From IMG/VR virus record IMGVR_UViG_3300021085_000042, positions 1 through 53,295 of that record: a stretch of DNA of 53,295 bases; one strand, written 5' to 3'. The number at the start of each line of letters is the position of its first letter. Within the stretch, counting starts at the first letter, position 1. Below are positions 1 to 53,295 of this stretch, in pieces. The stretch comes from a virus (Duplodnaviria > Caudoviricetes). The notes below the pieces were generated by a model that saw only the letters and a program-made list of their open reading frames with translations, made no database searches and was not told the DNA's origin. Both the position numbers and the translations under genes were made by a program.

Positions 1-1
1 G

Positions 2-241
2 TAAGATGTCTCGTTTTGCCACCATGAAGAACCTACTATCTTTGGACTCTTTTTCGATATTATCGTTGATCGTACAGTGATTATAGAAAGCACCTAAAGG
101 TGTACGCATCAGTCTATCACCCCAATAGAAGTGAGATAAGCCGATCTCTTGACCGGCTTCTATCTTTTCAACACACCATAGACCGAGTCCATGAATGTCT
201 GATTTCTTAATTGTCACACAAGAAGGCAATGGTGCGTACAT
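2..241 (-). CDS. SET-domain protein (putative lysine methyltransferase), 3' end outside window
   Basis: Not in ORF track; hand translation MYAPLPSCVTIKKSDIHGLGLWCVEKIEAGQEIG...GAFYNHCTINDN...FFMVAKRDIL shows SET motifs (S-x-IHGxGL, xxNH[S/C], A-x-RDI). Confidence 0.75.
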   Translation of the reverse strand, partial: MYAPLPSCVTIKKSDIHGLGLWCVEKIEAGQEIGLSHFYWGDRLMRTPLGAFYNHCTINDNIEKESKDSRFFMVAKRDIL

Positions 242-254
242 AGTATATTCCTTT

Positions 255-704
255 CTATCGTTTGATACCTTTAACGGTTCGAACTATTTTGCTCATAAGC
301 ATTTTAATTATTGTGAAGTGTAGCAGTCCATGACCGTACAACCAATGAAACGTGTGGTTCTTTTCTATAGCAGACTTTGGTCCAAACTTCTTAGTCCAGT
401 TGTCTACGTACTCGCCTTTATATCTTAGTACAGCATGAGTCATCTTTGTCTTGGATCGACCTACACCGCAGATACCAGCTTGTCTTGTGATAAGCATCCA
501 CCAAAGTCTAATATCAGATTGCCCACATAATTGCCATAGTACTGATAACGCATAGTCTTCGCAATCGCCTTCAAACTTACCAGACTCGCTTTCACTGCGA
601 ATGATGCACCAAGCGTCTGCCATACCATGTTGCTCTTTGTCGTATCGATACTTCCACTTTTTGTTGAAGTCTGATACTATCTTATCCCTTTCTTTGTTAG
701 TCAT
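255..704 (-). CDS. Transglutaminase-like cysteine proteinase (BTLCP-like)
   Basis: GDCEDYA and HAVL...DN motifs giving a Cys-His-Asp triad. Confidence 0.7.
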   Translation of the reverse strand: MTNKERDKIVSDFNKKWKYRYDKEQHGMADAWCIIRSESESGKFEGDCEDYALSVLWQLCGQSDIRLWWMLITRQAGICGVGRSKTKMTHAVLRYKGEYVDNWTKKFGPKSAIEKNHTFHWLYGHGLLHFTIIKMLMSKIVRTVKGIKR

Positions 705-1113
705 TTCTTAATCCTTTTACGTGTGTCCTATGTATTTTGCAATTTATAATTCCATTATAATATTCGTCTGACAGCAACACTTCTCTGTCAAACTGCTCTT
801 TTGCCTCAAGATAAGACATCTCTCCCTTTGAATCACATAGATGAATAATTTCTCTGTGAAAGGAATCTCTGCCGTTCTCTTCAAGTATTAGTTTTACTTC
901 TTCGCTAGATCCAAAGTAATCTTTCCAATCTGATTCTTTGACTACTTTTCTCTTGCGGGTCTTGCCCTTAAGTGGGGCTAGTCTTCTTGTAGAATTGAAT
1001 AGTTTCTTACCTACATATTTCTTTTTATTACTGAGGTCAGTAATGACATAAACAAATCCAACATACTCTTTGATCATCTCACTGGTGAACTCAACGTCAC
1101 CGTAATTCCACAT
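697..1113 (-). CDS. GIY-YIG-family nuclease-like protein
   Basis: GFVYVITD...KKYVGKK motif and late YYN; start moved to ATG 1113 (TAATG overlap with upstream small ORF). Confidence 0.65.
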   Translation of the reverse strand: MWNYGDVEFTSEMIKEYVGFVYVITDLSNKKKYVGKKLFNSTRRLAPLKGKTRKRKVVKESDWKDYFGSSEEVKLILEENGRDSFHREIIHLCDSKGEMSYLEAKEQFDREVLLSDEYYNGIINCKIHRTHVKGLRND

Positions 1114-1277
1114 TAGTCCCAAGCCTCTTCGTCTTCGTCCCAATCTTCTAACATATCTTCAATATGCTCGATTTCGCTACCGCAAATAGGGCAAAACAAT
1201 ATGGGGTCTTCCATATTTAAAGTTTCTACTGTACACTCGCTTTCGCAATGGTCGCAGAAAAGTTCCTGTCTTTTCAT
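1113..1277 (-). CDS. Small zinc-ribbon protein, 54 aa
   Basis: Hand translation MKRQELFCDHCESECTVETLNMEDPILFCPICGSEIEHIEDMLEDWDEDEEAWD; two CxxC; overlaps both neighbours. Confidence 0.7.
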   Translation of the reverse strand: MKRQELFCDHCESECTVETLNMEDPILFCPICGSEIEHIEDMLEDWDEDEEAWD

Positions 1278-1705
1278 AATTGGTCTACCTTTATGTTACA
1301 TTTTTGTAGAAAATGAACGCCACTTTCATCCCTATACTTATGCTTGTAATAAACCGTAGTTATTCCACTAGCATATATCATCTTAGCGCATTCGGTGCAA
1401 GGAGCGTGGGTAATGTACATTGTACCGTTTTCGCCACTCTCGTTTGATTTTGCTAACTTTGCGATAGCATTGGCTTCAGCATGGATTACCTCTGGTTTAG
1501 TTTTAGTGATAGGTGTGGCATTCTCGTCAAAAGCGCCAGTTAAGTCCTCACAAGTGTTAGTCCAACCAGAAGGCATACCGTTATAACCAATAGAGATGAT
1601 TCGATTATCTTTTACAACAATCGAACCAACTTTTAGTCTGACGGCAGTTGACAGAGAAGCGAACCTCTCTGCCGTATCCATGTAAGCACTCTGCCACTTA
1701 TCCAT
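1274..1705 (-). CDS. cd: dCMP deaminase
   Basis: GYNG, HAEANA and PCxxC zinc motifs. Confidence 0.92.
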   Translation of the reverse strand: MDKWQSAYMDTAERFASLSTAVRLKVGSIVVKDNRIISIGYNGMPSGWTNTCEDLTGAFDENATPITKTKPEVIHAEANAIAKLAKSNESGENGTMYITHAPCTECAKMIYASGITTVYYKHKYRDESGVHFLQKCNIKVDQL

Positions 1706-2709
1706 TAAGCAGGACAGCCTTGTCCATCAAGACCGCAAACTTCACCCTCAGATGTGTTTTCGTCCCAACCCCAATCGCCTTCCATGCCGTTAACTGAATA
1801 CTCAGTAACTCTCTTCTCAAAGAAGTTATCATGTGAAGCACCGTTGAGTACCCAATCTAGCCAGGGCATAGGATTCTCTTTTACGCCAAACTTAGGCTTC
1901 ATGCCTAACTGTAGCAATCTACGGTCAGCAATGTGTCGAATATACTGCTTTACTTCTTTCTCAGTAATACCTTCTTGATCTTTACCATCAAACGCTAGTT
2001 TGATAAACTTGTCTTCTAGTTTCACTGAGTTGGCAGCCATCTCATAGATTTTAGATTTCAACTCATCGTTTACGATACGTGGATGCTCTTCACAGAACTC
2101 ACGGAACAACTTAGCATTGCCTTGTACGTGCATAGTTTCGTCACGAATAGACCACTCAACAATTGTACCCATGCCTTTCATCTTACCGAAGCGTTGAAAG
2201 TTTAGTAGCATTACGAACGAGGCAAACAATGACATTCCCTCATTGAATACTGACTGTGCCACAACTAAGGCAAGACCTGTGTGAGTATTGATGTTACCCT
2301 CTTTCATAAAGTCTAGCTTATCTGCCATCTCAGAGTATTCAAGGAAAGTGTGAAACTCTTCGTCTGGTAGACCTAGCGTGTCATTCAGTAAAGCATATGC
2401 ACGTTGATGCACACCTTCACGATTGGCAAATGACGCAAGCATGTTGCGGATCTCATTATTCTTAAACTTTGGAATCATCAGTTCGTGATAGTTCTCACCA
2501 ACCTGTACATCTGACTGTGTGAACAATCGCAAAATTTGTGTTACGAAATCCTTCTCATCTTCACTCAGTTTTGTTTTCCAGTCTTGAACGTCTTCGCTCA
2601 ATTCTGCTTCGTCTTCTACCCAATGAATCTCTTCATGTTTTTTTGTTAGTTCTACTGCCCACGGGTACGCAAACGGGCGATAGCTTTTTGATAAATCTAA
2701 TAGTGCCAT
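1705..2709 (-). CDS. nrdB: Ribonucleotide reductase class I beta subunit
   Basis: Di-iron ExxH motifs (EGVHQRAY, RDETMH), NFFEKRVTEY. Confidence 0.95.
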   Translation of the reverse strand: MALLDLSKSYRPFAYPWAVELTKKHEEIHWVEDEAELSEDVQDWKTKLSEDEKDFVTQILRLFTQSDVQVGENYHELMIPKFKNNEIRNMLASFANREGVHQRAYALLNDTLGLPDEEFHTFLEYSEMADKLDFMKEGNINTHTGLALVVAQSVFNEGMSLFASFVMLLNFQRFGKMKGMGTIVEWSIRDETMHVQGNAKLFREFCEEHPRIVNDELKSKIYEMAANSVKLEDKFIKLAFDGKDQEGITEKEVKQYIRHIADRRLLQLGMKPKFGVKENPMPWLDWVLNGASHDNFFEKRVTEYSVNGMEGDWGWDENTSEGEVCGLDGQGCPA

Positions 2710-2742
2710 ACTTCTTCTTTCCTTTATATTTGTTATTTGTGT

Positions 2743-4731
2743 TTAGCCTTCACACGCTCTACACTCATCTCCCTCATCGAGGTCGACAGGCTTGTTTAAA
2801 AATTCCATCAATTCATTGTATCCACCAACATACTCACCTGAAATATAGATTTGTGGAACACTCTTGACATCTTTACGTCCAGTTACTTCTGCGGCTGTCT
2901 TGCCAATCTCTTTGAGGTCTATCTTATCATAAGGAATACCTCGTAACTTTAACTCTTCCATTGCCATAGAACAGAACGGACAATCTTTCTTAGAATACAC
3001 GATGGTACGCATATCTCCTGCTAGTGCTACTCGCTCGACTTTCTCACTAACATTCTCTGCACGTTGTTTTGCTTCTGTACGCAGATAATACAGACCTTTT
3101 AGACCTTCTTTCCATGCACGTAAATGTACTTGATTAACATACGATTTAGGTGCGCCTGATGGAAAGAATAAGTTCACAGATTGACCTTGACAGATATATT
3201 TTTGTCTGTCTGCGGCATGCTGTACAACCCAGTTTTGATCTAGTTCATCAGCAGTCTTGAAGATTGCCTTTTCGCCTTCTGTCAGGAAGGGCAGGTGTTG
3301 AACTGAACCTTTTTTAGTAATAATAGAAGTCCAATTAGTGTCATTGTTTTCTCCTTTGAGTTCAAGCACTTCTTCTAGATACTTGTTCTTCACTAAGAAA
3401 GAACCAGCACGTGTACGATGTGTGTATGCATTAGCTTTCAATGGCTCAATAGACGGAGACGTTGAAAGAATAACACCAGAACTAGCATTAGGTGCGATAG
3501 CAAGAAGATGTGAGTTTCTACGTCCACTGCCTACACCATCAAGATAGTCACCACGTTCTTCAGCAAGTTTCTCTGTCTCTTCTACTGCTTGTCTCTTAAT
3601 GTGATTGAATACTACATCGTTAATCTCTTTCGCTAGTTCAGACTCCCAAGCCACTTTGTGCTTCTGTAGAAGTGAGTGAAAGCCCATTGCACCGAGACCA
3701 ATACTACGTTCTCTGGCAGCCGAGTATTTTGCACGTGTAATAGTGTCAGGTGCATTCTCAATAAAGTATTCTAATACATTATCAAGCATACGAACCAAAT
3801 CTTTTACAATAGATGTATCTTTCCAATCATCATAATACTCTAAATTCAACGAAGATAGACAACATACCGCAGTACGTTCAGCAGATGTTGGAAGATGAAT
3901 CTCATTACACAAGTTAGATCCATTGATCTTCAGACCTAGATCCTTAAGAGGCTGAGGTAGATTATTGTTAGCAGTATCAATGAAGTTTAGATATGGCTCA
4001 CCTGTACGAAAACGAATCTCCATGATACGTTCCCATAGCTTACGAGCATCAACACTTTCTTTAACTTTGCCATCTTTCGGGTCTTTCAGATCCCAAGTAC
4101 CGCCATTACTTACAGCTTCCATGAATGCATCTGATACATTGATTGCGTTATGTAAGTTAAGTGCCTTGCGTTGAACGTCACCTGTTGGAATTCTCATGTT
4201 CAAGAACTCGATAATATCTGGGTGAGATACGTCCATATATGCCGCATAAGACCCCTTACGAGTCTTACCTTGACGATACGCAATCATATCAGCATCTACT
4301 GTATGTAAGAAGGGCATAGGACCAGGTGCAATATCGCTTACTGTACGAACATCAGACCAATGACCGCCAACACCACCACCGTAGACCGACAACCATCGCA
4401 ATTCAGCAGTATGATCAATTAGACCTTCTAGAGTGTCTGGTACATAAGTTAGAAAACAAGAGATTGGCATGCCTTTGCCTTGCTTAGATCCATTAGGAGC
4501 ATTTGATAATACGGGTGACGCAAACATGAACCATTTGTTTGATACATAGTTGTACAATCGTTGTGCTAAATCTTCATCCATATCATCTTTGTATTTTGAC
4601 CACGCAGTAGCGGCACGTTTGTATGCCTCTTGAGGTGATGATTCATACTCTGTTAAATAAAAATCCTTAAGCATACCTACAGCGTAGTTTGCTAAAAGAT
4701 CATCTTTACTCTTGTCTATTCTTATAGTCAT
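2743..4731 (-). CDS. nrdA: Ribonucleotide reductase class I alpha subunit with fused glutaredoxin domain
   Basis: ISCF, SNLCNEI, AIAPNASS, GLYYLR, then Grx (CPFC...SVPQIYISGEYVGG) and terminal CRAC; likely start MTIRIDK. Confidence 0.95.
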   Translation of the reverse strand: MTIRIDKSKDDLLANYAVGMLKDFYLTEYESSPQEAYKRAATAWSKYKDDMDEDLAQRLYNYVSNKWFMFASPVLSNAPNGSKQGKGMPISCFLTYVPDTLEGLIDHTAELRWLSVYGGGVGGHWSDVRTVSDIAPGPMPFLHTVDADMIAYRQGKTRKGSYAAYMDVSHPDIIEFLNMRIPTGDVQRKALNLHNAINVSDAFMEAVSNGGTWDLKDPKDGKVKESVDARKLWERIMEIRFRTGEPYLNFIDTANNNLPQPLKDLGLKINGSNLCNEIHLPTSAERTAVCCLSSLNLEYYDDWKDTSIVKDLVRMLDNVLEYFIENAPDTITRAKYSAARERSIGLGAMGFHSLLQKHKVAWESELAKEINDVVFNHIKRQAVEETEKLAEERGDYLDGVGSGRRNSHLLAIAPNASSGVILSTSPSIEPLKANAYTHRTRAGSFLVKNKYLEEVLELKGENNDTNWTSIITKKGSVQHLPFLTEGEKAIFKTADELDQNWVVQHAADRQKYICQGQSVNLFFPSGAPKSYVNQVHLRAWKEGLKGLYYLRTEAKQRAENVSEKVERVALAGDMRTIVYSKKDCPFCSMAMEELKLRGIPYDKIDLKEIGKTAAEVTGRKDVKSVPQIYISGEYVGGYNELMEFLNKPVDLDEGDECRACEG

Positions 4732-4744
4732 CTTTGGTTCCGTT

Positions 4745-5623
4745 CTAAATGGCCATCTCTGCTTTGATGGCACTTAATGGGTTATAATTATCTAGCTGGA
4801 AGTCAGAGACATCCAAGCCCAGTACTTCTTCAAGAGAAGAAAAGTCTTTAATGATATTCAGTGTGGGTAACTCTTGCGGGGTTCGCTGTAGTTGTGTATT
4901 CACTGCTTCATAGTGTGTAGTATATATATGTGCATCCCCAACCGTAAGTACGAAATCCTGTACTTCTAAGTTGGTTATTTTGGCTATAATATGAGTCAAT
5001 AAAGAGTAGCTTGCAATGTTAAAGGGTACACCTAAAAACAAGTCTGCGCTTCTCTGATACATCTGACAACTCAATTTTCCATTACTAACATAGAACTGTG
5101 CCAATGTGTGACACGGCGGCAAAGCCATCTTGTCGATCTGATTAGGATTCCATGCACTTAGAATCAATCTACGACTGTCTGGGTTTGTCTTTATCTCATT
5201 GATAAGCCACTCAATCTGATCAGTACCTTTAAGATGTGGCGCACTATTGTAAATCTCACCGCCAAAGTTTCTCCACTGAAAACCATAGACTGGACCTAAC
5301 ATTCCTTCAGAGTAGCCAAGTTCTTTGCCTTGATTCTCTGCATTGTCAGTCCAGATAGTTCTCTTCTCAGTTAGTTCTGATCTATCTTTTCCATAAGTTA
5401 TTTCTGCTAATCTACGCTCGTTCATAGAGCCTTCAAGAAACCATAGTAACTCACCGACAACTGACTTCCAAGCTAACTTCTTAGTTGTAACAGCCGGAAA
5501 GCCTTTTGTTAAGTCAAATCGCATCTGATACCCAAAGATACTTTTAGTACCCGTACCAGTGCGATCAGTTTTTTCCTCGCCTGAGGACAATACGTCTGCT
5601 AACGCTTTCAAATAAGTTTTCAT
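4745..5623 (-). CDS. td: Thymidylate synthase ThyA
   Basis: DRTGTGT, GPVYGFQWR, MALPPCH, YQRSADLFLGVPFNIASY (Asn marks dUMP specificity). Confidence 0.96.
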   Translation of the reverse strand: MKTYLKALADVLSSGEEKTDRTGTGTKSIFGYQMRFDLTKGFPAVTTKKLAWKSVVGELLWFLEGSMNERRLAEITYGKDRSELTEKRTIWTDNAENQGKELGYSEGMLGPVYGFQWRNFGGEIYNSAPHLKGTDQIEWLINEIKTNPDSRRLILSAWNPNQIDKMALPPCHTLAQFYVSNGKLSCQMYQRSADLFLGVPFNIASYSLLTHIIAKITNLEVQDFVLTVGDAHIYTTHYEAVNTQLQRTPQELPTLNIIKDFSSLEEVLGLDVSDFQLDNYNPLSAIKAEMAI

Positions 5624-6093
5624 AGTGATCTTCTATACTTTTCAATTCGTAAGTTCTTATCTACATCGTAGGATTTAAAGTATAGTTCAAAATCCACTAG
5701 ATCACTCATCTTAGTATCACAGTCATAGATGCCGTTGATGCGACTAATCCACACTTCTTCACACATGTACATTAGTTCATCAAACGTATGTTTACCGCCA
5801 ATGATCCAAATGTCTTGATTAAACTCTTTAATGTGCTGTTCTACTGATTTGACTGAATGTAATACTACATTAGGACCAGCTGGTATATTTTGAGATGATA
5901 TAACAATGTTGTAACGATTAGGAAGAGGCTTAGGCATCTTATGATCGTTCCACGTTCTTCTGCCCATAATTACAACATCACCGTCTGTACACTTTTTAAA
6001 CCACTTTAAATCTTCTGAGTTATGCGCCCATGGCAGAGTACCCGTCTTGCCAATTCCATTTTCTCTATCACATGCAAAAATTGCCCTAATCAA
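5620..6093 (-). CDS. frd: Dihydrofolate reductase
   Basis: GIG..GTLPW, DLKWFK, IMGRRTW, PLPNRYNIVIS, WIIGG. Confidence 0.94.
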   Translation of the reverse strand: MIRAIFACDRENGIGKTGTLPWAHNSEDLKWFKKCTDGDVVIMGRRTWNDHKMPKPLPNRYNIVISSQNIPAGPNVVLHSVKSVEQHIKEFNQDIWIIGGKHTFDELMYMCEEVWISRINGIYDCDTKMSDLVDFELYFKSYDVDKNLRIEKYRRSL

Positions 6094-6109
6094 TTCACCT
6101 CTCCATTCA

Positions 6110-7168
6110 TTAGCATTTTCTCCAATACATAAGTTGTAGTTTGCCCTCTAGACCAGAGAACGTATTATTATCTATAATTAACTCAAGTGAAGCTTGTGTT
6201 ACTCCAGTCATTATAACATCATTTATATCTTTCTGCAATACATTTTTAGGCCAAATACAAACTTTATAGCCTTTATCTAAACATTTTTCCATACGAGAAA
6301 CAATCTCTTTGTTTCGAGGTTCATTGTCAAATATAAAGACTGCATTCTCTGTGTTCTCAAGTCCTTTTGCATTACCGTCAGCGCCAGCCATAGCGACTGC
6401 ATTACTTAGAAACAGACTGTCGATAGGACCTTCTGCTACGTAGTATTTCTTAGTGAAGTCTACATCGTCTAGACCAAACACTTTAGGCATATTCTCATCG
6501 ATCATGATGGTGATGTATCTCAACTCATCATCACGAAACGATCTAGCATTGAAGCCAAACAATTCACCATTCTTATCTATGAATGGCATGATCAATCTGG
6601 CTCTATCGTTCTCTACAGTAGGAAGCTTGCCTGGAATGATCGAATTTACCCACTCATTAAATTTTGGTGCGTAGTATAATTTATATTGTTTCGATGCTGG
6701 GATCTGTCGTTTTTGCACATAAATCTTACCTTTATGCGAATAATTTAGCTGAGATATCTTTTTTATTTTGAGTAGAGGAGAACCCTTCTTTCTGAAGTTA
6801 GGCGCCTTCATCTGGAGCTTGTCGAGAGGCTTGATTGGCTCTTCTTTCTTCTTATCAAAGATTGCTCTCTTAGCGCCCATCTCTAGGGCAGAGTCAATGA
6901 TATACTCATTGTATAAACTGTTATCAACTGCACGTAAGAAGTTACGCATACCATGAGATGCGCCGCAGTTGTGGCAATAGAAGATTGCGTTGTTTTCTTT
7001 TTCAAGAATCCAACCACGTGCCTTTATCTTAGATTTTTGGGAATCACCACAGATAGGACAACGCATGTTTGCTCTATAAGGTGAGTATGATTTAATTGAA
7101 AATCGGTCGAGGCGAGTCGATAAAATGCCTGCGTACTTCAGGTCTGTAATATTCAAAAGAAACTCCAA
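6110..7168 (-). CDS. gp61: DNA primase (T4 gp61)
   Basis: RCPICGDS...CHNC zinc finger; TOPRIM EGPIDS and FDNEPRN. Confidence 0.93.
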   Translation of the reverse strand: MEFLLNITDLKYAGILSTRLDRFSIKSYSPYRANMRCPICGDSQKSKIKARGWILEKENNAIFYCHNCGASHGMRNFLRAVDNSLYNEYIIDSALEMGAKRAIFDKKKEEPIKPLDKLQMKAPNFRKKGSPLLKIKKISQLNYSHKGKIYVQKRQIPASKQYKLYYAPKFNEWVNSIIPGKLPTVENDRARLIMPFIDKNGELFGFNARSFRDDELRYITIMIDENMPKVFGLDDVDFTKKYYVAEGPIDSLFLSNAVAMAGADGNAKGLENTENAVFIFDNEPRNKEIVSRMEKCLDKGYKVCIWPKNVLQKDINDVIMTGVTQASLELIIDNNTFSGLEGKLQLMYWRKC

Positions 7169-7190
7169 TGTGTAATTAGACTATAGAACC

Positions 7191-7218
7191 ATTATACACT
7201 ATTGGTGTGTCCTGTCAA
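7191..7218 (-). promoter_or_regulatory. Sigma70-type promoter for primase
   Basis: TTGACA-N16-TATAAT on minus strand. Confidence 0.7.
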
Positions 7219-7224
7219 GACATT

Positions 7225-7680
7225 TTATTGCTGAATAGCAGGTAAAAGATATTCCATCTTAGCAATTAAGAATCCTACAACTGAAGCGCCACCTAACATG
7301 ACCCATTTCCACCTCTCTAGCTGAGTAATACGATCATTCATCTTAGTGATGTATTGCTCACTTCGATCATCATGTTCTTTAAGAAATGTCATGAGAGTGT
7401 TGTGGTGAAATTCTGCTGTTTCTTTGTTTTCAGCATCCTTCTCAGAGATTCGCTTGTGTAGCAAATCTACTTCTTTTTCTGCTAGTCTCTTACGCTCTAC
7501 GAGAGATGCTTCAGTGTCTTTGATTTCAGTTTCATGAACTGCAAGTATTTGTGAAATACCATTGGTTGCATCGGCAATCTTATCGATTGCGATATCAAGT
7601 CTACCTAATAGACCTTGTATATTAGATACGTCTTTCTTCAGGATCTCAACGTCTGTCCTGACAGTATTTAAATCGCTCAT
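7225..7680 (-). CDS. Coiled-coil protein with C-terminal membrane anchor
   Basis: Heptad-rich body then LERWKWVMLGGASVVGFLI. Confidence 0.6.
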   Translation of the reverse strand: MSDLNTVRTDVEILKKDVSNIQGLLGRLDIAIDKIADATNGISQILAVHETEIKDTEASLVERKRLAEKEVDLLHKRISEKDAENKETAEFHHNTLMTFLKEHDDRSEQYITKMNDRITQLERWKWVMLGGASVVGFLIAKMEYLLPAIQQ

Positions 7681-7683
7681 TTA

Positions 7684-8253
7684 TTAACCCTTGGTATTTG
7701 CGCCGAGTAAAGTCACTCGGTCTTTGAACCTTTTCACAACTGGAGAAGACTTCTTACGCTTCTTCTGTTGTGCTACACTAACACCGGGTTCGCCATCATC
7801 ACCAACGCCAATACCTGCAATGTTCCCACTGCCTGCAGAGTTCGCTGGAGCATCTTCTTCGAAAGCCCGTTCAAACAATTCATCAACATCTAATTGACTG
7901 TCTTCAACAAGGGTCATGTACTCGTTAAATTTTCTTTCAAGGTGCTCTTCCGTGAGCCAGCTTTCTCCTTGATTTAAGATTGTATTATATTCTTTGATTA
8001 AAAGAAGAGCCGCGGCGTAAGATCCAAGTCTTGTTTTGCCACCAGGTACTTTCTCAATGAGCCTCTTCAGTTTTGTGATCATTATGTCAAAAATGCCATA
8101 AGCATCCTTTTCTTCACGTGTAGTAAATTCTCTACGTTTTTTTAGTTGCTTACCTTTACCGTCGATGATGCCTAATTCATACGCCTTCCATTCGTTAAAA
8201 GGCGTAGCTAATCTACGGATAAATTGATATACTAAAAAAAGATCGACTATCAT
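7684..8253 (-). CDS. Conserved T4-like hypothetical protein
   Basis: YQFIRRLATPFNEWKAYELGIID; FEE-DAPANS resembles the gp23 LSE-AAPANS junction. Confidence 0.6.
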   Translation of the reverse strand: MIVDLFLVYQFIRRLATPFNEWKAYELGIIDGKGKQLKKRREFTTREEKDAYGIFDIMITKLKRLIEKVPGGKTRLGSYAAALLLIKEYNTILNQGESWLTEEHLERKFNEYMTLVEDSQLDVDELFERAFEEDAPANSAGSGNIAGIGVGDDGEPGVSVAQQKKRKKSSPVVKRFKDRVTLLGANTKG

Positions 8254-8624
8254 AATTCTCTTAACTCTTTTATAATTCTAAGGTCTAAAGGTATCTCGGA
8301 TGATATAATTTTCTTATCACTATATTCTACTACGTCAGGCATGAAAGCTAGGAAGACTACAAAAGGTTTTAAAAACTGATGGTAGTCTTCTAGTTTGTAA
8401 AATAACATAGTGGTCGCTGAATAACCAAAACAGTTATACAATACGGTTAGATGATTCAATATCAGTCTTACCTTTAAATCGTCATCGTCATCATATCGCT
8501 TAAACAATCTTTTCAGATGTTGAAATCGTTTAAGATCGTCATAAAATTCTTCCGAACTGGCTGCCATTCTAATATCATAGTATTTGGCAGCAAACAGAAG
8601 AAAGCTGTCTTCGTCAAGTTTCAT
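8250..8624 (-). CDS. Conserved T4-like hypothetical protein
   Basis: FLLFAAKYY...EFYDDLKRF...RLILNHLTVLYNCFG; late promoter upstream. Confidence 0.65.
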   Translation of the reverse strand: MKLDEDSFLLFAAKYYDIRMAASSEEFYDDLKRFQHLKRLFKRYDDDDDLKVRLILNHLTVLYNCFGYSATTMLFYKLEDYHQFLKPFVVFLAFMPDVVEYSDKKIISSEIPLDLRIIKELREL

Positions 8625-8676
8625 AGTTTATTCACCTTTAGTTAAGTATACCGAAGAGCTTTATTGCTCTCCAGTA

Positions 8677-8684
8677 TATTTATA
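8677..8684 (-). promoter_or_regulatory. T4 late promoter
   Basis: Intergenic TATAAATA. Confidence 0.75.
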
Positions 8685-8696
8685 ACTATCAGCGGA

Positions 8697-9566
8697 TTAA
8701 CTATCAGCGACTACAGCGTCATCTGCGCCATCAACACCAACGTCACCTGCAGTACCTGCGGCTACTTTCATCGGTACAATAACTTCTACAACATTGCGAG
8801 TTACTGCGCCAGACTTTGCGGTAAGAGTGTGAGCAGTACCTACACCAACAGCAGTCAAGTCTTTCAGACCTGTTGCACCTTTTGCTTTTGCGTTTGCCGC
8901 AGAAGTGTAAAGCTGAATCATGCCTGGACCAACATTACTTACGAAGTAGTCATCGCCGTCAGTCAAACCAGCAATTGCTGTTCCACCGTTATCGGCATAA
9001 GTCACTTCTTCGCCAGTTGCAAATGTTGCTTCGCTTCCACCACCTAGATGAATAACATCAGTAGCAATGTCAACTACACTTGCTTGTGTTGCATCGATTG
9101 TTACAGCAGTAGCGGGTACTGTCTTAGTATTGTACTCAACCCAACCAGGAGTCTGAAGACCCTTAGCACGGTTAGCGGCAATTCCTGCTTCTGTAGTATC
9201 TACAAAGTAGATATCATCAGGTACTTTAACTAAGTTATGCCCTGCGCCTACACCTAAACCAGTAAGTGATTTAAGACCTGTAGTTGCGTGACCGGCAACA
9301 GCTTGTGCTTTAGTGCCGTATAGTTTGATAGTATCAGCATCAACAACATTAACGAATACGGTAGCCGCATCAGTCAATCCAGTGATAACAGTTCCACCTG
9401 CGTCATTGTATTGTACAGCATCACCAGTTGTGAATCCGTGTGCTGAAATTTTAATTGTATTTGATGCTAGTACAACGACTGTGGCGCTGGTTGCATCAAA
9501 AATTGTAGTAGTTGCTTCCCACTTAGGCGCTGCCGCCAAAGTATCAACTGTTCCCCATAGTGCCAT
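8697..9566 (-). CDS. Probable virion structural/decoration protein with duplicated beta-rich domain
   Basis: Ala/Thr/Gly/Val-rich, MALWG start, two ~95-aa repeats (F.TG..V.Y...GGT.I.GLTD....FV......I.LY...TGLK.LT..GVG..H.L). Confidence 0.6.
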   Translation of the reverse strand: MALWGTVDTLAAAPKWEATTTIFDATSATVVVLASNTIKISAHGFTTGDAVQYNDAGGTVITGLTDAATVFVNVVDADTIKLYGTKAQAVAGHATTGLKSLTGLGVGAGHNLVKVPDDIYFVDTTEAGIAANRAKGLQTPGWVEYNTKTVPATAVTIDATQASVVDIATDVIHLGGGSEATFATGEEVTYADNGGTAIAGLTDGDDYFVSNVGPGMIQLYTSAANAKAKGATGLKDLTAVGVGTAHTLTAKSGAVTRNVVEVIVPMKVAAGTAGDVGVDGADDAVVADS

Positions 9567-9601
9567 TTTATTTCTCCTTTATTAATGGTTCTTTAATATA
9601 T

Positions 9602-10972
9602 TTATTGTACGTAACAGTTCAGTTCGTATTTTGCGCCCATATTATACACTTGAATCTGAAGCATTTGACGAACGGGCTTGCCTTTTTTCATCAACTTGAT
9701 CGAGTAAGAGTTGGTCTTATCTTTGCTAGGCTTTTTAGGACCAGTAGCAACTTTATCATGCCAATCGTCTTCATCAATATCAAATCCTTTTTTCTTAGCA
9801 ACTGCAATTGCTTCTTGCACTGCACCACTAAAAGTGTTATGATATAGTTTGTAGTTGGGCGCTTCTTGAAGGTCTTGTTGGACTTCTTCATTAACAACCT
9901 CTTCATTATAACCAGGCTTGATAGCTAGAAGACCCATCTTAGACTTAGGCACTTTTAGCATCTTGGCAGCCTTCATTTTGGCTCCGTATAGATCCTTTGC
10001 TTCGCTCTTTTTGATCTCTACTTTCTTACCGTTATAAATTGCTACCCATCCAGCCATCTTAGACTCTTCGATGTTTTCTGGCTTATGTGGCTTACCACAC
10101 GATTCACAAATTTTCTTTCCACACTCGCAACCACAGTCACAGTAATCTTCTTCACTGTCTTCTTTTACGACTTTACCGTTCTTAGAGATAATGCCCTTGT
10201 ACCCTTCCTTTTCCTTATCGGCAAGATATTTCTTGGCATATACCAATAGGTTGAAAGGCATCGTCCGAATCGGTCCACGCTTTGACATTGAATACTTAAC
10301 TATAAACTTCTCTTCGAGTACTTCACCATCTTCTTCAGCTTCATTGAGTTGCTTTTTCAGCTTATCAATTTTTCTCTGAATAGCAACTTTCTTCATCTTA
10401 ACAGAAGATGTGTTACCAAAGAAAGTCTTGAGATACTTCTCTGCTTGATCAATCTGCTTTTGAATCTTAGCCTTGTCTACGCCTTCATCTAGTTCAACTT
10501 CTTCACGCATAGTCTTCAGAGCATGTACCATATCTTTGTATGATTTGCCCATTGCAGTTTGAAGTTTCTCTTTATTATCTGGCTTACGAAAAGAAGCAAA
10601 CTTCTTAAGTGCAAGTTCAATAACTTTTGGAGGCAACTTAGCTTTCTTACCATCAGCAAATTGAATAGGAAGATTACCTCTCACGTCTGCCGCTTTACGC
10701 AACTGCATGATAATGTTCATCTTAGCGCCAGCTTTATCTTTGTCAGTTGCAACTAAGTCGAGGTCAGCAGGATCGAACTTCTCATTCACATCTTCGTTTT
10801 GACGCTTAAGTACCGCCCTAACTTGTGGATGATCAGACAATCCTTTTTTCATCTTCTCAATAGCTTTGACTGCACCAGTCATATTGCCACCGGCATAGCG
10901 TTTATCAGACGCAATACCAATCGCTTGCTTGACATGCATAGGACTAAATTTTTCGTTTAGTTCGTCAGTCAT
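9602..10972 (-). CDS. Putative internal-head polyprotein
   Basis: Lys-rich modules separated by acidic [LIV]-x-E motifs (LNE, VNE, LDE, LEE, IEE, LQE). Confidence 0.55.
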   Translation of the reverse strand: MTDELNEKFSPMHVKQAIGIASDKRYAGGNMTGAVKAIEKMKKGLSDHPQVRAVLKRQNEDVNEKFDPADLDLVATDKDKAGAKMNIIMQLRKAADVRGNLPIQFADGKKAKLPPKVIELALKKFASFRKPDNKEKLQTAMGKSYKDMVHALKTMREEVELDEGVDKAKIQKQIDQAEKYLKTFFGNTSSVKMKKVAIQRKIDKLKKQLNEAEEDGEVLEEKFIVKYSMSKRGPIRTMPFNLLVYAKKYLADKEKEGYKGIISKNGKVVKEDSEEDYCDCGCECGKKICESCGKPHKPENIEESKMAGWVAIYNGKKVEIKKSEAKDLYGAKMKAAKMLKVPKSKMGLLAIKPGYNEEVVNEEVQQDLQEAPNYKLYHNTFSGAVQEAIAVAKKKGFDIDEDDWHDKVATGPKKPSKDKTNSYSIKLMKKGKPVRQMLQIQVYNMGAKYELNCYVQ

Positions 10973-11896
10973 TTAGTCCTCCAACGCTTTAGAGATTGCT
11001 TTTCTACGCTTATGTAAGTACTCATCAGATTCGTCTTCATCGCCATCGTTGTCGATGTCTTTGTCTTTACGATCATCAAACTTCTTTTTAACAGCTTTAG
11101 GTTGAACTTTGTCCATGCCTTCACCATCGTCTGACTTGTCGTTAGAGTTATCTTCTTGAACTCCTTCGTAAGTCTCTTTACAATACTGAGCATATAGTTC
11201 TTCGAACTTCGCTTCCGAACAACCATACTTCTCACTCACTTTCTTATACATTTCATGCTTTGAGCATGAGGAAGCGTGTAGTTTTTTCATTTCGCCTACG
11301 CAAGACTTCTCGTCCATGTATGATTCTTTCAAACTCTTTTGAACATCTGCGATAGTCTTACATGATTTATCACATCCAAGACTTTTCTTAGCGTAAGCAA
11401 TAAGTTTAGCGTCTGGACCAGTCATTTCAACATCATCTCCACCAAACGAAGATGAGCCGATCTTTTTCATCTTGATACCGGCTGGTGCTTTACCAGTGAA
11501 CGACTTTACAGTAATAGTAGCTTCGTACATTACGTCTTCAAGTTCTACTTTACCACCGTCTTGAACAAGTTCAATTTCTTCGTGTTGAGATTTTGAAGCG
11601 GCTTTTACAGCAGTTTCTACAGACTTGGCTGCCTTATCTTTCGATGAGATCATGCCAATTTCTGGAGTTACGTCTGCTACTTTAGGTGTCTTAGTATCTC
11701 CGTCACCTGGTGCAGTTTTATCTGGTCCACGTGAACCTGTTGCTTCTGTTACTTCTTCTGGCTGTGCTTCAACTTCTACTACTGGTTCTTCAGCAACAGG
11801 CTCAGGCATTTTATATCCCTGAGAAGCAACTTTAGCAGTGAATGCATCAACCATACCTGCTGGCAGTGGTTGAATGTCTTCGGCTTTCTTAAACAT
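10973..11896 (-). CDS. Putative internal-head/prohead core polyprotein
   Basis: Charged modules with VTE/LKE/VQE motifs; C-terminal DKDIDNDGDEDESDEYLHKRRKAI. Confidence 0.55.
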   Translation of the reverse strand: MFKKAEDIQPLPAGMVDAFTAKVASQGYKMPEPVAEEPVVEVEAQPEEVTEATGSRGPDKTAPGDGDTKTPKVADVTPEIGMISSKDKAAKSVETAVKAASKSQHEEIELVQDGGKVELEDVMYEATITVKSFTGKAPAGIKMKKIGSSSFGGDDVEMTGPDAKLIAYAKKSLGCDKSCKTIADVQKSLKESYMDEKSCVGEMKKLHASSCSKHEMYKKVSEKYGCSEAKFEELYAQYCKETYEGVQEDNSNDKSDDGEGMDKVQPKAVKKKFDDRKDKDIDNDGDEDESDEYLHKRRKAISKALED

Positions 11897-11931
11897 GGTA
11901 TTCTCCTTTAATTATTTTATGTTACTATTTA

Positions 11932-12291
11932 TCAGTTATCAACTTTTGAGCTTGCACGCCATTGGTAACACGACCAATACTTTGCTTTCCATTTAGGACC
12001 AGGATTATCACATCCATGCCTTGCTCTAAAACTTTTCCTTCTTGCAGGATCATCTCGTTTGATTTCCATGTTCGGATCACCAAATTGAACTTTCACCACA
12101 TTTCCCTTTTCGTTCTTAGCGTATACGCCAAACTTTCTTTTAGATCCACTGGGCAGTCTGAAAGGATCGTTCAGCGTAACCTTTCTTCCTTGATACTCAG
12201 ATTCTTCTAAAACTAAATCTGCATAGATGTCGCACTCTTCACATACGGCATCAATAGTTTCTTCGTTATATCTTTTAAAGCTTTTCATCAT
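11932..12291 (-). CDS. Conserved phage protein with capsid-targeting-like N-terminus
   Basis: MMKSFKRYNEE...VQFGDPNM...RRKSFRARHGCD...YWSC; ATGA overlap. Confidence 0.65.
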   Translation of the reverse strand: MMKSFKRYNEETIDAVCEECDIYADLVLEESEYQGRKVTLNDPFRLPSGSKRKFGVYAKNEKGNVVKVQFGDPNMEIKRDDPARRKSFRARHGCDNPGPKWKAKYWSCYQWRASSKVDN

Positions 12292-12506
12292 TGTGCGTCC
12301 CAATATGTCTTGTCAAGTTCACCAGTTGCAGGTGGGTTACTAGTTTTTCTACACTTGATATATGTCTGTCTAGCGTTACCACCAGGTAAAGTAAATGTTC
12401 GAATACCATTAGCGATAGTGCCAGGAGTATCTGAATAAGTGTCAGATGCAGTTGCGGCATTATCGTATTGCCAAGCAGTGTTATTAGTGACTGTAACCCA
12501 AGCCAT
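12288..12506 (-). CDS. Hypothetical protein
   Basis: 72-aa ORF coupled to both neighbours. Confidence 0.55.
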   Translation of the reverse strand: MAWVTVTNNTAWQYDNAATASDTYSDTPGTIANGIRTFTLPGGNARQTYIKCRKTSNPPATGELDKTYWDAQ

Positions 12507-12742
12507 TACTCTTCTCCGTCTTTGTTCATCATGTATCGATGAGCAGAGTTCAAGTAATCGGCAGCCTTAGTGATCTTGTTCTGTACCCACTCTGGCAGAT
12601 TATCTTCGTCTTCAAACATCTTAACCATATGATCTGCGTCAGCCAATATACCACGTAGTTGGGTCTTAGCCATACCGCCTTCGTTGTCATACTCTTTCGG
12701 GTCTTTAGCTTCTGTCCTAAAATCGCTGAACTTTTTAATCAT
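12506..12742 (-). CDS. Small putative internal head protein
   Basis: MIKKFSDFRTE start; EGGMAKTQL...LPEWVQNKITKAADYL. Confidence 0.6.
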   Translation of the reverse strand: MIKKFSDFRTEAKDPKEYDNEGGMAKTQLRGILADADHMVKMFEDEDNLPEWVQNKITKAADYLNSAHRYMMNKDGEE

Positions 12743-12746
12743 TGTA

Positions 12747-13613
12747 CTATCCTAATAGTTTCTTTAGAGTTGCAGGACCAGCTACTCCATCAGCAGTCAA
12801 ACCATTTGCGGCTTGCCACGCTCTTAATGTACGCTTAGTACCAGGTCCAAAAATACCATCAGCGCCAATACCGAGTGCTTTCTGCACTGCGGCTACTGTA
12901 TCGCCTCTATCACCAGTTGTTACTGTTACGTATTCAACTTTAGATTTACTGGATGATTTCTTAGGGGCAGGAATCTTTCCGCCCATAATCTCAATAGCGG
13001 CATTGTAACGCTTAGTTCTATCTGCCAAGCCAATATCACCACCATTAATCTTCTTAGTCATTTTAACGATATCGCCTTTGTCTGCGATAGCATTTAACTT
13101 AGATGTCTTCCAGAACCAGCAAGCACTTTCAATAGCACCCTTTTCAGTTGCTACATATTCAGCGGCTTGTTCTGCTGTCATGCTTACGGTCTTACCGAAC
13201 TTAGTATAGTTCTCACGACCAGTAAGTTGCTTCAGTCCACGACCTCTAAATAACCAGCCGTCTCCATCTTTAACGTTACCCATCTTGTACTTACGGAACT
13301 CATCCATATATACGTAGTTAGCAATTTTCTCTGGGTTACGGGCATACTCTTTTGCGTCACGCTTTGGTGAATTACCAAAGTAACGTCCAAATACTCTGTT
13401 CAATGCGCTTTCGCTATAATTCAAGTTCTCTTCTAATGACTTAAAGTTATTACTTTCGTGGGCACATTGTGCAATAAATCCAGCCATTCTTTCAGGCGTG
13501 TTGATGTCGTACTTAGGAAAGATTTCTACAATCGCATCGTACCACATATCTACTTTTGAGTTGCCAGGAATCATTGCTGCCAGCATCTCTTTTGTTAATT
13601 CAAATTTACTCAT
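12747..13613 (-). CDS. GH19 endolysin with C-terminal peptidoglycan-binding domain
   Basis: FIAQCAHES, EENLNYS, FRGRGLKQLTGRENY, TKKINGG; PG_binding_1-like DGIFGPGT...DGVAGPAT. Confidence 0.88.
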   Translation of the reverse strand: MSKFELTKEMLAAMIPGNSKVDMWYDAIVEIFPKYDINTPERMAGFIAQCAHESNNFKSLEENLNYSESALNRVFGRYFGNSPKRDAKEYARNPEKIANYVYMDEFRKYKMGNVKDGDGWLFRGRGLKQLTGRENYTKFGKTVSMTAEQAAEYVATEKGAIESACWFWKTSKLNAIADKGDIVKMTKKINGGDIGLADRTKRYNAAIEIMGGKIPAPKKSSSKSKVEYVTVTTGDRGDTVAAVQKALGIGADGIFGPGTKRTLRAWQAANGLTADGVAGPATLKKLLG

Positions 13614-13614
13614 C

Positions 13615-14073
13615 TTATTTTTTCTCCAAAACATTTTCATTCCCTTCGTGTATCTTTTTTGTGAAAGTCTTTGGGTAGCTGTACACGTGTTTTAATAATT
13701 CATGAACTTTCACATCTGCTTGCATGATATCTATATTTCCACCTACGTTTCGAGCGGCTAACCATCGATGATGTCCGTCAATGATATAGTTATCTTTACT
13801 CACAATCAGAGGTTTTGCTTGACCAAGAGTCTTGATCTTAGCGATTGCCCCTACAATCTTATCTTTGTTAAATTCTTTCTGAATAGGCTTTAAACTCTTA
13901 GCAGGAACCTTAGTCTTTTTCACAGCAACGTTGTTCTTCTTCAGATGCTTGATAAGTCCATCATAATCTTTCGATCTTACTTGAGGCATCTTGTCTCTTG
14001 TAAAACCTAGAGTATCTGTGGACTTAGGTTCATAGACCTTAAGTTCTGACACAAAGTTCCTAAACTTCTTCAT
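13615..14073 (-). CDS. ParB/Srx-like domain protein with capsid-targeting-like N-terminus
   Basis: PLIVSKDNYIIDGHHRW; starts MKKFRNFVSE. Confidence 0.7.
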   Translation of the reverse strand: MKKFRNFVSELKVYEPKSTDTLGFTRDKMPQVRSKDYDGLIKHLKKNNVAVKKTKVPAKSLKPIQKEFNKDKIVGAIAKIKTLGQAKPLIVSKDNYIIDGHHRWLAARNVGGNIDIMQADVKVHELLKHVYSYPKTFTKKIHEGNENVLEKK

Positions 14074-17000
14074 ACCTTGATCACTTTACTAGATGTGCCA
14101 AAGTTCTTCTTACGCATGATAGTCTTGTTGACTACTTCGTATTCATCCTTTTCGCTATCATAGTTAATGACGATAGGTAAGTTCAAATCTGCTTGAATGT
14201 CCTTAAGCACTGCTTCGATGTCAGGATTTTGACGAATGTTCTTTGCTTTGTTCTTTGCAATCTTTTTGAATACTCGCTGAAGTTCTGCAATAGTGATAGC
14301 AGGCTTATTGCGATCATCGTTCATTCTGTCTGCAAAATGCTTAGTGAATTCTACGTCAATGCCAAACTTGTCGAGTAATCTATCTGCAAACCTTTCTAAG
14401 TCATTCAACTGCTTCTGAGTAACTTCTTCTTCGAAGTGTGCTTCAAATAGATCATCTACTGACTCAGTGACAGTCTCGCCAGGAGTATCTTTCTTGTAAC
14501 GCTTAGTAACTTTTTCAGTACCTCTATCACCAGCACCGCCCTGTTCGAATACATAATCACTAGGCACCATATCTGCTAATGTTCTGCCATCAACGCCTGC
14601 GTAACTTTTTGCGATTTGTGCGGCATAGTATCCTACGCCATGTCTAATCTTACCTTTTGACTCTTTCTTTTTTCTGTCGAGTACAGTGGTGAGAGTTTTT
14701 AATGCGTGTTGGTAGTTCTTTTTGTTAGTAATAGATCCTAACTTAGACCTGATAATGTCTTGTGTACTTCTCTCTGCAAAATGCTCTTCAAACATGAGGT
14801 CTTCAGTACTAGATTCTTCAAATGCCTCCCTTGCTACAATTCTCCAGCCTTGCTTCTTCATTCTATCAGCAGTAGCTCCATCGACTTTGCGTTGGTAAGG
14901 TCCTTTCTTAACTACATAGACTTCTGCGCCTTCATTCTTAGGCACACAGTTAGGCACTAGCTTACCGTTTTTCTTTTTCATGCCTCTTTGTTCGTGAGAG
15001 TCCCAGCATGGATCATCCTCTTTCAAAGACTTACCTTCGCTATCGTAACCAGGTTTACCAGCTTTCTCTTTCTTAGAGATAGCAATTGCGGCACGTTGTG
15101 CGGCTGAAACTGCGCCCTCTTCTAACTTGCCACCAGCATCTACGAATGCGGCAACAGCCATTTGTTGTTTCTTCTTATCAGACTTACCTGCAAACTGAGG
15201 AGCATCTGAGTTTTTGAAGTCATCAATCCAAGCTCCAAGTCCATCGGATACTTTTAACTTCTCTTCAATCTCTTCTTTCTTAGAACTACCACGAACTTTA
15301 GCGGCTAGGTCTGCGTCTGCTTTACCCCATGTGCCCGATGACTTAGTGATGAAAGAATTGACACGTGCAAAGCCCCATTGCTGTGGAGTAGTACCTGGTC
15401 TATGTCCAGTTCTCCAAGCGGCAATACCTCTGTTATAAACTTGACGTAAAATACCAAGTGGCATTCCAGACTTCTCTGCTTTCTTCTTTAATCCTTCATC
15501 GCCTTTTGCTTCATCTAATGTTACCTGATCAACAATGTCGTTTGTAGTCTCTTCGATGAATGCAATTAAATCTTTATCAGAGTGAAACTCTTCTTTGTTA
15601 ACTTGAGTGATCTTCTTACGTAACTCTCTAGTAAGCAATCCATCCATCTCACGCTCATGCTCTTTAGATAAGTTTTGTCTTTCGTCTTTGTGTTGTCTTT
15701 TAAGTCGCTTCTCTGCATCTGTATTGATAGTTATTTCAGCTATTTCGACTTCTTCTTTACGTTGTCTGAATGCACGAAAACGGCGGTCTAGTTTTATTTG
15801 ACCTTCTTTATTAAACATCTGATGATATCGTTTAGTGTGTGTAGATGTTTTTGTTTTTGCTTCTGCATCACCAGGTGCTGGTTTGTACGCATCTGGATTA
15901 TCATCATCCATCTTAGCGCCCTTCTTGAAATGTGCATCACGTTTTACTTTAGTAGACTTAGCAAGACCTTTATGATATACTGCTGGCTGTGTGCCTTTAC
16001 GATCAGCAATATCTTTGTCTTGACCTACAGTAGGCTCCTCAAACAAGTTAGAGAATTCTTCATTGATGATATAAGACTCAAACTCTTCGTTAGCACTTTT
16101 CTTGCCAGATAATTTAGCTAGGTCTGCTTTTCTAACCGAAGGTAGTAGCTTCTTAGCGATTCTATCAATAGCTGATTTTTTCTTTGCAACACGCTTATCG
16201 ATAAGCATCTTCTCAGAAGGAGATAGTGAAGCATAGTTCTCACCCTTCTTGCCTGCAACCTTTTTACGAATTACTTTGATGGCAGCCTTTCTAGCACGAA
16301 CTTTAAGTTTGTCCATAGTAGCGGCTTTCTTTGCCATACGTCTACGACCTTGAGCGATCTTAGACTTGAACTTACGCATGGTTATTGATCTCATGCGTCT
16401 TTGCTGAATAGTCAACGCTTCGTCAAGCTGTTCTGACATCTCTGCAATCTTCATGCCGCCACGTACCATATCGTATACGTCTTGTGCGTCACCTTGAAGT
16501 CTGCGAGGCAAACCAGTTTTGAATTTTTTGAAATCGCCCTGTGAGGCTGCGGCTCTCATCTTAGATGCAGACATACCAGAAACACCTTCGGAATCTGGGT
16601 CACGATCTCCAGCAGATACGATTTTAATGCTATCGAATCTATAGTCTTTGCCGTTATACTTATTTAAGAGTTCATCGAATTGTTTGATTCGATCTTGACC
16701 AACAACTAGAACTACTTTAGAAAAACTCTTCTGTAATTCTTGCATGATCTGAATGATAGTACGTGAATTAGATTTTACGATTATGTTACCAAATGCTTTC
16801 TTGGCAAGCATAATTTTGTCATCGTAATCTAGAGGATTCTTTTTAGCATCTTGACTATGAGAGACATAGACTAAAGGAGTTGCTCCTTCTTGCTTTGCAA
16901 CTGATTTAATTTTGTTGACTAGTTTTTCATGACCAACCGTGATTGGATTCATTCTACCCCAACCGAGAACGACTGTCTTGTTGGGAGCTTCTTCAAGTTT

Positions 17001-17150
17001 AGGATTGATCTCAATCGAATTCTTTACGAGAAGTTCGTCTTTTACTTTCTTCGAAGCCTTCTTTGACTTCTCTGTCTTATCCGTCTTCTTTTTAGAAGTC
17101 GTTTCTTCACCAGAGTTTGCCTCTGGATTATCCATAGAATCATCTTGCAT
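14070..17150 (-). CDS. Cytidyltransferase-like (HIGH) nucleotidyltransferase fused to many small modules
   Basis: GRMNPITVGH, KKNPL, VVGQDR, MSASKMR in the N-terminal ~230 aa, then ~10 modules bounded by x-x-E motifs. Confidence 0.75.
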   Translation of the reverse strand: MQDDSMDNPEANSGEETTSKKKTDKTEKSKKASKKVKDELLVKNSIEINPKLEEAPNKTVVLGWGRMNPITVGHEKLVNKIKSVAKQEGATPLVYVSHSQDAKKNPLDYDDKIMLAKKAFGNIIVKSNSRTIIQIMQELQKSFSKVVLVVGQDRIKQFDELLNKYNGKDYRFDSIKIVSAGDRDPDSEGVSGMSASKMRAAASQGDFKKFKTGLPRRLQGDAQDVYDMVRGGMKIAEMSEQLDEALTIQQRRMRSITMRKFKSKIAQGRRRMAKKAATMDKLKVRARKAAIKVIRKKVAGKKGENYASLSPSEKMLIDKRVAKKKSAIDRIAKKLLPSVRKADLAKLSGKKSANEEFESYIINEEFSNLFEEPTVGQDKDIADRKGTQPAVYHKGLAKSTKVKRDAHFKKGAKMDDDNPDAYKPAPGDAEAKTKTSTHTKRYHQMFNKEGQIKLDRRFRAFRQRKEEVEIAEITINTDAEKRLKRQHKDERQNLSKEHEREMDGLLTRELRKKITQVNKEEFHSDKDLIAFIEETTNDIVDQVTLDEAKGDEGLKKKAEKSGMPLGILRQVYNRGIAAWRTGHRPGTTPQQWGFARVNSFITKSSGTWGKADADLAAKVRGSSKKEEIEEKLKVSDGLGAWIDDFKNSDAPQFAGKSDKKKQQMAVAAFVDAGGKLEEGAVSAAQRAAIAISKKEKAGKPGYDSEGKSLKEDDPCWDSHEQRGMKKKNGKLVPNCVPKNEGAEVYVVKKGPYQRKVDGATADRMKKQGWRIVAREAFEESSTEDLMFEEHFAERSTQDIIRSKLGSITNKKNYQHALKTLTTVLDRKKKESKGKIRHGVGYYAAQIAKSYAGVDGRTLADMVPSDYVFEQGGAGDRGTEKVTKRYKKDTPGETVTESVDDLFEAHFEEEVTQKQLNDLERFADRLLDKFGIDVEFTKHFADRMNDDRNKPAITIAELQRVFKKIAKNKAKNIRQNPDIEAVLKDIQADLNLPIVINYDSEKDEYEVVNKTIMRKKNFGTSSKVIKV

Positions 17151-17206
17151 TTTTATTCCTCTATCGTAGGTTTACCGTAGTCTTACTACAACGATTTGTT
17201 ATGTAC

Positions 17207-17214
17207 TATTTATA
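17207..17214 (-). promoter_or_regulatory. T4 late promoter
   Basis: TATAAATA about 57 nt upstream of the 1026-aa gene. Confidence 0.75.
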
Positions 17215-17216
17215 AA

Positions 17217-17666
17217 TTACAGTAGTTCCCTACTGTCTTCCCATGTCTTTTGCATACTAGATAAATTTTTTCTAGCAACTTCTACTTCAGTGAGTGCCTC
17301 TAGTTCTAACACTTCAGCATTGATACGCTGATCTTTTAGTATCTGATATTTTTCTTCTATCTGACGCACCGTTTCTGAATAGTTTTGAACTGCATGTCTT
17401 GCGTCTTTTTCTGCTTGAATTGCAAGCAAAGGATCTACAGGCTCATTTTCAATAGATGGCATAAGAGGATGCTCAATATCTGCTTGTCCCCATTCTTCTT
17501 CAAGTTCTGCGTCTACATAGATAGGATCTAAGTTTTCTTCTGAACTGGATAAGTGGTCACTAAGCCGTTCAATTAAGACGGATTTAGTAAGTCTTCTATC
17601 CAGTTCAATGCCAACTGTACGTCCATAATCTTCTAACTCACGCTTTGTCATATCAACGAAATTCAT
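17217..17666 (-). CDS. Hypothetical protein with small helical N-terminal domain and coiled-coil tail
   Basis: MTKRELEDYGRTVGIELDRRLTKSVLI resembles Rho-N/HEH motifs. Confidence 0.55.
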   Translation of the reverse strand: MNFVDMTKRELEDYGRTVGIELDRRLTKSVLIERLSDHLSSSEENLDPIYVDAELEEEWGQADIEHPLMPSIENEPVDPLLAIQAEKDARHAVQNYSETVRQIEEKYQILKDQRINAEVLELEALTEVEVARKNLSSMQKTWEDSRELL

Positions 17667-17668
17667 AA

Positions 17669-17830
17669 TTAGTCCTCTGATTTAACTAACGTAAAGATGC
17701 CATAAGCGATTGCGCCATATGCTGCCCAACCGACTAGACCTTGAAACATAAGTGCAACTACACCAACTGCGATAAGAACTCCACCATCCCAAGATGTGCG
17801 TTCCATTAATCTGTTTTTTAACCAATTCAT
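17669..17830 (-). CDS. Small two-TM membrane protein (holin candidate), 53 aa
   Basis: Hand translation MNWLKNRLMERTSWDGGVLIAVGVVALMFQGLVGWAAYGAIAYGIFTLVKSED; AAGGAG RBS. Confidence 0.7.
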   Translation of the reverse strand: MNWLKNRLMERTSWDGGVLIAVGVVALMFQGLVGWAAYGAIAYGIFTLVKSED

Positions 17831-18000
17831 ATTATTCTCCTTTAAATGCGAAAGCAGGCATGAAGCCCGCTTTACGTTAAGACTTCGTATTACTATTTAG
17901 CGTAATACGAACCGATGATAATGCCATTTTCTTTAAAGGTCTCGATCCAGCATCGAATGTAACCATCATGACACATATAGCCACGATAAAATATTTTAAT

Positions 18001-18135
18001 TTAATGCGTTTTGTACATAGTATGTTTATATTCCGAAATCTCTCGGGCTTTTTCATAGTATCCTAATTCTCGTAATTTTTTGATAGATATGCAATAGCTT
18101 CTATATTCCATTGCTTTCATAAATCTTTTTATCAT
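18001..18135 (-). CDS. Small basic protein, 44 aa
   Basis: Hand translation MIKRFMKAMEYRSYCISIKKLRELGYYEKAREISEYKHTMYKTH; starts 1 nt after upstream stop. Confidence 0.55.
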   Translation of the reverse strand: MIKRFMKAMEYRSYCISIKKLRELGYYEKAREISEYKHTMYKTH

Positions 18136-18136
18136 T

Positions 18137-18295
18137 CTATTTCTCTAGCATTAATCGTTTTGCTTCTTCGTGCATGCCCATCCGTGATAGTTCAGATGCG
18201 GCTCTTGCTCTACCGGCTGATTCGCCAATCGACCACATTGTGCCCCAAAAACCAGAAAGAGGTGCGAATGTAAATTTCAAAATTGCTTCAGCCAT
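18137..18295 (-). CDS. Small protein, 52 aa
   Basis: Hand translation MAEAILKFTFAPLSGFWGTMWSIGESAGRARAASELSRMGMHEEAKRLMLEK; TAATG coupling. Confidence 0.7.
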   Translation of the reverse strand: MAEAILKFTFAPLSGFWGTMWSIGESAGRARAASELSRMGMHEEAKRLMLEK

Positions 18296-18537
18296 TATAC
18301 CCAACCTCGCAAGTTTGGATTATCTGATCTATCTGGAGAATATTCGCCAATTGATACTGAGTGAATTAGTCCTCTATGCAGACCAATGTCTGATAATTCT
18401 TTGTCTGTAAGTTTTGATAGTTGATTATAAGTTTCTCTATAAGTCTTGCGGTCTTCGAAGTATCTCACCACTTTATAGATGTAAGCGGATAAGAATGAGA
18501 AATCTAAAAATCGTACTGCGGCTAATACGTGTGCCAT
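18295..18537 (-). CDS. DUF1127 (YjiS/CcaF1-like) small protein
   Basis: RKTYRETYNQLSKLTDKELSDIGLHRGLI core and NPNLRGWV tail. Confidence 0.85.
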   Translation of the reverse strand: MAHVLAAVRFLDFSFLSAYIYKVVRYFEDRKTYRETYNQLSKLTDKELSDIGLHRGLIHSVSIGEYSPDRSDNPNLRGWV

Positions 18538-18590
18538 TATGTAACCTTTCGTATGTGATAAATGTGTTACGTCAATCTTGTTGACGCAAA

Positions 18591-18598
18591 TATTTATA
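18591..18598 (-). promoter_or_regulatory. T4 late promoter
   Basis: TATAAATA upstream of the DUF1127 gene. Confidence 0.7.
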
Positions 18599-18655
18599 CA
18601 AGAAAAGTGTAATTTTGTGATGCTAAATCCGAATACCCGTGATGCGGTAAATGAC

Positions 18656-19885
18656 TTACTTCTGCCAGCCCTTAATAAATTCGTCTGAGAAATTTGCTTT
18701 AGAAAATCCCATTCTATCTACAAGCTTAACTGCATTCTTACCCATCCTATCAATTGCAACAAAGCCTTCTTGTTCTGTGACTTTGTATCCATCTTTTGTT
18801 CTTAAGAACGTACCTATGGATTTTGCTTTATCCAGTTTAGTAATGATAAGTAGTTTTACTTCAACGATCATATTATACAATTCAAACAATGCAACAATCT
18901 GAGACTTATCGATATTTGAAAAGTATGACATTACATCTTTTCGTCTCTCTGTCTTACTAGCTTTGCCCTTTTCAGATTTCATCTTATCAATTTCTTTTTG
19001 GTAATACTCGTACATCCAGTCTACCATGTCAGTGACGAACTTAGAAGGATTTGCAATCTTTTCACCTGCACGTACTTTTACGTTCAGATATGTTTTAACT
19101 CTTGTAAGCAGTTCTTCGTTCTCTGTTATGCCATCAAACGTTGCTTTGTTTACTTTATTAAACTGTTTACCAGCGGCAGATAATAGTAGAGTAATTGCAT
19201 CTGTCTCTGTCTGTGTCATTGTGGCATTACCACTCACATCTTTATATACTGCGTCTACTGACCAGACCGATCTCGTGTCTTTGAGATTGCTTGCGATCTT
19301 CTCTCCAAAAGACGCTGACATTGATTCAAAAGATTTTCCTCTGTAGTTAGTGTGCCAAACCACACCGATCTCGGATCTGAGGATTTTAGTAGCAAGTGGG
19401 CTTTTCGCTGGTATAGCGTAAACAATCGTATTAGGATGAAAAGTAATATACGATTCACCATCAATCTGTACTTTCTTAATATCTTTCTTCGCATAGAGGA
19501 AATCACCTTGTATCACTCCTTTAATATTCATAGATGGCAGATGTTTCAGTGCCAAATTTAATTTAATATTCAAATCACCTTTTGTATCAGCATCAACATC
19601 CGCTTTAGTCTTATAGACCTTAGGGTTCTTATTGAAGATACCTTTCTTCGCAACGAAGAACTTACCATCAGAAGGATCAATACCTGCAAACACTGCTGGT
19701 GCTCCATCCCATTTGACAGTCACATTAACTGCGGAACGAGATTTACCTGCCAACATATCACGTAGAGATCGTAGATAGTTTATAGACTGTCTTGCTCCAT
19801 CAACGCCTGCATTTAGCAAGTTATCTTCGAGGTGCTCCATGTGAGTGTTTTTAGCTTCAGTTAAAAATGATGAAAGGCGTTGCAT
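18656..19885 (-). CDS. DUF6267-like protein with ligase-type KxDG motif
   Basis: MQRLSSFLTE-AKNTHMEHLED, TVKWDGAPA, QGDFLY, EGFVA, VKLVDRMGFS resemble nucleotidyltransferase motifs I, III, IV, V. Confidence 0.65.
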   Translation of the reverse strand: MQRLSSFLTEAKNTHMEHLEDNLLNAGVDGARQSINYLRSLRDMLAGKSRSAVNVTVKWDGAPAVFAGIDPSDGKFFVAKKGIFNKNPKVYKTKADVDADTKGDLNIKLNLALKHLPSMNIKGVIQGDFLYAKKDIKKVQIDGESYITFHPNTIVYAIPAKSPLATKILRSEIGVVWHTNYRGKSFESMSASFGEKIASNLKDTRSVWSVDAVYKDVSGNATMTQTETDAITLLLSAAGKQFNKVNKATFDGITENEELLTRVKTYLNVKVRAGEKIANPSKFVTDMVDWMYEYYQKEIDKMKSEKGKASKTERRKDVMSYFSNIDKSQIVALFELYNMIVEVKLLIITKLDKAKSIGTFLRTKDGYKVTEQEGFVAIDRMGKNAVKLVDRMGFSKANFSDEFIKGWQK

Positions 19886-19886
19886 T

Positions 19887-20690
19887 CTATGCTCCAAATA
19901 ATTTCTTTACGTCTTCAGAATTATCGAGGCTATACTTAGACTTGATATTAGTCTTCAATCTGCCTTGACAACGATATCCAGCACCGACAACACGATAGTC
20001 TTCACCTTCAAATTTTCTTGCTTTACTTCCAGATGGTCCCAATCTGAATTCGATATTAACAGATCCTTTGTATTCTGGAACATCTAATTTTAAAGGATTG
20101 CTTCCTAGATAAAAAAGACCTGCTTTACCAATCTGAATGTAATATACGTTCTTTCGGTTATATGCTTTAGCGATTGTTTTCGCTGAGTCAAAAGACTGTA
20201 TCGCATTCATCTTAGTTAAGTAGCCAGCTTTCTGTGCCGCTGACCATGCGTCTTTAGTGACTGAACCGAAAGGTATCGTATATGGTGTTTTTTTGTGGAA
20301 TGCTACAGGCTCTTGCTTACGAATAAAGTTAACCCAATCTTTTAGTGCTTTGTCTTGTTTCTTTGCCGCTTCTATGAAAAATGGAATAGCGTCATCGTCT
20401 ACCGCATCGGGTTTGACTAAAGTGTGGGTCTTATTCTGAGTGTCTATTCTAATAGACGTACCGCCCATCTGAGCATTCTTATCTAATTTAATTTCGATAT
20501 TGAATTCTTTACCGTTGTATAATGCTTCAATATCACCTGCACCTTGATTACTGTATCCTGCACCTGGCTTACTGCCGACATCTAATCCAATCACACCAGC
20601 AGATTTCATTGCATCGAAGACCTTTTTTTCGTATGCTAGTCCTTTTGCACCGACTGATTCGGTAATGAAACTTTTAAATCTAACTGTCAT
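19887..20690 (-). CDS. PD-(D/E)xK nuclease-fold protein
   Basis: GLAYEKKV...GAGDI...NIEIK; MTVRFKSFITE N-terminus. Confidence 0.6.
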   Translation of the reverse strand: MTVRFKSFITESVGAKGLAYEKKVFDAMKSAGVIGLDVGSKPGAGYSNQGAGDIEALYNGKEFNIEIKLDKNAQMGGTSIRIDTQNKTHTLVKPDAVDDDAIPFFIEAAKKQDKALKDWVNFIRKQEPVAFHKKTPYTIPFGSVTKDAWSAAQKAGYLTKMNAIQSFDSAKTIAKAYNRKNVYYIQIGKAGLFYLGSNPLKLDVPEYKGSVNIEFRLGPSGSKARKFEGEDYRVVGAGYRCQGRLKTNIKSKYSLDNSEDVKKLFGA

Positions 20691-21742
20691 TTTTTAACCT
20701 TGAATTTAGTATCGTTTGGGTATTCACCAGCTTTAGAATTTCTTAACTCAATTACATAGTCTTCAACAGTGTTACTACATAATATCGTAATCTGCTTAGA
20801 TTTTGTAGATGGATATCTTATATCATCAATTTTTATGTTTTGTGATAACTTATCCAATTTAGTTTTACCTAACCAGAAGACTTTCCACCCAGTTCTCATT
20901 CGCCTTACGTAGAAGTAATTCATACCCCACGCTCTGTTGAAAATCTTTTCGATTTCTCTTGCATTGGCTCTAGGTACTGCGAGTTTCGGTCTAACTTTAT
21001 TTATACTTCCTCGTTCATCAAAACCAGCTTGCACTTTATTCAGATCAACTCCAAATGTTTTGAGAAAGGTCGCTCCGGCAGAGTTTGGCTGAAGATTGCC
21101 TTCTCTATCAAACAAAGATGCGGCACCAGAATAAGAACTAAACGTATTACCGTTTATATCTTTGAGCGATATGTACCAAGGGTTTCCTTGATTATCAGTC
21201 AATATGATATCACCGATAATAGCACCAAGCTTGTCTATGGGTATGCCTTCTTTCTTGGTAGCACCAGTTCTTTGTACAGCACCAACGATTTCCGCATTGG
21301 CAAAGGGAGCGTGTGACTCACTCATCATGGTCACGACTTCAGAGGTTTCATTGTCTGTACGAGTTTTGAAATAGTTGTCTAATGTCTTGACAGTTCTTAC
21401 TTCAAACTTCTCGCCAGCATTCGCACCTCTCGCTATGATAATGTCAAACTTTAGACCGTCAAACGTGAAACTGTAACTAGGGAACTTAGAACTATTTGGA
21501 GATATGGAATTAAACGTTACACTCTCAAGGCTAGTATCTTTTCGCAACTGCATCTTCAGATGATCTATCAATTCCTTGCTAGTATCATTATCTTTATTGA
21601 TAAGTTGAAGCCTAAACTCCCGAACAGACTTGTCGTTTGTTCCTGGTTTGCCTTTTGGATAAAGAGGAGCAACCTGATAGTTCTTTATCTTTACGATAGA
21701 GTTCAGGTTCTCTCCAATTTTTTCGTATACTTCCATACTCAT
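20687..21742 (-). CDS. PD-(D/E)xK-like protein
   Basis: GEKFE...IGDIIL...YISLK; CATAAATA late-like promoter at 21770-21777. Confidence 0.5.
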   Translation of the reverse strand: MSMEVYEKIGENLNSIVKIKNYQVAPLYPKGKPGTNDKSVREFRLQLINKDNDTSKELIDHLKMQLRKDTSLESVTFNSISPNSSKFPSYSFTFDGLKFDIIIARGANAGEKFEVRTVKTLDNYFKTRTDNETSEVVTMMSESHAPFANAEIVGAVQRTGATKKEGIPIDKLGAIIGDIILTDNQGNPWYISLKDINGNTFSSYSGAASLFDREGNLQPNSAGATFLKTFGVDLNKVQAGFDERGSINKVRPKLAVPRANAREIEKIFNRAWGMNYFYVRRMRTGWKVFWLGKTKLDKLSQNIKIDDIRYPSTKSKQITILCSNTVEDYVIELRNSKAGEYPNDTKFKVKK

Positions 21743-21783
21743 GTGATAGTAGATTCCTCTTGTTTCTACTATTTATGAGCGAG

Positions 21784-22206
21784 TCATTTAGCCATTCTTG
21801 CTATTTCTATTGCTTGTTCTTGGTTCGTAATAGGTACTGCGTTTGACTTATGCATGGTGGCAATTCCGACAATGTAGTTTCCTGTGTAGACTGGAGACTC
21901 TTTTCTTCTTCCTGACTCTGGGACTCCATGAACTGGGCTCTTCGTCTGGCTTGGTATCTTAATCTGTTTTGGAACTGTTGTCGTCGGTTCATATGGTACA
22001 AATTTCCTTTTCTTTGGCTTTAGTTTACCAGATATATATGCAACATATTCATCTAGCGTATCGAACTGACATGAGTGCATATGTTTACGTCTCATCTCTT
22101 TATTGTACTGTCTCCATTGAATCTCCGCTTTTACCATGTCGAGTTTCTTCGCTTTGCGCTTCTTCGATCTTGGAGCGTAAACACCTTTAATCATATGCAT
22201 ACTCAT
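21784..22206 (-). CDS. Conserved basic hypothetical protein
   Basis: YTG...GIATMHKSNAVPI...A.EIARM C-terminus typical of T4-like marine phages. Confidence 0.6.
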   Translation of the reverse strand: MSMHMIKGVYAPRSKKRKAKKLDMVKAEIQWRQYNKEMRRKHMHSCQFDTLDEYVAYISGKLKPKKRKFVPYEPTTTVPKQIKIPSQTKSPVHGVPESGRRKESPVYTGNYIVGIATMHKSNAVPITNQEQAIEIARMAK

Positions 22207-22215
22207 TGAGTACAC

Positions 22216-22554
22216 TCAGTTGATTGGATGATTTTTTCTTCTATAGCCATAATATACATACCTCAAGTGATCTAAACCCGTCTGGGTATTTTTAGGATAC
22301 TCACCATTGAACTCGGCTTTCAGTAAGTCTTGTTCACTGATCAATTGCTTATAATTATGCACTATTTCTGTCCAATTGTCAAGCATTTTCTTTGACAATT
22401 TTTCAAGGTAGCTTTCTGATAATATTGGATCTTTTTCAACGTTCTTTGCGTATTGAGCCATTATGTATATGGGTACTGTTGAACTGATGCATCCATCAGC
22501 AAGTTCCATAGCCTCAATGTCCAGAAAGACTCCTTCGGTTGGAGTCATTACCAT
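22216..22554 (-). CDS. Hypothetical protein resembling an isolated NAD-ligase domain Ia
   Basis: YIMAQYA...KDPILSESYLEKLSKKM. Confidence 0.45.
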   Translation of the reverse strand: MVMTPTEGVFLDIEAMELADGCISSTVPIYIMAQYAKNVEKDPILSESYLEKLSKKMLDNWTEIVHNYKQLISEQDLLKAEFNGEYPKNTQTGLDHLRYVYYGYRRKNHPIN

Positions 22555-22608
22555 GAATAATAGTCCTTATATAGTTTCGTGGTGATGATATTTAGTATTA
22601 CAAAAAGA

Positions 22609-22637
22609 TTGACACGGGTTTTCGAAATGTATAAATA
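22609..22637 (+). promoter_or_regulatory. Plus-strand promoter (late TATAAATA, with TTGACA upstream)
   Basis: TTGACA 22609-22614; TATAAATA 22630-22637. Confidence 0.65.
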
Positions 22638-22642
22638 GACGC

Positions 22643-22798
22643 ATGGGTGCGTGTGAATGTGTAACAACACAAGAGGCAAGTGTGATCGTTTTTAAACAAC
22701 TCACAGAAGGAATAACTGGGGTAGCATCTCGTATGCAGGTGGGGTTCCTCCCAGTCACGCAAACTATTTAGAAAAGGCAGCTTTTAGTTGCCTTTTTT
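22643..22798 (+). ncRNA. Candidate structured small RNA (alternatively a leaderless 42-codon ORF)
   Basis: Bounded by promoter and terminator; nested stems TGCGTG/CACGCA, TGTGA/TCACA, ACTGGG/CCCAGT, GCAT/ATGC. Confidence 0.5.
22772..22798 (+). terminator. Intrinsic terminator, probably bidirectional
   Basis: AAAAGGCAGC-TTTTA-GTTGCCTTTTTT; the G-U pair forms on the plus strand. Confidence 0.75.
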
Positions 22799-23189
22799 AT
22801 TGGGCAGATTCCTTACTAACTTTCGTCTGATAATCTTTTACGGCAGTCTTTATAGCATCTTCTGCAAGGACTGAACAGTGAATCTTTACTGGTGGGAGAG
22901 CAAGTTCTTCGGCTAGTTGTGTATTCTTAACCTGACTTGCATCCTCAAGATTCATGCCTTTGACCCACTCAGTCAGAAGACTAGAAGACGCAATAGCACT
23001 ACCGCATCCATAAGTCTTAAACTTGGCATCAGTAATAATGTTGTTTTCTACCTTAATTTGAAGTCGCATAACGTCTCCACATGCAGGTGCTCCAACCATA
23101 CCAGTGCCTACATTAGGATCGTTCTCGTCCATCTTGCCGACATTTCTGGGATTCTCATAATGATCTAATACTTGCTTACTGTATGCCAT
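22797..23189 (-). CDS. iscU: Fe-S cluster scaffold IscU
   Basis: YSKQVLDHYENPRNVG, GAPACGDVM, FKTYGCGSAIASSS, LPPVKIHCS. Confidence 0.95.
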   Translation of the reverse strand: MAYSKQVLDHYENPRNVGKMDENDPNVGTGMVGAPACGDVMRLQIKVENNIITDAKFKTYGCGSAIASSSLLTEWVKGMNLEDASQVKNTQLAEELALPPVKIHCSVLAEDAIKTAVKDYQTKVSKESAQ

Positions 23190-23211
23190 AAGGCACCGGC
23201 ACCTCTATTAG

Positions 23212-23391
23212 CTACTGAGTGGATTCTTTAACGAAGAAATTTGGTATGTGACCATCGAAGCCACTACCAGAGTTTAACAGCACTTTCATTCGTTCTGCTT
23301 CTTTAGCACTAGTCGTAACGAATACGTTCAATCCAGAAGACTTCTCTAGCACGTGAAACTCTTTATTAACCTTATCTACAAGGTAGAGCAT
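23212..23391 (-). CDS. Small hypothetical protein, 59 aa
   Basis: Hand translation MLYLVDKVNKEFHVLEKSSG...LNSGSGFDGHIPNFFVKESTQ; TAATG coupling. Confidence 0.65.
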   Translation of the reverse strand: MLYLVDKVNKEFHVLEKSSGLNVFVTTSAKEAERMKVLLNSGSGFDGHIPNFFVKESTQ

Positions 23392-23717
23392 TACTTATTC
23401 TCTAGCTTCTTGATTCTTTCATCCAACTCGGGCCATACATCAAACTCATGTAACTCTTTACATGGATGGCTATTTTTCTCTAGATCAGCAATTCTGGCTT
23501 CTAGTGCGTCTATCTTTTTAGATACATTAGGATACTTGGTTTTCCATGCAATATTCTCTTTGTCAAGAATATCGATACCATACCTCTCTGTTGCCCAATC
23601 TGCAATATCATCGAATTTGTTATAACACCAAATTCCAGCTCTTGTGTCTTTGAACCATTTAGTCGATGCGGCACCCAATAGTGATCCCGCAACACTGCTT
23701 ACTATCCACAACCACAT
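23391..23717 (-). CDS. Hypothetical protein with N-terminal hydrophobic segment
   Basis: MWLWIVSSVAGSLLGAA; AGGAG RBS. Confidence 0.6.
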   Translation of the reverse strand: MWLWIVSSVAGSLLGAASTKWFKDTRAGIWCYNKFDDIADWATERYGIDILDKENIAWKTKYPNVSKKIDALEARIADLEKNSHPCKELHEFDVWPELDERIKKLENK

Positions 23718-23728
23718 ACAATTCTCTC

Positions 23729-23809
23729 CTAGCTTAAATACTTGTTTACTAATCTATGCAATCTACCACTCTTCATTAATGAATGAAATCTATTCCAATA
23801 TCCTATCAT
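23729..23809 (-). CDS. Possible 26-aa peptide
   Basis: MIGYWNRFHSLMKSGRLHRLVNKYLS fills the gap; AAGGA upstream. Confidence 0.4.
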   Translation of the reverse strand: MIGYWNRFHSLMKSGRLHRLVNKYLS

Positions 23810-23816
23810 AATTCCT

Positions 23817-25250
23817 TTATTTAAATCCGCCAAAGTTTGGTTTTTTATCTCCGGCTCGTTTTCTGTAAGATATAACACTATCGTTATTACCCTCTTTCTT
23901 TTCATCTTTCATACGACTAGCAAAGTTACCTTTATCTGCAACAGGAGTATCATCAACTAAGTTTTGCGCTGATTCTTCAGTATCAAACAACTTCATTTTA
24001 GATCGATCAATTCCTATTACAAAACGTTTCAGATAGTTTGTGTCGCCCCACCTGTTCTTCAATTGCTTTACCATAAGTTGTCCTAAACCCTCTAACTCTT
24101 CAGTAGAGATTAGACCAAACATAAAGTCAGCAGTAGCAGGTAGACCAAAAGACTCAGAAGTATCTTCTAAGTTTAAGTCTGAACTACTATAACCAGTACG
24201 AGTTGTCTGTGTCGCACTTAAGATTGGCACATTAAACTCTACAGCTAAACCCCGTAGTTCTTCTGCAATTGCCTTAATCAAAGTGTATGAGTTGACATTT
24301 GCACCTGCTTTCATTCTTGAACTCGTACATATATTTAGATAATCTATATAGACGATATCTGGGTGAAAGTTCTTTTTTAGCTTTAATTCATTCAAAAGGT
24401 GTCTAAAATGTGCAGAACCTGCACTGGCTGTGGGATACTCTTTGACGATCAACTTGCCAGTTGTCTTGCCTTTCACTCTATTAACTCGCTTCATGTATAC
24501 ATCTTTAGGTATTTCTTGAAGTGCATCAATTGTAGTGTTTAGTAGATTAGCGTCAATACGTTCAGCAATCTTTTCTTCTGCCATCTCCATAGTAATGTAT
24601 AGAACATTTTTGCCGTCCATAAGATTGGCTGCCGCACAATGAGTCATGAACAATGTCTTACCAACACCGGTACCTGCGAGAGCAATACTCAGAGATTTAC
24701 GAGACAAGCCACCTTTAGTGATCTTATTGAATAAGTCTAAGTCAAACGAAACTTTGTCTTCTTTCGTATGATAAAACTCATATCGATCTTCTGGTTGTTC
24801 GAGAAAGTCGTGACCGATATTCTGATCAAAAGATACACCAAGTGCCTTAGTTAATAGATCAGGAATAGAACCCTTATCTAAATCATTGTGATTGCCATCT
24901 AACACAAGAATGGATTCACGAACAGCATTAAAGACTGCCTTGTCTTGGCAGAACTTTTCAGTCTTATCTACGATCCACTCTAAGTCAGTTTTAGGATCGT
25001 AATCTAGACCTTCAATCATCTCAACTATAGTGGTGTACTGGTCGTCTGATATATTACTTTTTTCATCAATAGCAATCTTTAAGGCGCTTTTTGTTGGTAC
25101 ACTGTTGTAGTCTGAGATATACTGTGTTATTGTTTTAAACACCATTTTCTCAGTGAAGTCACCGAAGTATTCTTCACTAAGAAATGGTATAACTCTACGC
25201 ATGTAATCTTCATTATGTAAGAGTCCCGCAAGAACGGTGTTTTCAATCAT
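23817..25250 (-). CDS. gp41: Replicative helicase gp41
   Basis: AGTGVGKT, ITMEMAEEKIAERID, IDYLNIC, TSESFGLPATAD. Confidence 0.95.
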   Translation of the reverse strand: MIENTVLAGLLHNEDYMRRVIPFLSEEYFGDFTEKMVFKTITQYISDYNSVPTKSALKIAIDEKSNISDDQYTTIVEMIEGLDYDPKTDLEWIVDKTEKFCQDKAVFNAVRESILVLDGNHNDLDKGSIPDLLTKALGVSFDQNIGHDFLEQPEDRYEFYHTKEDKVSFDLDLFNKITKGGLSRKSLSIALAGTGVGKTLFMTHCAAANLMDGKNVLYITMEMAEEKIAERIDANLLNTTIDALQEIPKDVYMKRVNRVKGKTTGKLIVKEYPTASAGSAHFRHLLNELKLKKNFHPDIVYIDYLNICTSSRMKAGANVNSYTLIKAIAEELRGLAVEFNVPILSATQTTRTGYSSSDLNLEDTSESFGLPATADFMFGLISTEELEGLGQLMVKQLKNRWGDTNYLKRFVIGIDRSKMKLFDTEESAQNLVDDTPVADKGNFASRMKDEKKEGNNDSVISYRKRAGDKKPNFGGFK

Positions 25251-26328
25251 TCGCTACTGTCTCCTCGTCAGCGATTTCAATTTGAGAATCATCATTGATG
25301 AGACCCGCACTAGAAGCAATAGTATACACCTTTTCGATGTGTTTGGCAAGACTTGTTTTCTCAAACATCATTAACCAGAAATCTTTATTATCTACGATCT
25401 CTTTTGCCCGCATCATCTTATCACTCAGAACTTCACCAGTCTCTGGATTAAGGGCTTCATACCAACCAACTTTTGGCTTATGTACATAGCCAGCTTTCTC
25501 TGCAACTTCTAGTAGTCCAGACCACTTCATGATACCACCATCAAAAGTAACAGTAATAGGGATCTGAGACTTCTCACGCACATGTCGAGACTTTTCGATA
25601 TTGACTACAAAGTGGTAGCCCTTGATCTCAGTACCTTCTTTCTCTTGTCTACGTCCGATGATCCAAATAGCATCAGCAGAATAGTAAGCACCAGTACCGC
25701 CAGACACGATGTCTTTAGGGAACATGCCAATTTCTTTGTAAGTGTGATTCACACAGATCAAAGGAATGTCTTTTAGATTGAGATGAGGTGTTACAATACG
25801 AAACAGAGATTTCATCTGCTTTGCACGTGACATATCTGCCACAGACTTACCGTCTAGTGCATCATCAACTTCTTTCTTAGATGCTAAGTTACCAATAGAA
25901 TCGATTACAATACAGACGTTATCTTTCTTCTCTAAGTCATTCAACTGATTAGTGATATCAAACTTTAACTGCTCGACATCTGTAATCGGTGTGTGAATAA
26001 CACGATCCATATCAATACCAAAAGACTTGAAGTATTCTGGTGGTGTACCAAACTCTGAATCATAAAACAGTATAACACTGTCTTTATATTTCTTTTGATG
26101 AGCGGCAGCCATCAGCAATGCGAATGCTGATTTGAAGTGCTTAGATGGACCAGCTAACATTAGCAAGCCTGGACTTAGTCCACCATCTAGTTTGCCTGAC
26201 AGTGCAACGTTTACCATAGGTACAGACGTTGGTGCCATATCTTTCTTACCAAAGACTTTTGAGTCCATGATAGGAGCGGTCGACTTGATAGTCGAGTTCT
26301 TTGCGAGTTTTTCCATTAAGGATGACAT
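25243..26328 (-). CDS. uvsX: RecA-like recombinase
   Basis: AGPSKHFKS, FYDSEFG, DSIGNLASKKE. Confidence 0.95.
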   Translation of the reverse strand: MSSLMEKLAKNSTIKSTAPIMDSKVFGKKDMAPTSVPMVNVALSGKLDGGLSPGLLMLAGPSKHFKSAFALLMAAAHQKKYKDSVILFYDSEFGTPPEYFKSFGIDMDRVIHTPITDVEQLKFDITNQLNDLEKKDNVCIVIDSIGNLASKKEVDDALDGKSVADMSRAKQMKSLFRIVTPHLNLKDIPLICVNHTYKEIGMFPKDIVSGGTGAYYSADAIWIIGRRQEKEGTEIKGYHFVVNIEKSRHVREKSQIPITVTFDGGIMKWSGLLEVAEKAGYVHKPKVGWYEALNPETGEVLSDKMMRAKEIVDNKDFWLMMFEKTSLAKHIEKVYTIASSAGLINDDSQIEIADEETVAND

Positions 26329-26368
26329 TTATAATTCTCCATTGTTTAGATTTTGTTTCATTGCGCCT

Positions 26369-26397
26369 ATTATAGCATCAACCCGTGTATATGTCAA
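26369..26397 (-). promoter_or_regulatory. Sigma70-type promoter for uvsX
   Basis: TTGACA-N17-TATAAT. Confidence 0.75.
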
Positions 26398-26641
26398 ACA
26401 GTTTCTTTTCAAATTGTTCAATCTTTCCTGTACGATTAGGCCAAAGAATATATTCTTTCTCTGGGTTTGCCTTAAGGCTATTAAGTAGTGGACTAATAGA
26501 GTTATACAACTTGTCCAACTTCGTTTGTAATTGATCAGCAGTGCCACTTGTCTCTGTGATCTGAATGTTTGCTTTTTGTACCGCTTCTAGTTCTGTTTCA
26601 TCGACTGCGGTAAAGCCGAAATCAAATATATCGTCTGTCAT
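26378..26641 (-). CDS. Conserved hypothetical protein
   Basis: FDFGFTAVDE...NPEKEYILWPNR; ATGA overlap with gp43. Confidence 0.7.
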   Translation of the reverse strand: MTDDIFDFGFTAVDETELEAVQKANIQITETSGTADQLQTKLDKLYNSISPLLNSLKANPEKEYILWPNRTGKIEQFEKKLFDIYTG

Positions 26642-29142
26642 GAGAAAAATCCCTCCAATGAGTTTATGTGTTCAAGTTCCCAGTTGATGGCATCAGACAC
26701 CATCTTCAACGGCTCTTTGAACGTTTTGTTAAATTGAGTTTCATAGTCAACATCACTATCTAGACCAAACTCTTTAGGCAAAAACTGCGGAAAAGATATT
26801 ACATTTTCCATCAGAGGATTAGGCACTTTCATGTAACAGAATTTTACCTTACTGCCATTCTTAACTTCTTCTACAGACAAACCATACTTCTTGATCTGTT
26901 GATTAAAGAGAAGTGCGCCTCTGACGTGGATAGGAGTACCTTTCTTATAGATGGTATTCGTATCTCGCCACTTTTCAATGTCACTCACACCACGAGGAAA
27001 TGATACATCTTCAGGTGGTAAAGACTTGAACTCTTCATAGAAGTTCTTCACAAATTCTTGCAATTCTTTCTCTGTAGAGTTAAGCATAATGCGGTACGCT
27101 TTTACAAATTTGTCACGCACCACTTGAGGCGTTGAGGACTTGACGGCTTCAATGCCCATAATTTTGAGTTTTGGTTCTGCGTATTGAACCCCTTCGTTGT
27201 TGTGTACGTTAAGTATATAGCGTTTCTTTGCCATCCATATACCCTTGTCTGCTATAGCTTCACGTGCCATGACCATACGATTGTCGTATGCATTCATATT
27301 TTCAAACATATTGTGGTACGCTTTCTCTAAGATAGGCACCAGTTTTTGTTCACACGCTTGATCGATAAACTTCACCGGATCATTAGGCTTCACTGCCTCA
27401 ACAAGAGGTCCCATGTTAACATATAACGAATCAGTGTCCATAGCGATCACATAATCTTCATCATCAGATTTCAATATGTTATTCATGGCTCTGTTCATAG
27501 CCTGCTCTGCCCATTTGATAGATAGCTGACCAGACAATGTGATGCCTTCTGCGATAACCATTTCAAAGTATCTAAAGTATTGATTACCTAAAGCACCATA
27601 AAGAGAGTTCAGCAAAATCTTAATAGCTTGCTGAGTGTTCTCTAGTATATTTATCTGTCTCTTCAAGTCTGCTGAGTTTTGACCTTCATTTTCTTGCTTA
27701 AGTTTAAGCATCTCTTTTTTGATCACAGCACGTTCATCATAAAGACCAATAATGATAGTTGGGAAAACACCACGCTTATCTTTACGATACATCGAACCAT
27801 TAGCGGCAACTGATAGGTCACGTTCTCTAGGTGCATCAGACACTGGATTCTTTAGATAATGTTCTACACCACTAGCAGTGAAATCATCACCTTTAACTAG
27901 TGTCTCGGGTGACATATTGTACTGCACGATGAGGTTGGGATAAAGTGAGTTTAAGTCAAATGACGTTACCCATTCAGTCATGCCAACTTTAGGCTCTTTC
28001 ACATAACCACCAGGATATGGATCTTTATGCTTGCGAGTGGCAGGTGGCACTGCAATTTTGAGATCGTACAGATATCGATATATGATTGAATCCCATATAC
28101 CAGTTGTACCGAACGCATCATTGTAGTTCACGCCACCTTTGTATGCCACGATCAATGCTAGATCCATCAAACCAGTTTGCTTGTCTATCTTATCAACGAC
28201 TTGAACGTCACGAATATTATAGTCAATAAACTTCTGGTGATTTTGTTTATAGAGTCCATGTAGAGAACCGTATTCAGAGTAAGAAAGTTTCTTCTCACCT
28301 AGAACAACAGACGCTATGTGATCTAATGCATATGATGCCTGATTACCATAGGTAAAACCAAACTTTTGAAACAGGTCAAAGTAATCGACTTGCTGTACAC
28401 CGTATATCTCGTAAGCATCCATCTCTTTGCCTTTGATGCCAATCTTTCTGTACTTTGTGATACCGAAAGGAGAGAACTGCTTTGCTACTTTGTCACCGAG
28501 TATACGAATAGTACGATTGATCATATACGGAACATCGAATAGTCGAATGTTCCAACCAGTTAGAATGTCTGGACAGTTTGCATGCCAAAACGTTAGAAAC
28601 TTTAGCATCAGGTCTTCTTCATTTTCACAAAGACGATACTGTACCATACATCCGTCTAGCTTGAGTTCACAGTCTTCTAGGCGCCATTCGCCAAGACCCC
28701 AAACGTGATACACTTTAGACTTACTGCTTTTGTATGCAATCGAAATGATAGGATGCTTGGCTTCATCTGGCTCTGGGAATCCATCATCAGATGCAACTTC
28801 GATATCGATATTACCAACCTCGATACGTTTTAGATCATATTTGATTTGACCAGGAAACTTATCTTGGATGAATTGAGCAACAAAGTTGTTATTGCCATAT
28901 ATCTTAAAGTTATCTACACTCTCATACTTCTTGACGAATTCAGTCGCTTCTTGCATAGAGTCGAGTTGAATAGGGTCAACAGGCACGCCATCGAAAGATT
29001 TCCAACCACTCTCATTTTTCGAAGATTTAAGATACATCGTTGGTTTGAACGGTATCTTCGTTTGAATGCGTTTACCATCATCCGTGTAGCCACGAAATAA
29101 AATGTTACTGCCATAGCGATTTACGCAGGTATAAAAACTCAT
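26638..29142 (-). CDS. gp43: Family B DNA polymerase gp43
   Basis: DIEV exonuclease motif, FDLNSLYP, KILLNSLYG, DTDS, KKRY; C-terminal clamp motif SLEGFFS. Confidence 0.97.
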   Translation of the reverse strand: MSFYTCVNRYGSNILFRGYTDDGKRIQTKIPFKPTMYLKSSKNESGWKSFDGVPVDPIQLDSMQEATEFVKKYESVDNFKIYGNNNFVAQFIQDKFPGQIKYDLKRIEVGNIDIEVASDDGFPEPDEAKHPIISIAYKSSKSKVYHVWGLGEWRLEDCELKLDGCMVQYRLCENEEDLMLKFLTFWHANCPDILTGWNIRLFDVPYMINRTIRILGDKVAKQFSPFGITKYRKIGIKGKEMDAYEIYGVQQVDYFDLFQKFGFTYGNQASYALDHIASVVLGEKKLSYSEYGSLHGLYKQNHQKFIDYNIRDVQVVDKIDKQTGLMDLALIVAYKGGVNYNDAFGTTGIWDSIIYRYLYDLKIAVPPATRKHKDPYPGGYVKEPKVGMTEWVTSFDLNSLYPNLIVQYNMSPETLVKGDDFTASGVEHYLKNPVSDAPRERDLSVAANGSMYRKDKRGVFPTIIIGLYDERAVIKKEMLKLKQENEGQNSADLKRQINILENTQQAIKILLNSLYGALGNQYFRYFEMVIAEGITLSGQLSIKWAEQAMNRAMNNILKSDDEDYVIAMDTDSLYVNMGPLVEAVKPNDPVKFIDQACEQKLVPILEKAYHNMFENMNAYDNRMVMAREAIADKGIWMAKKRYILNVHNNEGVQYAEPKLKIMGIEAVKSSTPQVVRDKFVKAYRIMLNSTEKELQEFVKNFYEEFKSLPPEDVSFPRGVSDIEKWRDTNTIYKKGTPIHVRGALLFNQQIKKYGLSVEEVKNGSKVKFCYMKVPNPLMENVISFPQFLPKEFGLDSDVDYETQFNKTFKEPLKMVSDAINWELEHINSLEGFFS

Positions 29143-29171
29143 AAGACCTCAATCTGTTTCATATAATGTAC

Positions 29172-29200
29172 AATGTATCACGTATGATACACTTTGTCAA
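29172..29200 (-). promoter_or_regulatory. Sigma70-type promoter for gp43
   Basis: TTGACA-N17-TACATT. Confidence 0.6.
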
Positions 29201-29205
29201 GTAGT

Positions 29206-30312
29206 TTAGTCGCTTCTTTCACCGAAGCCATAGTCGATAACCACAGGAAATCTTGGCACGCCATCAGGTGTAAGACCAAAATATCTTAGTGTAGCCCATG
29301 TTGGTGTATCACCAACTTCCCACAACTCTTTTAAGACTTCTTGCTTGCCTCTAACTCCAGCTCCACAAGTTGCTCCATTTGGCAGAGTAAGAGCAAAATG
29401 CTTTACATGGCCTGCCCAGTTGCCTTGACCTTCAAGCATAGAGACCACTTGAAATTCTTCAGTGATAAACTCTTTACGCTTTAAAAGGTTGTTACTTCTC
29501 TTGTTCTCGTAGGTTGTGTTGTTTCTTACCATCTGACCTTCATAGCCATCTGTCATGTAAGAACTGTAGAACTCATCAAGTTGTTCTTGTGTTTGTGCGA
29601 AGTCAGTTTGAACGATCTTTACAACATCACTCTTTGCTCCGTAAGCCAGTTTAATTCTGTTGATAAACAACATATCTTCTACGTAGCAATCGTACACGTG
29701 GTACTGAACAAGAGATGCAGACTCGGCAATGCTTTCGGGAGTCGCATTCAACTTTCTCACAAGACTGGTAATCTTGTTAAAGTCTTCTTTAAGTTCATGG
29801 TTGTATAGTTCGCCATCTAAGATGATACCAGGATTTGCTTCAATGAATGGCTTCACTGATTCCCAGATATGTGGACAACTCGTAATCTCTTTGCCTGCTC
29901 TAGTCCACAATCCAGATGAGTTTGCTATACATCTGATGCCGTCTAGTTTAGGTTGACTCCAGCCCTCTGATTGAGGACGTTTAGTGTAGTCACCTGCAAG
30001 CATAGGCTTAAACTTTTCGTAGGTGTCAATTAGCTTGATGTCAGAGAAGTATTCTTTCTCGGTCTTCTTATCCCAATTTGCTTGGGCTTCTGCTAAGGCT
30101 TGAGTGATATTGGTCGTTGCGTTGACCTTTCCAACGTTTTTTGGTGTGGATAGTTTCCATCCAGAGGTCACTAACTGACCCTCTTGTATGCCTGCAACTG
30201 ATCTAGTGCCAGCGGTGGTTTCATCATCATAACCATACTCAATGGTCAGAACTCTTACTTTACCTTTAGTATCACGCTTATAGAGCGTAGGTAGTGCGAT
30301 CACATTTTTCAT
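29206..30312 (-). CDS. ATP-dependent DNA ligase
   Basis: PMLA, PKLDGIRC, LDGELY, YEGQMVR, LLKRK, PRFP; start MKNVI. Confidence 0.9.
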   Translation of the reverse strand: MKNVIALPTLYKRDTKGKVRVLTIEYGYDDETTAGTRSVAGIQEGQLVTSGWKLSTPKNVGKVNATTNITQALAEAQANWDKKTEKEYFSDIKLIDTYEKFKPMLAGDYTKRPQSEGWSQPKLDGIRCIANSSGLWTRAGKEITSCPHIWESVKPFIEANPGIILDGELYNHELKEDFNKITSLVRKLNATPESIAESASLVQYHVYDCYVEDMLFINRIKLAYGAKSDVVKIVQTDFAQTQEQLDEFYSSYMTDGYEGQMVRNNTTYENKRSNNLLKRKEFITEEFQVVSMLEGQGNWAGHVKHFALTLPNGATCGAGVRGKQEVLKELWEVGDTPTWATLRYFGLTPDGVPRFPVVIDYGFGERSD

Positions 30313-30336
30313 ATTATATCTCCAATTAGAACGTAC

Positions 30337-30365
30337 ATTATAACACGGCATAGACCAATTGTCAA
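30337..30365 (-). promoter_or_regulatory. Consensus sigma70 promoter for ligase
   Basis: TTGACA-N17-TATAAT. Confidence 0.8.
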
Positions 30366-30379
30366 GCATTATTTAAGTA

Positions 30380-30547
30380 TTACCAGCCTGTTTTGATCCT
30401 CGTGTCAAACTGATATTGTTTACACTCTTTAATGGTGGCAGAAATGCCCTCATCTATCTCTTTCTGGCACAGTTTGTTCAATTTAGAATTGCCCTCAACT
30501 GCACTGATAGTGCCTATTGCTATTATTACCCAAAACACAATACTCAT
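30380..30547 (-). CDS. Small membrane-anchored or secreted protein, 55 aa
   Basis: Hand translation MSIVFWVIIAIGTISAVEGNSKLNKLCQKEIDEGISATIKECKQYQFDTRIKTGW; AGGAG RBS. Confidence 0.65.
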   Translation of the reverse strand: MSIVFWVIIAIGTISAVEGNSKLNKLCQKEIDEGISATIKECKQYQFDTRIKTGW

Positions 30548-30569
30548 TGTCTCTCCTGTAATTTAAATG

Positions 30570-30596
30570 AAAAAAGGAGCGTTGTTCACGCTCCTT
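30570..30596 (-). terminator. Intrinsic terminator
   Basis: AAGGAGCG-TGAACAA-CGCTCCTTTTTT. Confidence 0.8.
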
Positions 30597-30612
30597 AGAT
30601 TGGTGACTACAC

Positions 30613-30846
30613 TTACTTCTTTTCAGATACGAAAGTGTAAAGTTCCTTGGCTTTCTCCATCAACTCATCCATTGAATACATTTTATAAGCATCTTGAAGG
30701 CAGTCTTCAACATCTTTACGGGCTTTTTCGCCCTCTGCGATCATGTTCTCATAGAACTGGATGTTCATATGATACTGCTGATCCATGTAATCTTTTGCAA
30801 GCTTGAGCATTTCTGCTCGGATTTCGAAGGGATTTTTATTAGACAT
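30613..30846 (-). CDS. Conserved hypothetical protein
   Basis: MSNKNPFEIRAEMLKLAKDY...KAKELYTFV; AGGAG RBS. Confidence 0.7.
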   Translation of the reverse strand: MSNKNPFEIRAEMLKLAKDYMDQQYHMNIQFYENMIAEGEKARKDVEDCLQDAYKMYSMDELMEKAKELYTFVSEKK

Positions 30847-30881
30847 ACTTTTCTCCTGTGTTGTGTGTGTTGTCTTCATTC

Positions 30882-31004
30882 TTAGGATATGCTACCCAGA
30901 CAAGTAGCTATTACAAAGACGCATACTACGCTCAGTGCAACTTGTGCAACCGCATCGCAAAATGTGCCATCGCAACTCTTCAGAAAAGAGATTGCTCTGT
31001 TCAT
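30882..31004 (-). CDS. Small Cys-containing membrane peptide, 40 aa
   Basis: MNRAISFLKSCDGTFCDAVAQVALSVVCVFVIATCLGSIS; AGGAG upstream. Confidence 0.5.
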   Translation of the reverse strand: MNRAISFLKSCDGTFCDAVAQVALSVVCVFVIATCLGSIS

Positions 31005-31036
31005 CAGCTTTTTGACTCCTATAGTTAGCTGTGAAA

Positions 31037-31064
31037 TTAAAGGACGGAGCTTTCACTCCGTCCC
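31037..31064 (-). terminator. Hairpin/terminator after hsp20
   Basis: GGACGGAG-TGAAAG-CTCCGTCC then TTTAATTT. Confidence 0.65.
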
Positions 31065-31072
31065 ACCTTGTA

Positions 31073-31531
31073 TTACTCAGTGAGTAATTCTTTGGTATCC
31101 TGAAGAGTTTTCCCGATAGAAATCTTCTTCGGTTTTTGCTCTTCTGGGATAACGTTTTCTAACAGAATACGAAGCATTCCGTTCTCTAGGGAAGCATCTC
31201 TGACCACTACAGTCTCAGCTAAGGTGAACTTTCTACTGAAAGCACGTGCGGCAATGCCTCTATGAAGATACTCTTTCTCATCTGAGGCATCAGGACTATT
31301 ACCTTCAATGGTAAGTTGCCCGTCTTTTACCTCAATGTCAATCGATTCTTCAGTAAAGCCTGCTACGGCTAATTCCACAATATAAGTTGTATCACTTTCT
31401 TTAGTGATATTATATGGCGGGTATGAGTTCGCTTTTACCTGTCCTTCATTATGAAGTGATGTAATGCGATCAAAAATCCTATCAAAACCTACAGTCGTGA
31501 AAGGGTCGTATTGTGTTTGCAAATAAGTCAT
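31073..31531 (-). CDS. hsp20: Small heat-shock protein (Hsp20/IbpA-like)
   Basis: GFDR, YPPYNI, LAVAGF, YLHRGIAARAF, LENGMLRI. Confidence 0.93.
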   Translation of the reverse strand: MTYLQTQYDPFTTVGFDRIFDRITSLHNEGQVKANSYPPYNITKESDTTYIVELAVAGFTEESIDIEVKDGQLTIEGNSPDASDEKEYLHRGIAARAFSRKFTLAETVVVRDASLENGMLRILLENVIPEEQKPKKISIGKTLQDTKELLTE

Positions 31532-31602
31532 TATTGACCTCCTATATTTAGCAAGGGTTAATTTAAGTAAGTCCCCTAAGGCAACTTACATCTTTATTTA
31601 TA
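31532..31602 (-). promoter_or_regulatory. Late promoter plus ROSE-like RNA thermometer 5'UTR
   Basis: TATAAATA 31595-31602; hairpin GTAAGTT/GACTTAC; then CCTTGCT-AAATAT-AGGAGG. Confidence 0.65.
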
Positions 31603-31676
31603 CATGCAATATGGTAATGTTCTGAAAAAAATACATGATATTTAGTAATAACATGTATTACTGTACTACATGAGTA

Positions 31677-32348
31677 CTAGACTCCAGTAGAACCAAATCC
31701 ACCAGTACGACTGGTCTTTGATTGAGGCTCATCATGAACTTCTACAAACTCAAAACTATTATGTTGTATTACTTCAGCTTGAGCAATGCGGTCGCCATCG
31801 TTTACAGTGAACACTTCGTTTGAGTTGTTTATTAGCATAACGTATGTCTGCTGTACATAGTCGGCATCGACTACTCCTTCACAGTTTGCTAATGATATGC
31901 CTTGTTTCCATGCAAGTCCAGATCGTGGATGAATACGCATAGACTGGTCATCGTCTAGATCAAATACTAGTCCTGTGGGAACTAAACATCTCTCGCCTGA
32001 ATATAAGACGAATGATCCATTGTGACAGCTTACTTGTCTCTTATGGTTTACTACATCGATGACCTTAATCATATCTCCGTCTTGCATCGATACCTTAAGA
32101 TCAAAACAGGCTGCCCACTCTGTTCCAAGTTCTGGCATATGGGCTTCTGGAAATAGTTTGTATACTTTGACTTCAACCTTATCGGCTAAATCGGACATCA
32201 CTCTCATCTGATCATCGATACTGCTTTTGATAGTATAGTTAAGAGTATAAGGAATAGATCCATTAGTGTCTAACGTATACGTAGTCGGTGCGTAATTTAT
32301 GGGTGAAGCAAGTTCTGGAAATAGTTCAAGTTGTTGCGAAACGGACAT
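31677..32348 (-). CDS. dut: Trimeric dUTPase with N-terminal extension
   Basis: AACFDL, LVPTGL, PRSGLA, GVVDADY, GDRIAQ, RTGGFGSTG. Confidence 0.92.
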   Translation of the reverse strand: MSVSQQLELFPELASPINYAPTTYTLDTNGSIPYTLNYTIKSSIDDQMRVMSDLADKVEVKVYKLFPEAHMPELGTEWAACFDLKVSMQDGDMIKVIDVVNHKRQVSCHNGSFVLYSGERCLVPTGLVFDLDDDQSMRIHPRSGLAWKQGISLANCEGVVDADYVQQTYVMLINNSNEVFTVNDGDRIAQAEVIQHNSFEFVEVHDEPQSKTSRTGGFGSTGV

Positions 32349-32349
32349 A

Positions 32350-32556
32350 TTAGTTTTCCTCTATTCTATAAAGTGGCTCAACGTGAATAGAGTCATGATA
32401 GTCTCCATCACTTAGGTTTCTGCGTACAGCCGTACGCTTTACAAAGTACCCATCATTGATATAATAGGTAATAAGTTCTTGACTGACTACAGAATCGTTA
32501 TCAAGAAAGTTAAAATAATCGTGGGTAAATGGACCAGTCTTGTCTTTCACTTCCAT
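32350..32556 (-). CDS. Hypothetical protein
   Basis: 68-aa ORF with GGAG RBS. Confidence 0.6.
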   Translation of the reverse strand: MEVKDKTGPFTHDYFNFLDNDSVVSQELITYYINDGYFVKRTAVRRNLSDGDYHDSIHVEPLYRIEEN

Positions 32557-32571
32557 AGTATAATTCTCCAG

Positions 32572-32967
32572 TTATCGTTTTTTGCCTATACTATACTTCG
32601 CAATCAATTCCCACTCACCTTTTTCTTTGTGAGGCAGAATCTTAATTTGTGACAATGGAGATGTGGGCTCTTTGATCTTTTCAGAATCAACAGTCTTCAC
32701 AAGATCCCATTCCTCTAACAAAGTAATGATCGTATTTCTACGGGCTTTATCTTCTTCTGAGAAATCGTTAATCTTACCATCTAACATAAACAATTCTTTG
32801 AAGTGTACGATGTAGTACTTACCTTGCTTGTGCAAGATATGGCACGACTGAAACAACTTCTGTTCTTTCTTAGAGGCAATACCTATTCGAGTTAGAGTTT
32901 CTTTAACTTTAAGAAAACTCTCTTCGTTAGGTAGAGTTACCTCTACTAACTTATCTAATAAATTCAT
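32572..32967 (-). CDS. regA: Translational repressor RegA
   Basis: FLKVKETLTRIGIAS...QSCHILHKQGKYYIVHFKELF. Confidence 0.95.
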   Translation of the reverse strand: MNLLDKLVEVTLPNEESFLKVKETLTRIGIASKKEQKLFQSCHILHKQGKYYIVHFKELFMLDGKINDFSEEDKARRNTIITLLEEWDLVKTVDSEKIKEPTSPLSQIKILPHKEKGEWELIAKYSIGKKR

Positions 32968-33359
32968 TTTTTCAAACCACCTGTTTCTTGTTGTTTTTTC
33001 ATAATTTCTAGTTCTCCACTAGACAACAAGGATAGATACTCTTGACCAACTGTTCTATTACATTGATAATAGGCACACACAATATCGAGTTCCTCATTTC
33101 CAGCATTCTTAACCCACTTTGCCCATCGCTTTTTAGGTCTAATGCTATTTATAAGACACTCGTACTGGGGTCGTTTATCCAGTTCGTGATTCATATTCAT
33201 TAGGTTTGCATGTAGAATAGTATCTACATGATACGAAAGTGCATTGTTTACCAACCAAGGCTCGTAGCCTTTTTCTGCCAATGCATCGTTTTCACTGTCA
33301 CGCATCATATTCTTTTTCGTCTGCGTGATAGATGTTACATAATCAAATGGATTCGCCAT
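32964..33359 (-). CDS. gp62: Clamp loader small subunit gp62
   Basis: NPFDYVTSI...YEPWLVNNALSY...RPKKRWAKW; position before regA. Confidence 0.85.
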   Translation of the reverse strand: MANPFDYVTSITQTKKNMMRDSENDALAEKGYEPWLVNNALSYHVDTILHANLMNMNHELDKRPQYECLINSIRPKKRWAKWVKNAGNEELDIVCAYYQCNRTVGQEYLSLLSSGELEIMKKQQETGGLKK

Positions 33360-33543
33360 AATCGACATCCTTATTCACATTAGGCTTGTTCATTTCTTCC
33401 GAACACTTCTTACAAACGTAAGCAGTGCCGGTGCCGCCTTGATACTTATAACGCACTTCACTATAATCTTTACCAATCTTCTTGTTGCACACTAAACACG
33501 GGTGACTTGAAGATTGATTTTTAAACTTACTAAACAAATTCAT
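33343..33543 (-). CDS. Small zinc-finger protein
   Basis: CLVC...CKKC. Confidence 0.55.
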   Translation of the reverse strand: MNLFSKFKNQSSSHPCLVCNKKIGKDYSEVRYKYQGGTGTAYVCKKCSEEMNKPNVNKDVDYGESI

Positions 33544-34004
33544 TTCTTGCCCCTCACGTTCAAGAGCGGGCTAAGTATACGTATCAAAGACTTCTCAATA
33601 TCATCGTGAGAAAGATCAGTCTGTTGAACCAAAGGATACACTCGTATGGTCATGTTAGAGAAGTCTTCACCCCACATAGAACGATACTTAGTTGCGGCTG
33701 GATGCTTCTCATCTGACCTAGACTTTCTGCGGACTTCTTTCACAAATCTACCTAATCTAGTACCCATGCTTGTACCAGACTTTCCGGTATACAAGCAGTG
33801 ATGATCTTTCCATATAGAATAGAAACCACTTTTTTGGTGAATAGGATCAGACTTCTTTTCGAGAATGCCAGTATCATGTGTTAGTTTAAATCCCATCTTA
33901 GTGTCAGGATCTATAGTAATATCGTAGCTAGTATCACAGTATTCTACCAGAGATTCAGCTATATCGTCTGCTGTAAATACGTACTGTCCAAAGAGATTAA
34001 GCAT
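33540..34004 (-). CDS. GIY-YIG-like nuclease domain protein
   Basis: SGFYSIW...LYTGKS...RL, late E and PLLN; TAATG coupling to gp44. Confidence 0.55.
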   Translation of the reverse strand: MLNLFGQYVFTADDIAESLVEYCDTSYDITIDPDTKMGFKLTHDTGILEKKSDPIHQKSGFYSIWKDHHCLYTGKSGTSMGTRLGRFVKEVRRKSRSDEKHPAATKYRSMWGEDFSNMTIRVYPLVQQTDLSHDDIEKSLIRILSPLLNVRGKK

Positions 34005-34951
34005 TACTTCCATTCCACTTCTGCCATTAGAGTTGCAAGTGCGGCAACACGATTGATTTCTGAATTAGCCACGAAAGCTTCTTTGTATTGATATTCGGCA
34101 AGTATGATTATTGAGTCTGCTACGCTTTGAGTAGACGCAATCTTAGATGGAAGAATGTCATACAACTGTCGATATAGAACTGCTGAATCGACATCTTGAT
34201 TTTCAGCAACCCATTTACGAGTACCGGTAAAATTCTTCTCTTTCATCAGGCTGATCAATGCACTTATGTTATCAGTGGATTTACTTGCTAAGATGCCAGA
34301 GTCAATCCTACCAGTAGAAGCATAACGCTGTAGTTCATTAAGGACTCGGCGCCAATCAGGAAAATAAAGTTGTACAACTTCAGCAACAGACTTTTTATCA
34401 TATTCGATGCCCTCATCATCTAGAATACCACAAACTCTTTTAAAGAAGTCTGCGGCAATCTGTGGTTTATCTTTGTTACTTATATTGAATTCGACCACAC
34501 TGCACCGAGAGTGCAATGGCTCAATGATACGATTCTTAAAGTTACAGGTTAGAATAAAGCCACAGTTCTTTGAGAACTCTTCCATAAAGTTACGAAGTGC
34601 TGGCTGTGTTGAATTTGCATTGAGATAATCGGCTTCATCTAGTATAACGTACTTACGTCCACCAGTGAATGATACACTAGATGCAAAGTTTGAAATGTCG
34701 ATACGTAATGTATCAATGTTACCATTCATCGAACCATTAATGGTAATGTAGTCTGCACCAATCTCATTCAGCATAGCCTTAGCTACAGTTGTCTTACCGA
34801 CACCTGCACGACCAGTCAATAGTAGATTAGGAACATTGTTTTGATCAACGAATTGTTGAAATGTAGTCTTCAACTCTTCTGGAAGAATAGCGTCAGCTAC
34901 GGTCTGTGGTCGATATTTTTCGACCCATAAAAAATCATCTTGCATCATCAA
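34004..34951 (-). CDS. gp44: Clamp loader ATPase gp44
   Basis: LWVEKYRP, GRAGVGKT, ILDEAD, LHSRC. Confidence 0.95.
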   Translation of the reverse strand: MMMQDDFLWVEKYRPQTVADAILPEELKTTFQQFVDQNNVPNLLLTGRAGVGKTTVAKAMLNEIGADYITINGSMNGNIDTLRIDISNFASSVSFTGGRKYVILDEADYLNANSTQPALRNFMEEFSKNCGFILTCNFKNRIIEPLHSRCSVVEFNISNKDKPQIAADFFKRVCGILDDEGIEYDKKSVAEVVQLYFPDWRRVLNELQRYASTGRIDSGILASKSTDNISALISLMKEKNFTGTRKWVAENQDVDSAVLYRQLYDILPSKIASTQSVADSIIILAEYQYKEAFVANSEINRVAALATLMAEVEWK

Positions 34952-34982
34952 TCTCCATAATATAATAAACTTTATACCTTAC

Positions 34983-35011
34983 AGTATAAAGGGTTGAAGG
35001 GAAGAAGTCAA
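34983..35011 (-). promoter_or_regulatory. Sigma70-type promoter overlapping an inverted repeat
   Basis: TTGACT-N17-TATACT; GAAGGGAAGA/TCTTCCCTTC arms. Confidence 0.6.
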
Positions 35012-35041
35012 GTAAACTCAACCTCTTCCCTTCGATCTTTC

Positions 35042-35332
35042 TTAGCCTTCAGCGGGTGCTTCAGCCGGTGCTTCAGCGGGTGCTGAAGGTGCTTCACCAG
35101 GTAGGTTTACTTCTTGACCCTGCTCTTTAGCATGACGTAAGAATGCCATAAAGCGTTCACGTACCATACCTACCGACGCAAGTTCTTCGCCGCGGAATGC
35201 TCCACGAGGTGTAACTGCATCAATAATTTGAACAGCCGCAGAAATATCCTGCAATGAAAGACCAGGAGCTTGTTCTTGCTCTTGACCCTCTACTTGTGCT
35301 TCTTCAGAAGCTACTTGGTTTTCATCTGTCAT
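35042..35332 (-). CDS. Conserved hypothetical protein
   Basis: LSLQDI...IID...RGAFRGEELASVG; APAE repeats. Confidence 0.7.
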   Translation of the reverse strand: MTDENQVASEEAQVEGQEQEQAPGLSLQDISAAVQIIDAVTPRGAFRGEELASVGMVRERFMAFLRHAKEQGQEVNLPGEAPSAPAEAPAEAPAEG

Positions 35333-35356
35333 AATATTCTCCTATATTTATGATGA

Positions 35357-36007
35357 TTAACGAGATTCGATTGCAATCCAGTATTGGACTTTATCGGATT
35401 TAAAGTGTGCCATACCTTTAGAAGACAATGTGACCTCGTAGTCGGTTGGTACCAATTTTAAGTTATCAGTTTTGATGATCATATTAAATGGATCTGTGCT
35501 GACACCTTCAGCAACAACGGTATTGTAATTATCTGCCGTTGATGTTTTGCTGTCGACCGCTGACATGGTAATAGTACTACCATCGCCAATGAAAGCAATC
35601 TCGGGCAATTGAAGAACGCCTGCCGCTTGGCGAACGCTTTCAATATCTTGCCACTTAATATTGACGGATACTTCAGGATCGGGAACGACAATGTCCTTCT
35701 CGGGTGGAGTGACCATCAATGATTCAGATGTATAAGTGTAACGAAGTTCGCTTCTACCACCTTTAATGGTAAAACGATCTTGACCAAATACTACATCTGG
35801 ATTATCGAATAATGCGAGAGTGCTTAAGAACCTGGACAGGTCATAAACACCTGCTTGGGTCTCAACAGTCTCATCGATTGTTGCCGCAGCCATAACTGTT
35901 TTTTGCGGGGATATTGTTCGAACTACTGAACCTGGCTTGAACACAATGCTAGGGTTGATAGTCGAAAAGTTTTTGAGTACGCTCAATGTGTCTGTACTAA
36001 ATTTCAT
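35357..36007 (-). CDS. gp45: Sliding clamp gp45
   Basis: MKFSTDTLSVLKNFSTINPSI, YDLSRFL, YWIAIE; TATAAATA at 36053-36060. Confidence 0.93.
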   Translation of the reverse strand: MKFSTDTLSVLKNFSTINPSIVFKPGSVVRTISPQKTVMAAATIDETVETQAGVYDLSRFLSTLALFDNPDVVFGQDRFTIKGGRSELRYTYTSESLMVTPPEKDIVVPDPEVSVNIKWQDIESVRQAAGVLQLPEIAFIGDGSTITMSAVDSKTSTADNYNTVVAEGVSTDPFNMIIKTDNLKLVPTDYEVTLSSKGMAHFKSDKVQYWIAIESR

Positions 36008-36085
36008 ATTTTATTCACCTTTATTAATAGTTTAAAATCACGTTCTGCGTATTATTTATATCAGAACAGCCAAAAGTTTTCATGA

Positions 36086-36532
36086 TTATGACATATCTCT
36101 CCTGTTTTTTGTTAACTCTTCAGACCTCTCCATTTGCATTCTGATCCACTTAGCGCAATCTTTAGCGCCAAATGCTTCTTCAGCAAGTTCAGGCATTCTA
36201 TCGTCTTCGCCTACACCACGCATAACTGAACTAGATAGCATCAAAGCTCCAGCCATTATCATACAGATGTGAGGTAATCCAGAACCAGTGGGACCATCAT
36301 CATAATCTTTTCGGCGTTCAAAGTCATCGATGTGTCTTTTAAGACTATCAATCATTTGTTGCCAGGGAAGTCCCTTCTCCCAGTTTCGATCTGCATACTT
36401 AGTAGCACCATATTCAAGAGCGGCTGCCCCTGCGGCTAGTCCCTCAAGAGGGAGTTGTCTAAAGTATGGAACACCAATACATTCACGTAACGCACCGCTC
36501 TCTGCGGCTTTGAATTCCTCTTTCTTACTCAT
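36086..36532 (-). CDS. dATP/dGTP diphosphohydrolase-like protein (DUF5664)
   Basis: ESGALR, LEYGATKYADRNWEKG, SLKRH, SGLPH. Confidence 0.8.
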   Translation of the reverse strand: MSKKEEFKAAESGALRECIGVPYFRQLPLEGLAAGAAALEYGATKYADRNWEKGLPWQQMIDSLKRHIDDFERRKDYDDGPTGSGLPHICMIMAGALMLSSSVMRGVGEDDRMPELAEEAFGAKDCAKWIRMQMERSEELTKNRRDMS

Positions 36533-37164
36533 CGTGTAGTTTGCTCCAAATCATTTTCGGCTCTACATATAGCCTGTAATCTAAGAACATCTGCCGCAAC
36601 ATCATGAGAACTATCATGAGCCACAAACGTTCTCTCCCAGTAACCTTCATCTGCGAGTGGAACAAAACCACTTCTAGTTGAAAAGTCAAACTTAGCATCA
36701 ATATAAGTTCTGATGTCACGTACTTTCCAAAACTTCAAGTACTCATTCATCAACTTGTCTTGACCATAAGCATTCATGAGTCTGAACAAAATAACTGGAT
36801 CGAAAGAATTGCCTCTAGACCACCAATAATCAATCTTGTTCTGCTCTCTTAAATATTGTAGTATAGTATCACAAAAAGCTTCGGCTGTCAAGTCACTTTC
36901 GCTAGGAATAATTTTGTCTCTTGCGATCTTAGGAAGATTCTCCCACCAGTGAACATCTGCTTTCTTAAACTTACAGTTGAGATTAGACATCTGATCGGAA
37001 ATAGATAGCTTGACCGATTTAACCTCAGGCACTAACTCTTCGAATGTATATGGATTCTCTGTAAATCTTTCCCATTCAAAAGTTGTGTATGCCATATCGA
37101 CTACAGGGCAAACAAGAACGTCTGCCCCAATAGTCTCAAAATCAAAAATAAAGTGTTTACTCAT
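36529..37164 (-). CDS. dexA: DnaQ-like 3'-5' exonuclease (DexA-like)
   Basis: FDFETIG, WSRGNSFD, RDIRT, HDSSHD. Confidence 0.8.
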   Translation of the reverse strand: MSKHFIFDFETIGADVLVCPVVDMAYTTFEWERFTENPYTFEELVPEVKSVKLSISDQMSNLNCKFKKADVHWWENLPKIARDKIIPSESDLTAEAFCDTILQYLREQNKIDYWWSRGNSFDPVILFRLMNAYGQDKLMNEYLKFWKVRDIRTYIDAKFDFSTRSGFVPLADEGYWERTFVAHDSSHDVAADVLRLQAICRAENDLEQTTR

Positions 37165-37493
37165 TAAATCTCCTCAAATCCAAAACCGGCAACCTTATAC
37201 TTTTTGTTGCCTATTAACATCTGGTCACCCATCGAAGTAGATCGTAGACCGTAGGTCACACCTTCGTGAACTGGCAAATCTGCCATAACAGTTACATCTG
37301 AATTATAATCACCATTGTTTTCAATGTCACCTCGACTCCAAGAACCTGATACGTTGTTAGTCCAACGATAGGCATATTCTAGAGCCTCATCAGTTGACCG
37401 AGCGTCTTCAGGAATATTTACAAAGGCGACAGTACGTGGACTGTCTTCGAAGGCTGTATGAATCACTGCTACTTGCATAATATAATCTCTCAT
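37164..37493 (-). CDS. Hypothetical early protein
   Basis: Own promoter; GLRSTSMGD motif. Confidence 0.65.
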   Translation of the reverse strand: MRDYIMQVAVIHTAFEDSPRTVAFVNIPEDARSTDEALEYAYRWTNNVSGSWSRGDIENNGDYNSDVTVMADLPVHEGVTYGLRSTSMGDQMLIGNKKYKVAGFGFEEI

Positions 37494-37506
37494 TGTTTAC
37501 TTGATC

Positions 37507-37535
37507 AGTATACATGGAGTTGACACGAATGTCAA
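37507..37535 (-). promoter_or_regulatory. Early promoter
   Basis: TTGACA-N17-TATACT. Confidence 0.8.
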
Positions 37536-37550
37536 CCCCTAATTTCAATT

Positions 37551-37919
37551 TTATGAAATTAATTCGTATGGCTTGTTCCACTGACCAACATTGATGTCAG
37601 TGTAATGTGAACGACTAAAGTAGTCAGTCATGGCATCATCATTGTTGAAGTACTTAGGACCTTTCATTGCCGCTAACAGCTTGTTTAGAAACTTCTGAGC
37701 AACACCTTTGTAATGCTCATCAATCCAGTACTCATTGACTTGGATGTAACGATCACCGTGAGTGTAGTTCTCAGAGAAGTCGATCTCACCAGCTTTGAGA
37801 TTCACACACAAAGTTGAATGGTTACGGACAGAGATACTGCCCTTCATGCCGAATTCTTTAAGGACTGCTTTGATAGCAGGAGCAAGGTCTTTCTTCATTT
37901 CTTGTGATACATAAGCCAT
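37551..37919 (-). CDS. Hypothetical early protein
   Basis: MAYVSQEMKK...DDAMTDYF...INVGQWNKPY. Confidence 0.7.
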   Translation of the reverse strand: MAYVSQEMKKDLAPAIKAVLKEFGMKGSISVRNHSTLCVNLKAGEIDFSENYTHGDRYIQVNEYWIDEHYKGVAQKFLNKLLAAMKGPKYFNNDDAMTDYFSRSHYTDINVGQWNKPYELIS

Positions 37920-37951
37920 AATTTATTTCTCTCTCAATTGATTACTTAGTA

Positions 37952-37979
37952 AGTATAGCAGGTCTGACAACAATGTCAA
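37952..37979 (-). promoter_or_regulatory. Early promoter
   Basis: TTGACA-N16-TATACT. Confidence 0.75.
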
Positions 37980-37984
37980 CCCTT

Positions 37985-38218
37985 TTATGCAAATAATTTA
38001 GACATATCTGCATATACTTTGTTATAAGCATTCACTTCATAACACCAGTTACTAAAGAAATCGTCATCATCGGCATCAGGAGTAGCGCAATGTTCTACCC
38101 AAATCCTGTCCATTGACTTCATTCCCTCAAGACAATCACCTCTACCGTGACTGCTCATAGTTTGCCACGCTTGGCTCAACTCAACTTCTTCTTGGTGAAA
38201 ACTAGGAATTCTAAACAT
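37985..38218 (-). CDS. Hypothetical early protein
   Basis: Start MFRIP downstream of its promoter. Confidence 0.6.
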   Translation of the reverse strand: MFRIPSFHQEEVELSQAWQTMSSHGRGDCLEGMKSMDRIWVEHCATPDADDDDFFSNWCYEVNAYNKVYADMSKLFA

Positions 38219-38250
38219 ATCTTCTCTCTCTTTTTTTAACTTATACATGT

Positions 38251-38278
38251 AGTATAGCAGATAGGAAGGTAATGTCAA
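38251..38278 (-). promoter_or_regulatory. Early promoter
   Basis: TTGACA-N16-TATACT. Confidence 0.75.
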
Positions 38279-38288
38279 CCTTTTTTTG

Positions 38289-39827
38289 TCATTTAACTAA
38301 AGTATTTTTCCAGTCAAAGTCTTTTACTAGTTCCATACCATAGTTGTTGGTGCCAGTAGGTCTATCATAGCCAGACTTGAACTTTAGCTTATTAGTCTTG
38401 AATGGACCATAGTCTACAAAGTGATGCCATCTACCATATCTCCAGACAAGTCTTGCCACGTCTGGATGCATGTCAACTAGCATCTGAGACTTATTCACAG
38501 TACCTTCAGTATTGTATCCAGTCTCTTTAAACTCCTCATTCTCAGTGTTCTCAGCATGATAGAATTCAGCAGTATTACCACCGCTCACTGTTTGAGTTGC
38601 GGCTTTACCTTGCATAAACGCATTGAACTGTAGACACGAATCTCCGTCTTTCATCACTCTGAGACAGATATCAGTATCTTCATTATATCTACCACGCCAT
38701 CTATGCTTACAATCATTCCGAATAAGAAGAGTAGAATATATACGGGTGTTGGCAACGTAAGCAGGATACTTTTGATTCGGGTCAATAAAGAACCTATACT
38801 GTGGACCAGCAATGTAAACATTATCATATCTCCCTACGAAGTCTTCCATTACTTGAAAGCCTACACCACTCTCAAATCGAATACGTTCATTATTGTGAAG
38901 TCTATAGAAGTCTGAGATGTTGTCATCTAATACCCAGTGACTTGTAGCACCGATACTGATCGAATGATCCCATGCCCAGTTTCTAGCACGACCAGGACCA
39001 TCTCCGTGATTGGAGAAAGGTGCAACCAGAAGTGTCACGTAATCTCTCATATTGAATACATCAAGTGCTTTATCATAGCTATCGAGGTCTTGAGGCTCAA
39101 TTACTATGTAATGAGGTATTTGCATACGAGATAGTGATCTAGAAGTAAACATTGAATCTGCACGACCCTTAGATACGATATACATCGGATGCTCAGGTAA
39201 AGTTCTACCTTCTGGCTGAATCCAACGTAGTAACAGGTTCTTTGTGATGTGTTGTTCTGGATGCCAAATGCTTTTAGTCTTCTCAGTTATCTCTTGACCA
39301 ATCTTCTGCGAGAACTCTTTATAATCTTCTTCGTTTCTGAAGTTTAACGTAATCGCTCTGAACTTGATCTTGTCCTCTTGAGTGTATTCTGGCATACCAA
39401 CCCAGTGCTTCTTCCAGTTTGATTCATACTCTGATTCAACAGACTTCACTTTACTGAAGCCTGGTCCATTGTATTCTGGAACAAGAAGATCGGCAGATAT
39501 TTCTACCTGTTCATCTTCTTTAATCAACGAGTTTGATGGTGCCGCTGGATACGATGTCTCTTTGACATAGCCAGGAATCATCTGATTGATCTTAGTACAA
39601 AAATCTACCATATCATCTTGCGTTCTAAAGTGAACGTAGATTGATTTCCAGATATCGTTCTGCACAACTTTCTTGACTCTAGTAGCATCTACTAGCTTGT
39701 CAGGAATAGGCTCATCAAAAAACTTATCTAAGCTTATGCTGTAAGAGTCATTCTTACGTGCCTCATCATCCATGTAGTTATCGTAGTTGGCACTTTCTTC
39801 GATCATGGGTTTTGTGTTATCTGTCAT
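38289..39827 (-). CDS. GREB1/TAGT-like GT-A glycosyltransferase with duplicated N-terminal domain
   Basis: PMYIVSKGR, IVIEPQD, GPGRARNWAW, HWVLDDNI, RYNEDTD, GGNT. Confidence 0.75.
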   Translation of the reverse strand: MTDNTKPMIEESANYDNYMDDEARKNDSYSISLDKFFDEPIPDKLVDATRVKKVVQNDIWKSIYVHFRTQDDMVDFCTKINQMIPGYVKETSYPAAPSNSLIKEDEQVEISADLLVPEYNGPGFSKVKSVESEYESNWKKHWVGMPEYTQEDKIKFRAITLNFRNEEDYKEFSQKIGQEITEKTKSIWHPEQHITKNLLLRWIQPEGRTLPEHPMYIVSKGRADSMFTSRSLSRMQIPHYIVIEPQDLDSYDKALDVFNMRDYVTLLVAPFSNHGDGPGRARNWAWDHSISIGATSHWVLDDNISDFYRLHNNERIRFESGVGFQVMEDFVGRYDNVYIAGPQYRFFIDPNQKYPAYVANTRIYSTLLIRNDCKHRWRGRYNEDTDICLRVMKDGDSCLQFNAFMQGKAATQTVSGGNTAEFYHAENTENEEFKETGYNTEGTVNKSQMLVDMHPDVARLVWRYGRWHHFVDYGPFKTNKLKFKSGYDRPTGTNNYGMELVKDFDWKNTLVK

Positions 39828-40915
39828 GTAAAAAACTCCGTTAAATCTGAACGAGATTTATTCTTATCACTATAGCGCATATCGATTACTTTGTCAATAC
39901 AAGATTTCCACTTAGACAAACTATGTTTCTCTCGGGTCATCTCTGCGATTTCATCTCTACGGTTTTTCATCGTAATAGCGAATTCTCGTACAGTTGTTTC
40001 AAACTCATCGCTTGAACACTTTCTGTTAATCTTAAAGTAGTGTGACCTGCTAGCGGCAACGATTTCACTCGCATGAATATCGTTATCACCAGTCATTAGA
40101 ATAGTAGGTACACCACAGCCTAATGCTTCCATTGCAGTGATTCCCCACGATTCTTTAGGCCAAGTAGAACAGAAAACTTTCGATCTAGAGATGTGTTCTA
40201 TGACCTCGCTGTGAGGTAGACCTCTCATAGTATGTCTAGGTTCTGTCCAGTGCTGATTGTCCTGTACATAGTCGTTCACTGTTGAACTTTTATATACACC
40301 ATCGTTAGTCATCACAAGACTATTTAGGTCGGACGAATTTCGTAGTTTTTGATGTATCAAGAATGGTGCCTTTTCGTTGTCACATCTACCTACAGTCGAT
40401 ACATCGTAGATAAGGTCAGATGAATAAGGCATATCATCTGGCAAGAATGACGGGTTGATGAAACCTTTGATTGCACCGAACTGCACATCTTTGATACGCT
40501 TTGCCATATTTCGATGAAACTCTAATTGATCTGGACTTACAAAGTAGATATGGCAACCACTATCATTCAAATCTCTAAGAATGATTCCAAGTTCTACCAT
40601 ACGTATGTCCCGCACAAGTGGTTCATGCATAATACAAATTAATGGTACATTAAAAGACATCATCATGTTCGACCACCAAGGGTTATTGAACAGAATCATA
40701 TCTGGATCATGCAATGCTATCGCATCACGGATAACTCGCTTGGTTTGCCTATTCTCTTTATCTTGCTTAGTGATAGCTACAGGTATAATACCATCGATAT
40801 TATCTTCTAAGTCTTTACAAAACTTTTCAATTCCGCCAGTAATAACTTTACCTTTAGCGGAGTTGTCAGTCTTTACAACTTCAAAGTGGGTTGAGTAAGG
40901 CAGAAGTATCTTCAT
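39824..40915 (-). CDS. GT-B fold (GT4-like) glycosyltransferase
   Basis: GGIEKF, VGR...K.P, ESWGITAMEALGCGVP (Ex7E). Confidence 0.8.
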   Translation of the reverse strand: MKILLPYSTHFEVVKTDNSAKGKVITGGIEKFCKDLEDNIDGIIPVAITKQDKENRQTKRVIRDAIALHDPDMILFNNPWWSNMMMSFNVPLICIMHEPLVRDIRMVELGIILRDLNDSGCHIYFVSPDQLEFHRNMAKRIKDVQFGAIKGFINPSFLPDDMPYSSDLIYDVSTVGRCDNEKAPFLIHQKLRNSSDLNSLVMTNDGVYKSSTVNDYVQDNQHWTEPRHTMRGLPHSEVIEHISRSKVFCSTWPKESWGITAMEALGCGVPTILMTGDNDIHASEIVAASRSHYFKINRKCSSDEFETTVREFAITMKNRRDEIAEMTREKHSLSKWKSCIDKVIDMRYSDKNKSRSDLTEFFT

Positions 40916-41367
40916 TTATTTTTATTCACGAAATCCGACTCAGCCCACACTACACTTTGACGTAGATTGGAAGATGAAAATCTGTGGTCTCTATTGTTGA
41001 AATGTAGATCGATGTCTAGTTTGTCACAAACTTCTCTACCTGTGAAATCTTTGTCTTTATATTCGTCACCCAATATTCGAACATCAATCTTGTACATCTC
41101 AAGGATATCAAGCAAATCTCGTTCGGTAGAATATACTACTATCTCGTCCACATACTTAATGGCAGATAGTTGAGTATAACGCTCAACAATACTTTGGATA
41201 GGAGAGTTCTTCTTTGGTCGATCCACAGAAGGATCGATTTGCAGACCACATATCAAGTAGTCACATTGATTTTTCGCTTCACGTAACATCATCACATGTC
41301 CGGCATGTAACAAGTCAAACGTACTAGCAGTGAAGCCTACTCTTTGTATATTCATAGTGTTTTCCAC
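40912..41367 (-). CDS. Cytidylyltransferase (TagD/RfaE-like)
   Basis: TFDLLHAGH, YLICGLQ, YVDEI, RILGDEY, SSSNLR. Confidence 0.88.
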   Translation of the reverse strand: MENTMNIQRVGFTASTFDLLHAGHVMMLREAKNQCDYLICGLQIDPSVDRPKKNSPIQSIVERYTQLSAIKYVDEIVVYSTERDLLDILEMYKIDVRILGDEYKDKDFTGREVCDKLDIDLHFNNRDHRFSSSNLRQSVVWAESDFVNKNK

Positions 41368-41399
41368 GTGTCTTGCCTTCCTCTCATATTATAGATTGT

Positions 41400-41428
41400 A
41401 TCATATCACATTACAAGGTGCCTGTCAA
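41400..41428 (-). promoter_or_regulatory. Sigma70-type promoter for the glycosylation operon
   Basis: TTGACA-N17-TATGAT. Confidence 0.7.
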
Positions 41429-41443
41429 GACACGTGTACTGTA

Positions 41444-41626
41444 TTATTTAAACTGATCAGTAACCACTTTGCGTAGCGTAACGATCTCATCTTTGATAGT
41501 AAGCTTCTCTACTTTCATTCTTTTAACAAATTGTTCTGGTGCTTTTTCTGCTTCTGCGGCTTCGATACAGGCATGCAAGTGTTTATGCCTTCTTTCAAGC
41601 GCAACTAATCTATCTTGGGACGCCAT
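41444..41626 (-). CDS. DUF465/YdcH-like coiled-coil protein
   Basis: LERRHKHL...MKVEKLTIKDEI. Confidence 0.7.
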   Translation of the reverse strand: MASQDRLVALERRHKHLHACIEAAEAEKAPEQFVKRMKVEKLTIKDEIVTLRKVVTDQFK

Positions 41627-41635
41627 GTTAATCTC

Positions 41636-43348
41636 CTATGTTGTTGCAATTCTACTGAAGTTCTTAACCTTTTCAAATTTTATCACACTGTGGAATTTAT
41701 CATATAGTTGGTCACCTTTATGACTGATGATAAAGATATTTGAATCGGCAGTCAACTCTTCAATGATCTTGAGGAACTCTTCAGTACCAGCACTATCTAA
41801 AGAAGAATCCATAATCTCGTCCATGATTAGCAAGTTAGTTGACACAGAGTTACGTAGTTTAGATACGGCTCTCCATGTAAAGAGAAGCGCAAGGTCAATC
41901 CTCAACTTCTCGCCCTCTGAAAAAGAGGAATAAGAAAACTCGTCACGAAAACGAGACTTGATCGTTTCGTTAAAGTTCTCATCTAATTCAAACTGAACAA
42001 AGAAATCCATTGCGGATAGATATTTGTTAATCAGCTTATTCATCACAGGTACATATTGTTTGATAATGCGGGTCTTGATACCACCATCTTTTAGCATAGA
42101 CGCTACCACTGCTAGAATCTCTTTATGATCAAACAGTTCAGTCTGGCTTTCGTGGTGATTAACAAGTTCTGCTTCTAATTGATTAATGTCAGATGTATCG
42201 ATCTCTTCAACTTCTTGCTGTGCGCCATCAAGTTCTTTCTTAATAGACTTGCATGTATTCATGCCAATCTTGACGTTTGCTCTATGCTCACTGACAGAGA
42301 TATTCTTTTCAGATATAGTATCTTCTACAAGATCAATAGCACATAGGCGCTCATCGACCACTACACTCTTATGTCCAATCTCTTCTTTTGCTGTTTCGAT
42401 TTCTGTTGCTTTTGATCGTGAGGATTCGATTGTTTCTTCTTTAAATTCGTGTTCGATCCCTTGTTTACAGGTTGGACAGTTGTCATGCTTTTGGTAGAAT
42501 TCAACGTCTTTACGTAACTTGTTAAGCCTGGTTGTAAGATCATGATTTACCTCTTGAAACTCTGCTAACTTCTTTTTCTGTTCGGCTTTGTCACCGATAC
42601 TGTTATTTAGTTCTTCGATAGCATCAAGTAATACTTCCATCTTTGCTTGCTCTTCTTCAACAAACATAACTTGGTCTTTCAACTTATCTTTTAGCTTACC
42701 TACTTCAGTCTCTTTGATTTTTCTAATAGACTCGTTATGCGTCTTAGCACTGTCAATCTTATTATCAAGTAGATCAATCTGATACTTGATATCAGTGATT
42801 TCACTCTTATTGTCAGACAGTCTTTCTTTCAACAAAGTATTCATTGTAGTGAAGATTTGAATGTCCAGAAGGTCTTCAATGATGTCTCTTCGCTCACCAG
42901 TTTTCAACTGCATGAATGGTACAAAAGTAGAACTGCCTAAGACAACTACTTGACCAAAAGACTTATAGTTAAGCTTTAGAATAGTTTCTTCTAAATATGT
43001 CTGGTAGTCACGGGCAGCCGCATCTTGGTTTAACAGTTCGCCATTCTTCCACACTTCGAATATGCCTGGCTTAATGCCACGCTTAATCACATAAGCATTG
43101 CCGCTTATACTGAAGTATGCTTCTACTAGCAGTTCCTTATTGTTAACACTGTTTAGTAGCTGGTACTTATTGATCTTTCTAAAGGGTTTACCATACAACG
43201 CAAAAGTCAGAGCATCAAGCATGGTCGACTTACCAGCTCCATTATCTCCAACGATAAGCGTAGACTTGCTTCGGTTTAAAAAAACTTCCGTGAAAGTATT
43301 ACCAGTACTTAAAATGTTCTTATAACGAACCTTTTCAAATAGTATCAT
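41636..43348 (-). CDS. gp46: Recombination endonuclease ATPase gp46 (Rad50-like)
   Basis: GDNGAGKST, CPTC hook, FSEGEK, IMDE. Confidence 0.95.
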   Translation of the reverse strand: MILFEKVRYKNILSTGNTFTEVFLNRSKSTLIVGDNGAGKSTMLDALTFALYGKPFRKINKYQLLNSVNNKELLVEAYFSISGNAYVIKRGIKPGIFEVWKNGELLNQDAAARDYQTYLEETILKLNYKSFGQVVVLGSSTFVPFMQLKTGERRDIIEDLLDIQIFTTMNTLLKERLSDNKSEITDIKYQIDLLDNKIDSAKTHNESIRKIKETEVGKLKDKLKDQVMFVEEEQAKMEVLLDAIEELNNSIGDKAEQKKKLAEFQEVNHDLTTRLNKLRKDVEFYQKHDNCPTCKQGIEHEFKEETIESSRSKATEIETAKEEIGHKSVVVDERLCAIDLVEDTISEKNISVSEHRANVKIGMNTCKSIKKELDGAQQEVEEIDTSDINQLEAELVNHHESQTELFDHKEILAVVASMLKDGGIKTRIIKQYVPVMNKLINKYLSAMDFFVQFELDENFNETIKSRFRDEFSYSSFSEGEKLRIDLALLFTWRAVSKLRNSVSTNLLIMDEIMDSSLDSAGTEEFLKIIEELTADSNIFIISHKGDQLYDKFHSVIKFEKVKNFSRIATT

Positions 43349-44412
43349 AAATTAATAGCCTCATTATGTAACTCTTGCAGAACCTTTTCAATCTTAGTTT
43401 TGTCTGTACTAATCTCTAAGTTCTGGACGTATTGCTTCAATATAGTCAACGTATCTTGTGCTTCATCAACCAGTTCACTCTCATCGATCACATCTAAGTT
43501 CATATGATCTTCGACAACCTTAATATCGCAAGGTGAGGCTGCCTGTAGTCTATCTAAGAATAAGTCAAAGATATAAGGGTTAGTCTTGTTTCTGACAATA
43601 ACTTTAATGAAAGTGTCTTTCAATTGAGTTGTGTCTAGATTTGCTATGTCTTCAATAGTCATATCAGCATCATCGTACATAATCTTATGAAATAAGCTGA
43701 ATGGATTACGAATATATTCTATAGTACGTGAATCAGTATCAAACACACTGAATCCACGTTTTTGATCATGATCAGACCAAGTCATTTCATATTGAGCGCC
43801 TAAGTAAGATATATTACCAATAGAAGATGGCTGATGAAAGTGACCAGAATATACTGAATCAAACTTAGCAAACGTACTACGGTCCATACCATCAGCACAT
43901 AGATGTCCTTTGTCCATCTCGTAACCAGTGATCTCAAAGTGACCCATGAGTATCTGCGCTTTCGTATCAGCCATTGCTTTCATGGACTCTGACCAGTTAT
44001 CAGAACACAGCCAAGGAGCAAGCATAATCTTACACCCGTCCATATCTAACTCAACTGGCTTTTCCCAATACAAATGTAGATTTTTATGGCTCGTATTACC
44101 ATATAACTGTCTGAGACTGTTTACATCATTAGTGTTCTTAAAGTAAGTATCATGGTTGCCAGCAATCATATACATTTCAATGCCTTCGTCAGCACATACT
44201 TTCATGAAATGATCTTCAAGGTTCTTAGCAGTAACGAAATTAATATACTTACGCCGATCTGTGACATCGCCTAAATGAAAGATAGTCTTGATATTATTTT
44301 CACGTAGATGTGGGAAGAAAACTTCCCGATAGAACTTTATCTGATGTTCAGCAATTGCGGCATTATCATTTCTCGCACCCCAATGTGTATCATTTAGGAT
44401 AGCAATCTTCAT
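43345..44412 (-). CDS. gp47: Recombination nuclease gp47 (Mre11-like)
   Basis: DTHWG, LGDVTDRRK, GNHD, SGHFH. Confidence 0.95.
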   Translation of the reverse strand: MKIAILNDTHWGARNDNAAIAEHQIKFYREVFFPHLRENNIKTIFHLGDVTDRRKYINFVTAKNLEDHFMKVCADEGIEMYMIAGNHDTYFKNTNDVNSLRQLYGNTSHKNLHLYWEKPVELDMDGCKIMLAPWLCSDNWSESMKAMADTKAQILMGHFEITGYEMDKGHLCADGMDRSTFAKFDSVYSGHFHQPSSIGNISYLGAQYEMTWSDHDQKRGFSVFDTDSRTIEYIRNPFSLFHKIMYDDADMTIEDIANLDTTQLKDTFIKVIVRNKTNPYIFDLFLDRLQAASPCDIKVVEDHMNLDVIDESELVDEAQDTLTILKQYVQNLEISTDKTKIEKVLQELHNEAINL

Positions 44413-44984
44413 TCTTTTTCCTCTTTCGTTTTATCCTCATCGATGAACTTCTCTAAGCCTTTCTTGGATTTGGTCTGGGCTTTCTTCTTGTCTTCCATCT
44501 TCTTTTCGTATCCACGAACAAAGTCGGTCATGTAGTCATTATTCAAATCGATATAAGCAGGTTCACCATTAGTGTCAACAGTGCCTTCTGCACGATCAAC
44601 AGCAGTGCCAGTCATAACAGAATTCTCTGTGACCTTATGTTTGATATACAGTTGCTTCTTCTCTTTCTCAATTCTCCGCAGAAATGCGTACCAAATAATC
44701 TGTGTAAAATAAGCAAACGGATTATGGGACTTGTTCGGATCAAAGTTACCTAGTGCTTGTATCGCATTCTCCAAACCATCGCTGATCATCTCATCTTTAT
44801 ATGAGTAGCCAGAGAAGTTAGGCTTAGATGCAAGCCTAGTAGATATCTGATAGATACACTGACCTATATAGTTGGGTATCTGTGGTCTTTTGTCACCCGA
44901 GTCCTCTGCTTCATTGCATAGCTTTTTATATGCTATGATAGCTTCCAGAAACTCTGGATTGTTAACGTAATTTCTCTTTGCCAT
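44409..44984 (-). CDS. gp55: Late sigma factor gp55
   Basis: NYVNN, PNFSGYSYKDEMISDG, NPFAYFTQIIWYAFLRRI. Confidence 0.93.
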   Translation of the reverse strand: MAKRNYVNNPEFLEAIIAYKKLCNEAEDSGDKRPQIPNYIGQCIYQISTRLASKPNFSGYSYKDEMISDGLENAIQALGNFDPNKSHNPFAYFTQIIWYAFLRRIEKEKKQLYIKHKVTENSVMTGTAVDRAEGTVDTNGEPAYIDLNNDYMTDFVRGYEKKMEDKKKAQTKSKKGLEKFIDEDKTKEEKE

Positions 44985-45008
44985 GCATTTCACTCCTTAT
45001 TGTGTACA

Positions 45009-45037
45009 AGTATAACCTATCATGGGCTGTTTGTCAA
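45009..45037 (-). promoter_or_regulatory. Sigma70-type promoter for gp55
   Basis: TTGACA-N17-TATACT. Confidence 0.8.
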
Positions 45038-45071
45038 GCACTATTTTTCTCGATTTATTTTTAAAAAAGAC

Positions 45072-45099
45072 TTGACACAGGCTAGATTTCGTGTATAAT
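45072..45099 (+). promoter_or_regulatory. Divergent plus-strand sigma70 promoter with no sense gene
   Basis: TTGACA-N16-TATAAT with TG upstream of the -10. Confidence 0.6.
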
Positions 45100-45123
45100 A
45101 GAGTTATACGATGTTTAAGTATA

Positions 45124-45483
45124 TTAATGTTTTATTGAGTCTTTAGACTCTAGGTAAGCTACGAGAACGTCTTCAATCTCTTCGTACTCTTCTTGTCTCT
45201 CTTCTTCTCTGGCTCTTAGACTCTTTAGTTCTGTGAGTCGTTCAGCAAATGAATCGTAGTATTCGATTGCTTTAACATTTGCTTCTCCCCAAAAGATTAT
45301 ATCTCCGAGTGACAGGTCCACGCTGTTGGCTTCTGATAAGAGCATCCAACTCTTAGCAAAGAATCCGTGAACTGGGTGTATTTTGACTTGTATTGGATTT
45401 TCAACAGTAACTTCATTATCATCACGCTTAACGAGATTACCTATTAAATCATCACCTGTTTTCATCTTGATATGAATAAGCAT
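45124..45483 (-). CDS. Conserved Sm-like hypothetical protein
   Basis: IKMKTGDDLIG...VENP; follows uvsW. Confidence 0.6.
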   Translation of the reverse strand: MLIHIKMKTGDDLIGNLVKRDDNEVTVENPIQVKIHPVHGFFAKSWMLLSEANSVDLSLGDIIFWGEANVKAIEYYDSFAERLTELKSLRAREEERQEEYEEIEDVLVAYLESKDSIKH

Positions 45484-46944
45484 CTAATCTCCCTTTATGT
45501 TAACATTATATATACGAAATTCAAAACCTTCTTCGTTGTAGACTTTCACTCTTTCCATAAAATGTTTAGTTGCAAAGTTCTTACTACTCTTCCACTGTAG
45601 ATCATCAACTATATCATATAGAGTGGCTTTAGTGTTATCTTTACTTTTACGTAATACACGACCTATTGATTGTAAGTTTCGTATCTTCGATTTACTAGGG
45701 CTTGCAAAGACGATATTATCCAAACGCTTAATATTAACACCAGTGCTGAAAGTACCATAACTAGCGAGAATAATATTATTATTGCTTGACTCAACCAAGT
45801 GCCTAACTGCTTCACGCTCGTCAGCACCAACACCTCCGTAGATAAAGTGTACGGTTTTGTTACCTCCCTCAAGCATCGGATGCAGTATCTTGCCGTGCTT
45901 TTCAACGAACTGAAAAAGGATAAGTGTGTTTCCTTCGAGGCTATGTGCGAGGTTTCTGATGTATTTGTTTCTTGCTTCATTGCCAACTATCCAGTCAATT
46001 TCTTCTTGATAACTCTTATTCTTATTTAGCTTCCTAATTTCATCAGGGTATTGAAGAACGATTGCAGTGATGCCAAAGTCTGCGAGTGTGTTATCTTCGA
46101 TGAGTTTCTTAGTCTTTGTGACTTCATAGACTGATCCAAAAAGACCTTCTAATACAAGTTTATGTGTCTGAGTACCATCTAATGTACCAGTAAACCCATA
46201 TCTATATTGACACTCAGGCATTTTTTCTAGTACTTTAGTCAGCGACTTAGCCTTAAACAAGTGAGCCTCATCTCCTACTACAACGTCAAACTTAGCGAAC
46301 CAATCCTTTCGTAACTTGTACACAGATTGCCAAGTTGTGATGGTTATATCTGCGTCAACATTCTTATCGATGCCACCACGAATTTTATGTATTGACAACT
46401 CGTTACCATTGTTATATTCAACAAAGTCTGAAGCCATTTGCTCGACTAGTGAAGTAGTTGGTACAACAATCAAAACCTTTCTGTCGTGGGCATCTACGTG
46501 AAAACGAGTTAGTAGATATATGATGAAAGATTTACCAGATGCAGTTGGCGATAAAAGCATTGCTCTTTCACTACGTAATGCATGAACAACTGCTTCATTC
46601 TGATAGTCACGTGGCACAAATGGTGAATTGAATTCTTTTGCAAGTTGCATACCAGCATCATCATTTACTACATTGTTAGGCACTAAGCCCTTATCAATCG
46701 TTACGTGATACTCTCTTGTATTACAGAACTTGAGTATGTACGGGATTAGTCCAGCATAGATCATGCCAGTCATTGTGTTCAATAGACGTATCTTGCCGTC
46801 CCAAACTTTGTTTCGAACAGCAGGCATGAACTTAGCACCAGGCACTTCGAATGTGAAGTACTCGCTCATTTCCATTTTGATCCCTGGGTCAGCGTTTACT
46901 CTTATGTAAACGTCATCGACCTTTTCAATACTCACGTTATCCAT
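45484..46944 (-). CDS. uvsW: SF2 helicase UvsW
   Basis: SPTASGKS, GDEAH, TGT, LQSIGRVLR. Confidence 0.95.
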   Translation of the reverse strand: MDNVSIEKVDDVYIRVNADPGIKMEMSEYFTFEVPGAKFMPAVRNKVWDGKIRLLNTMTGMIYAGLIPYILKFCNTREYHVTIDKGLVPNNVVNDDAGMQLAKEFNSPFVPRDYQNEAVVHALRSERAMLLSPTASGKSFIIYLLTRFHVDAHDRKVLIVVPTTSLVEQMASDFVEYNNGNELSIHKIRGGIDKNVDADITITTWQSVYKLRKDWFAKFDVVVGDEAHLFKAKSLTKVLEKMPECQYRYGFTGTLDGTQTHKLVLEGLFGSVYEVTKTKKLIEDNTLADFGITAIVLQYPDEIRKLNKNKSYQEEIDWIVGNEARNKYIRNLAHSLEGNTLILFQFVEKHGKILHPMLEGGNKTVHFIYGGVGADEREAVRHLVESSNNNIILASYGTFSTGVNIKRLDNIVFASPSKSKIRNLQSIGRVLRKSKDNTKATLYDIVDDLQWKSSKNFATKHFMERVKVYNEEGFEFRIYNVNIKGD

Positions 46945-47378
46945 TAAGCACCTGTTCTAAACCGCTCCCAGTCTATAATTGATTTGATTTGAAATCCACG
47001 ATTGTTTATCTGCTTGATGATAGACTCAAGGTACTCTACCTTTTGCTCTTGCGCTCCAATCTTAAGAGAAGCGTCAATGATGTCATCATCAGAGTCAATG
47101 TAAGACGGAATGTCTTGTCTCAGTATCTTTAATGGTTGCGGTTCCCATCCATACTGCTTTAACTCAGTAATGTCTAGTTCGCCTCTATAATACTCAGTCT
47201 TTAACTTGTGCAGTTTTTTGTAATCAGCCTTCATCTTCTTTAAGAGATATCCTTCTCCCATATAGAACTTGAAGTACTTGTTGTGTAGTTTTGGTATCTC
47301 AGAGGATTCTCTAGATATGTTGATGGTGTCCACTGGTCCATCTTTTTCCCATTCTTTAATAATATCATCTATCTTCAT
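46944..47378 (-). CDS. uvsY: Recombination mediator UvsY
   Basis: WEKD, IPKLHNKY, RGFQIKSIIDWERF; promoter TTGACT-N17-TAGACT at 47415-47443. Confidence 0.9.
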   Translation of the reverse strand: MKIDDIIKEWEKDGPVDTINISRESSEIPKLHNKYFKFYMGEGYLLKKMKADYKKLHKLKTEYYRGELDITELKQYGWEPQPLKILRQDIPSYIDSDDDIIDASLKIGAQEQKVEYLESIIKQINNRGFQIKSIIDWERFRTGA

Positions 47379-47445
47379 AATATCTCCATAATTAAGTACA
47401 TGTGCAACTATACTAGTCTACACTATATTCAGTAAAAAGTCAACT

Positions 47446-47964
47446 CTAAACTGTAATGCTATAGCCGCTATATTTAAACGTCACATCAAATGTAGGTGGT
47501 ACTACGTCTGTATCACTAGTATTTAGCTGTATTGGTCCAATGCTAATTGGGAATACGTCTTTGAACAATAGTTTGATATTAGAGTTTTTGTTGCTATCCA
47601 TTATGATCAAACTAGCGTCTGACATAGCGCCTTTACCATCTGATGTGACTTTAGTTGCACCGCCGACAGTAGGAGCATTGAGTCCTGCGTATCCTTCAAA
47701 TCCCTCAGCACGTGTAACTGCATGTAGCCAATCCCAGCATTCTCTGAATGATGCAAGATTTTCATCAGCAACGAGAGTAGCATTTAAATCATCAAAGATA
47801 AGCTTATCACCAGGCGTGTAGACGTTTTTAAACGGAGTCGGTCTCTCTGCGGCACCAGAGTTAATACCAGGCACGTTGATCTGTTGAACATAGAACTCTG
47901 TGTTAGGCAATCTATTGATTATTAACTTGAACTCTACTGGTGATAAAAAGTTTGATGTTGACAT
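47446..47964 (-). CDS. gp3: Tail completion/sheath stabiliser gp3-like protein
   Basis: NFLSPVEF, QQINVPGI, F.DVFPISIG; position after gp23; TATAAATA at 47993-48000. Confidence 0.75.
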   Translation of the reverse strand: MSTSNFLSPVEFKLIINRLPNTEFYVQQINVPGINSGAAERPTPFKNVYTPGDKLIFDDLNATLVADENLASFRECWDWLHAVTRAEGFEGYAGLNAPTVGGATKVTSDGKGAMSDASLIIMDSNKNSNIKLLFKDVFPISIGPIQLNTSDTDVVPPTFDVTFKYSGYSITV

Positions 47965-48004
47965 GATATCCTCTATCAAAGTTGTATAGTACTATTTATA
48001 TAGC

Positions 48005-48076
48005 GTATGGTAGACGATAGCGAACTTTAGCGGGTCGCCTCTATTAAGTATCACGCCCCATGATACTCTGCCATAC
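48005..48076. ncRNA. Candidate structured element between two late promoters
   Basis: Closing stem GTATGGTAGA/TCTGCCATAC encloses GCGA/TCGC and AGTATCA/TGATACT hairpins; TATAAATA at 48082-48089 on minus. Confidence 0.4.
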
Positions 48077-48094
48077 TGTTATATTTATACAGAC

Positions 48095-48122
48095 AAAAAA
48101 AAGAGGCTCCGAAGAGCCTCTT
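48095..48122 (-). terminator. gp23 terminator with cUUCGg tetraloop
   Basis: AAGAGGCTC-TTCG-GAGCCTCTT then a T run. Confidence 0.9.
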
Positions 48123-48174
48123 AAAGTGAGTTGGGTTATTTCTAATCTTCCCGATCAGAGTCCCAATCTTATTT

Positions 48175-49443
48175 TTATAGCAAGTTAGTAACTGCTGTAC
48201 GTCTGTAGTAGACGTTAGAGTTGGCAGTAAGTGCGCCAGATCCAACAGTTGCACCTTGTGCGAATGGGTTAGAAACCATTCCGTAACGAGTTTTGAAGCC
48301 CAGTTTTGACTGGAAGCTGTTCTCGCCAACTGCACGAACCATTTGTAACGGTACATATGGGCAATAGAAAAGACCAGCATCGAATGCGCTAGAACCTTTA
48401 TAACCTACTACCATGTAGTTTGCACCGGCATATGGATCGATGTACACTCTAAAGCGACCGTTAAGAACACCAGCAAATGTGTTGCCTGTGTCATCTGGGT
48501 TCAAGTTGTTAGAGTTAAGTGCTGGAGTGTAATCAAGAACGCCAGCCATTTGAAGTGCAGAAGCAACATCAGATGAACATACGATCATGTTACCTTTTCC
48601 TCTACGAGTGTCTTTAGCGATTTGATTCGCTTCTTTCTCGATTTGGAACATCAAGCCCTTGAACTTCTCTACTGACCAACGGCCATTAGCGTCAACGTCA
48701 AGATTGAAAGTACCGTTAGATGCTACTCCGCCTTGTGAACCAGCTTTAGCATTCGTGTAAACTGTACGAATTACTTCACGGTTAATTTCAGCAAGCAACT
48801 CAGCAGACAACATGTTTGCTAACTCAGTCTCAGCATCCAAACCATGGATAGCTTTAAGGTCTTGAGCAAGCTCAGTTGTGTACTCAGCTTTCAAAGCACG
48901 TGACTTAGCAGTCACAGACACTTTTTCGATAGAGAAAGACATTTGAGCAAATGCGTTATTAGTCGCATCGCCAAGTGCTTCTGCATCAGCAGTAGCCATA
49001 CCAGTACCAGTTGTTTCTGATCCTGCACCCAATGCGTTAGCATGAGTACCAGCACCGGAGTAATCGGTATCTGCTTCGCCGTAGAAGGCTTCTGGCTTAC
49101 CAGATGTGTCTTCGTACTTAGAACGCATAGCGAAGATCAAGCCAGTTGGGCCAGTCATCGGCTGTACGCCTGCGATATCATATGCAACCAAGTTAGGCAT
49201 TGCACGGCGTACTAGTGAAATCAGTACGGGGTTGTAGTTTTGCACATCAGCAGTTGAGTTAGCTGGTGCGGCTTCCGAAAGCAAAGATCCAGATGTTCCA
49301 AGGCTTTCACCTTCTCGCATGGATGTTTCTGTATTCTCCAAAAGAGTTGCCGTTACGGCCGCTCTGTGAGAATCTTGGATGCCGGGCAGAGCGCCATGCT
49401 CTAGAATCGGCTTCCACTTTTGCATTAGTTCTTCATTTCTCAT
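48175..49443 (-). CDS. gp23: Major capsid protein gp23
   Basis: GVQPMTGPTGLIFAMR, SRALKAEY, YCPYVPLQM, GFKTRYG; TATAAATA at 49478-49485. Confidence 0.97.
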   Translation of the reverse strand: MRNEELMQKWKPILEHGALPGIQDSHRAAVTATLLENTETSMREGESLGTSGSLLSEAAPANSTADVQNYNPVLISLVRRAMPNLVAYDIAGVQPMTGPTGLIFAMRSKYEDTSGKPEAFYGEADTDYSGAGTHANALGAGSETTGTGMATADAEALGDATNNAFAQMSFSIEKVSVTAKSRALKAEYTTELAQDLKAIHGLDAETELANMLSAELLAEINREVIRTVYTNAKAGSQGGVASNGTFNLDVDANGRWSVEKFKGLMFQIEKEANQIAKDTRRGKGNMIVCSSDVASALQMAGVLDYTPALNSNNLNPDDTGNTFAGVLNGRFRVYIDPYAGANYMVVGYKGSSAFDAGLFYCPYVPLQMVRAVGENSFQSKLGFKTRYGMVSNPFAQGATVGSGALTANSNVYYRRTAVTNLL

Positions 49444-49490
49444 TGTGGTTCTCCTTTTTTGAGATTTTACTTAGTATTATTTATAAAAAT

Positions 49491-50423
49491 TTATTTTGCG
49501 GCAAAGCGGCCAAGCGATTCCGCATAACGAGCAACATCTGGGTCAACATATGTTACTTGCTCTGCTTCTTCCGCAGTCTCTTCTTGTAGAAGATCGGTTT
49601 CGTCTTCTTGCACAGGAGCAGGAGCTTGTTCAGCAAAGTAAGAAGTTTTAATAGCTTCCATCTTAGTTGCAAACTCTTCTACTGATTCGTAAGACACGCC
49701 TTCTGAGAGAACACGCAATTTTTCGACTTGAGTGTCTGTTAAGTCCTCAGAAATAGTTTTGAATGCGATATCAATATCAGACTTTTCTTTCGCTTCACGA
49801 ACTTCAATCATTTGCTCAACGATGTCGTTGTACTTAGAAGTAGACTCTTCGAGTTTAGCTTCCAATTCTGCAACTACATCGACTTGCTCATCATCGATTT
49901 CCATGTTATGCTCAATAACAAGACCTTTGATACTAGTTAAAAGAGATTCAGCGACTTCAACTTTAATGTTGCTTTCGACTTCAACCTTGTTGTCTTCCAT
50001 CCAGCTTTCTACAACGTAGTCTAGATATTGGTCAACTTTTTCAACTAACTCGTCTACAGTAACATTAACTTGCTCCTGCAGATCACTTTCAAACTTTTCT
50101 TCAAGTGAGGCTTTCTCAGCAGTCACTTTCTCTTGTACAGCGGCTTCGAAGATAGCTACTGTTTGTGTTTTAAAATCTTCAGACAATTCGGTGCCTTCAA
50201 ATAGACGCTCGACTGCTTCTTTCAGTCCTTCGTCATTTGAGCCCTGTGGTGTTTTAACATCGTCTTCGATGTTATCTGCTTTTGGATCGGCTGCCTTTTT
50301 AACATCGCCTTTACGCTTTTTTACAGCGCCACCAGCGGGTGTTACAGGATCAGCCGCAACAGAATCTTCACCAGTTGCTTTGGCTTCGTCCAAGTCTAGA
50401 TTTTTCTCTAGTTCTTCACTCAT
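49491..50423 (-). CDS. gp22: Prohead core scaffold gp22
   Basis: LSEDFK...IFEAAV, KVDQYLDYVVESW; TATAAATA at 50460-50467. Confidence 0.9.
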   Translation of the reverse strand: MSEELEKNLDLDEAKATGEDSVAADPVTPAGGAVKKRKGDVKKAADPKADNIEDDVKTPQGSNDEGLKEAVERLFEGTELSEDFKTQTVAIFEAAVQEKVTAEKASLEEKFESDLQEQVNVTVDELVEKVDQYLDYVVESWMEDNKVEVESNIKVEVAESLLTSIKGLVIEHNMEIDDEQVDVVAELEAKLEESTSKYNDIVEQMIEVREAKEKSDIDIAFKTISEDLTDTQVEKLRVLSEGVSYESVEEFATKMEAIKTSYFAEQAPAPVQEDETDLLQEETAEEAEQVTYVDPDVARYAESLGRFAAK

Positions 50424-50471
50424 TTGGTTTCTCCTTTAATAGTAGGTGTTTATCTATTATATTTATAAAAA

Positions 50472-51167
50472 TCATGTTTTTGACAATGAACTTACAAATT
50501 TTTCGAAAAGAGCGGCCGCCTTGATCTCTAGTTCCCTAGTAGATACTTTAGCAGTCTCTTTGATTTCCTCTTCAATCTGATCAAATGCATTTGCCATTGT
50601 CCACGAAGAAGATGCTACATCATAGATCCAGTCAACGCCTTCCATAACACCCTTAACGAATGCATCTGGAGCTGATGGATCTGCAACGATATCTCCGGCA
50701 GTAGCTAACATAAAGTCGCTCTGCACTTCCATAACGCCATCTTTATTCTGCTTAATAGAACCCATACCACGTGAAGAGATCCCTACGAGACCGCCCTCAT
50801 CAATAAGATTTTTAACAATCTTACCCATAGGAGTTTCCATTATCTTTGCTCTTCCAACAATGTTAGAGCCTTCTTTTTTTAAATCTGTAAACATGTGAGA
50901 CACACGATCTAGATTGATAGTAGGACCAGCAGGATGACCCAGTTCTCCGTATGCTCTATTTTTAGAAACATAAGATTCGTTGTAACGCTTAGTTTCTGCT
51001 TCTAAAATAGTAGCAGGATATAAACGTCCATTTCTGTTTTTGATATCACCTTGCATGATGATACCTTCAATGAAATAATTCTTTCCGGTCTTTTCGCCTT
51101 CTTCGTTTATAATATCTTCTTTGAGATACTGAACGTCTTCAACGATTTCTTTGATTAGTAATGTCAT
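50472..51167 (-). CDS. gp21: Prohead protease gp21
   Basis: KNRNGRLYP, GELGHP, ISSRGMGS, DIVADPSAPDAFV. Confidence 0.95.
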   Translation of the reverse strand: MTLLIKEIVEDVQYLKEDIINEEGEKTGKNYFIEGIIMQGDIKNRNGRLYPATILEAETKRYNESYVSKNRAYGELGHPAGPTINLDRVSHMFTDLKKEGSNIVGRAKIMETPMGKIVKNLIDEGGLVGISSRGMGSIKQNKDGVMEVQSDFMLATAGDIVADPSAPDAFVKGVMEGVDWIYDVASSSWTMANAFDQIEEEIKETAKVSTRELEIKAAALFEKFVSSLSKT

Positions 51168-51168
51168 G

Positions 51169-51627
51169 TCACTTACCTGCCGTCATTGCAAATTGAACGA
51201 TCTGCATAAACTTTTTACTATCGTCTAGCATGCCTTCAACTTTCTTTTTATTAGATCCATTCAACTGCTTGTGCATTGAAAGAATCATTGATGCTGTGGT
51301 TAAGTCGACCTTTTGCTTTTTACCGTCTTTAAACTTAACTTGTCCAATTGACTTTCTTTTTACGATACTAGCTAAATCTTCAAGAACACCTTCAACAATG
51401 ACCTCTTCTTCAGCTTCAACGTCTTCGTAGACTTTCTTATCTTGACCTTCTTCACGATCAGCTTCACGCTTCTTTTTCTTCTTACCCTTGATCTCGCCAG
51501 AAAACTGATCATCTGGTGCGACAGGATGGTCACGCTTGTCAACGATATGTTTGTCTAAAAAATTCTGCTCATCTGGAGACTTTGGTTTATCTGTAGTCTC
51601 AGCAAGCATTTCCTTAAAGCTTTTCAT
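51169..51627 (-). CDS. Prohead core protein (gp68 position)
   Basis: Synteny; MKSFKEMLAE N-terminus. Confidence 0.6.
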   Translation of the reverse strand: MKSFKEMLAETTDKPKSPDEQNFLDKHIVDKRDHPVAPDDQFSGEIKGKKKKKREADREEGQDKKVYEDVEAEEEVIVEGVLEDLASIVKRKSIGQVKFKDGKKQKVDLTTASMILSMHKQLNGSNKKKVEGMLDDSKKFMQIVQFAMTAGK

Positions 51628-51636
51628 TGTTGCCCC

Positions 51637-51831
51637 TTACTCTTCGGTTGTTTCCGCTTCTACGTCTACCTCAGGCTCTTCTATTTCTTCTACCTTGCCT
51701 GAAGGATACATGTCAGCATATTTTGTTTCGATAGCAGATGTCATTTTGTCTGCCATAATATCTTGGAACTTAGACTCAAACTCTGTTGCATCTTTGTCCA
51801 TCGCATGTTTAATTAAATCTTTCACACTCAT
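51637..51831 (-). CDS. Prohead core protein (gp67 position)
   Basis: Small acidic ORF after the portal gene. Confidence 0.65.
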   Translation of the reverse strand: MSVKDLIKHAMDKDATEFESKFQDIMADKMTSAIETKYADMYPSGKVEEIEEPEVDVEAETTEE

Positions 51832-51881
51832 TTACTATCTCCTTATCTATATAACTTTATTTATATTCTTTTACAACTAGT

Positions 51882-53294
51882 CTATACAATCTTATGTTCT
51901 GCGCCGAAATCCATGTCTGAACTAGAATCATCGTCATTATCAGAATCTCTTTCTTCTTCATCCTTAATGTCTTTATCCATAGTCTCGATTTCGTCTTCGT
52001 TCATATATAGCACATTCTTGCGTACCCAATTTTGTGAGTAATACTTGCCTGTGTACTCATCAATATCTCTGAGTAGTCCTAATCGTTCTCTTAAAATCTC
52101 ACTTGTTTTCAATTCTTCAAAGTGATTATCACTCATGAAGTCATAACGGAGATTAGATTGAATTGTAGCCCAATCTTCAGGAGCAATCACTCCCTTTAAA
52201 ATTAATTGCTTCTCTAGTAATTTATCAAATAGAGTAGAGAACCTTGCTCTTAGTCTACTAATAAACTTACTAAACTTGATCTCATCTCTTGAAATCTCTG
52301 ATGCTCTTCCTAAAGAAAATCCTGCATCAGATTCCATTCTTGAAATGGGAACGTTCAAGGCTTTCATCAAACGTTTCTGAAAATACAGTACGTCATCTAA
52401 TTCGCCTAAATTCTGTCCACCTGGTAGAGTAGTAATCTCTGTCCCTCTACCGCCTTCACGTCTTGGTAACCAAAAATCGTCCGTCATAGACATATGCCTA
52501 CGATCATCTTTAACATCGCCTGTTGCCATATCATAGACTACACGATTTTTGTGTTTAGTCATCATATCACGTAGATACTGTTCTGCCTTCATCTTAGGCA
52601 AATTACCTACATCGATGTAAAAGATGCGTCTTTCAGGCGCTCTTGAAATTCTGTAAATAACAACTGCGTCTTCCATCATACGCAACTGATTCAAAGGCTT
52701 ATAAGCCTTGTGTAAATGTGATAGTACTAGTGTACTATTTTCGTTAAGTAGTCCAGAGTTGGCATTTACGATTGAGTCTTTTGCAATCTTAAGACCTGCC
52801 ATTCCTCCCTGAGTACTACCATCTGCAAAACTTTGTGGCTTACTGCCACTGATATTATTGAATCCCTTCTCGCTATAAACATAATATTCGTTCTTAATCT
52901 TCTTCGCTATTGCTTGGTTGTCGTTTTGTCCAATTTTTTCGTTTTTATACTCACGTACTTTCCTAAGCTTGCGAGGATCAATATATCGTAATTCTTGAAT
53001 GCCCTTCTTAGGAGCTTTAATATCAATCATAACATGATAATTGATTCTTCCGTCAACATACCATTTTTGAAAAGTTTCATACCCAGTATTAGAAAAATCT
53101 AATAACTTAAGTACACCGTCAAACTCTTCTCTAATCTTTTTCTTAATGTTGTCAGGCTGTTCTAAATCGTCTGTAACGCACTCTACAACTTTTTGATCGT
53201 TTGTTATAGAGATTGCTTCATTTACTACATCATCGATAGCTTGAGATACCTCAGGCTGTTGCATCATAGTTCTATATTTCTGTACAAGTTCTGC
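51882..53294 (-). CDS. gp20: Portal protein gp20, 5' end outside window
   Basis: WYVDGR, YRISRAPERRIFYIDVGNLPK, DFWLPRREGGRGTEI. Confidence 0.97.
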   Translation of the reverse strand, partial: AELVQKYRTMMQQPEVSQAIDDVVNEAISITNDQKVVECVTDDLEQPDNIKKKIREEFDGVLKLLDFSNTGYETFQKWYVDGRINYHVMIDIKAPKKGIQELRYIDPRKLRKVREYKNEKIGQNDNQAIAKKIKNEYYVYSEKGFNNISGSKPQSFADGSTQGGMAGLKIAKDSIVNANSGLLNENSTLVLSHLHKAYKPLNQLRMMEDAVVIYRISRAPERRIFYIDVGNLPKMKAEQYLRDMMTKHKNRVVYDMATGDVKDDRRHMSMTDDFWLPRREGGRGTEITTLPGGQNLGELDDVLYFQKRLMKALNVPISRMESDAGFSLGRASEISRDEIKFSKFISRLRARFSTLFDKLLEKQLILKGVIAPEDWATIQSNLRYDFMSDNHFEELKTSEILRERLGLLRDIDEYTGKYYSQNWVRKNVLYMNEDEIETMDKDIKDEEERDSDNDDDSSSDMDFGAEHKIV

Positions 53295-53295
53295 T

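Follow-up and report, generated by a model that had tools for sequence, protein, structure and literature searches.

Glycosyltransferases of a marine T4-like phage carry polymerase-type motifs that may tether them to the sliding clamp

The closest described systems come from T4 and its relatives. The T4 alpha-glucosyltransferase is reported to co-purify with the sliding clamp gp45, which the beta-glucosyltransferase does not, and is thought to act along with replication (PMC13216743, citing Sommer et al. 2004). The same source describes a TAGT-family enzyme of T2/T6 that puts a second glucose on DNA, and counts a solitary TAGT in 288 of 753 phage genomes. GREB1, a further member of the TAGT family, is described as O-GlcNAcylating a protein (PMC7968844). 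Arabinosyl systems are stated to need a ThyA-homologue 5hodCMP synthase with a D169N signature (PMC13326640). As to the clamp, the C-termini of T4 gp43, gp55 and gp33 are given as clamp-binding epitopes that are interchangeable, lie on unstructured linkers and function even when internal (PMC2988020), and the beta-clamp consensus is given as QL(S/D)LF (PMC9690074). In its own record, the T4 tails read ASLDFLFG and SLDFLYEAND. Because the binding of T4 alpha-glucosyltransferase to gp45 is published, clamp riding is not a new idea; no published description of glycosyltransferases with an explicit polymerase-like tag was found.

We analysed a window of 53,295 nucleotides (the whole stretch of DNA, only ~30% of a genome) from a marine T4-like phage, in which ORF calls place three overlapping minus-strand genes between gp46 and gp45:

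40912..41367, minus strand: cytidylyltransferase-like gene (151 aa)
39824..40915, minus strand: GT-B gene (363 aa)
38289..39827, minus strand: TAGT gene (512 aa)
35357..36007, minus strand: gp45 sliding clamp, the proposed docking partner (PF09116 match)
41400..41428, minus strand: sigma-70-like promoter candidate upstream of the cytidylyltransferase gene (TTGACA-17-TATGAT, TG-extended; 11/12, consensus match only)
39869..39897, minus strand: second promoter-like site, within the 3' end of GT-B, shortly before TAGT begins (11/12, consensus match only)

Both gene junctions of the module are ATGA overlaps, and this layout and its gp46–gp45 slot agree with the first-pass annotation. The one promoter it described has its 11/12 site 5' of the first gene, but the second such site ahead of TAGT makes a single promoter less than certain, and promoter-like sites (10 in total) are in no excess over shuffles (12.5 ± 3.3). 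The names gp46 and gp47 rest on T4-like position and matches to T4-like contigs rather than on a family search. gp46 is separated from the module by a DUF465 ORF and the module from gp45 by six more ORFs, and the content of the slot differs among relatives. Throughout the T4-like phages the module sits within the replication cluster; in non-T4 phages it adjoins helicase, DnaB-like, ERF, RusA, VRR-NUC and DNA-methylase genes.

The GT-B protein matches PF00534 Glycos_transf_1 marginally (28.1 bits, cut-off 26.4). Its model (pLDDT 90.9) has a GT-B fold whose best matches are BshA, MshA, PimA, sucrose-phosphate synthase and the phage HY126 glycosyltransferase, and E255 and E263 (EX7E) are invariant in 42 sequences. 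On family match, modelled fold and EX7E, we assign it to the GT4-type retaining GT-B glycosyltransferases. No match to PF11440 or PF09198 (T4 alpha- and beta-glucosyltransferase) was obtained at E ≤ 0.01, and tblastn against 50,697 phage records returned zero matches.

The TAGT protein matches PF20691 over residues 214–416 (136.3 bits, cut-off 27.5). Its model (pLDDT 80.5) shows a disordered N-terminus, two small beta-alpha-beta domains and a GT-A catalytic domain with fold matches to SpsA, GnT-I, ColGalT1 and LH3; the DxD-like pair D301 and D302, invariant in 29 sequences, presumably binds metal. From N- to C-terminus its parts are as follows:

39768..39800, minus strand: conserved N-terminal box EESANYDNYMD (residues 10–20; E11 and Y15 invariant in 29 sequences; present in 114/120 homologues)
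39714..39737, minus strand: ISLDKFFD, candidate gp45-binding motif (residues 31–38, disordered stretch)
39549..39647, minus strand: first small beta-alpha-beta domain (residues 61–93: strand 61–67, helix 70–80, strand 90–93)
39213..39410, minus strand: second small domain, the 'adaptor', W..HW.GMPE...KTKSIWHP (~residues 140–205)
38292..39203, minus strand: GT-A catalytic domain, TAGT family (residues 209–512)

The TAGT N-terminus is a small, previously unnamed adaptor domain, fused here and encoded by its own gene elsewhere: most of 80 T4-like loci have it as a separate ORF of 108–123 aa (~200 aa in two), upstream of a ~300-aa catalytic TAGT gene. A search of cluster representatives gave 1893 relatives of this domain at E ≤ 0.001, and it is fused or adjacent to the TAGT catalytic gene in all 79 of 79 further loci.

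The product of the first gene, a nucleotidyltransferase, matches PF01467 CTP_transf_like (53 bits, cut-off 21). Its LLHAGH aligns with the HxGH of ethanolamine-phosphate and glycerol-3-phosphate cytidylyltransferases, and the closest chains of known structure are those of ethanolamine-phosphate cytidylyltransferase and TagD. Neither of two specific identities could be assigned, each score falling below its NCBIfam equivalog cut-off: RfaE domain II (heptose-1-phosphate adenylyltransferase; 78.6 versus 181.5) and TagD (glycerol-3-phosphate cytidylyltransferase; 67.6 versus 165.4). By sequence it is probably an NDP-sugar or CDP-alcohol synthase. The first-pass annotation had counted this protein as a module member that makes a CDP/NDP-activated donor, either a polyol-phosphate or an unusual sugar. 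Of these two, the sugar gains and the polyol loses ground, since loci L018 (99.5 bits) and L015 (66.3 bits) have a phosphomannomutase gene (PF03332) directly upstream of the nucleotidyltransferase, which favours a sugar-1-phosphate donor over a polyol-phosphate one. Membership holds for this phage; the gene is not an obligate part of the module, because it is absent from L008, L009, L010, L020 and L021 and located elsewhere in many relatives.

Three further sites define the motif that the two glycosyltransferases share with replication proteins:

39827..39850, minus strand: GT-B C-terminal tail SDLTEFFT, candidate gp45-binding epitope
26641..26664, minus strand: C-terminal tail of gp43, NSLEGFFS, taken as this phage's reference epitope for clamp binding
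44442..44459, minus strand: gp55 motif GLEKFI, near the C-terminus (ten residues ahead of the protein end)

Reading the sequences recovers all four motifs that the annotation had set side by side: GT-B and gp43 end on theirs, TAGT has ISLDKFFD and the sigma-like gp55 has GLEKFI. Conservation in homologues, on which that annotation had staked its reading, lies far above shuffles for both enzymes. The pattern [LIVM]xxF[FLIMY]x0-3 ends 57 of 120 GT-B homologues, with tails resembling that of gp43 (for example, SLESFFS, SLEDFFS and SLENFFND), versus 1.4 of 120 when the last 30 residues are shuffled; TAGT C-termini, the comparison set, have it in 0 of 120. For the TAGT motif, the strict pattern is found in 87 of the 114 box-bearing homologues versus 0.6 in shuffles, and LxxF[FLIMVY] at residues 15–50 in 97 of 114 versus 10.3; L33 and F36 are conserved at 90% or more (29 sequences, 50–92% identical). 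Both stretches are modelled with low confidence (GT-B residues 350–363; TAGT residues 32–36, pLDDT under 50). gp43 ends [ST]LE[DGS][FL]F-x in 8 of 8 related records, as in the window. GT-B relatives without the tail also exist in T4-like contigs carrying gp45. The GT-B tail and the TAGT motif are conserved short linear motifs of the same type as the gp43 tail of this phage group, and by sequence and model both fit the definition of a T4-family gp45-binding epitope, a short hydrophobic–acidic peptide at a terminus, on an unstructured, variable linker (PMC2988020).

The tag extends to other proteins. Across the window and fetched loci, a gp43-like tail ends 99 of 2028 ORFs of at least 100 aa (counts that are not independent, the loci overlapping), including 24 GT-B, 17 gp43 and 7 gp55 proteins. 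Twelve of the 99 are a second TAGT-family paralogue that stands beside TAGT where GT-B is missing (two scanned: 32.6 and 40.5 bits), four are N6/N4 DNA methylases (three scanned) and five are SAM-methyltransferase-domain proteins adjoining TAGT (three scanned). The pattern lacks specificity: ISDFFS-like tails also end two T4_baseplate proteins, and ~17 of the 99 look by eye like spurious ORFs.

On balance, we consider it probable that the module encodes replisome-tethered glycosyltransferases, held by the clamp and most likely glycosylating new DNA. DNA is the substrate that we infer, and genes that could make its acceptor base were sought in the window and beyond. The window has no Tet_JBP and no dCMP hydroxymethylase, confirming an earlier statement to that effect. 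Its only ThyA-family gene (4745–5623) is a canonical ThyA (TIGR03284, 361 bits) whose QRSAD and PFN active-site stretches match those of solved thymidylate synthases; as a candidate hydroxylated-base synthase it was rejected, the Asp of QRSAD being kept. The wider search that the first-pass annotation had called for gave a similar picture. Two larger relatives, G001 (41% complete) and G009 (53% complete), have only canonical ThyA-type genes and no Tet_JBP; a third, the complete T4-like genome G005, has neither ThyA family nor Tet_JBP, and Tet_JBP is absent from five larger T4-like records. Fifty other adaptor–TAGT records (14 of them at least 90% complete) contain the ThyA family in none and Tet_JBP in one, and no thymidylate-synthase-type hydroxylase or TET/JBP was found across 15 near-complete TAGT-bearing genomes. 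Iyer et al. in 2013 reportedly took the name TAGT from a genomic association with TET/JBP dioxygenases, which is not seen here (window, five larger records and 49 of the 50 other records). Glycosylation of hmC, hoC or hmU, the sole documented chemistry for such enzymes, is unsupported here, because no acceptor-making enzyme was found in the window or its relatives.

The lack of a hydroxylated-base pathway in those 15 genomes would also suit enzymes whose motifs bind the clamp and whose substrate is a protein at the fork (clamp, polymerase accessory or host factor), O-glycosylated in the manner of GREB1, whose TAGT-type domain is described as O-GlcNAcylating a protein (PMC7968844). Among phages with gp45 proteins of only 31–40% identity, the TAGT catalytic domain stays ~70% identical, which would fit a very conserved, non-phage substrate. 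We nevertheless regard a protein substrate as unlikely: DNA methylases bear the same tag, the characterised phage TAGT member is described as acting on DNA (PMC13216743) and the GT-B fold resembles that of DNA glycosyltransferases, though it serves many other substrates.

What the motif docks on was approached through its variation. When 122 distinct adaptor N-termini are split by the presence of T4 core genes in the flank, those with such genes (n = 52) have 34 gp43-type and 0 Q-type motifs, and those without (n = 70) have 10 gp43-type and 34 Q-type (Fisher p = 7e-11 and 1e-8, with independence overstated as the sequences are related). The Q-type QxxLF[DE] lies four to ten residues ahead of the small domain, in phages without a gp45-type clamp; this clamp was found in 0 of 50 non-T4 records (14 at least 90% complete) versus 3 of 3 T4-like controls. 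The adaptor motif class follows clamp type, gp43-like in T4-like phages and beta-clamp-like QxxLF elsewhere, and this switch is the strongest argument that the clamp is bound. When TAGT residues 1–60 were modelled with three gp45 chains, the predicted complex scored 0.56, versus 0.32 for the best of three controls, a value that may partly be recall given that an RB69 clamp–polymerase peptide complex is already solved. Contacts agree between runs at 54% or more, with partner pLDDT of at least 43. In the benchmark, 58 of 80 solved complexes passed the mark, as did 2 of 110 mismatched pairs; both of these mismatches, and 7 of the 80 solved complexes, passed with a score of 0.60 or below. The prediction weakly supports TAGT–clamp binding. 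The proposal that the enzymes ride the clamp therefore draws on a motif class that tracks the clamp, a tag common to DNA methylases, disordered linkers and the weakly supportive modelled complex, and comparative evidence favours clamp binding by both GT-B and TAGT.

The shared peptide might instead dock another replisome part (clamp loader, helicase or ssDNA-binding protein) or join the two transferases to each other. The weak gp45 prediction (0.56) leaves room for this, as do the second conserved box, ES..YDNY, that precedes the TAGT motif and the T4 alpha-glucosyltransferase, which is described as binding gp45 (PMC13216743) and has no such motif in its sequence. The motif nevertheless equals the gp43 tail in every related record, a tail given as a clamp epitope in T4 and RB69 (PMC2988020), and it is replaced by beta-clamp-like QxxLF in phages without a gp45-type clamp, and we hold a different partner to be quite unlikely. 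It is very improbable that the three genes form an auxiliary 'moron' that alters an envelope polymer of the host (LPS, teichoic acid or capsule), for instance to exclude superinfection, with coincidental motifs: cytidylyltransferase, GT4 and GT-A make a typical envelope-glycan set and the gp46–gp45 slot varies among relatives, but the motifs are conserved far above shuffles, the tag is common to gp43, gp55 and DNA methylases, the adaptor–TAGT pair occurs in replication modules of very different phages and no signal peptide or membrane segment was noted by eye.

Tagged GT-B and TAGT probably act at the replication fork, because both bear the short tag that the DNA polymerase uses to hold the clamp. 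In the clamp-held mechanism that we propose, the flexible C-terminal tail of GT-B and the N-terminal adaptor of TAGT (disordered motif plus small domain) would each present an [ST]L-x-x-F-F peptide that docks on gp45, by analogy with T4 and RB69. Docking would keep both enzymes on newly replicated DNA, most likely glycosylated there; by analogy with T2/T6, GT-B would add the first sugar and TAGT extend it. The nucleotidyltransferase would play an accessory part, enlarging the pool of an activated sugar that probably derives from a hexose-1-phosphate.

Hypermodification of phage DNA determines whether restriction, CRISPR and other defences succeed, and is also a source of epigenetic-chemistry tools. 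To our knowledge, how modifying enzymes reach all new DNA is largely unexplained outside T4. We advance, tentatively, that the adaptor–TAGT pair could represent a widespread replisome-coupled DNA glycosylation that dispenses with phage-made hydroxymethyl- or hydroxy-pyrimidines, using a gp45-type tag in T4-like phages and a beta-clamp-type tag in many small phages. If so, sugars would be attached to DNA at the fork by an as yet undescribed chemistry, perhaps on a canonical base. The data also point to many TAGT enzymes for which the usual hydroxymethyl pyrimidines cannot serve as acceptor. A testable rule follows, that many phage glycosyltransferases and methyltransferases may carry the clamp tag of the local replisome, directly or via a small adaptor; the tag could serve as a sequence signature to select DNA-directed enzymes among unannotated phage transferases.

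Set against known systems, the module shares parts with several. The arabinosyl-5-hydroxycytosine systems of RB69, DLP3 and HY126 likewise combine phage GT4-like DNA glycosyltransferases with activated-sugar enzymes, and the GT-B model matches the structures listed for the DLP3 and RB69 DNA arabinosyltransferases (3mbo, 6kih, 3c4q, 2gej, 7fg9 and 7qsg) as well as the HY126 glycosyltransferase. The window ThyA keeps its Asp (QRSAD), unlike their D169N 5hodCMP synthase; their nucleotidyltransferase is a MurU-like fold fused to a kinase, whereas here it is a small cytidylyltransferase-like protein; and no clamp tag is reported for them in the main text of PMC13326640, where 'clamp' occurs 0 times. 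The T2/T6 beta-glucosyl-HMC-alpha-glucosyltransferase has the same family (PF20691) and GT-A fold as the TAGT here, and is described as pairing with a GT-B enzyme that makes the first sugar, then extended; the TAGT here is also GT-B-paired. The relation is distant, T2/T6-type records not being among the 23 phage records matched by TAGT tblastn, and the TAGT here differs in its 208-residue N-terminal adaptor and in the absence of a dCMP hydroxymethylase from the window and complete relatives. T4 alpha-glucosyltransferase, like the present GT-B, is a GT-B enzyme encoded among the replication genes (47 and 55 flank it in T4), yet the two have no sequence relation by PF11440/PF09198 or tblastn, and the T4 enzyme binds gp45 without a gp43-like motif, whereas the GT-B here is GT4-like with a polymerase-type tail. 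The bacterial beta-clamp motif QL(S/D)LF is resembled by the QxxLF[DE] of adaptor homologues, not by the window's protein. The gp43, gp55 and gp33 epitopes are, like the motifs here, whose sequence nearly matches the gp43 tail of this phage, short hydrophobic–acidic peptides on a variable terminal linker; the TAGT motif departs from their C-terminal placement in being N-terminal and internal, and where their carriers are a polymerase or transcription factors, the carriers of the tag described here are glycosyltransferases and methyltransferases.

The window belongs to a T4-like phage; it spans the full 53,295 bases of an IMG/VR viral record and is estimated to represent ~30% of a genome, with all recognisable genes on the minus strand. 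This clade is also represented by contigs of 139–233 kb. Family searches and gene position identify a portal, scaffold, major capsid protein, UvsW, sigma-like gp55, DNA polymerase gp43, ligase and dUTPase; the names gp47 and gp46 rest on position and relatives. Replication genes include the clamp gp45, clamp loader gp44, UvsX and gp41, and nucleotide metabolism is represented by thymidylate synthase, DHFR, dCMP deaminase and ribonucleotide reductase. The best cultured-phage matches to the clamp (from Sinorhizobium, cyanobacterial and Pelagibacter phages) are only ~40% identical. The glycosyltransferase module and its minus-strand surroundings include:

697–1143, SegE-type GIY-YIG endonuclease, an auxiliary/mobile gene
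14070–17150, 1026-aa protein with an N-terminal cytidylyltransferase-like domain and DUF5824
18656–19897, DUF6267 protein (373 bits), near the 1026-aa protein
22797–23189, NifU-like protein (178 bits), an auxiliary/mobile gene
31073–31531, Hsp20, an auxiliary/mobile gene
31677–32348, dUTPase with an extra ~110-residue N-terminal extension (Pfam match to residues 113–222 of 223)
32964–33368, clamp-loader small subunit
33540–34013, 157-aa ORF weakly matching GIY-YIG, an auxiliary/mobile gene wedged between gp44 and the small clamp-loader subunit
36086–36532, 148-aa protein, N-terminal domain of dATP/dGTP diphosphohydrolase (PF18909)
36529–37164, Rv2179c-like 3'-5' exonuclease, overlapping the PF18909 gene
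38289–39827, TAGT (GT-A)
39824–40915, GT-B
40912–41367, cytidylyltransferase-like protein

The DUF5824 and DUF6267 proteins keep their synteny in several T4-like contigs, and the PF18909–exonuclease pair adjoins gp45 in relatives too.

The three-gene module between gp46 and gp45, its ATGA overlaps and the four motifs quoted in the first-pass annotation (SDLTEFFT ending the GT-B, ISLDKFFD at TAGT residues 31–38, NSLEGFFS ending gp43 and GLEKFI near the gp55 C terminus) are exactly as described there, and its family assignments stand: a cytidylyltransferase-like protein, a GT4-type GT-B and, by a strong match, a TAGT. The GT-B family match is marginal but genuine, confirmed by a confident model and by fold matches, the best of which are the same solved structures as those listed for the RB69, DLP3 and HY126 arabinosyltransferases, plus the HY126 enzyme itself. 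Searching 50,697 phage records with the GT-B at both DNA and protein level gave no match. The GT-B retains its EX7E pair and the TAGT domain its invariant DD pair. The proposal of a single promoter needs correcting, as another promoter-like site closely precedes the start of TAGT; such sites are no more numerous in the window than in shuffles. The TAGT catalytic domain (38292–39203) is 67–77% identical to the window's across the compared loci L034–L092, against 31–48% for gp45 and ~40% for gp43; conservation so far above that of core replication proteins could mean that the domain has spread recently or that its substrate is unusually constrained.

Conservation of the motifs in homologues is well above that in shuffles. 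Among the 120 best GT-B homologues, 57 have [LIVM]xxF[FLIMY] at or within a few residues of the C-terminal end (1.4 expected when the last 30 residues are shuffled), and relatives only 35–50% identical have polymerase-like tails such as SLESFFS, SLEDFFS and SLENFFND. The pattern ends none of 120 TAGT C termini. At the TAGT N terminus, an ES..Y.N box is common to 114 of the 120 best homologues, and 97 of these 114 have LxxF[FLIMVY] at residues 15–50 (10.3 in shuffles), or 87 under a strict pattern (0.6 in shuffles). Conservation reaches at least 90% at L33 and F36, inside an otherwise variable stretch of the alignment (n = 29), and the GT-B and TAGT motifs both fall in low-confidence, linker-like regions of otherwise good models. 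Judged by sequence comparison, both motifs are above chance. The gp43 end reads [ST]LE[DGS][FL]F-x in the window and in eight related records. The hydrophobic, acidic C termini of T4 gp43, gp55 and gp33 are clamp-binding epitopes, interchangeable, located on unstructured linkers and functional when internal, and a crystal structure holds the RB69 clamp with the last 11 residues of polymerase (PMC2988020). The T4 record itself gives tails ASLDFLFG and SLDFLYEAND; the α-GT and β-GT in that record lack a gp43-like motif, so T4 precedent cannot account for the motif here.

The motif-bearing N-terminal part of the window's TAGT acts elsewhere as a separate gene, which we term the adaptor. A TAGT alignment recovered 80 T4-like loci; in most of them the TAGT gene lies between gp46 and gp45, and most take a split form in which an adaptor ORF of 108–123 aa (~200 aa in two loci) precedes a ~300-aa catalytic TAGT gene; in one locus (L090) the GT-B gene sits between the two. 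In the split adaptor, the ES..Y.N box and LxxF motif are accompanied by a small beta-alpha-beta domain (W..HW.GMPE...KTKSIWHP). The window has the fused form, with two small domains (residues 61–93 and 157–189) followed by the GT-A core. No Pfam family covers the adaptor; the N-terminal 209 residues give a sub-threshold Pfam match (PH_PRMT_N, 18.2 bits against 27) and Atlas matches below 0.9, none with a family, so the domain is unnamed. Its relatives number 1,893 at E ≤ 0.001 among 50%-identity cluster representatives, mostly of 65–250 aa, and in 79 of 79 new loci from a viral-contig scan with small relatives the adaptor either is fused to a TAGT catalytic gene or neighbours one. Aeromonas phage Aeh1 (L012, 5911–7310) encodes the TAGT homologue Aeh1p093 (399 aa) followed by the 66-aa Aeh1p092, which resembles a small beta-alpha-beta domain and ends ...GLASLFDI; Aeh1 gp43 ends ...ASLSDLFGDM. 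Aeh1p092 is possibly a clamp-tagged adaptor, and Aeh1 is a cultured phage.

Many small adaptor relatives start not with a gp43-like motif but with QxxLF[DE] (Q-type), a few residues before the domain; PMC9690074 gives QL(S/D)LF as the bacterial β-clamp consensus. We sorted 122 distinct adaptor N termini by the T4 core genes in their flanks. With such genes (n = 52) there were 0 Q-type motifs, 34 gp43-type (polymerase-tail-like) motifs and 51 boxes, and without them (n = 70) 34, 10 and 15; shuffled N termini gave at most 1.7 for either motif. Motif class follows flank with Fisher p = 7e-11 and 1e-8, values in which the relatedness of the sequences overstates independence. With a gp45 profile, a clamp is detected in 3 of 3 T4-like controls but in 0 of 50 non-T4 records, of which 14 have a completeness of 90% or more. 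Because the adaptor motif class changes with replisome type, the peptide would appear to bind the clamp: a terminal peptide that switches from phage-clamp to host-clamp type with the replisome is hard to explain otherwise. In 51 of 52 T4-context adaptors the strictly conserved box, E-S-x-x-Y-D/E-N (39768–39800 in the window), lies ahead of the clamp-type motif; from Q-type adaptors it is nearly missing (1 of 34).

Of all 2,028 ORFs from the window and fetched loci (minimum length 100 aa), 99 end in the tail pattern; several loci overlap the same contigs, making the counts non-independent. These 99 include 24 GT-B, 17 gp43 and 7 gp55 proteins; 12 are a ~282-aa second TAGT paralogue adjoining TAGT in loci without a GT-B (two members scanned, scoring 32.6 and 40.5 bits where the cut-off is 27.5, and the rest assigned by shared N-terminal sequence), 5 are SAM-methyltransferase-domain proteins adjoining TAGT (three scanned) and 4 are N6/N4 DNA methylases (three scanned, at 119.4, 118.7 and 28 bits). 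Two T4_baseplate proteins (one scanned) are a counter-example, ~11 ORFs look real and have no clear role (one an FkbM-type methyltransferase) and ~17 look spurious. The tag reads clearly as a mark of DNA-acting enzymes. Across 37 GT-B loci, 13 combine a tail with TAGT adjacency, 10 have a tail and are not adjacent, 1 is tail-less and adjacent, and 13 have neither. A rule equating a missing tail with a missing gp45 was rejected: T4-like contigs also carry a distant, partly tail-less GT-B clade, placed between gp43 and uvsX. This clade (L105–L126) belongs to the same GT-B family at 30–35% identity, with a clamp-type tail in about half, and its slot is the T4 position of beta-gt and gene 42. A primase-like ORF (6110–7171) carries TLEFLL at its extreme N terminus, some of it preceding the TTG listed as the start codon; although it fits a T4-type LDFL-like pattern, this is probably chance.

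A predicted complex of three gp45 chains with TAGT residues 1–60 scored 0.56, where the best of three controls scored 0.32, with at least 54% of contacts agreeing between runs and partner pLDDT of at least 43. In calibration, 58 of 80 solved complexes and 2 of 110 mismatched pairs passed the mark; the passes at 0.60 or below comprise only 7 of those 80 and both mismatches. The prediction lends the N-terminal motif weak support and adds little by itself, because the alignments were of our own making and a similar clamp–peptide complex is already solved. Motif conservation, the tag on DNA methylases and the motif switch with clamp type favour the earlier proposal that the enzymes ride the clamp; the GT-B and TAGT are quite probably tethered to it.

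The small nucleotidyltransferase has the HxGH motif and falls below both equivalog cut-offs, TagD and RfaE domain II. Its gene is missing from five compared loci (L008–L010, L020 and L021), is found in many relatives in the gp55–gp47 interval or close to uvsX, with no GT-B present, and directly follows a phosphomannomutase gene in L018 and L015. The missed cut-offs, patchy presence and phosphomannomutase neighbour suggest that the enzyme activates a hexose-1-phosphate and supplements host supply, and does not define the chemistry.

Precedents on DNA, enzyme features and a neighbourhood of DNA genes together make DNA the favoured substrate, which we regard as somewhat the likelier reading. A T2/T6 TAGT-family member adds the second glucose of gentiobiosyl-hmC (PMC13216743), GT4-like enzymes of RB69, DLP3 and HY126 arabinosylate 5-hydroxycytosine (PMC13326640), and in non-T4 phages the adaptor–TAGT pair sits amid helicase, DnaB-like, ERF, RusA, VRR-NUC and DNA-methylase genes. 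On DNA, the GT-B would act first and the TAGT second; this two-step chemistry, like any specific donor, is put forward more tentatively than the substrate. The first-pass statement on missing hydroxymethylase and TET/JBP genes needs one correction: a thymidylate-synthase-family gene is present in the window, but score and active-site residues identify it as an ordinary thymidylate synthase (the diagnostic residues were taken from PMC13326640, section 28). No ThyA-type hydroxymethylase/hydroxylase or Tet_JBP was found in the window, and the scanned ORFs showed no PurZ-like gene. Two larger relatives (G001, 41% complete, and G009, 53%) have canonical-scoring ThyA only, and a complete T4-like genome of 149.6 kb (G005) has neither the ThyA family nor Tet_JBP. 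In 50 other adaptor–TAGT records the ThyA family occurs in 0 and Tet_JBP in 1, both being absent from the 14 with a completeness of 90% or more. The only other acceptor-pathway lead is a single 2OG-Fe(II) oxygenase in G005. Either the acceptor is the product of an unrecognised enzyme, or the sugar is added to a target for which no phage-made hydroxyl is required, or the true substrate is something other than DNA. GREB1, a TAGT-family member, glycosylates a protein (PMC7968844).

The observation is therefore confirmed and its earlier interpretation partly supported. In openly searchable full texts, we found neither polymerase-type clamp tags on phage glycosyltransferases nor TAGT enzymes with a clamp adaptor; a broader literature search returned only the T4 work cited here, and 'clamp' appears nowhere in the main text of PMC13326640. 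The most novel side is the question of the acceptor. The idea of a clamp-bound DNA glucosyltransferase already exists for T4, in which, according to PMC13216743, β-GT does not co-purify with gp45 and α-GT does, the latter a GT-B enzyme whose gene lies between 47 and 55 on the T4 gene map.
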